From IMG/VR virus record IMGVR_UViG_3300027690_000149, positions 1 to 47,972 of that record: DNA of 47,972 bases; one strand, written 5' to 3'. The DNA comes from a virus. Lineage: Duplodnaviria > Caudoviricetes. The position numbers and the translations under genes are program-made. Positions 1 through 47,972 of this stretch are shown piece after piece. Each line of letters begins with the position of its first letter. The first letter of the stretch is position 1. The notes below the pieces were generated by a model that made no database searches, was not told where the DNA came from, and saw only the letters and a program-made list of their open reading frames with translations.

Positions 1-1464
1 TCAGGAGTTACTCTCGGTGACTCTTATGTAGCCATCCGGGAACACGTCTACTCTCTCAATTAGATTGTGAATCGTCTCGTCCAATCTATAGCAGTCTCCG
101 GAATCCAGATTGTTCTTTATGGTATCCCATTTATCTTTCAGTTCCTGAGCGGTTACAAAATGCTGCTTGTCGGGGTTCTCCAGATAGTTGAGTTCATTCT
201 GAATTGATTCTCTTTTTTCCTTTATTCTGGCGGACTCTTCCTTCAGCAGAAGCATTTCAACACCGTTCTTGATTGCCTCAACGAGGTTTGCCTCTTGAGA
301 CTGGACTTCAAACAGCTTCTTTTTCAAGTACTCGATTCTCTTTCCCCTGATCTTATCTTCTCTGGCAGCTCTCTTGTTCATCTCCCTGGCTATCTCTTCA
401 TAGTCAGCGTTTTCCATGTCGCCGAACATTTCATGGCGAATATAGTCAATAACGAACTTCTCGACTTTGCTCTTGGCAATGCCTACATATCTCACAGGTT
501 TGTGGTTTTTCCATGCGCTGCATACATAACTGGTCTTCTTCGAACCATTGCCTACTAGGGAAGCGCCGCAATCGCCGCATTTGATAATCCCAGTAAGAAG
601 GTAGAAATGTACTCTAGGTGACCAGGAGCGTTTAGAGAATCGCTCTTGAACCTTATCCCATAGTTCTCTGGAAATGATCGCATCGATTGCATTTTCAAGG
701 ACTAGGGCATCCTTCCTGTTGATGTGATGATATCTCTTTGATCCCTTTCCGTACACTATTGAACCTATGTACTTCTCGTTGTGTAAGATATCCCAAATTG
801 CAGTCTTAGACCATGGCTTTCCTTTACGGTTGACGATCTTCCTGTCAGAGAAGAATTCGCAGATGAAGTTGATGCTCTTTCCTTGGGCGTAGAGGGCAAA
901 TATCTCATGCACAACGGGAGCTTCTTTTTCATCTACCCCAAGTACTTTCCTGGTCTTTCCTTCTTTGTCTTTGACCTCAATAGTCTTCAACCCAAATGGA
1001 GGATTACCACCCATCCAGTAACCCATGCTGGCGTAGTTCTTCATCCTGACTTTCGTCTTCTCGACTATTCTGTCTCTTTCCGCACCAGAGAGAATGAGTT
1101 TCATTCCCCTGTAGACCTTTCCCATATACGTTGAAGTATCTACAAGATCTCTCACCGCAATTACCCTGACTCCGGTCTTCTCTTCAAGGTCCTGTATAAA
1201 GACTTCTCCTCTGGCGCCAGCCCTGGAGAACCTGTCGAAGTCGTCGACGAGTATGTACTCGAACTCTCTTCTATTAGCGTGATCGATCAGTTCATCGAGT
1301 TGTTCTCTTCGATTGACTTTTCCTGTTTCCTTATCTGCGAAGTACGCCGCAATCTCAATTTCGTTGCTCTCGGCGTATCTGTCGCATTCTTCGAATTGCC
1401 CTACAAGGCTGAGATCAGATTGATGAAGTGTTGAGACTCTTGCGTAAGCAGCGGCCTTTCTCAA
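1..1464 (-). CDS. Large serine recombinase (phage integrase)
   Basis: N-terminal resolvase motifs YARVST (catalytic Ser) and DRFSR; recombinase domain (PPFG, ILHNEKYIG); Zn ribbon (LLTGIIKCGDCG); coiled coil. Start moved to TTG 1464 because AGGAGG overlaps the ORF-track GTG at 1473. Confidence 0.95.
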   Translation of the reverse strand: MRKAAAYARVSTLHQSDLSLVGQFEECDRYAESNEIEIAAYFADKETGKVNRREQLDELIDHANRREFEYILVDDFDRFSRAGARGEVFIQDLEEKTGVRVIAVRDLVDTSTYMGKVYRGMKLILSGAERDRIVEKTKVRMKNYASMGYWMGGNPPFGLKTIEVKDKEGKTRKVLGVDEKEAPVVHEIFALYAQGKSINFICEFFSDRKIVNRKGKPWSKTAIWDILHNEKYIGSIVYGKGSKRYHHINRKDALVLENAIDAIISRELWDKVQERFSKRSWSPRVHFYLLTGIIKCGDCGASLVGNGSKKTSYVCSAWKNHKPVRYVGIAKSKVEKFVIDYIRHEMFGDMENADYEEIAREMNKRAAREDKIRGKRIEYLKKKLFEVQSQEANLVEAIKNGVEMLLLKEESARIKEKRESIQNELNYLENPDKQHFVTAQELKDKWDTIKNNLDSGDCYRLDETIHNLIERVDVFPDGYIRVTESNS

Positions 1465-1525
1465 TGCAAACACCTCCTAGCTATATCATAGGATTAATCG
1501 AGATGTTCTATCTATAAGAGATAAC

Positions 1526-1550
1526 AAAAAGCTCCCCAAAAGGGGAGCTT
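1526..1550 (-). terminator. Rho-independent terminator after the protease/micropeptide operon
   Basis: AAGCTCCCC-AAAA-GGGGAGCTT inverted repeat with a T-run on the minus strand. Confidence 0.8.
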
Positions 1551-1564
1551 CGCATTGTGAAATC

Positions 1565-1720
1565 TCAAGAATTTCCTTCTATCAATTCTGATTGTCCTAT
1601 GATTACCGCTTCATAAGTCTGTGAACCTTGGTAAGAAGAATCACTCGAATTCTCAATGAACGGACCCGAAGATTTCATAAAACTCTCTTGCAAATTAGTA
1701 ACAAAACCTGCGTCATTCAT
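1565..1720 (-). CDS. 51-aa acidic, Ser-rich peptide translationally coupled to the protease
   Basis: MNDAGFVTNLQESFMKSSGPFIENSSDSSYQGSQTYEAVIIGQSELIEGNS; ATGA overlap with the protease stop; purine-rich GAGGGGG upstream; ends just before the terminator. Below the ORF-track cut-off. Confidence 0.6.
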   Translation of the reverse strand: MNDAGFVTNLQESFMKSSGPFIENSSDSSYQGSQTYEAVIIGQSELIEGNS

Positions 1721-2844
1721 GATGATGCCCCCTCTGTAATACTCTTAACCCATTCAAAGGCTTTAGAAATAGTATTAACACGAATCTTGTTGTCGGGTTG
1801 TCTCAACGCATTGATTATACCAGAGACTTTGAAAGAATACGAAAGGCTTATACTCTCTAGTGCAACTAGGAACAACTCATATTTGACAGGCTGAATTTGT
1901 GTGACGCTTAACTGAGAACTCAACGTGTTAACTAGCTGATTCTGAAGTTGGGGAGGTATGTTTACGGGTAGATTGTTGATAACAGTCGTTACCGTCAAGT
2001 ATGACATGTTGGGGTCGCTGAGAATCAAATTTATAGGAATGAATGGCTTCTCGATTTCCATATCATTCTCAAACTCCTCCCATATCCTCCACATTAAGTC
2101 TTCTTCTTCATTTGTTGGAAGTTTCACCGGGAGTCCAAGTTTAGCAGCTTCATTTCTGTCCACAGGATAACCATGATGAAGAAAAGAGTGATTCAAAGAA
2201 TCTGATATTGCCTTTATCTTGTTTTGGTCATTCATATGAAGGCCTAAGAGTTTTTCGCTTAGCTGGCTGGACAACTGTGCGAATCTCTTCGCAGCCGCTA
2301 TCTGGAGAGGGGTTGTCTCTTTGCAGAGCTGTTCAACAACCAACCCAAGCTGAGTTTGATCTGTTATTCCAACGTTTTCCTTCATGAAATCGATGAAGTG
2401 ATTAAGATCCTCCACCGGGAAATCTTTTTGCTCGTTACCTTCCTTCGTTTGTCTTACTGAATGCAGTTGGGCATCAACTGGGCCGAGATTAGAATATGGA
2501 TGCATCAATAACTCATTAGATCCAATAGCTAGCAAAGTAGCCGCACTGTATGCAATATATGGAAGAATGACCGAAACTTTGCTGAATCGTTCCCTAAGAA
2601 GACTCATAATTCGCCACGAGACTATTGGGTCACCTCCAGAGCTCACAACAAGCAAATCAACTTTTTGCTCTTCTGTTGGGATCATGTTCAACTGTTTCAT
2701 GAATAAGGGAACAACATCAGATGCCATCTGGCCCGATGCATTTGCTCTGTTGCTTGTTACGTAAACAAGAAGAGGACGCTTCCTAACCTTTTCCAGTTGC
2801 CTATACAGATCTTTTCTTTCTTCGTAGCCCACTTTGTTCACCAC
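1717..2844 (-). CDS. SDH/SppA-like Clp-fold serine proteinase
   Basis: Motifs DLLVVSSGG, AYSAATLLAIG (catalytic Ser), SNLGPVDAQ, HHGYPVDRNEA. Confidence 0.85.
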   Translation of the reverse strand: MVNKVGYEERKDLYRQLEKVRKRPLLVYVTSNRANASGQMASDVVPLFMKQLNMIPTEEQKVDLLVVSSGGDPIVSWRIMSLLRERFSKVSVILPYIAYSAATLLAIGSNELLMHPYSNLGPVDAQLHSVRQTKEGNEQKDFPVEDLNHFIDFMKENVGITDQTQLGLVVEQLCKETTPLQIAAAKRFAQLSSQLSEKLLGLHMNDQNKIKAISDSLNHSFLHHGYPVDRNEAAKLGLPVKLPTNEEEDLMWRIWEEFENDMEIEKPFIPINLILSDPNMSYLTVTTVINNLPVNIPPQLQNQLVNTLSSQLSVTQIQPVKYELFLVALESISLSYSFKVSGIINALRQPDNKIRVNTISKAFEWVKSITEGASS

Positions 2845-2924
2845 CTTTTATTGAAAGTAATAGACAATCACGACAAAATCAGAATTTCGGAGTTCAATGG
2901 TTCGAAAAGCCTCGTTAATGGGAG

Positions 2925-3197
2925 TCACATTTCAGTGCTAACATAACACCCCTTCCCCTTCATACATCCCCCAAACGCGTACGCCACTGACCTCGGGTTC
3001 ATCCTAGGCAAATAGAACACGGTCGTGAGTTCCTCAACGTCCTGTCCATGTTCTTTCCAGATCGTTTCGGTGATCTTCATGAGTTGATCTCTGGCTGGAG
3101 AATAATCGAGTAGTCGGACCTTAACATTTCTCCTCCGCATACCTATTCCAAAATCCCTTATGCTCAGGATCTCGTAGGCTATCTCCCCACTTTTCAA
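2925..3197 (-). CDS. Hypothetical protein
   Basis: 90-aa ORF with a GGGGGA RBS; no recognised motif. Confidence 0.5.
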   Translation of the reverse strand: MKSGEIAYEILSIRDFGIGMRRRNVKVRLLDYSPARDQLMKITETIWKEHGQDVEELTTVFYLPRMNPRSVAYAFGGCMKGKGCYVSTEM

Positions 3198-3410
3198 TGC
3201 TATCCCCCTGAATGTTATTACTACACGTCTGTCATTTTACATCAGTTAACATTCAGAACAATACCCACTAATTAACTCGACTTATTAGTACCGAACAGCT
3301 GTCAAGTCCTCAAGATGGCTACAGTTATTATCACTATGTTTGTATCGAAAGATTAAGTGATATGATTAAACAAAAGTTTTGAAGTTCAGCAATGCAATGG
3401 GAGGTGGAAC

Positions 3411-4673
3411 ATGAAAGGATTTGATGAACTAAGGTACATCAGACCTACTCTAGTAATATTCATCTTTCTAGTAACGATTCTTCTAATGATGCTGCCGTAC
3501 CATGTCTTTCAGAATGAGGCTATCAGCTATACTCAGGAGATTTACTCGGGGATTTTCGAGACATCTGTCGAGAATCTAGCTTCTTCTTTATCAGTTGGTT
3601 ATTTTCAATGGCATGCGATGTATCACGCGGTGAATTCCGGTGACGATGTATTTATCGAAGAGATGCTCCAAGAAATACAGCAGGATTTCCCGGGAGTGAG
3701 GTCCGCAAGGTTAATCAATAGACCTCCTGAGATACCGCTGAAGGATAAGTACAAGCTATCTAACATTGATCAAGAGCTTTACCTCTACTTCAACATATAT
3801 GATAGCCTAGTGGATAATGAGATTACTGATAAAGTCGTGATTGCCAGCATAGATAAAGATGCCATACTCTCACAGATGCATCTGGATGAAAGAGTAAGCT
3901 TAACTTCCGGAGGATCGAAGTCTTTTGCCTATGGGCTGAGGGCTGAAGTAAAAGGATACGATCTCACGATGTGGCTGGTTTTCCATTCTTTGGCATCTGG
4001 GATCATAGGCGTTCTGATTATGATGGAAGTGCTGGCTCTCGGGCTTTCCAGATACTATGAGATGCATGGTCTACAGGAAATAATGTATTTATGGGAGATG
4101 GAGGACTCATACACTGCCTTTCACTCGAGAAACGTGGCAAAGATCGCAGAATGCCTAGGGATAAATCTTGGATTGAGCCGTAAGAAGGTAAGAGAGATTG
4201 TTAATGGAGCCAAGCTTCATGACATAGGTAAGATTGGTATTTCTCAGAAAATACTCAGAAAGCACGGGCCCTTAGATGAGATTGAGATGGAAGTAATGCG
4301 CAGTCATCCGGGTCATGGGAAAGAAGTCCTCGAACACTTCAAGTACCTAAAGAAGTTCATTCCTTACGCCTATATGCACCATGAACGGGAAAACGGTTCG
4401 GGATATCCTCAGGGTCTGAAGGGGGATCAAATACCGCTGGAGGCTAAGGTCATTGCTGTGGCGGATGTCTTCGAGGCACTTACTGCTGATAGACCTTACC
4501 GAGATGCTTATTCTTTTGTTCAAGCGGTTGACATGATGACAGAAATGCCTCTTGATCAAGGTATAGTCTCTGCGCTGATAGATATTCTACCTGATCTAGA
4601 GAAGAAAATGTTTTGGAGAACTACGCACAAATTCCTGGAGATCACTGAGGAAGATCTCAGAAAGAGACTGTAA
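3411..4673 (+). CDS. Membrane-anchored HD-GYP cyclic dinucleotide phosphodiesterase
   Basis: Two TM segments flank an extracytoplasmic (CHASE4-like) region; YTAFHS, LHDIGK, HHERENGSGYP, VADVFEALT.DRPYR; RBS GGAGGT; TGnTATGAT at 3358-3366. Confidence 0.92.
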   Translation: MKGFDELRYIRPTLVIFIFLVTILLMMLPYHVFQNEAISYTQEIYSGIFETSVENLASSLSVGYFQWHAMYHAVNSGDDVFIEEMLQEIQQDFPGVRSARLINRPPEIPLKDKYKLSNIDQELYLYFNIYDSLVDNEITDKVVIASIDKDAILSQMHLDERVSLTSGGSKSFAYGLRAEVKGYDLTMWLVFHSLASGIIGVLIMMEVLALGLSRYYEMHGLQEIMYLWEMEDSYTAFHSRNVAKIAECLGINLGLSRKKVREIVNGAKLHDIGKIGISQKILRKHGPLDEIEMEVMRSHPGHGKEVLEHFKYLKKFIPYAYMHHERENGSGYPQGLKGDQIPLEAKVIAVADVFEALTADRPYRDAYSFVQAVDMMTEMPLDQGIVSALIDILPDLEKKMFWRTTHKFLEITEEDLRKRL

Positions 4674-4861
4674 GGCAGATAAAGAACCGAGAATAAGTTT
4701 CTCAAGAAAGGAATCTGAACTTGGTCCGGTCTTGTGAGACGATGCATGTATCAGTTGCCTGCTTAGCGTCTTTCGGCCACCTCTTTGACATTGCTCGTTA
4801 CATATATCTTTGTAGCAGAGAAAACAAGAGGAGACTTTTTCTGAATAGATAATTGCATGAC

Positions 4862-4952
4862 CACCTCTCGACAGGATATTATAGTCTCTGCGCTCATAGA
4901 GATCCTTCCCGAGCTTGAGATGGAACTGTGCGGGAGAAATCGGGAGAAGTGA
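4862..4952 (+). pseudogene. 3' fragment of a paralogous HD-GYP gene
   Basis: 4881-4920 matches 4563-4602 at 33/40 nt, with all differences at third codon positions (IVSALIEILPELE vs IVSALIDILPDLE). Confidence 0.7.
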
Positions 4953-5658
4953 TGGGAGAGGGCGTGAGCTCAGATCCTGGGTTGGGAGTTAAGTGAGAGA
5001 AGGCAAGAATGTCGTTAGCAGTTGGGTCCCAACGGAGCAAAGGCAAGAATTATGGAGCAGACAGTTCGACTTATCGAAATGTTCAGAAAGATTTCAAACG
5101 ATCTGAGCCTCAGTTGAAAGATCATGTTACCCTTTGAATAAGGGTGATGATTGATTATAATGAAGTTGAACTGAGATGTGTGGAGGTTGATTATGAAGGG
5201 AAACAGCCTTCTTCTGAACTGTGTTTTTACGAGGAGTACTTTCTAAGAGCCTCTATGCGGGCGGACTTGTAGAACAAAGTCCCCTTCCTGTCTAAGTTCG
5301 TTATGTATTTGATCCTACCGCTCTATTCTTACCCAACCATCTGGCAGGTCGAAATGAAGCTGGAAGTCAGCATACACATGTATGTATATGAGCAAGATTT
5401 GGTTCGACAACATCCGATCACCTAAGAACAGTTCGAAATTGAACTGGTAGTGATTATCCGCTAGACTAGGCTCAATTTACTTGATGTATTTGGTCTCAAA
5501 GAGAGCAACTGGAGGGAAAGCAGAGTCTTGATTAGACTGTACACAATTACTTAATATATATATAGAAGTCTCGTTTGCTCTGGTTACAGGGTCTTTCTTA
5601 AGAACTAATTGGTATACCAATGTAATCAAGTAATTCGAATGAGAAGTCTGTCATGCTG

Positions 5659-5667
5659 TGATATAAT
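5659..5667 (+). promoter_or_regulatory. Extended -10 promoter for the R-M operon
   Basis: TGnTATAAT about 90 nt upstream of the MTase start. Confidence 0.55.
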
Positions 5668-5758
5668 TCTGTTGAAGTTGAAGCTTCGGATCATGGATGC
5701 CCTAATGAGAAGAATGGCTGCTTTGGTCATTATCGTTGTACAAGGAGATAGATGCTGA

Positions 5759-6865
5759 ATGAGTCAAAGAATGCTATTTTCAGAACCCAAAATCATCTCG
5801 TTGTTTTCAGGATGCGGAGGACTTGATCTAGGCTTTCATATGGAAGGATACACTACTGTTTGGGCTAATGATAACTCTGAGTGGGCTGTGGAAACCTTCA
5901 GGAAGAATATCGGAAACGTTGTTGTTTTGGGAGACATAACTGACATTAGTCCTTATGAGGATAATTCAATTCCAGACTGTGACTTAATTCTGGGCGGCTT
6001 TCCCTGTCAAGATTTCTCAGTGATATGGAAGCAACCGGGACTAAACGGAAAAAGAGGCAATCTCTATAGACATTTTCTGGAATTTGTTGATGCAAAGAGG
6101 CCGAAAGCTTTCGTCGCCGAAAATGTTAGAGGTTTGCTTACTGCTAATAAACGAAAGGCAATCGAGAAGATTATTTCTGATCTAGAAGGGATAGAACCTG
6201 GATATGTTATAAAACCTCGGCTGTATAACTTCGCTGATTATGGTGTCCCTCAGTTCAGGGAGCGGGTGCTGATTGTTGGAATAAGGCAAGATACAGGATT
6301 CTTCTTCAGGCACCCAAAACCAACCCACGGACCGAGAGCTGGGAAACCTTATGTAACTGCTGGGCAAGCTCTCGAACTGGTAGAAACCATTCCCTATAAC
6401 AACGAACACATGAAAAGCACTGAGAAGACAAGAAGGATGCTAGAAATGATTCCTGAAGGGGGCAACTTCTCAGATGTCCCAAAAGATCATCCCCTATATG
6501 TCAAAGGAATGATAAGTCACGTTTATAGAAGAATAAAACGTGACGCGCCAGCGAAAACAATAATCGCTGCCGGCGGTGGGGGTACTTGGGGGTACCATTT
6601 CCCTGAACCCCGACCACTTACTAATCGAGAGCGGGCTCGTCTACAGTCATTCCCGGATGACTTCATCTTTTTCGGGAGTATCTCAGAAGTAAGAAGGCAG
6701 ATCGGGAATGCTGTGCCTCCTGTTGGAGTAATAGCGTTGGCTCGGCAGCTCAAGCCTTTGTTTACTGGTGAGTACTCAAGAGTAGACCTAAGCCTAGAAC
6801 TTGAAACTCTAAAAGGAGTCAGTATTAGAGAGCGTTTGGCGTTGGTTGAAAAGGAAATCGAATAG
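5759..6865 (+). CDS. DNA (cytosine-5)-methyltransferase (CglI/NgoAVII/NgoFVII type)
   Basis: Motif I FSGCGG, IV GGFPCQDFS, VI ENV, VIII QFRER, IX RERARLQSF, X QIGNAVP. Confidence 0.97.
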   Translation: MSQRMLFSEPKIISLFSGCGGLDLGFHMEGYTTVWANDNSEWAVETFRKNIGNVVVLGDITDISPYEDNSIPDCDLILGGFPCQDFSVIWKQPGLNGKRGNLYRHFLEFVDAKRPKAFVAENVRGLLTANKRKAIEKIISDLEGIEPGYVIKPRLYNFADYGVPQFRERVLIVGIRQDTGFFFRHPKPTHGPRAGKPYVTAGQALELVETIPYNNEHMKSTEKTRRMLEMIPEGGNFSDVPKDHPLYVKGMISHVYRRIKRDAPAKTIIAAGGGGTWGYHFPEPRPLTNRERARLQSFPDDFIFFGSISEVRRQIGNAVPPVGVIALARQLKPLFTGEYSRVDLSLELETLKGVSIRERLALVEKEIE

Positions 6866-6877
6866 TGGAGGTTGAGC

Positions 6878-7924
6878 TTGGAATTACTTCTGTCTAATTT
6901 TCCGCCGGTTGTCACCAGAATGCGGACATTTCAGGAAGCATTCTATGATCTTCTTCCAAAAGCGGATCAGTTGAATATTGCAGTTGGTTACGTTACAGCA
7001 GATTCTCTCCTAGAACTGAAGAGAATTATTGAATTAAACAGAATTGAGAAAGTGCGGCTGTTAATCGGCATGCATGGTGCGGATAAGTTCACAAGACAGG
7101 AGTATGATGCGGCAATTGATCTTGGGGCGTTTCTTGAAAAGGAGATTCGTGGTGAAGTTCTTCTCATCACAAGTTTTAGATTTCACGGGAAAATGTACGC
7201 ATTTTCAAGAGATAGATCGCCATTCGCTGCAATAGTTGGTTCGAATAATTTAAGCAGCATAGTGAGGACTTATAATCGCGTTTACGAAGCCTCTATACTA
7301 GTGGAAGATACTGTAATCTTGGAGGAAACAGGCAGGTTCATAGACAATCTGTGTAATTCCGCTGCCGAAAAGATAGCTGATGCTGAAATTAGTTCATTCA
7401 ATGACGACTCTTTCCCTTTGGAGAACCATGACTATGTCGAGCATCTAAACCTTTCGCAATCAGTGAACTATGTTGCAGATAAATCTGAAATCACATTTGA
7501 TATCCCAATTAAAACCGAATCCCGAAGCGGTTTAAACGTCTATTTTGGCAAGGGAAGAGAGAACAAGAAAACTAAAGTGGTAAAACCCCGTCACTGGTAT
7601 GAGGTTGAGATAATCGTTCCAAAGGAAATCACAGAGCATCCTGAATACCCAAAGGCAAAGTCTTCAACAGCTGTGTTTGATGTTGTTACAGATGACGGAT
7701 GGAAGTTCAAGTGCAAGGTCAGCGGAGACTATAGTAAGAATTTACGCTCAGAAAACGATCTAAAAGTATTGGGGATGTGGCTGAAAGGAAGGCTTGAAGT
7801 GCGTGATCTTAAACAGGGAGAGCCGGTCACTGATGAAGTTCTTGAAAGCTACGGAAGAAAATCCTTCTCTATGACGAAACTTAAGTCCGGCAATATTTGG
7901 TTTCTGGATTTTGGGGTCAGATGA
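6878..7924 (+). CDS. PLD-family restriction endonuclease subunit (NgoFVII / R.CglI-like)
   Basis: PLD motifs FHGKMY and GSNNLS; IAVGY; C-terminal PRHWYEVE...TDDG...KNLRS...LG.WLKG typical of RE_NgoFVII; TTG start 6 nt after GGAGG. Confidence 0.9.
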   Translation: MELLLSNFPPVVTRMRTFQEAFYDLLPKADQLNIAVGYVTADSLLELKRIIELNRIEKVRLLIGMHGADKFTRQEYDAAIDLGAFLEKEIRGEVLLITSFRFHGKMYAFSRDRSPFAAIVGSNNLSSIVRTYNRVYEASILVEDTVILEETGRFIDNLCNSAAEKIADAEISSFNDDSFPLENHDYVEHLNLSQSVNYVADKSEITFDIPIKTESRSGLNVYFGKGRENKKTKVVKPRHWYEVEIIVPKEITEHPEYPKAKSSTAVFDVVTDDGWKFKCKVSGDYSKNLRSENDLKVLGMWLKGRLEVRDLKQGEPVTDEVLESYGRKSFSMTKLKSGNIWFLDFGVR

Positions 7925-9810
7925 TGGACTATTTGAATACATATATTAGCAAACTGGAAGAGCGAGGACACTCAGCCCTAGCAGAATCTGTAGGAGCCAC
8001 TGCGTCACGGATTTCCGAGCGGTATATCAAGAATTTCTCATTCAGAGAGAATGTTTCAGCTATGCTCTATGGGGAGGTTCAAAGCGGAAAGACCAGTCAT
8101 ATGTTCGGTATTGCATGTGAATCGGCAAACAATGGATTTGGGATTTTCGTGCTTTTGACTAGCGATATTTCTGTTCTTCATACACAGACGTACGAAAGAG
8201 CACTGCGTGACCTCACAGACTTCTGTGTGTGTAATGAGGATGAGTACTTGAAATTCAGAGAAAATGGAATGCGTACACCTGCAATGATAGTGCTGAAGAA
8301 GAATGCAAGTGTTTTGAAAAAGTGGAAAGCCAACTTCTCTTCGACAGATTTTTGCAAAGGAAATCCAATGTTTGTTCTTGATGATGAGGCGGATTCAGCT
8401 AGTCTCAATACAAAGGTAAATATCGAACAACAGAGTAGAATAAATAGTCTGCTCGAAGACATTAAGAGTCTGGCATCTAGTAGTGTGTACCTTCAGGTGA
8501 CAGCCACTCCTCAGGCGGTTCTCCTACAGACTGCAAAGAGCGGATTTCGGCCGTTCTTTGTTTGCTACTTCAGACCAGGCCCTGGATATATTGGGGGCGA
8601 CTTCTTCTTCGGGGATGATAGCAGTCCTTATATTGTGCTAACAAAAGATGATGAAGCAGAAAGCCTGGTAGTTGACGACGAATTCCCGGAAAATGGACTC
8701 AAGGAAGCATTGGTCAACCATCTTCTTGTGTCAGCTGATACGTTTTTGAGTGGTGGCCGAGTCTGTAATTTCCTTATCCATCCAAGCTCAAGAACGGAAT
8801 TACACTCGCATTTCGCTGAGAAGATCGGCAGGTATTTAAATGAAATAATTCCCGCGGTAATAGATGAAGAGGCTTGTGACTTGTTCAAGTATGCATATGA
8901 GAAACTGAAGAGTACTAAACCTCAGATCATAGCGTTTCCGAAAGCAATGAATTTCATTAGGAAAATGGTAGAAAGAGATTCTGTAAGCATTTTGGTTCTT
9001 AACTCTGTTAATGAATTCATAGACAGGAAGTGTTTTGAGGAAGGAATTAACATTATCGTTGGTGGAAATACCTTGGGAAGGGGGATGACAATACCAAAGC
9101 TCCAGACAATCTACTATTGCAGAACTTCGAAGAAACCTCTTGCCGACACCATGTGGCAACATACAAGAATGTTCGGATATGACAGAGAGCCAGCGATGAT
9201 GAGGATCTATTTGCCTCCCAATCTATTTAAGCTTTTTAGAGAAATCTACAGTACGAACAAGGGAATTGTCGCGTGTATTGAGAAAGGAATTGATGTGTCA
9301 GAAATCATATTATCATACCCAAGAAACTTGAATCCAACAAGGAAAAATGTTCTTGATGCAAAGTCAGTTGATATTATTTCAGGAGGAGTAAATTACTTCC
9401 CGTTTTCACCTGAGAATCCTTCTATTGAGGAAATGGACAGGGAGCTTGAGAGGTTTGCTGATGGCGAATATTCGGCCAGTCTAAAATTTCTGACAGCGCT
9501 TCTCGAAGGCGTTGTTGCAGATGATGGTTGGGATAAGGAGAAATTCATTGGAGTTTTGGAGGCACTGCAGGCTGAGAATTCTCTGGCCCAGGGATTTCTA
9601 ATCGTAAGGCGCAACAGAGATATAGCAAAAGGTACTGGAACGCTGTTATCTCCAAATGACAGAGCTATCGGCGAACAGATTTGGGATAGAGTTGTCCTCA
9701 CCATGTATAAAGTGACGGGAAACAAAGGTTGGAATGGCAGGCAGATTTGGATTCCCAATATCAAGCTGCCGGGCAACAGGCTCTATTTTTCTGTAAGTGA
9801 GACCGGTTGA
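7921..9810 (+). CDS. SF2 helicase-like ATPase with Z1 domain (H.CglI / N.NgoAVII-like)
   Basis: GEVQSGKT, DDEAD, TATP, GGNTLGRGMT, DTMWQHTRMFGY; ATGA-coupled to the endonuclease. Confidence 0.9.
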   Translation: MMDYLNTYISKLEERGHSALAESVGATASRISERYIKNFSFRENVSAMLYGEVQSGKTSHMFGIACESANNGFGIFVLLTSDISVLHTQTYERALRDLTDFCVCNEDEYLKFRENGMRTPAMIVLKKNASVLKKWKANFSSTDFCKGNPMFVLDDEADSASLNTKVNIEQQSRINSLLEDIKSLASSSVYLQVTATPQAVLLQTAKSGFRPFFVCYFRPGPGYIGGDFFFGDDSSPYIVLTKDDEAESLVVDDEFPENGLKEALVNHLLVSADTFLSGGRVCNFLIHPSSRTELHSHFAEKIGRYLNEIIPAVIDEEACDLFKYAYEKLKSTKPQIIAFPKAMNFIRKMVERDSVSILVLNSVNEFIDRKCFEEGINIIVGGNTLGRGMTIPKLQTIYYCRTSKKPLADTMWQHTRMFGYDREPAMMRIYLPPNLFKLFREIYSTNKGIVACIEKGIDVSEIILSYPRNLNPTRKNVLDAKSVDIISGGVNYFPFSPENPSIEEMDRELERFADGEYSASLKFLTALLEGVVADDGWDKEKFIGVLEALQAENSLAQGFLIVRRNRDIAKGTGTLLSPNDRAIGEQIWDRVVLTMYKVTGNKGWNGRQIWIPNIKLPGNRLYFSVSETG

Positions 9811-9812
9811 AG

Positions 9813-10250
9813 ATGACGGACAACCTCCCTCATGACGTCAGAAGCTACAACATGTCACGGATAAAGAGTTCTAACACAAGTCCTGAAGCTGTTGTTAGGA
9901 AGTTTCTTTTTTCAAAAGGACTACGATATAGGAAGAATGATTCCAGATTGCCCGGTAAGCCTGACATTGTCTTGCCCAAGTTCAAAAAAGTTGTTTTTGT
10001 CCATGGCTGCTTTTGGCATGCTCACGATAACTGTGATCGATTCAAATGGCCAAAATCAAATCTTCTCTATTGGAAACCAAAACTGTTCAAGAACAAGCAA
10101 AGAGATATTGATAATGAAGAGAAACTTCGCACTCTAGGATGGGACGTTATCGTCGTTTGGGAGTGTGAGTTGAAAACCCAAGAGTTGAGGGAAAAACGAC
10201 TTTCGCTATTATACTTGCAAATAACGGGGGCTACCTCTCATGATAGCTGA
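9813..10250 (+). CDS. vsr: Very short patch repair endonuclease
   Basis: RSYNMSRIKS.NT.PE, LPGKPDIV, FVHGCFWH.H, GW.VIVVWECE. Confidence 0.95.
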   Translation: MTDNLPHDVRSYNMSRIKSSNTSPEAVVRKFLFSKGLRYRKNDSRLPGKPDIVLPKFKKVVFVHGCFWHAHDNCDRFKWPKSNLLYWKPKLFKNKQRDIDNEEKLRTLGWDVIVVWECELKTQELREKRLSLLYLQITGATSHDS

Positions 10251-10292
10251 GATCTTGTTTCTTGTGATGAGTGAGTGAGGTAGGCTGCAGAT

Positions 10293-10685
10293 TCAGAGAT
10301 TCTTGTCAATGATTTTCATGATTGATTTTTCAAGGACATCGTCGACCTTAGTTCTGTTTCTGAGAATGTACCCATATTTTGGACCCACTGACTCTCTAAG
10401 AAGCTTCCTGATCATGTTGTTAATTAATCTGCCTTTATCTCCCGAAAACTCCTTTACGATACTAATTCTGACTCTCCACTCATAGATGTCGTCATCCCAA
10501 ATCATATCCTCAGAATAAAAGACATCACCATCTATTCTTGCTAATACGACGCCCTGATCTCCAATCAGCAGGAGAAAAGGCTCACCAATGCACCAAGAGC
10601 CGAAAGTATTTTTGTTTCCCGCAAATACATTGTATTCCTTGCACGGCTTGAACTTTTCCCAGGTTGCCAAAGAGGCCATTCTCAT
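10293..10685 (-). CDS. Putative EVE/PUA-like domain protein
   Basis: VFYSEDMIWDDDIYEWRVRI resembles the EVE-domain C-terminal motif; own RBS (GGAGG) and TGnTATAAT at 10715-10723 (-). Confidence 0.5.
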   Translation of the reverse strand: MRMASLATWEKFKPCKEYNVFAGNKNTFGSWCIGEPFLLLIGDQGVVLARIDGDVFYSEDMIWDDDIYEWRVRISIVKEFSGDKGRLINNMIRKLLRESVGPKYGYILRNRTKVDDVLEKSIMKIIDKNL

Positions 10686-11039
10686 TGAAATTCCTCCAAT
10701 AAATATTTGTCTTGATTATAGCATTATCAATCCCTTTCGAGAAATCCAATGTAACAGCATTTCTTGGTTGTATATTGTTCCTCTTTCGTGACTCGGTTCT
10801 CTATATTCAGTAATATATAGGCCAAACATTACCTATTATCTGGTTCATCAGGAGCATTTCACTATAGTCGAACATCAGAGCATCTCCCCCCAGATCCAGA
10901 AATTCTCTCGTGAAAATCGCTTCGCTTCAACGCTAAGTTAAGAGATGATCTATCACCAAATCTTCTCCTCAACGACGATTTCATAACCTCCGACAGCAAT
11001 ATAGAAGGTACCTTCATTGTATTTAGTTCTCATGTGTAC

Positions 11040-11621
11040 CTAGACTGGTATTTCCTTGAGAGCTTCCTTGAAAGTAGCCGCGTTCTCTCCTATAAACCTG
11101 TCAATTTCTTGTATGATTTCCTTGAATTCTTCTGGACCAGTGCCTAGAATATCACCCTGAATTTCACCGAAAATCTCTCCCGCAAAGCACACCATTATGA
11201 ATGCAGTAGTTTTCGAGACTCTTTCATCAGGAGTATGAAATCCTCTCTTTCCCTTTTCAATATAGAGACCCGCATTTCGTATTTTGAAAATCCTTCCTTT
11301 CTTGAACCACTTCCCAAATCGTTTCTCTATATTTCCATATATTCTCGTAACTCTAAGGTTGACAAATAGAGCCCACGAGACTGCTTCCAAATACTTCGCC
11401 TGATGATCTCTGAAAGTTTTCTTGGGAACTCCGCCAGTGACTTCTTGAGCCTCGTGTTCCTTTATCATCACTGCCTTACCAGTTTCTTCTATTAGTGTAG
11501 CAGCAAAAAACGCTGCCAAAGGATAGTCTTGATCACTATAGAACTTCAGGCATAATCTCCAGTACTTATGCAGAGTATAGTATATTCTGCTTTTTGGCAC
11601 TCTTTGAGCCCCCTTTATCAC
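11040..11621 (-). CDS. AbiV-family (HEPN-like) abortive infection protein
   Basis: LIEETGK, DHQAK and RNAGLYIE match the AbiV-family pattern EE.GK / H..K / RN..LY. Confidence 0.75.
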   Translation of the reverse strand: MIKGAQRVPKSRIYYTLHKYWRLCLKFYSDQDYPLAAFFAATLIEETGKAVMIKEHEAQEVTGGVPKKTFRDHQAKYLEAVSWALFVNLRVTRIYGNIEKRFGKWFKKGRIFKIRNAGLYIEKGKRGFHTPDERVSKTTAFIMVCFAGEIFGEIQGDILGTGPEEFKEIIQEIDRFIGENAATFKEALKEIPV

Positions 11622-11873
11622 TAAAGACTTTCAGAATTGGATTAAGGAATAGATCGCGAGTTTTCCGGCTTCAGTCAAAACAGATTGAATTACACAAGAG
11701 AGAAAGCGAGTATCCCTTAGATTATTTTCTGCATCTCCCTATAAATGAGTAGAAAAACTTTTGACGCGAAGACAACAAGAGAGAGCAGCAAAAGCAGAAG
11801 CACTAAGACTTCCTTCACACTAACACCATTCCAATCGTATTTACTGCTTCGTTGGCCCTAGTAGGAAAGTAAA

Positions 11874-12524
11874 TCAAGAATCAGAAAACTTTCTCTTCAA
11901 ACCAACAACTACCCCGATAATAGCACATTCGGCGTCCCATCTGTCTTTATCTATTCTAATAGGCTTGTACTCAGGATTCTCAGAGGTAAGAATCACCATG
12001 TCAGATCTCTTCTGGAAGTATTTTATGACGCCTTCCTGCCCGTTTATTCTGACAACGACCATCTGGCCGTTCCTGGCGACCGGCTGCTTTCGCACGAAAA
12101 CTACGTCACCGTCAAGCAGTTTAGGGAACATGCTGAAGCCTGTTACTGTGAGAGCAAAATCGGCGGCTTCTGACTGATCAACTGAAGTGTATCCAACAAT
12201 GTCCTCTTCCGCAGGTACGCCGATGCCGGCCGCGACTTTCCCAAGGATCGGGATCTCCTTCTGGGGTTTCAGACTAGAAGTGGAGACCTCTCCTGTAAGT
12301 CTGGCTTCAGGATCGTCAACAAGGCCGAGAAGATAGTCGACAGAAACACTCATGGACCTGGCAAGCTTCATCAGCGTATCAGCAGTAGGACTCCTTTGGC
12401 CGCTTTCATATAGAGAAAGCTGAGCCTGTGATACCCCGCTGGCATCGCAAAGCTGACTCTGAGTCATTCCTTTGGATTCCCTTGTCATCTTTAGTCTTTC
12501 CTGAAAGCTCTCCAATACGCTCAC
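11874..12524 (-). CDS. CI/LexA-type prophage repressor (XRE HTH + S24 peptidase)
   Basis: HTH (MTQSQL...LSLYESGQRSP); Ala-Gly cleavage site GKVAAG; catalytic Ser (SMFP) and Lys (IKY). Start is uncertain (12524-12530). Confidence 0.93.
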   Translation of the reverse strand: MSVLESFQERLKMTRESKGMTQSQLCDASGVSQAQLSLYESGQRSPTADTLMKLARSMSVSVDYLLGLVDDPEARLTGEVSTSSLKPQKEIPILGKVAAGIGVPAEEDIVGYTSVDQSEAADFALTVTGFSMFPKLLDGDVVFVRKQPVARNGQMVVVRINGQEGVIKYFQKRSDMVILTSENPEYKPIRIDKDRWDAECAIIGVVVGLKRKFSDS

Positions 12525-12531
12525 CAACACG

Positions 12532-12622
12532 ATTATACCCCTTATAATATTCTATTTGCAATTATTGCAAAGAGAATTTAACTGATGAATATATCTCAAT
12601 GTAATATTGCAAGTGGTATATT
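12532..12622. promoter_or_regulatory. Divergent cI/cro promoters and operator
   Basis: Leftward TTGCAA-18-TATAAT (12561-12532); rightward TGnTATATT (12614-12622); palindrome ATTCTaTTTGCAA-tta-TTGCAAAgAGAAT (12549-12577); related TGTAATATTGCA at 12600-12611. Confidence 0.7.
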
Positions 12623-12648
12623 ACTAATGAAATGATGGAGGTGCTCAT

Positions 12649-12882
12649 ATGACCCGACTCAAAAAGCTCCGTATTAGCCAGAACATCACCGTAACTGAGC
12701 TATCAAAGATGACCAATATCCCACAACCTTCTCTAACTCTCATAGAGAACGGAAAAAGAAACCCGTCTTTCGCAGTAGCTGACAGGATAGCATTCTACTT
12801 TCAAATACCAGTTGAAGATCTATTTCCACAGTTCAAGCGCCACAGTCCTTATCCGAAGCATACATCGAAGGCTGCTGTTTGA
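12649..12882 (+). CDS. Cro-like XRE HTH regulator
   Basis: LKKLR...ELSK...IENGKRNPS; divergent from the repressor; RBS GGAGGT. Confidence 0.9.
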   Translation: MTRLKKLRISQNITVTELSKMTNIPQPSLTLIENGKRNPSFAVADRIAFYFQIPVEDLFPQFKRHSPYPKHTSKAAV

Positions 12883-12933
12883 ACGAAAAGGTCATTGATA
12901 ACTGAATAGCTAACCTTGTCGCAGGTGGGACCA

Positions 12934-13113
12934 TCCGACCGTAAAGTGGTAGGGGAAAGAGCGGGAAAACTGACGGCTCTTGAATCATCTATCGGGGTGA
13001 TTCGTAACCACGAAATAGGAGGTTATTGCAATGAATAAGCTCTTGGTGCGTCATCTCGTATCAGTTTCCCCGCAGTGAATAGGATAGTGCAATCATACCG
13101 TATGTCAGTCGGG
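12934..13113 (+). ncRNA. Candidate structured RNA (~180 nt) containing a 15-codon ORF
   Basis: Nested stems 12934-12951/13096-13113, 12961-12973/13061-13073 (12/13 paired) and 12982-12990/12995-13003. Confidence 0.45.
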
Positions 13114-13181
13114 AAATTAAAACTTAAGTGTGAAATTTACAGAAGCGTGGTTGAAAAAGCAAACAAGGATAAGGAGGGCCT

Positions 13182-13469
13182 ATGGAAGAAATATTCTCGT
13201 TCACTGATTTCGAGACAAGGGGTTCAATTCAGTTGCTAAAAACTGAGGAAGGCAGTCAAGTCATATATTTACTGTCTGACACACGTGTGTTTTGGGAGAA
13301 TAACGATGACGATATCAGAAACTCCCTGCTTCTCATAACAAGTGATAGAGACAAGATGAAAGACACTCTTCTTTCACTTATTTCCAGTAATCCCAGTTAC
13401 ACACTTTACAGAGATGATGGTAAATCCTTGAGTAATGAGGAGATAACTGAATTACTTCAAATTATCTAG
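13182..13469 (+). CDS. Hypothetical acidic protein
   Basis: 95-aa ORF with a strong AAGGAGG RBS. Confidence 0.7.
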   Translation: MEEIFSFTDFETRGSIQLLKTEEGSQVIYLLSDTRVFWENNDDDIRNSLLLITSDRDKMKDTLLSLISSNPSYTLYRDDGKSLSNEEITELLQII

Positions 13470-14179
13470 CTAACATCGAATTCAATGTCTTCATCCTTTG
13501 TTTCGATGGTATATTTCTGCTTTACGTCATCAGGAAGCCTGTCGAGGATATTTATGCATACTGTTTTGGCAGTCTTACGAACCTTTTTGTAGACACGCTC
13601 GATGCCGATGTCGTATACTGCATCTCCCGTGTGAAGACCGATTACAATGAACCCATCATTGTGACTTGGCAGAGACTTCATGCCTAATGAGTACAGAGAA
13701 TGAAGGTGAATTGACTTTTTGATTTTCGATGGCACTACGTACACGAACACTCTTTTCTTCCTGTATTCAAAGGTGAAATGTGGTGACATCACAACTTTCA
13801 CTGATCCTGAATACCCATCCTTTTGCTTCGAATAGGTGAACCATTCTTCAAAGACGTGATTATCTGCACAGATCCTTGCAGAATTCGCATATCTTAGCCG
13901 GGTATCGGAGCTCATCAAGTCAGCAAATCTGGTGAGAGCAAGTTGGTTTTTCTCACGCCAGTTCATCTTGTCAGGCTTCCCAGCGAAAGATCTGTCAATG
14001 AACGTTGAGGCTGTTTCAGCACCATAATTGAAGTACAGTGCCAGTGAATCGCGAAATGGCTTATACCCCATAGGCTTGTACTTCCCAGCCCTGTTGTGTT
14101 CTGCAAATGCTTGCTCATACCTTTCCACATCTTCTCCAACAAAAGATGAAAGAAACTGAGCTGGCAACTTGTAATCCAC
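13466..14179 (-). CDS. Hypothetical protein, possibly distantly SocB-like
   Basis: 237-aa ORF with an AAGGAGG RBS and GTG start; resemblance to SocB judged from memory only. Confidence 0.7.
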   Translation of the reverse strand: MDYKLPAQFLSSFVGEDVERYEQAFAEHNRAGKYKPMGYKPFRDSLALYFNYGAETASTFIDRSFAGKPDKMNWREKNQLALTRFADLMSSDTRLRYANSARICADNHVFEEWFTYSKQKDGYSGSVKVVMSPHFTFEYRKKRVFVYVVPSKIKKSIHLHSLYSLGMKSLPSHNDGFIVIGLHTGDAVYDIGIERVYKKVRKTAKTVCINILDRLPDDVKQKYTIETKDEDIEFDVS

Positions 14180-14263
14180 TTGAAATCCTCCTTTTCTACT
14201 TGGTAAGTAAAGCGCGGGGGAAATATTGTGGTTATTGGTGATCTAGTATTGTCATGAGTGGCA

Positions 14264-14365
14264 CTAGTTTGGTGTACTGCGATAGTGGGGTGGAACCTTT
14301 GTACCGTCTTTCCGGGTATATCCTCGTACATATACTTTTTTCTTGCCCACTTGCGTTTTGGCCAC
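14264..14365 (-). CDS. 33-aa basic micropeptide with a V.GY.RKDGT.V..H.RS.PN motif
   Basis: MAKTQVGKKKVYVRGYTRKDGTKVPPHYRSTPN; AGGTGA RBS; I recognise this motif from many bacterial and phage proteins. Confidence 0.75.
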   Translation of the reverse strand: MAKTQVGKKKVYVRGYTRKDGTKVPPHYRSTPN

Positions 14366-14628
14366 AGTTATCACCTACCTTTCCCACTCCCCCACGCACA
14401 ATTAACAGCAGGTGACACATTTATGATAGCTCATTCGCTCCATAAATCATGTTAACGACTTTCCGCACGTTCCCATACTCAGGCAGACTCGAACCCTCTT
14501 TCATCTAAACCTCCTTGATGGAACAGATGAACCCAACAACTTCGCCGGTGGAGTGACGACCCATCGGCCTTTCTGAGTATGTGAACGAGTTACAGAGTAC
14601 TTTGCAGCAGCACTACTCACATGGCGTT

Positions 14629-14658
14629 GCCCCGGTGCCTATACGCCGGGGCCTTTTT
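14629..14658 (+). terminator. Early-operon terminator
   Basis: GCCCCGGTG-N6-CGCCGGGGC followed by CTTTTT. Confidence 0.75.
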
Positions 14659-14711
14659 GCAAAGCGTATCGAAAACCCAAACTAGACGAAAGGCAAATGA
14701 AGGAGGCAACT

Positions 14712-14882
14712 ATGAACGAAGCGAGAGCTAGAAGGTTAGGAAAAGCCCTGTACCCAATAGTCAAGGAAATGAAAGAAAAGGGTCTATGGGTCTCTGAAAC
14801 GAAAGAGAAGGCGAAAGAGGAGAGGAGGGATGCAGGTGCCAAAGAAGTTGTCGGTGCCGCTAAGGGAATTCCCGATAACTGA
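14712..14882 (+). CDS. Small hypothetical early protein
   Basis: AAGGAGG RBS before ATG 14712. Confidence 0.6.
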   Translation: MNEARARRLGKALYPIVKEMKEKGLWVSETKEKAKEERRDAGAKEVVGAAKGIPDN

Positions 14883-15324
14883 CCAGGTGAACGAGAACTG
14901 GAACTCACAGGCGACATCATATGACGGCATTCTCACGATCAACGAATTCAACGGACTCAAAGGCGAAGACAGCGAGAAAGAACTCATGGAGTACATACAG
15001 AGAGAACGTATGAGGGCTAGCCAACGCAAGGACTATTACATGGCCGACGTGCTCTGCAGGGTCCTGGACTGGATGAAGACGATAGACGAATACCAGGATT
15101 CGAAGATCGTAAGGATTCACAAAGCCTTCAGGCGGATCAAGTTCGAGAACTGGCAGATGAACGCGAAGCTTCTATCTCTGGATCCTTTGAGATCGGAGAG
15201 GTACTACAAGAAGATCGACAGGCAGATCCCGCTGGGCCTAGAAGTCGATCGAGGAGTAAAGGTCTTCAGAGACGACTCAGGATGGACCCTGGGGAATCAA
15301 TTTCAAACGAAGAAGGGAGGTTAG
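14830..15324 (+). CDS. Hypothetical early protein
   Basis: 164-aa ORF in the early operon with phage-like codon use. Confidence 0.65.
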   Translation: MQVPKKLSVPLREFPITDQVNENWNSQATSYDGILTINEFNGLKGEDSEKELMEYIQRERMRASQRKDYYMADVLCRVLDWMKTIDEYQDSKIVRIHKAFRRIKFENWQMNAKLLSLDPLRSERYYKKIDRQIPLGLEVDRGVKVFRDDSGWTLGNQFQTKKGG

Positions 15325-15328
15325 GAGA

Positions 15329-15526
15329 GTGGGAAGAAAGATCGAACCGCACGAGGTCGTATCACACGGACTCTATCTCTACAGAGGCAGCAACGCGCAG
15401 GTCGCCGAAGATATCTACCGCAAGGTCATCGAAGGAAAGATGAAAGCCGAATGGTACATGAACGGGGTCCTCTATCGCTGGAGCGGCCCGGGCAAGGAGA
15501 AAGTTATCAAGCTTGTTACCGCATGA
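15329..15526 (+). CDS. Hypothetical protein
   Basis: GGAGG/AGGAG RBS; GTG start; in operon. Confidence 0.6.
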   Translation: MGRKIEPHEVVSHGLYLYRGSNAQVAEDIYRKVIEGKMKAEWYMNGVLYRWSGPGKEKVIKLVTA

Positions 15527-15603
15527 AAAGGGCCGCTCAATCAAGCGACCCAAAGACATTCTTATGAGTACCAACAGAATTATAGCACAAGGAGGTATCT
15601 GAA

Positions 15604-16554
15604 ATGGAAGCCGTTCGCTTGGCAAGCACAAAGCGTATCAGCATTGAAGAGTGGAAGCGTGAAAGGATGAAAGGGATTGGCGGTTCTGACGTGGCCGCTG
15701 TCCTTGGAATAAGCAGATGGAAGAGCGCGATAAGGGTCTATCTCGAAAAGATCGGGGAAGCTCCTGAAGAGGAAGTCAACGAAGCGATGGAGATAGGAAA
15801 GAGAATTGAAGACTTCATCGCGGACCTATTCAAGGAAAAGACCGGTCTTCATGTTGTCAGATGCAACGCGATTCTTCAAAGCAGTGAATATCCCTGGATG
15901 ATCGCGAACGTGGACCGGGAAGTATATGACCCGGAAACCGACTCCTGGGGAATTCTTGAACTCAAAAACGTCTCTCAGTACATGCAGAAGGACTGGGAGG
16001 GAGAAGAGATCCCGCCCGAGGCATACGTCCAGCTCCAGCACTATCTCATTGTTACCGGCAGGACCTGGGGCTACATAGCCGGTCTCATTGGAGGCAAAAG
16101 GTTCGAATACAAGAGGTTCGAACTGGATGAGGAGCTCGCAGACGAAATCATCCGCAGGGAAGAGACCTTCTGGAAAGAGAACGTGCTCAAGGGGATCCCG
16201 CCGTCTGCAGACGCAACCGAAGACTGCGCAGAAGTCCTGAAAGTCCTCTTCCCTGAGTCAATGCGAAAGTCAATAGACCTTCCCCCGGAAGACGACCTGA
16301 TCGTTGAAGAGCTGGAGACTCTCAAGGCCCAGAAGGAAGAGCTGGAGAAGGAGATCACTCTGCGTGAGAACAAACTGAAGGAGCGTCTTGGAGAAGCTGA
16401 GGCAGGCTTCACCGGAAGGTTCTGGGTCTTCTGGAAGAGCTACTACTCAAAGAGGTTTGCTCAGTCAAGATTCAAAGAAGAAAGGCCAAAGGACTATGAA
16501 GCTTATCTGGAAGATACGCATTCCAGAAGGTTCAGGTTCAAGAGAGCTGCGTGA
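15604..16554 (+). CDS. YqaJ-like (lambda exonuclease family) recombination nuclease
   Basis: GIGGSD.AAVLG, ANVDR, ILELKN, QLQHY; adjacent to recT. Confidence 0.93.
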   Translation: MEAVRLASTKRISIEEWKRERMKGIGGSDVAAVLGISRWKSAIRVYLEKIGEAPEEEVNEAMEIGKRIEDFIADLFKEKTGLHVVRCNAILQSSEYPWMIANVDREVYDPETDSWGILELKNVSQYMQKDWEGEEIPPEAYVQLQHYLIVTGRTWGYIAGLIGGKRFEYKRFELDEELADEIIRREETFWKENVLKGIPPSADATEDCAEVLKVLFPESMRKSIDLPPEDDLIVEELETLKAQKEELEKEITLRENKLKERLGEAEAGFTGRFWVFWKSYYSKRFAQSRFKEERPKDYEAYLEDTHSRRFRFKRAA

Positions 16555-16567
16555 AGGAGGTCTGCTG

Positions 16568-17482
16568 ATGCCTAAAGCAAGTGAAATCACTTCTATGGTA
16601 AAGAAGGAAGATGAAAGAAGGAACCACAAGCCCGATCCCCTAGCAGGAATAGTCAAGAACCTCACTTCAATCAAAGGGGAAATTGCCAACGCCCTTCCGG
16701 ATGCGGGAATAACTCCCGAAAGAATGATAAGAATAGTAGTCACTCTTCTCAGACAGAACAAGAGCCTCGCTGAAGCGGCCATGCAGAATCCCGCTTCACT
16801 GCTGGGAGCAGTCATGATGGCGGCCCAGCTTGGCCTCGATCCCACGAACGGACTAGATCAGTGCGCCCTGGTCCCAAGGAAGGGGAAAGTTTGTTTTGAC
16901 ATCATGTACGAGGGCTTAGTAGAGCTTGGTTACAGGTCAGACAGGATGGAATCCATTGTAGCGCGAACCGTCTATGAGAAAGACACCTTCAGTCTGAAGT
17001 ACGGACTCAACGAAGAGCTTGTCCACATACCATACCTAGATGGAGATCCCGGCGAGTCGAAGGGCTACTACATGGTCGGCAAGCTCAAGGGCGGCGGAAA
17101 CATCATAGTCTACATGACGAAGGACCAGGTCCACAAGATAAGGGACAGGTATTCTGTGGCCTACAAAGCTGGCCTAAGCGGCAGCAGGAAAGACAGCCCC
17201 TGGTTCACGAGTGAAGACCGGATGGGAGAGAAGACAGTCGTTAAGGCCGGGTTCAGGTGGATCCCGAAGTCTCCTATTATTAGGACGGCTCTAGCGCTGG
17301 ATGAAACCGCTAGAGAGTGGAAACCAAGTGAGCAGGAAGAACCCGATATGTCCCTGGTAGAGGCCGAGAACATCTGGGACGTCGAGGGAGAAGAAGTGAC
17401 CGAAGTAGTAGACGCTGAAGTCGTCAAGACAGGCAACGGCGACGGCAAAGCCTTGACCGGTAAGAAACCCTTAGAAGTTTGA
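16568..17482 (+). CDS. recT: RecT-family single-strand annealing protein
   Basis: SLLGAVM.AAQLGLDP, LVP, YEGLVEL.YRS, SPW...M..KTV; ATG 16568 follows AAGGAGG. Confidence 0.93.
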   Translation: MPKASEITSMVKKEDERRNHKPDPLAGIVKNLTSIKGEIANALPDAGITPERMIRIVVTLLRQNKSLAEAAMQNPASLLGAVMMAAQLGLDPTNGLDQCALVPRKGKVCFDIMYEGLVELGYRSDRMESIVARTVYEKDTFSLKYGLNEELVHIPYLDGDPGESKGYYMVGKLKGGGNIIVYMTKDQVHKIRDRYSVAYKAGLSGSRKDSPWFTSEDRMGEKTVVKAGFRWIPKSPIIRTALALDETAREWKPSEQEEPDMSLVEAENIWDVEGEEVTEVVDAEVVKTGNGDGKALTGKKPLEV

Positions 17483-17532
17483 TCTCACAGCCCACCCTTT
17501 TTCGGGGTGGGCCTTCCATTGAGGTGAATCAC

Positions 17533-18363
17533 ATGTCATACATAGATCTCGTTAATCGCTTCTGGACAATAGATTCTGAATTTAGTTTCTCCCATCTTGA
17601 AGTCCATTTATACTTCAAACTTTTGGAGATAAACAACAGACTCGGATGGAAGGAAAAATTCTCTGTTTCCAATGGGCGGTTGTGTGCTTTGATAGGTACT
17701 ACTCAAAAGAACCTCATTAAGGCGCGACAGAGATTAATTGACAAGGAAGTCATCGGATACAAGAAGGGTACCACTCGGGAAGCAGGAGTCTATTACTTTC
17801 CTTTTCATATGAAAAAGGAAACTAATTTGGAAAGTAATGTGAAAAAAGAAAGTAATTTGGAAAGTAATTTGGAAAGTAATCAGGGAAGTAATCCGGGGAA
17901 TAATCTGGGGAACATTAATAAGACTAGACTAGATAAAGACAAAGATATTATATATATACCCGCGCCCGCGATTGAAAAAATTACTCTCCTATGGAACCAA
18001 TTCCAGATCTCCAAAATTCCTGATAACCGAGAGAAAACTGAAAACTCGATTCTAGATGCCTTGAGACGACACGGTGAAGAAAACCTGCTGAGGGCTGTAA
18101 GGAACTACGCCGAGATAGTCGGCGGTAGAGAATACATTCTCAGTACTCGTTGGCAGCTTTCGACCTTCATGGAATCTCATGTTGAGAAGTTCCTGGACGA
18201 GGAAAGCGCGAAGGCTATGTACCGTATGAAAGGAGGGCCGGATGGAAGAAGCGAAAAAGACTCAAGGGACAGCTGGAAGGAACGCTTCAAGAACCCAGCA
18301 GGAACTCATACCGATGAGCGAGATCTTGAAGAGCTGCTCATTAAGTCAGAAACAGGCTCTTGA
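17533..18363 (+). CDS. Phage replication initiator protein
   Basis: N-terminal wHTH (LYFKLLEINNRLGW...ARQRLID), internal repeats, followed by a DnaC-like gene; RBS GAGGTG. Confidence 0.85.
   Translation: MSYIDLVNRFWTIDSEFSFSHLEVHLYFKLLEINNRLGWKEKFSVSNGRLCALIGTTQKNLIKARQRLIDKEVIGYKKGTTREAGVYYFPFHMKKETNLESNVKKESNLESNLESNQGSNPGNNLGNINKTRLDKDKDIIYIPAPAIEKITLLWNQFQISKIPDNREKTENSILDALRRHGEENLLRAVRNYAEIVGGREYILSTRWQLSTFMESHVEKFLDEESAKAMYRMKGGPDGRSEKDSRDSWKERFKNPAGTHTDERDLEELLIKSETGS
17811..17912 (+). repeat. Iteron array (probable phage replication origin)
   Basis: Tandem ~12-bp units (GGAAAGTAATTT and variants) inside the initiator gene, followed by an AT-rich tract; lambda-O-like arrangement. 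Confidence 0.8.
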
Positions 18364-19072
18364 AGAGTGTCGCTCGAAATGCCCTGGTCCTCAGAAGTGT
18401 GGGACCGGCGGACTGATCGAATACGTTGAGAACGGTATTATGACCAGGGTCTTCTGTCCTGTCATGGAAAGGTACCTTAGTCAGGTGAAGATCCAGCAGA
18501 AGATCATGAACGCCCTTCCGAAGAACTTCTGGGACCGCACGTTCGCGACATTTCTTCCCAGGACTCCGGATCTCAAGGCCGCTCTCTTAGCCGCGAGAAA
18601 GTACACAGGAAAGAAGGCCTGGAAGATAGGAGCAAATCTGGTCTTCCTTGGCGGCTATGGTACCGGAAAGACTCATCTGGCCGCCGCGATTGTGAGCGAT
18701 GCAATATCTGAGGGAAGCACGGCAGCCTTCGTCACTTCAACGAGTCTCACGGGGAGCATCCAGGAGATCAGCAAGAAGTTCGAAGAGCTGAAGACTATCG
18801 AGCTAGTGGCCATAGACGACGTCGCTGTAGAACAGGAGAACAAGATAGTCATGCAGAAGATGTTCGAGCTTATCAACTACAGGTACGAAGCCGAGTTAGG
18901 AACGGTCATGACATCGAATCTGAACCCGAAGGAGTTCAAAGATCTCATGGGTGAGAGGATCTGGGACCGTCTTGCCGAGAGAGTCTTCATAGCCTACATA
19001 CAGGACGCCGAGAGCTTTAGAAAGCAGAGGAGAGACGAGTACGTCGACTGGCTGAATGAAGAGGGGGAATGA
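18242..19072 (+). CDS. DnaC/IstB-like ATPase (helicase loader)
   Basis: Cys cluster; Walker A GGYGTGKT; Walker B VAIDD; TSN; RIWDRL. Confidence 0.9.
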   Translation: MEEAKKTQGTAGRNASRTQQELIPMSEILKSCSLSQKQALEECRSKCPGPQKCGTGGLIEYVENGIMTRVFCPVMERYLSQVKIQQKIMNALPKNFWDRTFATFLPRTPDLKAALLAARKYTGKKAWKIGANLVFLGGYGTGKTHLAAAIVSDAISEGSTAAFVTSTSLTGSIQEISKKFEELKTIELVAIDDVAVEQENKIVMQKMFELINYRYEAELGTVMTSNLNPKEFKDLMGERIWDRLAERVFIAYIQDAESFRKQRRDEYVDWLNEEGE

Positions 19073-19266
19073 ACATGGTTCTTGTCTGGATCTACGTCGT
19101 GGGAGTCCTCATGGCCGGCTTCCTGATTATGGTCACCGAGGAGCAGGAGAGGATATTTATCCCTCCTGAAGAGAAACTGCTTTCTTACGTAATCGGTTCG
19201 CTTCTCTGGCCGTATGTGATCATTCGGTGCCTGATCATGTGGATTAGAGGAAGGGGGCTAAAGTGA
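19069..19266 (+). CDS. Small membrane protein
   Basis: Two hydrophobic segments; ATGA coupling. Confidence 0.65.
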   Translation: MNMVLVWIYVVGVLMAGFLIMVTEEQERIFIPPEEKLLSYVIGSLLWPYVIIRCLIMWIRGRGLK

Positions 19267-19434
19267 ATGAAGAGCATCGATAGATACCTTAGAAGACAGA
19301 AAGAAAAGATAACTTCTCAAGGGAGGCAAGATAAGAAACTCCAGAAAAAGCAGGAAACAGACGCGAGAAGGGCCGACGAACTCTTCGGGCCAGAAGAGGA
19401 ACGGGAGAAGGCGCGACAAGATGACTCGGTATGA
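19267..19434 (+). CDS. Small charged hypothetical protein (55 aa)
   Basis: MKSIDRYLRRQKEK...; starts immediately after the previous stop. Confidence 0.45.
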   Translation: MKSIDRYLRRQKEKITSQGRQDKKLQKKQETDARRADELFGPEEEREKARQDDSV

Positions 19435-19511
19435 ACGCGCAGTAGTTCTGAAGAGAATAGACGGCCTCTGGAGAGAGGTATATGCGAAGAGGCTTATAAG
19501 GGAGGTAAAGA

Positions 19512-19775
19512 ATGACCAAAGCGAGACTCGAATTCATAAATTCGGTAGCTCTCAGGCATAAGCAGATCCGGGAAGGAGACAAACCGATCACTCCAGGCGA
19601 GACGAAGAATCTTGGATACATTATGGAAGGCGTCCTCTTTGAATGCATTGAGGAGATCGAAAAGATCCGGAAAGAGAACCTCAAGCTTCGGGAGACGATT
19701 GACAGCAACGGAATTATGATCCTGAAGGACAATGAGGATAAGTACCGCCTGGACACTGTCGAGGTCGATTACTGA
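19512..19775 (+). CDS. Hypothetical protein
   Basis: GGAGGT RBS; in operon. Confidence 0.65.
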   Translation: MTKARLEFINSVALRHKQIREGDKPITPGETKNLGYIMEGVLFECIEEIEKIRKENLKLRETIDSNGIMILKDNEDKYRLDTVEVDY

Positions 19776-19978
19776 TGAGCTTAACTCAGAGAGCAGTTTA
19801 CTCCTTCCTTCTCGAAAGACTTGACGAGGCCTCAGAAGACCTTGAGGTCATTGTCGAGGGCAGAAAACTCTGGCAGGCAGCCTTCAAGGCAAAGGAAAAC
19901 GCCGCACTGACATTCCCTGGCAGCGAGTGGCGGATAAAGAGGTGGATGAGGACGAATGGTAAGAAGAATATGCCCTAA
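19775..19978 (+). CDS. Hypothetical protein
   Basis: TGATG coupling to the previous gene. Confidence 0.6.
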   Translation: MSLTQRAVYSFLLERLDEASEDLEVIVEGRKLWQAAFKAKENAALTFPGSEWRIKRWMRTNGKKNMP

Positions 19979-20111
19979 TTGTGGCAAAGAACAGTTTAGC
20001 AGTGTCGAACAAGAAGACTGGACTTGCAGCAGCTGCGGAGCTGAAATACCTAAAGAACTGAACGAGGTGAAGACAGATGAAACAACTCACTCTGATCGGA
20101 ATAACAGTTAG
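19956..20111 (+). CDS. 51-aa zinc-ribbon protein
   Basis: MVRRICPNCGKEQFSSVEQEDWTCSSCGAEI...; two CxxC motifs; GAGG RBS; absent from the ORF track. Confidence 0.7.
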   Translation: MVRRICPNCGKEQFSSVEQEDWTCSSCGAEIPKELNEVKTDETTHSDRNNS

Positions 20112-20316
20112 AGACGAATTTGAGAATGAGATGCCGTACAAGGTTACATTGAAGGCCGCGATCTCTCACGGAAAGGGTTCGAGCAAACAGACCACAAACA
20201 GCGCCACTTCTCTCCAGATTCATCCAGGCCGCATAGACGAATTTGTTAGCGAGTTCAACGATCTCGTGCAGAAGTTCTCGAAGAAGGCTCTGCATGAAGA
20301 TGGGCTCGTCGAGTGA
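20077..20316 (+). CDS. Hypothetical protein
   Basis: GAGGTG RBS. Confidence 0.6.
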   Translation: MKQLTLIGITVRDEFENEMPYKVTLKAAISHGKGSSKQTTNSATSLQIHPGRIDEFVSEFNDLVQKFSKKALHEDGLVE

Positions 20317-20498
20317 GGTGGTTGAAGATGAAGTACAGAGTCATCCTTAAGAAGACAAATCAACTGGGAAAGGTTGAGGAGAAGAGACCTGTGATAGATG
20401 CCACGAGCCAGCATGAGGCAATGGAGATCGCCCTGAAGATCCCTGAAAACAGAGGCTTCTACGTATGGGGAGTGAAGGAAGATGAAAGTGAGAGTTAA
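20313..20498 (+). CDS. Hypothetical protein
   Basis: In operon; the true start is probably ATG 20328. Confidence 0.55.
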   Translation: MRWLKMKYRVILKKTNQLGKVEEKRPVIDATSQHEAMEIALKIPENRGFYVWGVKEDESES

Positions 20499-20727
20499 CC
20501 CTTCGCTGTTCAGATACCACGTCGAGAGGTCAGGAAAGACGATAACGGCAATCGGCGGCGACTGTAACTCTGCCAGAGTCCTTTTCAAGATCCTGACTGG
20601 CCGGACCAGGTTCACGACAATGAAGATGATCAGGAAATTCGCGAAGAACATGGGAATAGAGACGCATGAGCTTGTTCCCGACGAGAAAACGGAAAGGCTA
20701 ATAAGGGCGTTCGCGGAGGTGGAGTGA
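20482..20727 (+). CDS. Putative HTH protein
   Basis: XRE-like helix pattern (...IRKFAKNMGIETHELV). Confidence 0.5.
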   Translation: MKVRVNPSLFRYHVERSGKTITAIGGDCNSARVLFKILTGRTRFTTMKMIRKFAKNMGIETHELVPDEKTERLIRAFAEVE

Positions 20728-20728
20728 T

Positions 20729-20890
20729 GTGATTGTGATGGTACTGATCGCGCTGTTCATCCTTCTCATGGTAGGTTACGCACCGCTCATAATCTCAGGG
20801 AGGATCTCAGATGAAGAAGAAAGAAGAGAAAGCAAGGACGGAAACGGCAAAGGCGATCGGCATAGTTTATCCAACATACTTCGTGATTAA
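20729..20890 (+). CDS. Small single-TM protein
   Basis: Hydrophobic N-terminus followed by SGRISDEEERR; GGAGG RBS. Confidence 0.5.
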   Translation: MIVMVLIALFILLMVGYAPLIISGRISDEEERRESKDGNGKGDRHSLSNILRD

Positions 20891-21056
20891 GAGGCACGAA
20901 AGGAAGATAGACACGGAGATAGAAAAGCTCGGAAAAATGAAGACTTCAGAACCGGTCTCCAAAATGTGGCTCTATCTTCGGGGACTGAAAGAGTTTATCG
21001 AATTGTATGAGCAGCTTGAGAGTGCTAACCAGACGAAGATCCTGGAAAAGATGTGA
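20811..21056 (+). CDS. Hypothetical protein
   Basis: GGAGG RBS. Confidence 0.6.
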   Translation: MKKKEEKARTETAKAIGIVYPTYFVIKRHERKIDTEIEKLGKMKTSEPVSKMWLYLRGLKEFIELYEQLESANQTKILEKM

Positions 21057-21090
21057 GGGCTCAGGCCCTCATTCTCCTTCGGAGGGAATT

Positions 21091-21585
21091 ATGCTTCAGC
21101 ATAGATGCGAGAGATTCGTAGCCGGAACTCATTCAGAAGAGGACCTTGTGATCATACTGCGGTCGCTGCAAACAATGTGGTCGAGGATCCTTGAAAGACC
21201 AGTTGTACTTGGTCTTGAAAATGCCGAGATAATTGTTGAATCATCCTGTGGATCTCCTACCTTCCTTTCGAATATGAGCATGAAGGATGCTTTGAGAATA
21301 AAGAGGATTATTGGAATCGAAGAGAAAGAGATCTACTATCAGGCGATCAAGCTGCTGGAGCTAATGTTTAGGAAACTTACAAAGCGCCAGATGGAAGCTA
21401 TCTTCTGGCGATTGATTGACCATAGTAAGAAGGACCGAAGACCTCCGAGCAATAGGGAGCTCGCTTCCTTCCTTAACATTGACGAATCAGCGTTCAGAAG
21501 ACATTTGAGGAGAGCCTGGGAGAAACTTGGACGCGATCCAGTGTATTTGTCAAACTACGTCGCGCTAAGCCTCGAATCGGATTAG
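21091..21585 (+). CDS. Putative late-gene activator (sigma region-4-like HTH)
   Basis: LTKRQMEAIFWR...SNRELASFLNIDESAFRRHLRRAWEKL; last gene of the early operon. Confidence 0.7.
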   Translation: MLQHRCERFVAGTHSEEDLVIILRSLQTMWSRILERPVVLGLENAEIIVESSCGSPTFLSNMSMKDALRIKRIIGIEEKEIYYQAIKLLELMFRKLTKRQMEAIFWRLIDHSKKDRRPPSNRELASFLNIDESAFRRHLRRAWEKLGRDPVYLSNYVALSLESD

Positions 21586-21673
21586 GGATAAGCCATTGAA
21601 AGTGCTACACTACGATTGAGTGGCTGGATTATTTGAAAAACGCCTCAACCATTCGCCCTTTTCTTTGTAAGCG

Positions 21674-21700
21674 ATGGGCCGTATCTCGGCCCATTTTTTT
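21674..21700 (+). terminator. Rho-independent terminator
   Basis: ATGGGCCG-tatct-CGGCCCAT followed by TTTTTT. Confidence 0.85.
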
Positions 21701-22019
21701 GGTTAGGTTTCGCGAGCGCTAGCTGCTAGAAATTTTGAGTAGGTCCGCAAAAATGCTATACTAGATCTAGAATGTGAGAAGTGTAGATGCATAAAGAGAA
21801 TATATTGTGCGTATCTGTGTTGTCGTATCTTTGAATCCACGTGTGAGCGATTACTATAGATTATGGAGACGTTAGGCTGTTTCTGTTGCTCTTTGATTCT
21901 ATCAATGTATGTGAGAAATCGCGGATGGTGTTATAATATAGTTGCCTTAATATGTACTCTTTGATTATCCAAGACCTGTAGAAACGGGTCTTGTTTGTTC
22001 GTTGAAAGGGGGTGTTTTG

Positions 22020-22667
22020 ATGAGACTGGATTTTGAGAAAGCCGCAAGCGTTCTTGCTTATTTTGCAAGCAGAGAAGGTGCAGAAAAGCGGATAAACAAA
22101 CTTAAAGCCATTAAGCTGTTCTTCTTTGCTGATAGGTTTCACTTAAGGCGTTACGGAAGGCTTCTATGCGGCGGTAGGTATTTGGGAATGAATTATGGAC
22201 CAGTCAATTCACCAGTAAAGGATCTGGCAGAGCGGAGTGAATTTCTTGACATCAGGATGCTGGAGTACGCTGAGAGAGTCTTAGAAACAGCAGGACATGA
22301 CATTGTTTTCAAGAAAGAACCAGATTATGAGCAGTTCTCCAAGAGTGACATAGAAGCCATGGAGAAGGCGTGGGATATTTTTGGTAAGTTTGATGGATTT
22401 GCTCTAGCGGAGATTTCGCACGCCTATCCTGAGTGGCTGTCAATGAAGAGTATGCTGGATGTTGCGGATTCTTTTGAAATGAATCTTGAAGGGTTCTTCT
22501 GTGATCCAAGTGAAGAAGGAAGAAGACAGATTCTGGACAAATATGGTTTCGCTGATGATCCATTCAGTGAAGATCCGACACGCTTAAACGTTATGCGGGA
22601 TGCAGCTGAGGAATTTGGCCTTATTGAAAGTCGTGATTGCTTTGTCGAAGAAGAATGCAGCTACTAG
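22020..22667 (+). CDS. Panacea (DUF4065 / SocA-like) antitoxin
   Basis: KLKAIKLFFFAD, YGPV, L.EISH.YPEW; TGnTATAAT at 21929-21937. Confidence 0.9.
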   Translation: MRLDFEKAASVLAYFASREGAEKRINKLKAIKLFFFADRFHLRRYGRLLCGGRYLGMNYGPVNSPVKDLAERSEFLDIRMLEYAERVLETAGHDIVFKKEPDYEQFSKSDIEAMEKAWDIFGKFDGFALAEISHAYPEWLSMKSMLDVADSFEMNLEGFFCDPSEEGRRQILDKYGFADDPFSEDPTRLNVMRDAAEEFGLIESRDCFVEEECSY

Positions 22668-23085
22668 CTACTCGTGTAATTCCCTTGTTCAGGGTTCAGT
22701 AATACACGGCAGGATGCCTGGCTTTTCAAGTAATTCTCCACACTTTTTTGTCGTTCTTAACAAAAACTCCTATGTTTGCACTGAGTTGGTTCTAATACCA
22801 GCAACTTCACAAATAGGAAAAGTTATGGACAGATTGAATGTTACCAAACAGCACGAAGACACCGTGGTGATAGTTGATCATTCGCATTTCTCTCATTTCA
22901 GTATGCAAACCGCCCTTGACTGCAACTGGCCTTTCATAGCTGAAAAAGGGAATATTCAGTCGTTATTCAACAGTCAGCAGATGGTGTTAATCGGAGTTCT
23001 TAAGCAGGATATTGTTGCTAGACTGGTTAACGGATTCATCACAAGTGAAAAAACGGAAGCGAAGTATCAGAAGCTAGTGTTGTAG
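22600..23085 (+). CDS. Putative PemK/MazF-fold toxin
   Basis: PHFFVVL, LIPATSQ, TALDC; overlaps the Panacea gene; start uncertain (22600-22642). Confidence 0.6.
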   Translation: MQLRNLALLKVVIALSKKNAATSYSCNSLVQGSVIHGRMPGFSSNSPHFFVVLNKNSYVCTELVLIPATSQIGKVMDRLNVTKQHEDTVVIVDHSHFSHFSMQTALDCNWPFIAEKGNIQSLFNSQQMVLIGVLKQDIVARLVNGFITSEKTEAKYQKLVL

Positions 23086-23180
23086 ATTTGCTCAAGTTAG
23101 GGATTGAATTCTTGAGGAGTTGTACGTAATTTGCAAGAACTGGGTAATCATTTTTAGTGACGCATTTTCATTCATTGTAG

Positions 23181-23206
23181 AGAGGTCCTTCGGGACCTCT
23201 TTTCTT
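23181..23206 (+). terminator. Rho-independent terminator
   Basis: AGAGGTCC-TTCG-GGACCTCT followed by TTTCTT. Confidence 0.85.
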
Positions 23207-23258
23207 ATGCTGTTGCTTTACAAACCTTTACATGCCCTTACAGATAGGAGGTGATGTC

Positions 23259-23678
23259 ATGCCTAAGCCGAGCAAAATCGAACAACATGGCCTCGAGAAG
23301 GACGTGCTCGAGTGGACTAGCCAGGGTATGTCATCCAGGGATATTTCGGCGAAGATTAGTGAAGAGAAAGACATCTACATATCGCACACCTCCATCTCGT
23401 CTTTCATCAAGTCTGTAAGGGAAGAGAGGGCTGAGACTTCAAGAGCGATCGTACAGGAACACATGCAGAAGACTCTCCCGAACGACCTTCAGCTGGTAGA
23501 CGAAATGAACGGTGAGCTCTCAAAGTGGTTCAAGGACAAGTCACTATCAAAAAGGGAGAGACTGAGGATATATGACAGTCTTCTCAGGGGAATAGAAATG
23601 AAGCTGAAGAACTCCGGCGCCGGTGAGAACAGCACAGAAGACTTCCTGAAAGCTCTCAAAGAACGCTGGGGGATATGA
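23259..23678 (+). CDS. Terminase small subunit (putative)
   Basis: N-terminal HTH (MPKPSKIEQ...SSRDIS); coupled to terL; AGGAGGT RBS. Confidence 0.75.
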   Translation: MPKPSKIEQHGLEKDVLEWTSQGMSSRDISAKISEEKDIYISHTSISSFIKSVREERAETSRAIVQEHMQKTLPNDLQLVDEMNGELSKWFKDKSLSKRERLRIYDSLLRGIEMKLKNSGAGENSTEDFLKALKERWGI

Positions 23679-24922
23679 AGAAAGAGAAGTTCCTCTCTGA
23701 CATCGGGTTTGTGCCTCACAACGGTGGCCAAGAAGAGGCCTTCATGTCAGAGGCGAGATTCAAGATCTTATGCAACGGAAGGCGCTGGGGGAAGTCGTTA
23801 TACGCAGCTGTAGAAGCGATCAACTATCTTTTCAGGGAGAAGAAGAGAGTCTGGGTCGTGGGACCGACTTACGACCTTTCAAGAAAAGTCTTCAGAGAGA
23901 TCTATCGATACGTGAGGCCTAGGAGAAGAATATGGCACCCGGATGGTCACTGTACAGACTCAAAGTCCGAGATGCGGATCCTCACGAACTGGGGAACGGA
24001 GATACTCGGGAAATCCGCCGATAACCCTGATTCGCTCATTGGTGAAGGTTTGGATCTACTAATAATAGATGAAGCGGCCAGGATAAAAGAAGTCATATGG
24101 GACGAGAATCTGAGACCGACACTGACAGACAGACAGGGCAAGACGATAATCATCTCCACTCCCAAAGGCCGGAACTGGTTCTACAGGTTATGGACCAGGG
24201 GGAAAGACCCTCAATTCCCTCTATATAGGTCATGGCAACATCCCACATCGGACAACCCTCATATTGCACCGGAAGAGATTGAAGAAGCGAGAATGACGCT
24301 TCCTGACAGGGCATTCAGGCAGGAATATCTTGCAGAGTTTCTTGAAGACACCGGCGGCGTGTTTAGGAACGTGAGGAGACTTGTTCGAGGAACGCTTCGA
24401 GATCCGAAGGCAGGTGAAAGGTTCTTCATTGGCGTTGACCTTGCCAAGTACATGGACTTCACCGTAATTACCGTTCTGGACGAAAGAGGAGATCTCGTCT
24501 ACTTCGACAGGTTCAACCAGATAGACTGGAACCTTCAGAAAGAGAGGATCAGATATATAAGCAAGCGGTACCCGGGGAAGGTCGTGCTCGACAGCACAGG
24601 AGTGGGGGATCCCATATATGACGAGCTGAGAAGGGACGGCCTGAACGTAGAAGGATTCAGGTTCACGGCCTCATCGAAAGAGCAGCTTATAAACAACCTA
24701 TCAATGCTAATAGAACAGGGGAAACTCCACTATGAAGACATTCCCGAACTCATTAACGAGCTCGAGATCTTCGAGTACCAGATAACACCTTCGAGAAACC
24801 TCAAGATGAGCGCGCCCGAAGGCTACCATGACGACTGTGTCATTTCACTTGCCCTCGCTGCCTGGGGTCTACACAGTCTCTTTAGCAAGCCGGTCTTCTT
24901 CACAAGGTCAGATAAATACTGA
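23675..24922 (+). CDS. Terminase large subunit
   Basis: GRRWGKS, IIDEAA, ISTPKG, GVDLAK, HDDCVISLALA. Confidence 0.95.
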   Translation: MKKEKFLSDIGFVPHNGGQEEAFMSEARFKILCNGRRWGKSLYAAVEAINYLFREKKRVWVVGPTYDLSRKVFREIYRYVRPRRRIWHPDGHCTDSKSEMRILTNWGTEILGKSADNPDSLIGEGLDLLIIDEAARIKEVIWDENLRPTLTDRQGKTIIISTPKGRNWFYRLWTRGKDPQFPLYRSWQHPTSDNPHIAPEEIEEARMTLPDRAFRQEYLAEFLEDTGGVFRNVRRLVRGTLRDPKAGERFFIGVDLAKYMDFTVITVLDERGDLVYFDRFNQIDWNLQKERIRYISKRYPGKVVLDSTGVGDPIYDELRRDGLNVEGFRFTASSKEQLINNLSMLIEQGKLHYEDIPELINELEIFEYQITPSRNLKMSAPEGYHDDCVISLALAAWGLHSLFSKPVFFTRSDKY

Positions 24923-24929
24923 GGTGGTA

Positions 24930-26093
24930 ATGATGGGCATTTTCAATATATTCAGCAAGAAGAGCGAACCCAAGCCCGTTATGGGACAAGTGGGAATCGT
25001 AGACACTTCCTCATCTGGATCGACAGGTCAATCGCTCAACTCTCAGACGATTGCGGACATGAAAAGAGACGAGACAATAGCGGCCGGCCTTAGATTCATC
25101 TCGAGCTCGACGATTTCAAAGATAGGAAGCTACTCAAATCCTGACAGCAATGTCGCTCAGTTTGTCAGTGGTGTGATCGAAAACCTCGAGATCTCGCTCC
25201 CAACTTTCCTGAAGAAGATGCTTGAGGACATGCTCGCTTACGGTTGGGCCGGCGCCGAGATCGTCTGGCAGAGCTCTGAGGGAAAGCTATGGATAGAAAA
25301 GGTAGTGTCTTACGCGCCGAGTCAGATGTCTTTCTACCCGGAAGAGGCACCAGAATACGTGAAGCTAACGACTTCCAAAGGCGAGTTCCAGATCCCTATG
25401 TCGAAGATGTTTGTCCTTAGAAATGGCGAAGGCCTCTATGGCGAGTCGATTCTCAATACCTGCTATCGAGCCTGGGACTTCAAGAGAAAGCTGTTCAAGA
25501 TATGGGCCATCGGACTGGACAAGTATGCCCTTCCCATTATTCACGGAAAGACAGAGAACATCTCTATGGTTGACGCAAACGGGAATCCGACGACATCGGT
25601 TGAAGTGCTGAACGAGATCTTGAGCAACTTCTATTCAAAGACGGCCGTCTCGACCGACAAGAACACCGAAATAGCCTTGCTCGAGGCGAACTCGAAGAAC
25701 CTGTCCGATCAGTTCAGGGCCGCGATTGAGTATGCAAATACTCTCATTTACCGTAATCTAGGGTTACCGCAACTCCTTCTCACCAACGAATACGGAGGAG
25801 CTTACGCCCTTGGGAAGGTACATATAGACATGGTCCAGAGCTCTACACAGTCAATGGCAGAGGTGATATCCGACTCCTTTCTCGATAACGTCGTTGCCAA
25901 GCTGATTGACTACAACTTCCCCTCTGTTGAGAGTTATGGGGAGCTGGCCATCATACGGGAGCAGACACTTGAAGAGAGAAAGGCTCTGGCGGTGTTCGTT
26001 GAGACGATAGGCAGGGCCGGGATAATGGATAACCTTTCGGACGCCGACAGAAGGTGGGCAAGAGCGCTTCTTAGTATGCCTGAAGAGGAATAG
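24930..26093 (+). CDS. Portal protein (Mu gp29 / DUF935-like)
   Basis: Position after terL; YG.A.AEIVW, YGESIL, GGAYALGKVH. Confidence 0.85.
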   Translation: MMGIFNIFSKKSEPKPVMGQVGIVDTSSSGSTGQSLNSQTIADMKRDETIAAGLRFISSSTISKIGSYSNPDSNVAQFVSGVIENLEISLPTFLKKMLEDMLAYGWAGAEIVWQSSEGKLWIEKVVSYAPSQMSFYPEEAPEYVKLTTSKGEFQIPMSKMFVLRNGEGLYGESILNTCYRAWDFKRKLFKIWAIGLDKYALPIIHGKTENISMVDANGNPTTSVEVLNEILSNFYSKTAVSTDKNTEIALLEANSKNLSDQFRAAIEYANTLIYRNLGLPQLLLTNEYGGAYALGKVHIDMVQSSTQSMAEVISDSFLDNVVAKLIDYNFPSVESYGELAIIREQTLEERKALAVFVETIGRAGIMDNLSDADRRWARALLSMPEEE

Positions 26094-26095
26094 CC

Positions 26096-27682
26096 ATGAA
26101 CGTCGCCACATTTCTCAAGATCCACAAGAGAGCCGAGAGCAGGATCTTGAGAGCGTTCAGCATCCCTTCTGGAGAAGAAGCGTACAGAGGGAAGAAGATC
26201 TCAATAGACCACACGGCAATCATGAACGCCCTCGAGGCCGTCTTTCTTTTGTCGAAGGCGTTGTCCATCTATGACTTGAAGCGGAGAGAAAAGCGGAAAA
26301 GAAACATTAGGCAGTACAGCGAAGACGATCTTCTTTCGGATATCCTGAAGGCGATAGATTTCAGAGAATACGAGAATATAGCGAAGCGGCCGGTTAGGGA
26401 GATAAGAGAAGATCCTATGTCTTATTTGAAGCCTTCTCCTTTTGTCAACGAGTTCTTGAAAGAATACACTTTCACACTCTCAGAGCCTTTCGAAAGACAC
26501 TCGAGGGAAGTCGAAGAGACAGTCCGAAGGGGAATGTACGAGGGAAAGGCCTATCTCGATATAGCGGAGGACCTTGAGAAGGTTATGGGCGGCTACTTGA
26601 ACAGGGCCGACGTAATCGCAACAACCGAGAGTACCAGGGCATTTTCCCTGGGGATCCTGGACGCGGGAATAGAATCACCCGTAACAGACGGCTTCCAGTT
26701 TGTCTCAGTAATGGACAACCACACTACAGAGATCTGCTCCCAGAGAGATCACATGATCATTCCAAAAGAGGACGCGAACCTCCTGGCGGAAAACACTCCG
26801 CCGCTTCACCCTCGCTGCAGGAGCACCCTTGTTCCTCACACGATTTACGATCCTAAAAGGAAGGCGCTCACAAGAGAAGAGTTGGAAAGGATACATAGAG
26901 AGTTTCCAGAAGCGATTCCTGTAAACAGACAGGTCGACAGAGACGTTGTAAAGGCCCTTATAAGCAGTAGAAAGAGGACTCCTATCTTGCTGGTCACCGA
27001 AGACATCAAGAGGATCGTGGAAAAGGCCAAGGAGCTTTCTCCTGAAGAATATGCAAGGCAGGTCCTGGGGGTAGAATGTGATTACCGGGGAATAGACGAG
27101 AGCCTTGCCGAAGAAATAAACGAGGTCCTCGAAGAACTGAAGGAAAAGTACCCGCAGATCTGGGAGCAGTTCGGAGGAGTCACCTCAACTCAACATTCAA
27201 GAGCGGCGTGGACGGAGTTCTTTGAGAGTAGGTACCCTGACGCTTCTCCGAGGCAGATAGCGGACGTGGTAGGCAGACAGCTGAGATCGGTCAAGCCCAA
27301 TGTGATCGCTTACACCGCTCCGGGGTTCAAGAAGATCGTTGTCAAAAGCTCCTTCTGGAAGAACGCGAGTGAGTTCCAGGAGATATTGCGGGATCAGTTT
27401 GAAAAAGGGTGGCTGTGTACCAATACACCCAGAGGTTCCATAGCTCATGAGTTTGGTCACAAGGTGAAGTACTTCCTGGATGACGCGGGAAAGAAAAGAG
27501 AGTTCACTTCATGGGTCACGAGAATGAGAGAAGAGAAGGGAATCACTCTTGGAGACGTATCGAGATATGCCAGAGATTGTGGACATGATGAAGCTTTTGC
27601 GGAGCTCTTTGCGGGATATACTACCGGGAGAAAGGAAGAGGTCTTCGTGTTATTAGGCGAATGGTTGAAGGGGGTGCTATAG
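26096..27682 (+). CDS. MuF (SPP1 gp7-like) minor head protein with C-terminal zincin metallopeptidase domain
   Basis: IATTESTRA, D.HTTEIC, PPLHPRCRS; C-terminal HEFGH...SRYA...EAFAE. Confidence 0.88.
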   Translation: MNVATFLKIHKRAESRILRAFSIPSGEEAYRGKKISIDHTAIMNALEAVFLLSKALSIYDLKRREKRKRNIRQYSEDDLLSDILKAIDFREYENIAKRPVREIREDPMSYLKPSPFVNEFLKEYTFTLSEPFERHSREVEETVRRGMYEGKAYLDIAEDLEKVMGGYLNRADVIATTESTRAFSLGILDAGIESPVTDGFQFVSVMDNHTTEICSQRDHMIIPKEDANLLAENTPPLHPRCRSTLVPHTIYDPKRKALTREELERIHREFPEAIPVNRQVDRDVVKALISSRKRTPILLVTEDIKRIVEKAKELSPEEYARQVLGVECDYRGIDESLAEEINEVLEELKEKYPQIWEQFGGVTSTQHSRAAWTEFFESRYPDASPRQIADVVGRQLRSVKPNVIAYTAPGFKKIVVKSSFWKNASEFQEILRDQFEKGWLCTNTPRGSIAHEFGHKVKYFLDDAGKKREFTSWVTRMREEKGITLGDVSRYARDCGHDEAFAELFAGYTTGRKEEVFVLLGEWLKGVL

Positions 27683-27855
27683 TGCAGTTTCAAATACCCG
27701 ATTGGTGGGACGAATGGGTTGTGATCGATGAAGAAAAGCTCATGAAGGGTGAAGACGGTTGGTCTCTCAAAGAGGGGGCACCGGCAAGAGTAAAGAGAGA
27801 ATTCAAGGCGACTATTAAGATGATAAAGATGTCACAATCTCCGCACAAAGACTAG
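27682..27855 (+). CDS. Small protein downstream of MuF (candidate immunity protein)
   Basis: TAGTG overlap; W.LKEGAP motif; followed by a terminator. Confidence 0.6.
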   Translation: MQFQIPDWWDEWVVIDEEKLMKGEDGWSLKEGAPARVKREFKATIKMIKMSQSPHKD

Positions 27856-27876
27856 AATGTGAAGAAGATAATGCTC

Positions 27877-27900
27877 AGGAGGCGAAAGCCTCCTTTTCTT
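27877..27900 (+). terminator. Rho-independent terminator
   Basis: AGGAGGC-GAAA-GCCTCCT followed by TTTCTT. Confidence 0.75.
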
Positions 27901-27913
27901 TTGGAGGCTAGTG

Positions 27914-28069
27914 ATGTATGTGATTATCGACGATGAACAAGATAAGGGTTACTTCCAAATCATTGACAAAGAAAGACTTCGAAATTCAGATCTCCTCATT
28001 GTCCCGTTCGGCTTCCCAACGATCACGCAGGCCTTCAAGTGGCTTAACAGCAACTACCTAATCTGTTGA
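27914..28069 (+). CDS. 51-aa hypothetical protein
   Basis: GGAGG RBS; MYVIIDDEQDKGYFQII...; fills the gap before the protease gene. Confidence 0.55.
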   Translation: MYVIIDDEQDKGYFQIIDKERLRNSDLLIVPFGFPTITQAFKWLNSNYLIC

Positions 28070-28079
28070 GGTGAAAAGA

Positions 28080-28994
28080 ATGATAGAGAAATATCTTGCA
28101 GAAATCGCTAAGACCGGCGGCTTCTGGTATCGCCTCCTGCCATACATGGAATTTGAGGATCCCAGATATGGAAAGGTCTCACTGACAAAAGAACTGGCTC
28201 AGAAGATCGAGGAAAACTTCAAGAACGGGGTCCCGGCGTATGAGCTCTCACTGGACATAGAACACGGGAAAAGTCCGAACCATCCGGGTGCTTATGGAAA
28301 GATCTCTAAGGTGGAGGCCAGAGAGGACGGCCTCTGGGTCTACTCAGAACCGGACGAAGAGGGTGTGGAGCTAATAAAGCGAAAGAAGTTCAAATACATG
28401 AGCGCAACTTACGCTGAGAAATACATGGACAAGAAGACGGGCAAAGACGCGGGGCCGGTCCTCAGGGGAGCTGCCCTCACTAACATGCCGGCGGTACCGG
28501 ATATGGAGCAGATAGTCTACTTTTCAGAATTTGAGAAAGAGGAGGAAGAAGAAATGGACTTCAAAGATCTCTATGAAAAGTCCCAGAAGGAACTTACAGA
28601 TCTTCGAACGGAAAGGGACAAGAAAGAGAAGGAACTCTCAGAAACCCTCGCTTCGGTGAACAAGGAACTCTCGGAAACCAAGACAAAGCTCGAGGCCCTT
28701 GAGAAAGAGAAGAAGGAAGCCGAAGAGAAGCACTTCTCTGAGAAAGTAAGCAACTGGGCAAAGGGCTGGACCGACAAGGGAGTCATGCCGGCCGTCCTCG
28801 AGAAGATCAAACCGCAACTCAAGAAAGAAGAGGACATGAAGTTCTTCGATGACATTCTCGAGAACACTGAGAAAGTCCCGCTTGGCCAGAGCGGATCGCA
28901 AACTGGTGGCGAAGACGAGCTCAAGAAGATTGCCGACGGAATAGCCGGCAGAGTGAACAAACAATCGCAAAAGGGAGTGAAAAGGAATGCCTGA
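28080..28994 (+). CDS. Mu gpI-like prohead protease / scaffold
   Basis: LDIEH, AYG.I, DGLW, FKYMSA, AALTNMPA; coiled-coil C-terminus. Confidence 0.88.
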   Translation: MIEKYLAEIAKTGGFWYRLLPYMEFEDPRYGKVSLTKELAQKIEENFKNGVPAYELSLDIEHGKSPNHPGAYGKISKVEAREDGLWVYSEPDEEGVELIKRKKFKYMSATYAEKYMDKKTGKDAGPVLRGAALTNMPAVPDMEQIVYFSEFEKEEEEEMDFKDLYEKSQKELTDLRTERDKKEKELSETLASVNKELSETKTKLEALEKEKKEAEEKHFSEKVSNWAKGWTDKGVMPAVLEKIKPQLKKEEDMKFFDDILENTEKVPLGQSGSQTGGEDELKKIADGIAGRVNKQSQKGVKRNA

Positions 28995-29562
28995 AGGGAT
29001 AAGTTATCAGGACAGCAGTTTCAAAAAGGTAGTCTCTCTGGTTCATCCCGATGTCAGACAGAGCTTCAATGTTTTGGGCGGAGTCGGCGGATCGAAGATC
29101 GAAGCGGGGACTATCTTTGGAAAGATAACCAGCGGAGAAGATGCGGGAAAAGTCAGGCCTCTGGGTCTTACCTACATAACTCAGACTGAGGCAGAAGCAG
29201 CCAGCACTTTTCTAGTGGCGGATGCTTCTGTGCTCAAAGTAGGAGACTCGATAAAGATCACGGCCGATGGTGATGCTTTGACTATCACCGCGGTCGATAC
29301 GGAGAACAACACCTTCTCAATCGCCACTGAGGACGCTTTGACAGCGACCGAGAACGACGAAGTGATTGTCCAGGACGGTTCTGATGAGGCCTTCGCGGTT
29401 TCGGTCGAGCCGATAGATGTCGCTGGCGCCGCCCAGCCAGTCTCCCTGCTAATCCACGGAGCCGTGTACGAGGAAGCGATCACCAACCTTCTTCTCGCGA
29501 CACAGCTAGCCAGCGCGAAGAGTGAGCTTTTCGCGAGGCTCTGGTTCATCGAATCATACTAA
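28987..29562 (+). CDS. Head decoration protein
   Basis: Lies between protease and capsid; I.AGT..GKIT and IHGAVYE patterns. Confidence 0.65.
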   Translation: MPEGISYQDSSFKKVVSLVHPDVRQSFNVLGGVGGSKIEAGTIFGKITSGEDAGKVRPLGLTYITQTEAEAASTFLVADASVLKVGDSIKITADGDALTITAVDTENNTFSIATEDALTATENDEVIVQDGSDEAFAVSVEPIDVAGAAQPVSLLIHGAVYEEAITNLLLATQLASAKSELFARLWFIESY

Positions 29563-29577
29563 TAAGGAGTGAACAGA

Positions 29578-30594
29578 ATGGCAACTATACCAGATGTCTT
29601 TCACTACAGGACATTGACCGAAGCCATAAAGCAGATCAAACCGGTCCCGAGGCTTCTTGTGGACCTGCTCCTCAAGAGCTCGAGGTCAAATCCGGCCAAG
29701 TACGCCGCGACGAAGACCATTGAGTTCGATATCAAGAGAGTGGGACCGATCCTTCCGAGATTCGTGAAGAGGACGAGCCCGGCGCCTGCCAGAAACCTAA
29801 AGAACTACACCCACGTGGCACTTGAGCCACCCACGGTGAAGTTCTACGACGACATAACCTACGACGAAATCTGGACTATGAGGGATGCTGGAGAACCGCT
29901 CACCCAGGTCCAGATGGATCATCTCAGCAACTGGATAGCGGACACTCAGAAGGAGCAGAGAGAGTCTATAACTGCAGCCTGGGAGTGGATGCTCGCCCAG
30001 ATCCTCTTGACGGGAAAGGTCACCTATTCGGGAACCGACACGAAGTTCGATTACGACTTCAAGATGGACTCGGGCTTCATGGGAGAATCTTCCGACTGGT
30101 CAGATCCGACTTCGAAGGCTCCTCTCACGGATCTCAGAGAATGGAGAGTCGAGATGGCAAAAGAGACGGGAGTCATGCCTACACTTGCATTCGTCACACC
30201 CGACGTTGCCAAGGTTCTCATAGAGAATTCTGCTCTCGAGAAACTTATGGACAACAGAAGGATCGAAGCCGGAAATCTTACCTATGACTTCCCGTTCATA
30301 GGGAACATCCAGGGCCTGAACATCTATGAGTTCAATGAAACCATAGTGAATGAAGCCGATTCAGAAGTCGATCTCCACGGAGACGATGATCTCTGCATTC
30401 TCACCTCTCCAGAACTCTTCAAGCCCTTCTACGCTGCTTCATTTAGCGAGAACGGGCCGGTCCTGGGAGAGATCTACTCTTACTCAGAGAACATTGTGAA
30501 TCCCGGAGGGAAGAGAGTCTTCGCCGAGAGCCATGGCCTTCCTGTGATACTTCATTCAAAGGGTGTCATAAAAGCTGCAATTACAGTGGCCTAA
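29578..30594 (+). CDS. Major capsid protein (lambda gpE-like)
   Basis: LTEAI, EWM.AQ.L.TGKV, D.DF, W.DP...PL.DL, AES..LP. Confidence 0.88.
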   Translation: MATIPDVFHYRTLTEAIKQIKPVPRLLVDLLLKSSRSNPAKYAATKTIEFDIKRVGPILPRFVKRTSPAPARNLKNYTHVALEPPTVKFYDDITYDEIWTMRDAGEPLTQVQMDHLSNWIADTQKEQRESITAAWEWMLAQILLTGKVTYSGTDTKFDYDFKMDSGFMGESSDWSDPTSKAPLTDLREWRVEMAKETGVMPTLAFVTPDVAKVLIENSALEKLMDNRRIEAGNLTYDFPFIGNIQGLNIYEFNETIVNEADSEVDLHGDDDLCILTSPELFKPFYAASFSENGPVLGEIYSYSENIVNPGGKRVFAESHGLPVILHSKGVIKAAITVA

Positions 30595-30607
30595 GGGCTG
30601 ATGCCTT

Positions 30608-30970
30608 ATGATCGACGTTGATGCTTTTGTCCTAAGCTTTCCCGAAAGTATAAGGGCAAAGATAGTCGATGATGTCTTAGAAGCGGTCGAGGGTTTCCTC
30701 TCTGAAGGGGAGACCCTTTCTTCTTCTATCGAGGCATCTGACAAGGTCAAGGAAAAACTAGCGATTCTTTATGCAAAAGCCCAAACCTATGAGAAGCTTT
30801 CAATGCTAGAGCTCGCTCAGAACACTTTTGCACAGTATTCTCAGCTTGTAGCCCAGGTCCAGGCAGAGAGAAGGCTGAATATACAGATGCCTTCTTCAGT
30901 TCCCGGTCCGGGCTTTTCGATGAATACCGCTCAGCAGTTGTTCAAAGATGAAGACATAGAGAAGTGGTGA
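30608..30970 (+). CDS. Head-tail adaptor (putative)
   Basis: Position, size and helical character. Confidence 0.5.
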   Translation: MIDVDAFVLSFPESIRAKIVDDVLEAVEGFLSEGETLSSSIEASDKVKEKLAILYAKAQTYEKLSMLELAQNTFAQYSQLVAQVQAERRLNIQMPSSVPGPGFSMNTAQQLFKDEDIEKW

Positions 30971-30973
30971 TCT

Positions 30974-31426
30974 ATGCGAATCGAAGTCAGGACCGAAGAA
31001 CTCGACAGGCTCTTGAATCAATATCAGAAAAAGCTTGGTGACCTAACACCCGTGATGAGGGACAGCGCCAACGTGATGCACTCCTCTGTCCAGAGAAACT
31101 TCGAAGAAGGCGGGAGACCTGACAAGTGGCCGGATCTTGCCGAAAGCACGAAGAGGTACAAGGCCAAGCATAAAGGTACACCTTACCCGATGCTCGTATT
31201 CTCTGTGAACGTTCCTTCATCTAGAGGTGGGAGAGGCTACCGGACCAAGAAGCTGAGACAGAGCATACACCCTCAGTGGGGAAGAGGCCACGCAAAAGTT
31301 GCTACAAATGTTGACTACGCAGTCTATCACCAGGAGGGATACGGTGTTCCTGAAAGGCCTTTCATGGTCTGGCAGGCTCAGGATATAAAGAACATCGAAG
31401 ATCTCTTCGGGAGGTATCTGAAATGA
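30974..31426 (+). CDS. Virion morphogenesis protein (Mu gpG / P2 gpS-like)
   Basis: NFE.GGRP.KW.DL..ST; TNVDYA.YHQ.G; PERPF. Confidence 0.85.
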   Translation: MRIEVRTEELDRLLNQYQKKLGDLTPVMRDSANVMHSSVQRNFEEGGRPDKWPDLAESTKRYKAKHKGTPYPMLVFSVNVPSSRGGRGYRTKKLRQSIHPQWGRGHAKVATNVDYAVYHQEGYGVPERPFMVWQAQDIKNIEDLFGRYLK

Positions 31427-31887
31427 CTGAAGAGCAGCTGATACACGTTAGGGAGACAATTCTAGATTCCTTAGAACAGTTTCTGATTGACAACGGCCTG
31501 AAGGAAGTGCTGCAGGTGCCGCATATTGAATTCGTCCGTCACGCTCCGAAATTAGATGTCTGGGATCACTTTCCGGCCGTCGTGATTTCCCCATCGACTT
31601 CCCAGCCTCTGGAAGGCGTGGGCGTGAGAAACCTGCGAGAATTCATGGTTGAAATCACCGCGCTCTTCAAGTCAGAGTGGTTCGACTGGGAGATACAGAG
31701 GCAGCAGCTGAGGTTTTCGGGCTTCATGCACGCTAAGTGCGGCTCAATAAGATTTCCTGTGATAGACGGTGATGTCACGAGGTACTACCTGTGTACTTTC
31801 GAAGACGAAAGCTATTTAGACTACTCTGAGCTTCCTGACTACCAGGTCAAAGCGGTCGGCGTCAGGTTGAAGTTCAGGATCCAGTAA
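31423..31887 (+). CDS. Tail terminator/completion protein (putative)
   Basis: Position before the tail tube gene; FPAVVI motif. Confidence 0.55.
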   Translation: MTEEQLIHVRETILDSLEQFLIDNGLKEVLQVPHIEFVRHAPKLDVWDHFPAVVISPSTSQPLEGVGVRNLREFMVEITALFKSEWFDWEIQRQQLRFSGFMHAKCGSIRFPVIDGDVTRYYLCTFEDESYLDYSELPDYQVKAVGVRLKFRIQ

Positions 31888-31895
31888 AGGAGTGA

Positions 31896-32708
31896 ATGAC
31901 AATGGCTCTTACCGGAGCTGATGTATATGCAAGAATCACAAAAGATCTTACAACGTACGATTGTGGCCTTGTCTCGGACGTGAAGCCTTCTATAAAGACC
32001 AGTACCCTCCAGAGGACAGGTATAGGCAACGTGAAGAGGGCGAGAATCAATGCCCACGACTATGAGGCTTCATGGAGTGGAGATGTGCCGGACGGCGTTC
32101 TTCTCGCGGCGCTTCTCGGAAAAGACAACGTCTTTGATGTCCAGGTTCACGACATCGAACTGCTTAACGCAGTTGTGAAATCGTTGAGGCTGGCCTTTGA
32201 CGAGAGAAACCCTCTCACATACGCTGTGGACTTCGTTGGAGAAGACATGGACAGCATAACCGCCCTGACAGAGGCCGACATGGAACACGTCAAGGGATTC
32301 TTTGTCATGTCGGACGCCACGATAAACTTCAGCGGATCCGCCAACACAGTAGTAAAAGCCGACATAGCCGCATCCAGAGAAGTAGAAGCGGTAAGGGGAG
32401 CTTCTCTCGATCCACAGGATTTCTCAAAAGGTCCTTTCATATTCGAAGGGACAATCACGGTGTCGCCATCGGCATCGTTCGCAGACGTCCTGAAGGGGAA
32501 GTGGCTTCCCTCAGACACTCCGTTCACGTTCAGCGCGGCCTTCTCTGCCCAGTTCTACGACGAAGCAGGCGATCCTTACGCTTCGCCGACCACCGTCACG
32601 ATCTCATGCAGCGGAATGGTAGCTAGCGAAACTTCGGTGAGTCTAGGATCGACTGGTCCCGTTGAGATCCCGATAAAGATGAGCATCGAAGCTGTGACGG
32701 TATCATAA
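31896..32708 (+). CDS. Major tail (tube) protein
   Basis: Position; beta-rich acidic sequence; no sheath gene present. Confidence 0.65.
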   Translation: MTMALTGADVYARITKDLTTYDCGLVSDVKPSIKTSTLQRTGIGNVKRARINAHDYEASWSGDVPDGVLLAALLGKDNVFDVQVHDIELLNAVVKSLRLAFDERNPLTYAVDFVGEDMDSITALTEADMEHVKGFFVMSDATINFSGSANTVVKADIAASREVEAVRGASLDPQDFSKGPFIFEGTITVSPSASFADVLKGKWLPSDTPFTFSAAFSAQFYDEAGDPYASPTTVTISCSGMVASETSVSLGSTGPVEIPIKMSIEAVTVS

Positions 32709-32719
32709 GGAGGGAGCCT

Positions 32720-33151
32720 ATGCCGAAAGTGAACCATGAAATCATCACACCTTTCTACAGAAGGACCGTAAAAATCGGTGGCTGCAACATCACCTTCAAA
32801 CCACTCCCGGGCTCGAAAGTGTATCTCTTGAGTCCTGCTCTTAAGCTTGCTCCAAAGCTCGACAAGGGCGGACTTGAGCTCACTCCTGAAGAGATCGACG
32901 CAGCTCTCACGCTCTGTGAGACTGTGATCGATAAATGGGACTTCGCTCCAGAAGGGAAAGAACCAGTCGAAGTGTCGAAGGAAAACATCGGTCTCTTTCC
33001 ATTTGCCGACCTGATGCTAATCTTTGGAAACGCGATCAGAATGGCATTCCCGAAGGGCGATCTCAGCGATTTTCAGAAAGGCTCCGAAAAGGAGCCAAAG
33101 ACGACTACGAAATCCTTATCTGGAAAGTCTTCGCGCAATCAGCCTGGCTAA
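32720..33151 (+). CDS. Tail assembly chaperone (gpG-like)
   Basis: Lies between tail tube and tape measure; overlapped by a -1 frame ORF that runs to 33246. Confidence 0.7.
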   Translation: MPKVNHEIITPFYRRTVKIGGCNITFKPLPGSKVYLLSPALKLAPKLDKGGLELTPEEIDAALTLCETVIDKWDFAPEGKEPVEVSKENIGLFPFADLMLIFGNAIRMAFPKGDLSDFQKGSEKEPKTTTKSLSGKSSRNQPG

Positions 33152-33229
33152 TAGGGAGTTTGCCCTGGGGCTGGGATACTCCTCTTATAACGATCATAAA
33201 ACTAAGCAAGACTCAAGGAGAGATGCTGT

Positions 33230-36200
33230 ATGGCGGCAAAAGCTGAAGTATCAATAGTCCTCAGAGCGGTCAACTACGCTTCTGAAGAACTGAATAAAGT
33301 CAAGCAGCAGACTCAGGGTCTCAGAGAAGTAGGTGCTCAGCTTCAGCAGACCGGTCTTACAATGATGGGCTGGGGAACTGCTATCGCCGCTCCGTTTGGT
33401 CTTGCCTTGAAACAGTTCATTGGCTTTGAGGAAGAGATGAGGAACGTAAACGCCGTCATGCAGGGAACCGAAGAAGACTTTCAGGCTCTTTCAAAGACAA
33501 TAAACGATGTAGCCATGAACTCCTCGTTTATGACGAGCGAGATCGCATCGGCCGCTTATGCGCTGGCTTCTGCGGGAAAGAAGAGAGTCGAGATAGAAGC
33601 AATGATAGGACCCGTCTCGAACCTCGCGGAAGCTATGCACTCTGAACTGAGACCGACCGCGGAGCTTGTGACCGACACGCTCGACCAGTTCGGCATGACT
33701 GCAGAAGAGACTGCCAGGGTAGTCGATATTTTTGCGACTTCGGTAGGCAGCTCTCCGGAGACTCTGGAAAGGCTCGCTTACGGAATGAGATACGCCGGTT
33801 CAACTGCGGCCGGATTCGACTACTCTCTCGAAGAGACAGTCGCAGCCCTCATGGCCTTTGAGACCGCGGGTATCCACGGGGAGCAGGCCGGGACGACGTT
33901 CAGAAATGCCCTGGCAAGACTGGCAGCGCCAACCAGTCAGGTTACTGAAGCTCTACAGAAGTACGGTCTCACAATTGATCAGGTGAATCCAGCCCTGCAC
34001 TCCTTTGTCGAGATCCTTGAGACGATGAGAAGAGCAGGGGTCGACACTACCGGTGCATATGAGATCTTTGGCACAGAAATCGGTGGAAGGATGGCGGCTG
34101 CCATTTCGACCGGAGTCGAGAAGATCAAAGAGTTCACTACAACGCTTGAGGATTCAGCGGGAGCGGCCGAGAGAATGAAGGAAGAACAGCTGAGCTCTCT
34201 TGCCGGGCAGTTCAAGCTACTGAAGTCGTCTCTCGAGTCTCTTGGAAACTCCTTCGCGGCCTTGTTCAAAGACGAAGTTAGTAACGCAATCAACTGGATT
34301 AGAGATCTTGCCAACTGGTTGAACAACCTTGATGAAGGCACTAAGAAGCTGATTGTGAACGTAGCCAAGTGGGGCTCCATTCTCCTCATTGGAGCGGGAG
34401 CTGTCAACTTCCTTACAGGAACCGTGATGAAGACGATTGCCTCCTTCAAAAACTGGGGAGCGATTCTCGGAAGTTTAATCAAGCTGATCTCGGGAAAGGC
34501 AGCAGCGGCGGGAGCGGCTGGACAGGCACTGACCACTCTTTCAGGGACCGCAGGAAAGACTGGAGTCTCGCTGGCCGGAATAGGTTCTTCAGTGGGAGGA
34601 CTAGGCGCGAAACTGTTAGCCTTCGCGACCGGACCGGTAGGGATAACGATCGCGGCTATCGCAGGTATAACTGCCGGGTCAATCGCTCTGTACAAGGTAA
34701 TGGACGACCTCTCGAAGGACTGGTTCTCATCTGACCTTGAGAAGGCACTGAACCAGACGAGAGAAGCTGCAGACGGGACAGTTGAGACAATGGAAGAGGT
34801 CTCCAGGAAGTTTTCGACTCTGTCTTCAACTGCGGAGAACGAGAGCAACAGGCTATCGGGAACCATATCTGGCACCTTCATGCAACTGCAGGCAGCGGTG
34901 CAGGGCTTTGATGTCATAAACTCGACGGTCGCTGTGAAGTCGGCTATGAATATGCAGAAGATTGCGGAAGAGGCCGGTTACACAGGAAACGCTTTCAGAG
35001 ATCTGGCTAAAGAATTCTCTGAAAGTCTGACTCTCTCAAGTGATGAAGTCGTTGAAAAGCTCAGAAGAGTCATGGATGAAGTCGACTCGGTCGCTCTGGA
35101 TACCGAAGCGACTAACAAGAGGATTTCGACCGCGGTGGAAGAGGCTAACCAGTCGATGGTTAACACCACCCGGGAGACACAGTCTGTTCTGGCGAATCTT
35201 TCAAGTTCGTACGATGAAGCAGCAAAGTCAGTAATCGAAGCCACTAGCCAGCAGGTGAGAGCGATAGATACGGTTCAGCTTCAGGCCGTGGGTTCGACTG
35301 AGGCCTTTGTTACCATGATGGAGACACAAAAAACTGCGGCGACAGAGGCATCCAATGAAATAGGTCTCGCGCTTGCTAGAGTGGCCGTGAGCATGTCCGA
35401 GCAGGGAAAGCTGTCTAAAGACCAGGTGGCAGGCATAAATGAACTATTGGATGAATACGCAAGACTTTCCGAAGAACTGGATACCGTTTCAGAACACTTT
35501 GGAGCGAATTCCTCACAGGCTATGTCTCTGAAAAGCAGCCTGAATACTCTCAAAGAAGAGATTGCTGAACTGGGCTGGTCCGCCGGCGAGAGTGCCGTGA
35601 GGTTCGGCAACGTAAATGAAGTACTCCAGGAGACCGCGAAGGAAGTCGAGAAGACCGGGGGGAACATAAACGACTTCCTGTTCGGATCGGACAACCTCGA
35701 AGCTACGAACGTCGAGGTCTTCGAACGGGTTAGAGACCAGTTCAAGGGAACGGAGAAAGACTCGATAGCTCTCGTCAACGCCTTCCAGAAGCTCACAAAA
35801 CCCGCCAAGATGTTCGGCAATGAAGTCGATGTCATGGGGGTTGCGATGGCCGACTTCGGCGTTGAACTAATGAAGAACAATGTACTTGTCACGCACCAGA
35901 CCGAATGGTTATCAACTCTCGCTAATTCGATAGCTCAGACAAGGGAAGAGTACAGGGAAGCTGTCAAGCAATACGGGGAGAACTCAGAAGAAGCGACCAA
36001 ACTCAAAGAAGCCCTCCAGGAACTAGAGGTCATCTACGGAAGGCAGGGAAAGGCGGCTGCACAGTCGATCTTCGACACATACGGTTTCGGTGAGACTCTA
36101 GTCTACCTTAGAGAAAACCTCGGTCTTACCGGGGAGGCCTTGGCCAAGATGCTAGGTATCGCTGACTCAAAGGTCCTCAGTTCCGATGCGGCGGCTATTA

Positions 36201-37297
36201 ATGAGCAGTGGAAGAAAGTCAACGAAGGATCCAGTTTCGCGTCGGCCGCTCTGAAGTCGATACAAGAAGACTCTAAGGCCGCGTCCACAAAGCTTAGCGA
36301 GATGGCAGATTCGACTACCGAGATCTTTGAGAAGCAGAAGAAGTCAATAGTCTCCCTCAGAGAAGAACTGGACACACTGAAGACCAAGCAGGTCGAGTAT
36401 CTGGATGCCCTAGCGAAGGCAGAGGCCGAGGGCGATACGAAGGCGATCGAGAATTACAGGAACAGACTGGAAGAGACCGCTAACGCGGCCGGGTCTTTAG
36501 CAGAGAAGATTCAGACGCAGACGGATGAGATGTCCGAGTTCTACAAGATCTTCGAGGAAAATGCCGGGAAGACCGGCGAGTTCGGTGATGCGCTGAAGGA
36601 GATCGAACCGGAACTCGAATCATTTGCGTCTTCTCTGAATGAGATCGAGGTCGAATTCGACGAGACCTGGTCGAATATAATCTCGGCATCGAAGAACGGA
36701 GCAGATGCAGTTATAGCAGAATTCAGACGAGCCAGCGATGAGATAGTTGGACACTCTATCGTGCCTGAGATGAAGACAGAGATAATCCGTGAAATGGTAG
36801 AGCTTGCCACCGGAATGAGAGATGAAGCCTCGAGAGGTGCGGCTAACTCATTGGCATCGTTCGCGGATCTTTCTGACGGTCTGAGGGATTATCTCTCACT
36901 CATGCAAAGAGAGGCTTCTTCCTTCTCTATGGACAGCATAACAACGGTCGCGGCCGAATTTCCGGAATACTTCTCGAATCTCTCACATGAAGCGACAAAA
37001 GCCGTGGGAAACATGAAGGAGTTCTACGACCTCCGTTGGCTAGACGACGTCTATAGAGGTACGAATGACAAGACGAGAGATATGTCTTACACCTTCTCGC
37101 AATTACAGAGTCAACTCAGGGACCTTTCCGGTGAGCTGGGCGACTTCATTCCTTCGGGGGCTGATCTGAGCGTCCCTAAGATTGAAAGGAAGAAGGAGTA
37201 CCACATCTTCCTTGACATAAAGAAGGAAGAGTACGCTGACAAAGACGAATTGATACGTAGGATTGCCAGGGAACTGGAACTGGCAGGTGAGATTTGA
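33230..37297 (+). CDS. Tape measure protein (TP901 family)
   Basis: 1355 aa, helical and Ala-rich; FEEEM.NV.A, GEQAGT.FRN.L.RL.AP. Confidence 0.95.
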   Translation: MAAKAEVSIVLRAVNYASEELNKVKQQTQGLREVGAQLQQTGLTMMGWGTAIAAPFGLALKQFIGFEEEMRNVNAVMQGTEEDFQALSKTINDVAMNSSFMTSEIASAAYALASAGKKRVEIEAMIGPVSNLAEAMHSELRPTAELVTDTLDQFGMTAEETARVVDIFATSVGSSPETLERLAYGMRYAGSTAAGFDYSLEETVAALMAFETAGIHGEQAGTTFRNALARLAAPTSQVTEALQKYGLTIDQVNPALHSFVEILETMRRAGVDTTGAYEIFGTEIGGRMAAAISTGVEKIKEFTTTLEDSAGAAERMKEEQLSSLAGQFKLLKSSLESLGNSFAALFKDEVSNAINWIRDLANWLNNLDEGTKKLIVNVAKWGSILLIGAGAVNFLTGTVMKTIASFKNWGAILGSLIKLISGKAAAAGAAGQALTTLSGTAGKTGVSLAGIGSSVGGLGAKLLAFATGPVGITIAAIAGITAGSIALYKVMDDLSKDWFSSDLEKALNQTREAADGTVETMEEVSRKFSTLSSTAENESNRLSGTISGTFMQLQAAVQGFDVINSTVAVKSAMNMQKIAEEAGYTGNAFRDLAKEFSESLTLSSDEVVEKLRRVMDEVDSVALDTEATNKRISTAVEEANQSMVNTTRETQSVLANLSSSYDEAAKSVIEATSQQVRAIDTVQLQAVGSTEAFVTMMETQKTAATEASNEIGLALARVAVSMSEQGKLSKDQVAGINELLDEYARLSEELDTVSEHFGANSSQAMSLKSSLNTLKEEIAELGWSAGESAVRFGNVNEVLQETAKEVEKTGGNINDFLFGSDNLEATNVEVFERVRDQFKGTEKDSIALVNAFQKLTKPAKMFGNEVDVMGVAMADFGVELMKNNVLVTHQTEWLSTLANSIAQTREEYREAVKQYGENSEEATKLKEALQELEVIYGRQGKAAAQSIFDTYGFGETLVYLRENLGLTGEALAKMLGIADSKVLSSDAAAINEQWKKVNEGSSFASAALKSIQEDSKAASTKLSEMADSTTEIFEKQKKSIVSLREELDTLKTKQVEYLDALAKAEAEGDTKAIENYRNRLEETANAAGSLAEKIQTQTDEMSEFYKIFEENAGKTGEFGDALKEIEPELESFASSLNEIEVEFDETWSNIISASKNGADAVIAEFRRASDEIVGHSIVPEMKTEIIREMVELATGMRDEASRGAANSLASFADLSDGLRDYLSLMQREASSFSMDSITTVAAEFPEYFSNLSHEATKAVGNMKEFYDLRWLDDVYRGTNDKTRDMSYTFSQLQSQLRDLSGELGDFIPSGADLSVPKIERKKEYHIFLDIKKEEYADKDELIRRIARELELAGEI

Positions 37298-38685
37298 TGG
37301 CCTTCGTTGAGAATAGATACGTAATCGAAGTGAGAACGAGCGGCGGTTACCTCCTTGTCGATTCGGTGCAGGGCAGCGAGAGAGCCGGCTTAACTCCTTT
37401 CACCGGCTCTTTTCGCTGTCGACTTCCCGATCCCTCGCTAATTTCGAAGGGACAGACAGTGACCCTGGAACTCTGGCACAACTCGAGGCTAGACGGAGGC
37501 TCATTTGTAGAGACTATTGCCGAAGTAGAGATCGAGAGAGTCAGGAAGACTACAAATGCCATGAGCCACGTCACCGTCGAAGCTGAATTCAAAGACAAGC
37601 TTGCCAGGTATCTCGAGCAGGAAACTGACATCCTCATGTTCTCTCTTGATCCCGGTCTTACACCGGCGGGAATGGCCCAGGCTATCTACCTTGGGACTCC
37701 ATATGAAGCGGATGTATCCGCTATTGTAGCTGAAGAAAGCGATATGCGAGCGAGAGACTTTCAGTTCAGTGGCTCTTTGAGAGAAGCGACGATCAAACTC
37801 GAGCGGATCCTGGGTGCAAGGACCCTCATAAACCACTCGTCAAAGACTGTGAGGTTCATTCCCGACTACTATGACGCTTCTTCTGTTATCCTCGATGGCG
37901 TCATGGAGAAGACCGAGATTGAGGCCGGGGACGTTTCCTCCGGGGTAAAGCTCACCGGCTTTCTGAACACGATCCCTCTGGAAAAGGCGCTTGTGAGACA
38001 CTACAACCTTCGGGCCGAGTCCTGGTCAGTGATTCTCACGAAAGAGCTGTACACTACAGAAAGCGATCAACAACGCGTTAAGTACACCGGTAAGTGCAGG
38101 ACCAGCGTGAGAATAGACGAAATAGACAAGATCGATTCCATAAGCACAATAACGTATGGCTTTGACTATATCTCCCTTGATCAACTATACACGGAAGAGG
38201 AGTACGACCTTTTCGAAGAAGAGCCCTCCGGTGATCCTACTTACAAGATGTATCTTGTATGGAGCCCGGAATCAAACGAAGTATCAATTTACCGAACGAT
38301 CATTCTTGACTATGTAGCGGGCTCCTCCTGGGACTGGGGAGAAGCGAGGACGCTGTGGAAGATGAAGAAGTTCTGTGAGAAGTACCTCGGGCTGTATTTG
38401 AGGGGAAATGTGTTCAAGTTCCCGATCGAATTGCAGGTAGGACCGGAACCTAGAGAACATTACAGTACGAACGAGCCGGCTTCTGCAGTCGCGGCATTGA
38501 GACTTGCGAATCTTCTGTATGCGAAGAAGAGTTATCAGAAAGAGACGAAGCTAGAAGTGACGCCGTCTGAATATGTAAGACCCGGAGGGAGAGCAACACT
38601 TGATGGACGTTCATATGTGATCGACGGAATCTCGTTCTCCTCTCACCCGTATGAGGTAAGCCTTTCCCTTCTGGAGGCGATTTGA
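37297..38685 (+). CDS. Tail tip / hub protein (putative)
   Basis: Directly follows the tape measure gene; C-terminal pattern VRPG.R.TL...YVI..I. Confidence 0.5.
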   Translation: MAFVENRYVIEVRTSGGYLLVDSVQGSERAGLTPFTGSFRCRLPDPSLISKGQTVTLELWHNSRLDGGSFVETIAEVEIERVRKTTNAMSHVTVEAEFKDKLARYLEQETDILMFSLDPGLTPAGMAQAIYLGTPYEADVSAIVAEESDMRARDFQFSGSLREATIKLERILGARTLINHSSKTVRFIPDYYDASSVILDGVMEKTEIEAGDVSSGVKLTGFLNTIPLEKALVRHYNLRAESWSVILTKELYTTESDQQRVKYTGKCRTSVRIDEIDKIDSISTITYGFDYISLDQLYTEEEYDLFEEEPSGDPTYKMYLVWSPESNEVSIYRTIILDYVAGSSWDWGEARTLWKMKKFCEKYLGLYLRGNVFKFPIELQVGPEPREHYSTNEPASAVAALRLANLLYAKKSYQKETKLEVTPSEYVRPGGRATLDGRSYVIDGISFSSHPYEVSLSLLEAI

Positions 38686-41600
38686 TGCGAAAGAATGACA
38701 TAGAGAACATCGCGAGGATCCTGAGAAAGAAAGCGTTGGTCAGGACCGGCACGATCGTCGGATTCGAGAATGACGGCAAGGTGGTGCAGGTTCGATTCCA
38801 CGATACGAAGCTCCCTGAAGGACAGTTCGAGAGAAAACTCGTCTGTGAAGGGATAATCGAAGGAAGCATCTTCACACTTATACAACCAAATTTTAGGAGG
38901 CCCGTCTCCGATCTCGTCGATGTGGAGAAGGAAGTCGGAGCGGGCAAATTCAAAGGCTTAATGCTGCCGCTTGTGGGATTCGAGGCCTACCCTGATGGTT
39001 CAGAGAACCCGGATTGCATAATCGGGCTCTTCGAACTCCCTGGAGGTTCCATTTACAAAGAAGTTCTTACGGAAGCGAGCCATGACATCCTTATTCCTGG
39101 GTACGGCACCTTTCCGAGCCAGAAAGTGATAGGGGAAGATGAAATCAGGCGAATAGAACTGCTGCCGTGGTTCGGTCCTCATCGCTTTGGAGATGTCTTG
39201 AGGATCGCTTCTACAAGCAATAAGAACCAAGTTCATACAACTAAGGAGGGTCTTCAGAAGAATGGGATCGCCTTCATAGACAAAGTGATGTCCATTAGAA
39301 CTCCCTCAGATGAATCAATGGAACCATCGAGACTCTTCAAGACTCTTGCCGATTCCACTCTCGTTGTCTCGAACTATGCGGATCCCTTCAGCTTGCCTGT
39401 AACGGACAAACACTTGTTGGCAAACTGGAGCGACATGCTCCTCTTCTGTGAAGGATTGAGCATCTTCGAGTATTTCGAACGCGAGCTGATCTTGGTAGCC
39501 ACTAGATACAGATTTCTTTCGCAGTCGGCAAGACCTGAACACGTATATGCGACAAGAAGCTACAACAAAGCCAGAAGGTTTCTGATAAGGACCGAAGACG
39601 GTCTGTTAATGAGCAGGGAACTTATGCTTCCATGGATACAGAATTCCAGTTCTCCGCCAAACCCTCTCGATCTCACTTACGATCAGAGCAGATTCATGTA
39701 TTACGGTGCCTTGAGAATAAGCAAGATCAGTTATGATCTCTCTGACAATACAGTCAAAATCACCGGTGATCCAATATGGCTAGAAGAACCAACATCTGGC
39801 AGGGCCGCTCTTCTCCCCAGCAACGGGTTTCAAGTTGAGTTTCTTAATGATCCGAAGCTGACGGCTGCTATTCCCAAACTTAACAGATCCGGGGGCTTCT
39901 ATGGGATAGAGAGGACTGTCTCGGCAGATGAATACGAGAATAACAGTCTAGAAGCTTACCAGGCATTTGTGCCGGAGTCTGATCCGTTGCAGGCCCACTT
40001 CAGAATGGGAAGCAGGCCGGAGGTGTGGATCTATTACGAAGGAAGTGTGTCTGCTAAAGAGAGAGTTGCTTACTCTGATCCTGTAATAGTCGAGTATGAC
40101 TGGGAGCTGGGAACTCAGGAGATTCAAGTATTGATTGCCGAAGGCTCTTTCAGGCCATTCTTCATTGTCGATCCGCCAGAGAGATTGGACTCCTTCAAAG
40201 CTCAAGGCGGACTTATACACAACTGGGAAATGACTAGCCTCGTCACCAATCCGGCAATCATTCCGCACATGGAAAGCCTTGACAAGGGTATCGTCTCGTC
40301 ATTCCTAACTCAGGAGGAATACGCACAGGGGGTAAGGCTTAAGAGCGAGGTCACTCTGAAACTGTCAAACATTGATCTTCCAACAAGCTGGCAGAGGTTC
40401 CATGTTACGGCGATCCGCGTTGACAGCTTCAACAAGAGGTCAGACTATTTGTTCGATCCTTACAGCGCCAGATGCCCGTTCTTCACAAAGTCAATTAACG
40501 AAGTCGCGGATATTGGAGACAACTTTCCCGCGATTCTAGCGAAAGTTGGGATAGGTTTTTCTGACTGGAATTTCACTCCACGGGTATTCCTGAACTATGA
40601 GCAGCTATTGAACAGAAAGACTTATTCTCATCCTCTGGACTTGGTTCAGGTGAAAGAAATGTACTTTGCCGGCACCGTAATTGAAGGGAAACCCTACAAG
40701 CTGCCTGGATTCGACATGCTGGACCCGAACGTAACAATGGAGTACAGCTACGGAGAAAGAAGCCACATAGACTACGGCTATGATCCGTCTAGCGGTGGCT
40801 ACGAAGCACCCTCGGACATGTACAAGACAACTACTCCGAGATATGACACAGGCGCTAACGCAACCAACAGGTGGGCTCCGGACGACATAACCCTCGATAT
40901 CGATCATGTGGATGTCTACAAGATAACGGGAGCTTCGTACGACACTTGGACGATGAACTGGAACTGGACTTGGGAAGAGGTGCCGTGCCGATCGATCCCC
41001 GGTTCTGAGATTCAGAAGGTCGAACCATATCCGAATATAATGGTCCCCATTTTAGCAGGTGAAATGACTGAATTGGGAGGTCGCTGGCACCTTCCGAGGC
41101 TTGTGATCTATTACAAAAGACTGAAAGCTGGGGCAGGACTTTCGGCTGTTCCGTTCTTCTACATGAGGTTCAGATCGATTCCTGAAGCCATAGTGGAACT
41201 GCCGCTGGCTGAAGCAGAGAAAGTCATAAGGCCCGAAGACTTCGGCTTATTCCCTCCGTGGGTCGTCCAGCAGCATCTATCAAAGAAACTCGTCCCAAGA
41301 TTCGAACCTATCTACGGGCCTATCGAGTTTCCTGAAACAGACGATTCTCTAATGAATTCGATAAGGACAGAGATGACCGGAATAGTCGGCGCTACTGGAA
41401 TATCCGGGTTCATTGTGAACGGGACTACAAAGCACAGCTTAGAGGCCAGCAATCTCAGCCTCGTTCTAGAGGGTCCTCTCGGAAACGACGAGGCTTTATT
41501 TCTTCCCCTTGAAGAGAGCCCTGATCACCTATATGAATTTTCCAGGGGTGCATACACGAAGTTTGTTGAGAATTATCCCATCACAGGCGAAATGGTTCAG

Positions 41601-41759
41601 CCCAGCACAATGCACACTCAGTTTGCTGAACTCGCGAGTAACGTGAGGATCTCCAGGCTTAGATTAGACAGGGCAAAGCTCATGTTCGACAAATTGATTC
41701 TCAACGATAACCTAACGTCACCGGTAATAAATCCTCCCTACCACAGAACATTGGAGTGA
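38685..41759 (+). CDS. Large tail-associated protein of unknown family
   Basis: ~1024-aa ORF in the tail module; N-terminal short OB-like pattern (RTGTIVG...VQV). Confidence 0.55.
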   Translation: MRKNDIENIARILRKKALVRTGTIVGFENDGKVVQVRFHDTKLPEGQFERKLVCEGIIEGSIFTLIQPNFRRPVSDLVDVEKEVGAGKFKGLMLPLVGFEAYPDGSENPDCIIGLFELPGGSIYKEVLTEASHDILIPGYGTFPSQKVIGEDEIRRIELLPWFGPHRFGDVLRIASTSNKNQVHTTKEGLQKNGIAFIDKVMSIRTPSDESMEPSRLFKTLADSTLVVSNYADPFSLPVTDKHLLANWSDMLLFCEGLSIFEYFERELILVATRYRFLSQSARPEHVYATRSYNKARRFLIRTEDGLLMSRELMLPWIQNSSSPPNPLDLTYDQSRFMYYGALRISKISYDLSDNTVKITGDPIWLEEPTSGRAALLPSNGFQVEFLNDPKLTAAIPKLNRSGGFYGIERTVSADEYENNSLEAYQAFVPESDPLQAHFRMGSRPEVWIYYEGSVSAKERVAYSDPVIVEYDWELGTQEIQVLIAEGSFRPFFIVDPPERLDSFKAQGGLIHNWEMTSLVTNPAIIPHMESLDKGIVSSFLTQEEYAQGVRLKSEVTLKLSNIDLPTSWQRFHVTAIRVDSFNKRSDYLFDPYSARCPFFTKSINEVADIGDNFPAILAKVGIGFSDWNFTPRVFLNYEQLLNRKTYSHPLDLVQVKEMYFAGTVIEGKPYKLPGFDMLDPNVTMEYSYGERSHIDYGYDPSSGGYEAPSDMYKTTTPRYDTGANATNRWAPDDITLDIDHVDVYKITGASYDTWTMNWNWTWEEVPCRSIPGSEIQKVEPYPNIMVPILAGEMTELGGRWHLPRLVIYYKRLKAGAGLSAVPFFYMRFRSIPEAIVELPLAEAEKVIRPEDFGLFPPWVVQQHLSKKLVPRFEPIYGPIEFPETDDSLMNSIRTEMTGIVGATGISGFIVNGTTKHSLEASNLSLVLEGPLGNDEALFLPLEESPDHLYEFSRGAYTKFVENYPITGEMVQPSTMHTQFAELASNVRISRLRLDRAKLMFDKLILNDNLTSPVINPPYHRTLE

Positions 41760-42121
41760 TTAGCGTGTCAATTCCCATCAAGTCAAGGATAAGGTTCATC
41801 CAGAATGGAGCTGAAATGAATGAGTTGACAATGGAAACGGGGCAAGTCCAGCTCGTCGATGTGTTGACGGAAGTCTACTTGAACGACTCTTGGAATGAAT
41901 CTCCCGCAAGCCTAGAGGTTTCAGTGGTCTCCTTCGACGGAGAAGCATTCGAAGAAATGCTAACTTGCTCTACTGAAGAGAATGTCGTCACAGTAGTCTC
42001 TGATCTGCCGATCGGTACCTACTATCTTCAGGTTAGGGCTGTATTCGCTGACGGAGAGGGCTTTATTGGCTATGAAAGAATTCAGCGACTGAAGCTCAAA
42101 GTAACAGTCGACAGGAAGTGA
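41756..42121 (+). CDS. Small Ig-like structural protein
   Basis: LPIGTYYLQVRA motif shared with the next gene. Confidence 0.5.
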   Translation: MISVSIPIKSRIRFIQNGAEMNELTMETGQVQLVDVLTEVYLNDSWNESPASLEVSVVSFDGEAFEEMLTCSTEENVVTVVSDLPIGTYYLQVRAVFADGEGFIGYERIQRLKLKVTVDRK

Positions 42122-42125
42122 TCGA

Positions 42126-43235
42126 ATGGCGATTCCGACATTACTCCACATTGACTATGAGATTCATGAGCCAGACTACTGTAGGGCAAGGATATTTATC
42201 GGCGTAGACGATGAATGGTCAGGCGAACTCTATGGCGATGGCACCTATGCAGCATTGCTTACTGAACTAGAACACGTCCTGCGAATCTCAATGTATTCGA
42301 TCAACGTATATGGTGAAGGACCTTCAGTGTACATTACAAGAGCCACATATGGAGATCTCGATCTACTGGCACAAGGTATAGAGTTCTGGACAAAGGAAGG
42401 AAACGGGACGGTAGAACTCGTTGAAGGCCAGCTGAAGATAACCTCTCCAAAGTCAGAATACACAGACGCAATTGCCACACTGCCCGCGGTTCCGCCTCAG
42501 GACTTTCAAATCTCGTTTGATTGGGAAGTCTCTAGTGAACAAGACTATGACTTTCTGGAAGGATTTTTCGATGAGACTTTGATGTTGAAGAAGAGCGGTC
42601 TGGATTCAGGAGTCATGGCTTTCACGATACCATCCGGTCAAGGATTTACTTTGCGATTCATGTATGTGAAAGATTCGAGTTGGGCAGAAAATGAAGACTG
42701 CGGAAGAGTGGGGAACATCGTTGTGGGAGGAGAGAACTGGCTCGCAAACGGTCTCGAAGGTTGGACTCTTGGTGGCGATGTACTTCCTGTGCTTCTTCCT
42801 GATGGACGTGTAGAGCTTAAGTGCTCAGACGATCAATCTTCATGGATGGAGCGCACTTATGTGCCTCCCCCAGACCAAATGATCACCAACGTCCGGATCA
42901 GGCACATGTCAGACGGTCAACAGATAAGCCAGTTCGCTGTCGAAGCGCTTGACACGTTCTTCATAGATGCTGTTGTGGAAGGGTTTGATTTGGTTACAGG
43001 ATCCTGGATACCAGTAGAGCCGACCCTGGTCGAGGCCAGATTGGAAAGATACGATGAAACCGGGTTGTTTGAGCAAATTTCGGATAGCCAGGTCTTTGCT
43101 CATCCAGACGATTTCTTCCGGCTCCTTCAGAAGTGCAACGCTCCTCCTGGGAACTACTATCTGAAGACCACGGCCACATTCGGAAGTATTACGCAGATTG
43201 AAAGACTGAAGATAAAAGCAAGGGCAAACATCTGA
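42126..43235 (+). CDS. Tail-associated protein with a beta-sandwich domain
   Basis: FDWEVSSEQDYDFL...YVKDSS...ED beta-sandwich pattern; C-terminal Ig-like domain. Confidence 0.55.
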   Translation: MAIPTLLHIDYEIHEPDYCRARIFIGVDDEWSGELYGDGTYAALLTELEHVLRISMYSINVYGEGPSVYITRATYGDLDLLAQGIEFWTKEGNGTVELVEGQLKITSPKSEYTDAIATLPAVPPQDFQISFDWEVSSEQDYDFLEGFFDETLMLKKSGLDSGVMAFTIPSGQGFTLRFMYVKDSSWAENEDCGRVGNIVVGGENWLANGLEGWTLGGDVLPVLLPDGRVELKCSDDQSSWMERTYVPPPDQMITNVRIRHMSDGQQISQFAVEALDTFFIDAVVEGFDLVTGSWIPVEPTLVEARLERYDETGLFEQISDSQVFAHPDDFFRLLQKCNAPPGNYYLKTTATFGSITQIERLKIKARANI

Positions 43236-43258
43236 CCGCCGGAAGGCGGTTTTCTTTT
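43235..43258 (+). terminator. Rho-independent terminator
   Basis: ACCGCC-GGAA-GGCGGT followed by TTTCTTTT. Confidence 0.75.
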
Positions 43259-43270
43259 GGAGGGATATTG

Positions 43271-43951
43271 ATGGCAAGTAACTTCAATTTGACTCTGGAC
43301 ACCACTGGACCTGCGAATCCACAAATCATACTCGAGAGTGGTGCTCAGTATGCCACACAACAGCTGGTCACGGCTGCACTGTCTTGCAGCGATGCAGACA
43401 AGACGGGTTACCAGATAAAGATCTGGGGAGACGTCGATACCAGTTATGACGCAGACGTTCAGGATTCTGAAGTCAATTCCAACTGGATTAGCTGGACTGC
43501 ATCGAAGCAGATAAAGCTGGCTTCGGGAGACGGGTCCAAGACAGTCTATTTCAAGGTACGTGACGATGTATGGAATCAGTCCGGTCAAGCGTCAACAAGC
43601 ATTATTCTGGATACAACCAAGCCGATCGCCACGATCTCCGGTCCAGACGTCAGCAAGATTTCGAAGATCGCTGGAAAGAATGTAGCTTCCTTCTCCTTCT
43701 CGGTAGACACAATTTTCGACGAGTTCAAGGTGAAGGTAGTGAGTTCAACCGGAGCCAGCCATGACACTGGAACGCTGATACCGACTGCAGGTGGTTCGAC
43801 GAACATGAGCGGTAACGAGGGTAACTACCCCGCCGCTACCCCGATAAACTGCCAGATCACCGGTACCGATCTCGAAGCGGCCAGCGCGGGTGACGGACAG
43901 AAGATCATCAAGGTCTTTGTTAAGGATCAGGCTGGTAACTGGTCCGTGTAG
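43271..43951 (+). CDS. Tandem Ig-like domain virion protein
   Basis: LDTTGP/LDTTKP, GDG.K.V...V.D...N repeated twice. Confidence 0.7.
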   Translation: MASNFNLTLDTTGPANPQIILESGAQYATQQLVTAALSCSDADKTGYQIKIWGDVDTSYDADVQDSEVNSNWISWTASKQIKLASGDGSKTVYFKVRDDVWNQSGQASTSIILDTTKPIATISGPDVSKISKIAGKNVASFSFSVDTIFDEFKVKVVSSTGASHDTGTLIPTAGGSTNMSGNEGNYPAATPINCQITGTDLEAASAGDGQKIIKVFVKDQAGNWSV

Positions 43952-43990
43952 TAGAAGCGGAAAAGATCGCCGCACTATTGGAGGGCTGTC

Positions 43991-44800
43991 ATGAATAACT
44001 ACTTCTTTCTTGAACTGGATACAACAGGCCCTCAGATAACTCTCTACGCGCCAGACTACACTGGGCTTGATTACTGCCCTGTAAGGGTCGAGGGCGACGA
44101 GCTGCTTGACTCAACCCTCGACCTTTATGTTGTCGATTCTAAAGGGAATAGGTTTGACGCAATAATAAGCCACTACGGCACATACTACGAAGGATCCATT
44201 CCCTTTCATTCTCTTGCTCCAGGGATTGCGACGATTTACGCAAGAGCACGTGATACAGTCTTCAACCAGTCAAACGTCGCCGAGAAGACAATTCTGATAT
44301 ATGGGCAGGATGAAGTAACGAGTCTCAAGATTGAGACAGCAGAGACAGCGCTAGTGATTCTAGACAAAGAGGGGAGTCTTGAGATAGAGCTAGGCAAATC
44401 TCTTTCTTTCATAGAATCAGACAGCCTGGTTCCAAGGACTCTTTTGGTTATAGGGACATTTCCTGTGCTTTCTCAGATAGGAGCTGCGGAAATTGATGCA
44501 AGGAGTGATCTTATGCAGTATCAGTTCGGGAACACTGTAAAACTCGAAGCCTATTTCAAAGACTTCGACGGGAATCCAGTGGACCCGTCAAACATAAAAC
44601 TTGTCGTGTACGATTCTAAGCTTAATGTCATTGCCACTATACCGGTTACTTCGGAGAACCGCGTGGAGCTGGGTCACTATTTCTACCTTTACACTCTTCC
44701 AAGCGGGACTAATCCGAAAGTAATTCACTATGAGTGGTATGCAGAGATCCAGGGAAGTCCTACCGTCAAGAGAGAGACTCTGAAGCTGGTATTCGTATGA
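43991..44800 (+). CDS. Ig-like domain virion protein
   Basis: LELDTTGP N-terminus; C-terminal FKDFDGNPVDP domain. Confidence 0.65.
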   Translation: MNNYFFLELDTTGPQITLYAPDYTGLDYCPVRVEGDELLDSTLDLYVVDSKGNRFDAIISHYGTYYEGSIPFHSLAPGIATIYARARDTVFNQSNVAEKTILIYGQDEVTSLKIETAETALVILDKEGSLEIELGKSLSFIESDSLVPRTLLVIGTFPVLSQIGAAEIDARSDLMQYQFGNTVKLEAYFKDFDGNPVDPSNIKLVVYDSKLNVIATIPVTSENRVELGHYFYLYTLPSGTNPKVIHYEWYAEIQGSPTVKRETLKLVFV

Positions 44801-45147
44801 TCGATATCAAGAATGTTAGCCGCTTCAAGCTCTCCTACGTTAGCGGCTTTGATAGTGCTATAGTGACATTCGAATCGGATGTAGACATAATTGCATGGCG
44901 AGTAAACCGGCTCGGTACTTCGTGGGATACAGGGGAAGTCCTCGAGGAAGAATCCCTGAACTGGGCTAGAGTTGCCAACAGAACTTGGGATCCCCTTATG
45001 TCTGAATCATGGGGCCAACAGGCCTTCATTGAGGCGGGGATCTCTATTACCGACCAGATAGAGGCCTCCGAACTCCAGACGGGCACTCAGAGAATCAATG
45101 TATACGGTAAAGACAGGAACGGTAACTGGTCATCTTATGGGGGATAG
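44797..45147 (+). CDS. Ig-like virion protein
   Basis: ATGA coupling; INVYGKDRNGNWS similar to the C-terminus of the 43271 protein. Confidence 0.6.
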   Translation: MIDIKNVSRFKLSYVSGFDSAIVTFESDVDIIAWRVNRLGTSWDTGEVLEEESLNWARVANRTWDPLMSESWGQQAFIEAGISITDQIEASELQTGTQRINVYGKDRNGNWSSYGG

Positions 45148-45149
45148 AA

Positions 45150-46373
45150 ATGCTGACGACATCAAATCACGGCCTAAGAAAACCCGAGTATTCCGATATC
45201 GCTGATATTGCAGATATAAACTACAACACTGATAAGATCGACAACATGCCAGTTCTATACAGCCAATCTTCAGAACCTTCCAACAAGGTTTCAGGAAAGA
45301 CTCTCTGGCACGATATCGATGATGATACTTTCAAACTCTGGAATGGTAGTGAGTGGAAATCACTGGGTGGCGGCGCGAGTGACTATATGTTAACTGATGC
45401 CGAATTTGAGTCTAATCTCGCAGACGCTAGTTGGTGCGAGAAAATGGCTTCGGCTAGGTTTATGCTTTCAATGTTGATTTCCGGAGCTTATAAATCTTAC
45501 TGGTGGGGAGCAATTGTTGCTGCTTCTACGGCTATGGAAAAGATAGCAGCATCTTCTTTGGCGATGGAAGGCGTGGCAAACGACTCTGACATAAGGGGTT
45601 GGATTTGGAATTCATCAACGGCTTGGGCAGAAGTGGCAGCAGTTAGTATGGCTATTGCGAAATACTTAGTTGGTGAGGCTGACGGAACAACCGCAGATTT
45701 TGACACGATGGCTGAGGTTGCCGGAGATTCTACAATGATGGCTACAATAGCTGCTTCGTCTGTATGTATGGAAAAGCTACTAGCTTCTAGTTTGGCTTTT
45801 GGGGCTGTATTAGCGGATTCTGTTGGAATGGAGGAAATTTGCGATTCAGTAACGGCAATGGAAGAGGTCTTGGGAACGGTGAGTTATAGGTCTGAGTTTC
45901 TTCTAAGCTCTTATATAATGACATACTTCTGGAATAACGCTAATAGCGAGATTCTGTGGGAGCAGGGCAGTCCAACTCCTCCTTACACTTACGAGTCTGG
46001 AGGAAATGGGATTCTTGCGAGTGCAATCGTTGATGGTCCAACTACTGGTGGGAAGGCCTTCGCTTTTATACAAAATTCCGGCTGTCAGTTTGGAAACTTT
46101 GATTATTCATTCTCTCTGGACTTGACCGATGTTGACGACTTCAAAATAAAGTTGAAGCACGAGCGGTACTATACAGGGAATTATATGAGGCTGTATATAA
46201 ACGGAAGTATGGTATATAGCTCGAATTCTGCTATCAGCTGGACCGATATGACCTTCGATGTGTCTGGTGTTACTGGCACGGTAACGATACTCTTCCGTTG
46301 TTATAACCAGAATGGTTCTAGTAGCACGTCTTGGTATCATAGAGCCTATTATGGTGATTTGAGGTTGGCATGA
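45150..46373 (+). CDS. Tail fibre / receptor-binding protein
   Basis: N-terminal TSNHGLRKP...DINYN.DKID anchor; LW.D...LKLWNG.EW; S..AM..I/V helical repeats; aromatic beta-rich C-terminus. Confidence 0.7.
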   Translation: MLTTSNHGLRKPEYSDIADIADINYNTDKIDNMPVLYSQSSEPSNKVSGKTLWHDIDDDTFKLWNGSEWKSLGGGASDYMLTDAEFESNLADASWCEKMASARFMLSMLISGAYKSYWWGAIVAASTAMEKIAASSLAMEGVANDSDIRGWIWNSSTAWAEVAAVSMAIAKYLVGEADGTTADFDTMAEVAGDSTMMATIAASSVCMEKLLASSLAFGAVLADSVGMEEICDSVTAMEEVLGTVSYRSEFLLSSYIMTYFWNNANSEILWEQGSPTPPYTYESGGNGILASAIVDGPTTGGKAFAFIQNSGCQFGNFDYSFSLDLTDVDDFKIKLKHERYYTGNYMRLYINGSMVYSSNSAISWTDMTFDVSGVTGTVTILFRCYNQNGSSSTSWYHRAYYGDLRLA

Positions 46374-47134
46374 TGATTAGAGCAATCTTCAGAGACAAAA
46401 AGATGATAGCGTTTTCTACTCTTGGATATCATTCTGACAACCCTGACGAAGTGGTTGTGGAGATGACCGAAGAACAGCTCAAAGAACTCATTGGACTGGA
46501 TGATTGGCAAGAACTTTTCTTAACGATTGAGCTAGATAACGAAGATTCCGAAATCGCTGAAAACCTGCAGCCCTCTAGAGGTAACAGCATGGTTCTTTCT
46601 GCTGAGATTTCGAGACCGAAATTCCGTTTGCATGATGATCTCACTGAGGAAGAGCTGGCGTTCATTTTAGGGAAGTATCCGGCATACAAGGTTGACAAGG
46701 TTCTTTCTGCAGGAGAAAAGTTTGTCTATCGCAGCAGACTTTATGAAGTTGTTCAGGCTCACACTTCTCAAAGTGATTGGCGGCCAGATCTTGTGCCTGC
46801 ATTGTATAAAGAGGCGATGCCAGAAGGCATAATCGGACCCTGGAGACAACCTCTGGGAGCTCATGATGCGTATATGACAGGAGATAGAGTGTTGTTCAAT
46901 GGAGAGGTGCATGTTTCCAAAGTTGACAACAACGTTTGGAGTCCTGACACTTATGGCTGGGAGCTCGAAGAGTCTAGTGGAGAAGAATTCCAAGAATGGG
47001 TGCAGCCGCAAGGAGCTCACGACGCCTACGCTCTAGGTGATATTGTCAATCACAATGGACAGCTATGGATTTCCATTATTGCGAGCAATGTCTGGGAGCC
47101 AGGCTCCTATGGCTGGGAACTGTACGAAGAATAG
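46370..47134 (+). CDS. Carbohydrate-binding (CBM5/12-like) repeat protein
   Basis: LYEVVQAHTSQSDW.P and two W.QP.GAHDAY..GD.V..NG...NVW.P..YGW repeats. Confidence 0.8.
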   Translation: MMIRAIFRDKKMIAFSTLGYHSDNPDEVVVEMTEEQLKELIGLDDWQELFLTIELDNEDSEIAENLQPSRGNSMVLSAEISRPKFRLHDDLTEEELAFILGKYPAYKVDKVLSAGEKFVYRSRLYEVVQAHTSQSDWRPDLVPALYKEAMPEGIIGPWRQPLGAHDAYMTGDRVLFNGEVHVSKVDNNVWSPDTYGWELEESSGEEFQEWVQPQGAHDAYALGDIVNHNGQLWISIIASNVWEPGSYGWELYEE

Positions 47135-47150
47135 AATATCTGAAAAGTAT

Positions 47151-47172
47151 GACCGCCCACGGGCGGTTTTTT
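47151..47172 (+). terminator. Rho-independent terminator
   Basis: ACCGCC-CACG-GGCGGT followed by TTTTT. Confidence 0.8.
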
Positions 47173-47197
47173 TAATCCATATTCTGAGGGTGATCTT

Positions 47198-47542
47198 GTG
47201 CATGAAGAATGTGAATTCTTGAAAAACCGAGACCAGTTTGAGATGCAGATAATTCACAAGGTAAGGGAAGAGATAACAGAAATGAACCAGGCTCAAGACG
47301 AAAGGATTGATGAAAGGCTGGATAGAGTCGAAGAGAACATAAAGGAATTCATGCAGAACGGTTTCTACAAGAAGTTCATGCAGGATGTATGGGAGATGAA
47401 TCAGAAGCTAATAGAAAAGGCCATGGAGAACTCTTTCGGAATCAAAGCAAAGAAGATAGAGCTCTGGAAAGCCATTGGGCTTGCACTGCTTGGAGCGTTC
47501 GGAATAAAACTGCTCGATCTCCTGGCGGGACTTGTGAGGTGA
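47198..47542 (+). CDS. Putative holin-like protein
   Basis: Coiled coil plus C-terminal TM segment, directly before the lysin. Confidence 0.5.
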   Translation: MHEECEFLKNRDQFEMQIIHKVREEITEMNQAQDERIDERLDRVEENIKEFMQNGFYKKFMQDVWEMNQKLIEKAMENSFGIKAKKIELWKAIGLALLGAFGIKLLDLLAGLVR

Positions 47543-47546
47543 TGTG

Positions 47547-47972
47547 ATGATTACACTTGAAGACATAAGATCCTGGATGAGACAGAAGTCCGCGGGTCCT
47601 CAAATAGAACCCGAGTTTCTCTTTGCAATCGCCTCTGTAGAATCTTCTCTTGATCCTAAAGCGGTCTCCAAGAAAGGTGCTCAAGGCTTGTTTCAGTTCA
47701 TGCCGATTACTCAGCAGGATCTTCGCGAGAGGTTCGGTTATCCTTTCAATCCATTTTGCCCCGTATGTTCAACAGTTGCGGCGAGCATTTATCTTGCTTG
47801 GCTGTTCTCAAGATTTCCGAACGACATGAACCTTGTCCTAATCGCCTGGAACTGGGGTTACGGAAACGTGAGGGACTTCATCCAGGGAAAGAAACCGAAA
47901 CTGCCGAAAGAAACAGAGGACTTCGTGAAGAAGGTCCTTGCCAAATACAGAGAGATCAAGAAGGAGGAATGA
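47547..47972 (+). CDS. Lytic transglycosylase (SLT) endolysin
   Basis: IASVESS (catalytic Glu), AVSKKGAQGLFQFMP, AWNWG, ETEDFVKKV. Confidence 0.9.
   Translation: MITLEDIRSWMRQKSAGPQIEPEFLFAIASVESSLDPKAVSKKGAQGLFQFMPITQQDLRERFGYPFNPFCPVCSTVAASIYLAWLFSRFPNDMNLVLIAWNWGYGNVRDFIQGKKPKLPKETEDFVKKVLAKYREIKKEE

Follow-up and report, generated by a model that had tools for sequence, protein, structure and literature searches.

What occupies the DNA between cro and the recombination genes of this phage, and do the structured elements found there belong to the adjoining genes or to the phage itself? The window is a stretch of 47,972 nucleotides, and the locus under study covers positions 12883-14660 of it. 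On its left lies a cro-like HTH repressor gene (77 aa, 12649..12882, + strand, Pfam HTH_3 E 3.6e-12), which opens the early rightward operon, and divergent from it on the minus strand is a CI-like repressor with HTH and Peptidase_S24 domains (11874-12530, Pfam). On its right, past the terminator, the first delayed-early gene is an ORF of 61 aa (14697..14882, +), followed by a 164-aa gene, a YqaJ exonuclease (15604-16554, Pfam YqaJ 9e-34) and RecT (Pfam RecT 8.9e-35). A restriction-modification/Vsr island (5759-10250) is located near the repressor and AbiV (11040-11621), whose PADLOC match served as positive control, adjoins the repressor region, so the immunity region gathers defence cargo. 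The phage is non-lambdoid, with a portal protein less than 25% identical to that of any cultured phage, and a DNA similarity search against 50,697 phage records gave 0 matches. The earlier note had proposed for this locus RNA-regulated toxin, defence or exclusion modules in which each gene carries its own fold-back leader. Our analysis points to another reading, to which we give a probability of about 60%: the phage is uncultured and temperate, the locus is a hypervariable accessory slot of its early operon, and the two conserved elements at the borders of the slot, E1 and E2, are likely RNA read-through gates.

Exchangeable cargo at a fixed position

The homologous set consisted of the window and the loci L003, L004, L007, L008, L013 and L014, that is 7 known loci from two closely related backbone types; the pattern matches L005, L006, L009, L010, L015 and L016 were dropped as chance matches inside unrelated genes. 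Comparison of these loci indicated that the region is a four-part mosaic of leader (12883-13129), cargo A (13130-14204), cargo B (14205-14467) and E2 (14468-14660). E1 and E2 were retained in 7/7 loci and the DNA between them was swapped, which gave five distinct slot contents at the same position. Read in the + orientation of the window, the slot of the window contains the 95-aa gene pointing right and then the 237-aa and 33-aa genes pointing left, L003 and L004 have the same 95-aa and 237-aa arrangement followed by a rightward 84-aa gene, and L013 has leftward 124-aa and 212-aa genes, a rightward 84-aa gene and a leftward 33-aa gene. L007 and L014 have the leftward 33-aa gene only, and the content of L008 is a leftward gene for a 150-aa membrane protein. 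In blastn, E1 (12890-12961) and E2 (14468-14658) aligned across all loci, and each cargo block aligned only with some of them. Homologues of the early genes past the terminator come after E2 in L003, L004, L007, L008 and L014.

The borders of the exchange were sharp, with mosaic junctions at 13123-13136, 14467/14468, 14627 and 14658/14659. A DNA contig of 1908 nt from another study matched 13053-13129, continued with 1289 foreign letters and then matched 14468-14658, and contigs of five runs from four studies (X3, X12, X5, X7 and X10) diverged at the first of these junctions. Because relatives keep E1 and E2 with other cargo, and contigs switch at 13123-13136 and at 14467/14468, the leaders are those of the phage and not those of the genes. 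The genes are thus present or replaced at one position among relatives that are otherwise colinear, as in a moron or accessory slot, and the earlier idea that the stretch from cro to the recombination genes carries accessory cargo is supported. As is common for prophage morons, the 237-aa gene and the small gene do run antisense to the early (+) RNA, in agreement with what had been noted about their orientation. Morons are expressed from the prophage and have a promoter and terminator of their own; a scan for a sigma-70-like promoter of the minus-strand cargo found none, and no defence-family match was obtained among the 7 cargo genes seen across loci. One RNA-library contig spanned 13091-14302, an assembled sequence that carries no strand information and may stem from DNA carry-over. 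In one run, the RNA-library contigs had a gap over 14539-14805.

Cargo genes and their proteins

The slot of the window holds two independent cargo modules, the 95-aa/237-aa gene pair and a 33-aa gene unit with a hairpin that sequesters its ribosome-binding site (RBS). In module A, the 95-aa acidic orphan protein (13182..13469, +) is codirectional with cro, and the 237-aa orphan protein (13466..14179, -, GTG start) is encoded antisense to the early transcript. The convergent arrangement described before was confirmed, with a 4-nt overlap at CTAG that is repeated in L003 and L004. Comparison of the window with L003 gave pN 0.18 vs pS 0.81 for the 237-aa gene and pN 0.28 vs pS 0.82 for the 95-aa gene. 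For the 33-aa gene, which L003 lacks, other comparisons gave pN 0.04-0.05 vs pS 0.7-0.8. All three genes are real and under purifying selection, and they are protein genes, not RNA-regulated units built around leaders of their own.

Database searches placed neither protein of module A in a family. Homologues of the 95-aa protein (55% identity) were present only in L003 and L004, each time convergent with the 237-aa gene; it matched no family in Pfam, PHROGs, PADLOC or NCBIfam, a word-index search returned only the protein itself, and the ESM Atlas gave nothing usable. In the 237-aa protein the N-terminal motif DYK(L)PAQ..SSFV is conserved and the C-terminal tail is acidic, and only 6 relatives were found for this protein at E<=0.001 among 1.84 billion representatives, with one cluster at 69% identity in the word search. 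It had no match in Pfam, PHROG, PADLOC, NCBIfam or PDB, its family profile found nothing credible among PDB sequences, and an AlphaFold2 model made from 3 sequences was unusable (pLDDT 47.7). Related loci for the two proteins were found neither in the viral contigs searched nor in GTDB genomes.

The one named likeness of the 237-aa protein is to SocB, which PMC12795458 describes as a clamp-targeting toxin. Of its 30 nearest ESM Atlas clusters, 24 were unnamed and 6 were partly labelled SocB (PF26318) at a similar length of about 240 aa, and feature similarity reached 0.94 to a cluster in which 24% of members carry PF26318. The phage also encodes a SocA_Panacea-domain protein (22002-22667), but this gene is 8 kb away from the 237-aa gene, and the adjoining 95-aa gene has no Panacea domain. 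A search of control genomes returned no SocB locus. We treat the SocB likeness as a lead only.

Module B (14205..14467, -) is a self-contained small-gene unit. Its 33-aa basic protein (14365-14264, -) matched the profile of phrog_21154 over residues 4-36 (E 7.2e-7, 30.3 bits), a family to which no function is assigned, and it has an invariant GKKKVYV...HYRSTP core in common with twelve clusters of 33-56 aa; a small-protein profile found nothing credible among PDB sequences. The HYRSTP motif also occurs within secreted proteins of about 95 aa of other viral contigs. RNAalifold analysis of 4 loci predicted on the minus strand an RBS hairpin in which an anti-Shine-Dalgarno (anti-SD) arm (14417-14405) pairs with the Shine-Dalgarno (SD) arm (14381-14369), and a long-range fold-back joins a G-rich segment (14397-14389) to a C-rich one (14220-14212), after which comes a short U-run. 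Colinearity of the block extends to L007, L013 and L014, at about 72%. What had been described as a minus-strand fold-back enclosing a micro-ORF with its own RBS does contain a real gene, and the fold-back is kept in 4/4 carriers. It does not serve the 237-aa gene as a leader, however, but forms an independent unit: the 237-aa gene occurs alone in L003 and L004, where the unit is missing, and L007 and L014 have the unit and lack the 237-aa gene. The 33-aa gene was also found in 8 other viral contigs, all of which lacked E1 and E2; the E1 and E2 models had no credible match in them.

The conserved elements E1 and E2

Directly after cro, the backbone leader (12883-13129, +) begins with E1, a non-coding element of 70 nt (12889..12958, +) which starts 7 nt past the cro stop and is present in a single copy within the window. 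E1 was about 90% conserved over the 7/7 loci (mean column identity 92%) while synonymous sites of the neighbouring genes were saturated (pS 0.7-0.8). Two stem-loops were predicted on the + strand, and RNAalifold and the single-sequence minimum free energy (MFE) fold agreed on them. In the 21 pairs given by RNAalifold, 98% of cells were paired vs 26-59% when the structure was slid along the alignment, and 6 of the 8 variable stem columns stayed paired through G-U on the + strand; there were 30 G-U cells at 8 pairs, where the opposite strand would have A.C mismatches. The folding energy was ordinary (z -0.01), no pair showed a double compensatory change (0/21), and shuffles equalled the observed covariation score. 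The 5' part of E1 may resemble a boxA, which together with boxB forms the site of lambda N/nut antitermination, a system that also uses an arginine-rich N protein. A search of 11500-16000 against Rfam at E<=1 gave no family for E1 or E2, so homology to put, nut, EAR or another curated family is not established.

The rest of the leader (12959..13129, +) has an SD-like UAGGAGG motif, no conserved start codon and a conserved block at 13086-13124 (+), and the window aligned with L008 at 76% over 12855-13140. Three features claimed before for this leader did not hold. As a fold-back the whole leader was not exceptional (z -1.94, 5/100 shuffles equally good), and its 15-aa micro-ORF (13032-13079, +) was not conserved, the ATG being gone in L008 and no start being visible by eye in the L003-type leaders. 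The purine-rich segment said to be common to both leaders was identical at 14/26 positions, when the best 26-mers of 30 shuffled pairs gave 15-19/26, and the best local alignment was equalled by 22/300 shuffles, which is chance level.

At the other border, E2 (14468-14660, +) is a stable fold that ends in an intrinsic terminator. Its core (14468..14592, +) has a long closing stem P1 (14468-14486 with 14569-14587), a hairpin P2 (14500-14506 with 14525-14531) whose loop carries ACCUCCUU (14509-14516), a sequence identical to the 3' end of 16S rRNA, and a hairpin P3 (14544-14551 with 14561-14568). The remaining part (14593..14660, +) consists of a linker hairpin P4 and the terminator (14629-14652 plus a T-run). 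This third fold-back and its terminator, both already noted, turned out to be the strongest signal of the locus: the + strand of 14466-14592 had an MFE of -44.9 kcal/mol (z -5.61, 0/200 shuffles as good), and the terminator hairpin has 9 pairs, 8 of them G-C, before the T-run, and was the top-ranked terminator-like site in 10000-26000. The T-run is on the + strand only, so the terminator acts on that strand only; its position is common to both backbone types and its loops differ. A GGTTCGAGTC stretch in E2 was considered as a tRNA-like T-arm and rejected, as the tRNA/tmRNA scan gave 0 genes.

E2 was found in 7/7 loci, and homology begins exactly at 14468. Identity was about 74% between the two backbone types, the core columns were 88% identical although synonymous sites were saturated (pS 0.7-0.8), and between the types the stem arms stay and the loops and linkers diverge. 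Pairing held for 98.3% of cells vs 37-48% when slid, with 16 G-U cells at 6 pairs; double changes were seen at 1/41 pairs, and here too shuffles equalled the observed covariation score. The E2 covariance model had no match among the 150 further genomes searched from the phylum to which G001 belongs. The RNA-like elements of this stretch are real, and their stems show almost none of the covariation for which a check had been suggested.

The possibility that each gene has its own riboregulatory leader, making toxin, defence or exclusion modules of the type I or III toxin-antitoxin (TA) kind, we consider quite unlikely. The 33-aa unit fits it in having an anti-SD/SD hairpin and an enclosing fold-back in 4/4 loci, with an analogous enclosing stem in L030, and the 237-aa and small genes lie antisense to the early transcript; the combination of RBS hairpin and ORF-enclosing fold-back presumably resembles that of type I toxin mRNAs. 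The earlier note had named as a test that leader and gene travel together, but they were uncoupled in 6/6 other loci: L007, L008, L013 and L014 have E1 and the leader but no 95-aa gene, and E2 but no 237-aa gene. At the peptide level, neither the 15-aa nor the 27-aa micro-ORF is conserved. The 33-aa protein is basic, hydrophilic and rich in lysine and has no hydrophobic stretch, unlike the small hydrophobic membrane toxins of type I systems, whose antitoxin is an antisense RNA overlapping the toxin mRNA. A tandem RNA repeat array as in type III (ToxIN-like) systems was absent, save for one 2-copy 11-nt repeat at the start of the 237-aa gene (14167-14188, TRF), and the repeat search otherwise returned short 2-copy families only. 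No TA, toxin or defence identity emerged either, since the 95-aa and 237-aa proteins match no such family in Pfam, PHROGs, PADLOC or NCBIfam, and PADLOC at E<=0.1 gave 0 families for these two and the 33-aa protein.

Other readings concern how the elements themselves act. E2 could work on the minus strand as an outward-facing expression platform for adjacent cargo, with an SD leader, a short ORF and perhaps a promoter; this is unlikely but deserves some weight, as the minus strand has a perfect SD (AAGGAGGU) with ATG or TTG at correct spacing in 7/7 loci, its fold beats shuffles (z -2.84), one P1 position pairs better on that strand in 4 sequences, and the adjoining gene is on the minus strand in 5/7 loci. 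However, the fold is stronger on the + strand (z -5.61), G-U pairs favour the + strand at 4 positions vs 1, and the T-run hairpin terminates + strand RNA only. The leader peptide also varies in frame and in length (8 to 27 codons, the window having a 1-nt indel), the + strand 84-aa gene of L003 and L004 separates E2 from the minus-strand gene, and the promoter scan found no minus-strand promoter-like site in E2. We think it improbable that E1 and E2 have no RNA function and are conserved as homologous anchors for cargo exchange or were recently exchanged: the mosaic junctions lie exactly at element edges and compensatory changes are nearly absent, but E2 has a canonical terminator and an exceptionally stable fold, stem arms persist where loops and linkers diverge, and E1 stays at about 90% even across loci with differing cro and CI HTH domains. 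Least credible of all is a release of E2 as a trans-acting small RNA whose ACCUCCUU loop pairs with SD sequences in mRNAs of the host or of competing phages. The loop motif does not vary among the 7/7 loci, the core is compact and stable and the terminator defines the 3' end, but no conserved sequence precedes P1 that could serve E2 as a conserved promoter, no processing site is known, and an SD-like sequence pairs with any anti-SD-like sequence, which would give complementarity without specificity.

Proposed mechanism and known systems

The preferred reading, an accessory slot between two likely read-through gates, may work as follows. From a promoter on the cro side, cro, E1, the slot and E2 with its terminator would be transcribed as one early RNA, which would run antisense over the 237-aa and small genes. 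Lying about 0.3 kb past the promoter region, E1 would render polymerase resistant to the terminator, so that E1 and E2 together would form a checkpoint like nutR/putR-tR1. In L003-type loci the T-run of the terminator leads directly into the RBS of the next gene, which leaves no room for a promoter, and read-through would be the only way to reach the genes for recombination and replication. Minus-strand cargo could then be on in the lysogen and silenced at induction by antisense read-through, and the 95-aa protein, as an early product of the lytic strand, may be a partner or antagonist of the 237-aa protein.

A more specific combination of these ideas is speculative, and we would give it little chance of holding as a whole. 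In it, E1 would be a put-like antiterminator, protein-independent and processive, in a lineage unrelated to lambdoid phages, and E2 would be a gate that couples read-through to ribosome/SD pairing through the invariant loop resembling the 16S 3' end. The slot would be an integron-like, self-silencing exchange platform, its cargo on in the lysogen and shut down by antisense read-through at induction, and the 95-aa protein would, in the lytic phase, switch off a 237-aa effector targeting the clamp or an SSB partner. If the preferred reading is right, the locus would be a compact and testable case of a temperate phage that builds a cargo slot into its early operon, with fixed RNA signposts setting the place of cargo exchange and the times at which cargo is on or off. 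It would then offer two RNA motifs outside Rfam, one of them a candidate cis-acting antiterminator beyond lambdoid phages, and three protein families without assigned function at a site that prophages tend to use for defence or exclusion genes. The E1 and E2 flanks may also serve as a landmark for mining cargo from anaerobic-digester and sediment metagenomes.

In lambdoid phages the order is cro, nutR (lambda) or putR (HK022), tR1 and the delayed-early genes, and the present operon is alike in having cro, a short structured RNA site, a terminator, and replication and recombination genes. It differs in that E1 and E2 resemble the lambdoid sites neither in sequence nor at the Rfam level, in that a swappable slot of 0.3-1.4 kb lies between RNA site and terminator, and in that the intrinsic terminator stands behind a structured domain of 125 nt, with antitermination presumed. 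A put RNA of HK022 prevents termination in cis and needs no phage protein for this. According to PMC9378689, put RNAs are about 70 nt long with two stem-loops, and putR is about 270 nt downstream of the PR start. E1 likewise lies roughly 0.3 kb from the promoter region, in the predicted early transcript and upstream of the terminator at 14629-14652, and its put-like size and shape (70 nt, two stem-loops, z -0.01) are predicted ones; for similarity to put, the Rfam search is a weak negative.

Gram-positive cis-acting RNA antiterminators, namely canT of Tn916, conAn2 of pLS20 and EAR of B. subtilis, are also similar, being described in PMC11658703 as non-coding RNAs near the start of a mobile element's long operon, ahead of intrinsic terminators that have to be overcome; homology to them was compared through Rfam only. 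canT requires 341-452 nt, whereas E1 has 70 nt and the whole leader 247 nt. With phage morons, as defined and exemplified in PMC10884400, the slot shares a fixed position, presence or absence among close relatives, an orientation often against the flanking operon and many genes without a family. But unlike morons, this slot has sharp edges that recur across studies at two conserved RNA-like elements, and its place is within the early lytic operon, with cro on one side and the first terminator of that operon on the other.

Cargo slot between two conserved elements

Seven homologous loci were gathered by flank alignment and conserved-word searches, namely the window, the metagenome loci L003 and L004, the viral contigs L007 and L008, and the MAG contigs L013 and L014; six further pattern matches fell by chance in coding regions and were dropped. 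The blastn blocks common to all seven were two non-coding elements, E1 (12890-12961), which lies directly 3' of the cro stop, and E2 (14468-14658). In the + orientation of the window, the slot between them contained a 95-aa gene (+), a 237-aa gene (-), and a 33-aa gene (-) in the window; the 95-aa (+), 237-aa (-), and 84-aa (+) genes in L003 and L004; 124-aa (-), 212-aa (-), 84-aa (+), and 33-aa (-) genes in L013; the 33-aa gene (-) and nothing else in L007 and L014; and a gene for a 150-aa membrane protein (-) in L008. None of the alternative cargo proteins of the other loci had a known-family match.

Contigs of public runs agreed with this for natural populations. A 1908-nt DNA contig matched the window at 13053-13129, continued with 1289 other letters, matched again at 14468-14658, and after 179 other letters matched 14820-14900. 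Contigs of five runs (X3, X12, X5, X7, and X10), which came from four studies, departed from the window sequence at 13123-13136, one joined it at 14468, and more junctions were found on either side of the terminator (14627 and 14658/14659). Because the slot content varied between loci and the public-run contigs had these junctions, the 1.8 kb of the window was resolved as a four-part mosaic: backbone leader (12883-13129), cargo A with the 95-aa and 237-aa genes (13130-14204), cargo B with the 33-aa gene (14205-14467), and backbone E2 (14468-14660). We consider this slot-plus-backbone architecture highly probable (about 0.85). The features are real, and what they make up is a moron slot, a familiar kind of arrangement that is unusually clean here: two conserved RNA-like elements missing from Rfam border it, and the proteins inside belong to three families without assigned function.

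A second small variable spot was seen right after the terminator (14659-14819), where 161 nt were exchanged for 179 other letters in one DNA contig and the L003-type backbone, one of two backbone types, had an additional 62-aa gene. In the window, a provirus record of IMG/VR, the slot is preceded by an R-M/Vsr island (5759-10250), AbiV (11040-11621, -), a CI-like repressor with HTH and Peptidase_S24 domains (11874-12530, -), and the cro-like HTH gene (12649-12882, +), and followed by small early genes, a YqaJ exonuclease gene (15604-16554), and RecT. A DNA search against phage records gave no match, and the portal was less than 25% identical to any phage record, so no cultured phage is near. 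The CI repressors of the window and L008 (4291-4986) were nearly identical in the C-terminal S24 domain and unlike in the N-terminal HTH, and the cro genes also differed, which, judged from sequence, looks like an immunity-specificity swap in an otherwise shared backbone. The MAGs holding this phage group were labelled Bacteriovoracaceae (L013) and Synergistaceae (L014), and at least one of these binnings is probably wrong. Further downstream, a 221-aa protein (22002-22667, +) had a SocA_Panacea antitoxin domain (E 2.2e-17); terminator-like sites lay on the + strand just 5' of its gene (21673 and 21970), and its neighbours (21007-21585 and 23232-23678) had weak HTH matches and nothing more.

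Genes carried in the slot

The two convergent ORFs (13182-13469, +, and 13466-14179, -) have stops overlapping by 4 nt, just as the earlier note described. The 95-aa and 237-aa proteins had no match in Pfam, PHROGs, PADLOC, or NCBIfam. Among 5.8 billion clusters, a word-index search yielded a single relative for the 237-aa protein, at 69% identity, and for the 95-aa protein it yielded none. When all 1.84 billion representatives were scanned with HMMER for the 237-aa protein, six proteins reached E ≤ 0.001, of which three measured about 240 aa and had 22-28% identity. Both genes were also present, convergent and overlapping as in the window, on L003 and L004, two contigs of nearly the same sequence. 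In the comparison of the window with L003, pN was 0.18 (237-aa gene) and 0.28 (95-aa gene), which is low against saturated synonymous sites (pS about 0.8), so both genes are real and under purifying selection.

In the alignment of the 237-aa family, the N-terminal motif DY.(L/I)(P/S)A..(I)S..V was conserved; the alignment also showed a core of the pattern PHF...(R/K)N(K/R)K..Y..PS, VLDR, and an acidic tail with (D/E)F as last residues. This conserved tail with its terminal aromatic reads DEDIEFDVS in the window and ...DELEF, ...DDFDF, and ...EFLDF in distant relatives; it may resemble SSB tails, and the N-terminus may resemble clamp-binding motifs. In the ESM Atlas, the protein was closest to unnamed clusters, and 6 of the 30 nearest carried SocB in part of their members, a link that we treat as a lead. 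The first AlphaFold2 model (pLDDT 47.7) was too poor for a fold search.

The ORF at 14365-14264 matched phrog_21154 (E 7.2e-7), and its 33-aa product belonged among 12 clusters of 33-56 aa in which the core GKKKVYV...HYRSTP was invariant. With pN of 0.04-0.05 against pS of 0.7-0.8, it is a real gene, unlike the 15-aa and 27-aa micro-ORFs discussed below. Its SD (14381-14369) was predicted to pair, on the minus strand, with an upstream anti-SD (14417-14405), and a G-rich segment (14397-14389) with a C-rich segment plus short U-run (14220-14207), which encloses the ORF. Both pairings were present in all four loci carrying the gene, and an enclosing stem analogous to this one was found in the viral contig L030. 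The gene also occurred in eight other viral contigs without E1 and E2, where it either stood alone, coding for 33-38 aa and with a hairpin after it (U-run in 2 of 3), or formed a motif within secreted proteins of about 95 aa. In the latter form, GY.R.DGT.V..HYRSTP was seen inside proteins of about 91-99 aa (L024, L025, L027, L029, and L031) whose N-terminus resembles a signal peptide and which contain an NYNPYTG-like repeat. The 33-aa gene is a mobile small gene and not a leader for the 237-aa gene.

Folding and strand of E1 and E2

The fold-backs had been proposed to be leaders belonging to the convergent genes, each with its own micro-ORF, and to make RNA-regulated modules. They are instead phage backbone, because E1 and E2 occurred in 7/7 loci while the slot genes varied, and this rival of one riboregulator per gene survives for the 33-aa unit alone. 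The 15-aa ORF of leader 1 (13032-13079) had a good RBS, but its ATG was missing in L008 and no start codon was seen by eye in L003-type leaders, and the SD-like UAGGAGG alone was kept; the 27-aa ORF (14504-14421) lay inside E2, varied in frame and length (8 to 27 codons), and had a 1-nt indel in the window. The likeness of the two purine-rich segments was at chance level, and folding was only marginally better than in shuffles for leader 1 as a whole (z -1.94) and for the 505-nt region preceding the 237-aa gene (z -1.88).

E1 is a 70-nt element with a mean column identity of 92% over the seven loci, conserved despite variation of the adjacent cro and CI HTH domains, and it had one copy in the window. 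RNAalifold predicted two stem-loops with 21 pairs, and 98% of cells were paired, compared with 26-59% when partners were slid. Of eight variable stem columns, six retained + strand pairing by G-U or Watson-Crick alternation and two broke it. Double compensatory changes were absent among the seven loci, so the shuffle control was uninformative. Read from the minus strand, the 30 G-U cells would turn into A.C mismatches, with the reservation that the structure itself had been derived on the + strand. Folding energy was ordinary (z -0.01).

The third fold-back and terminator of the earlier note were borne out: the E2 core (14468-14592, +) was predicted to form a long closing stem P1 and hairpins P2 and P3, with an MFE of -44.9 kcal/mol equal to the centroid and z -5.61 (0/200 shuffles as good), followed by a linker hairpin and the terminator, which ranked first among terminator-like sites in 10-26 kb. 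The terminator position was constant in both backbone types and the loops differed; its T-run passes directly into the RBS of the next gene in the L003 type, and about 40 nt separate the two in the window. E2 homology begins exactly at the first base of P1, so no conserved promoter comes with the element. E2 matched no Rfam family, and a search of 150 further genomes from the phylum to which the L014-bearing MAG belongs gave no copy.

A rival reading, in which E2 acts on the minus strand, draws on a perfect SD plus ATG or TTG in 7/7 loci; the minus strand folded with z -2.84, G-U pairs favoured the + strand at four positions and the minus strand at one, and double changes were found in 1 of 41 pairs. 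Another rival holds that E1 and E2 are conserved as recombination anchors only. The P2 loop (14509-14516) keeps an invariant ACCUCCUU, complementary to the UAGGAGG of leader 1 (13022-13028), which has no start codon and is kept in all backbone types. A trans-acting small RNA with an anti-SD is a rival here, and long-range pairing of UAGGAGG with ACCUCCUU within one transcript is possible, a pairing that carries no specificity. For both E1 and E2, + strand RNA is the best reading.

Possible early operon and its parallels

Since E1 and E2 would be read on the + strand in the cro direction and a downstream promoter would not fit into one backbone type, a single early operon would be the simplest model, running from cro through E1 and the leader, the slot, and E2 with its terminator to the delayed-early genes. 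The lysogen would express the cargo of the minus strand, and antisense read-through would oppose this after induction; the 95-aa gene, read with cro, might then encode a protein that partners or antagonises the 237-aa protein in the lytic phase. The E2 terminator could serve as a checkpoint, a role like that of lambda tR1, and E1 could be a site rendering RNA polymerase terminator-resistant, as lambda nutR and HK022 putR are. The putR RNA is about 70 nt long, has two stem-loops, and lies about 270 nt beyond the start of PR (PMC9378689). By this analogy, an antitermination reading of E1 and E2 is suggested tentatively, and we would put it at less than even odds.
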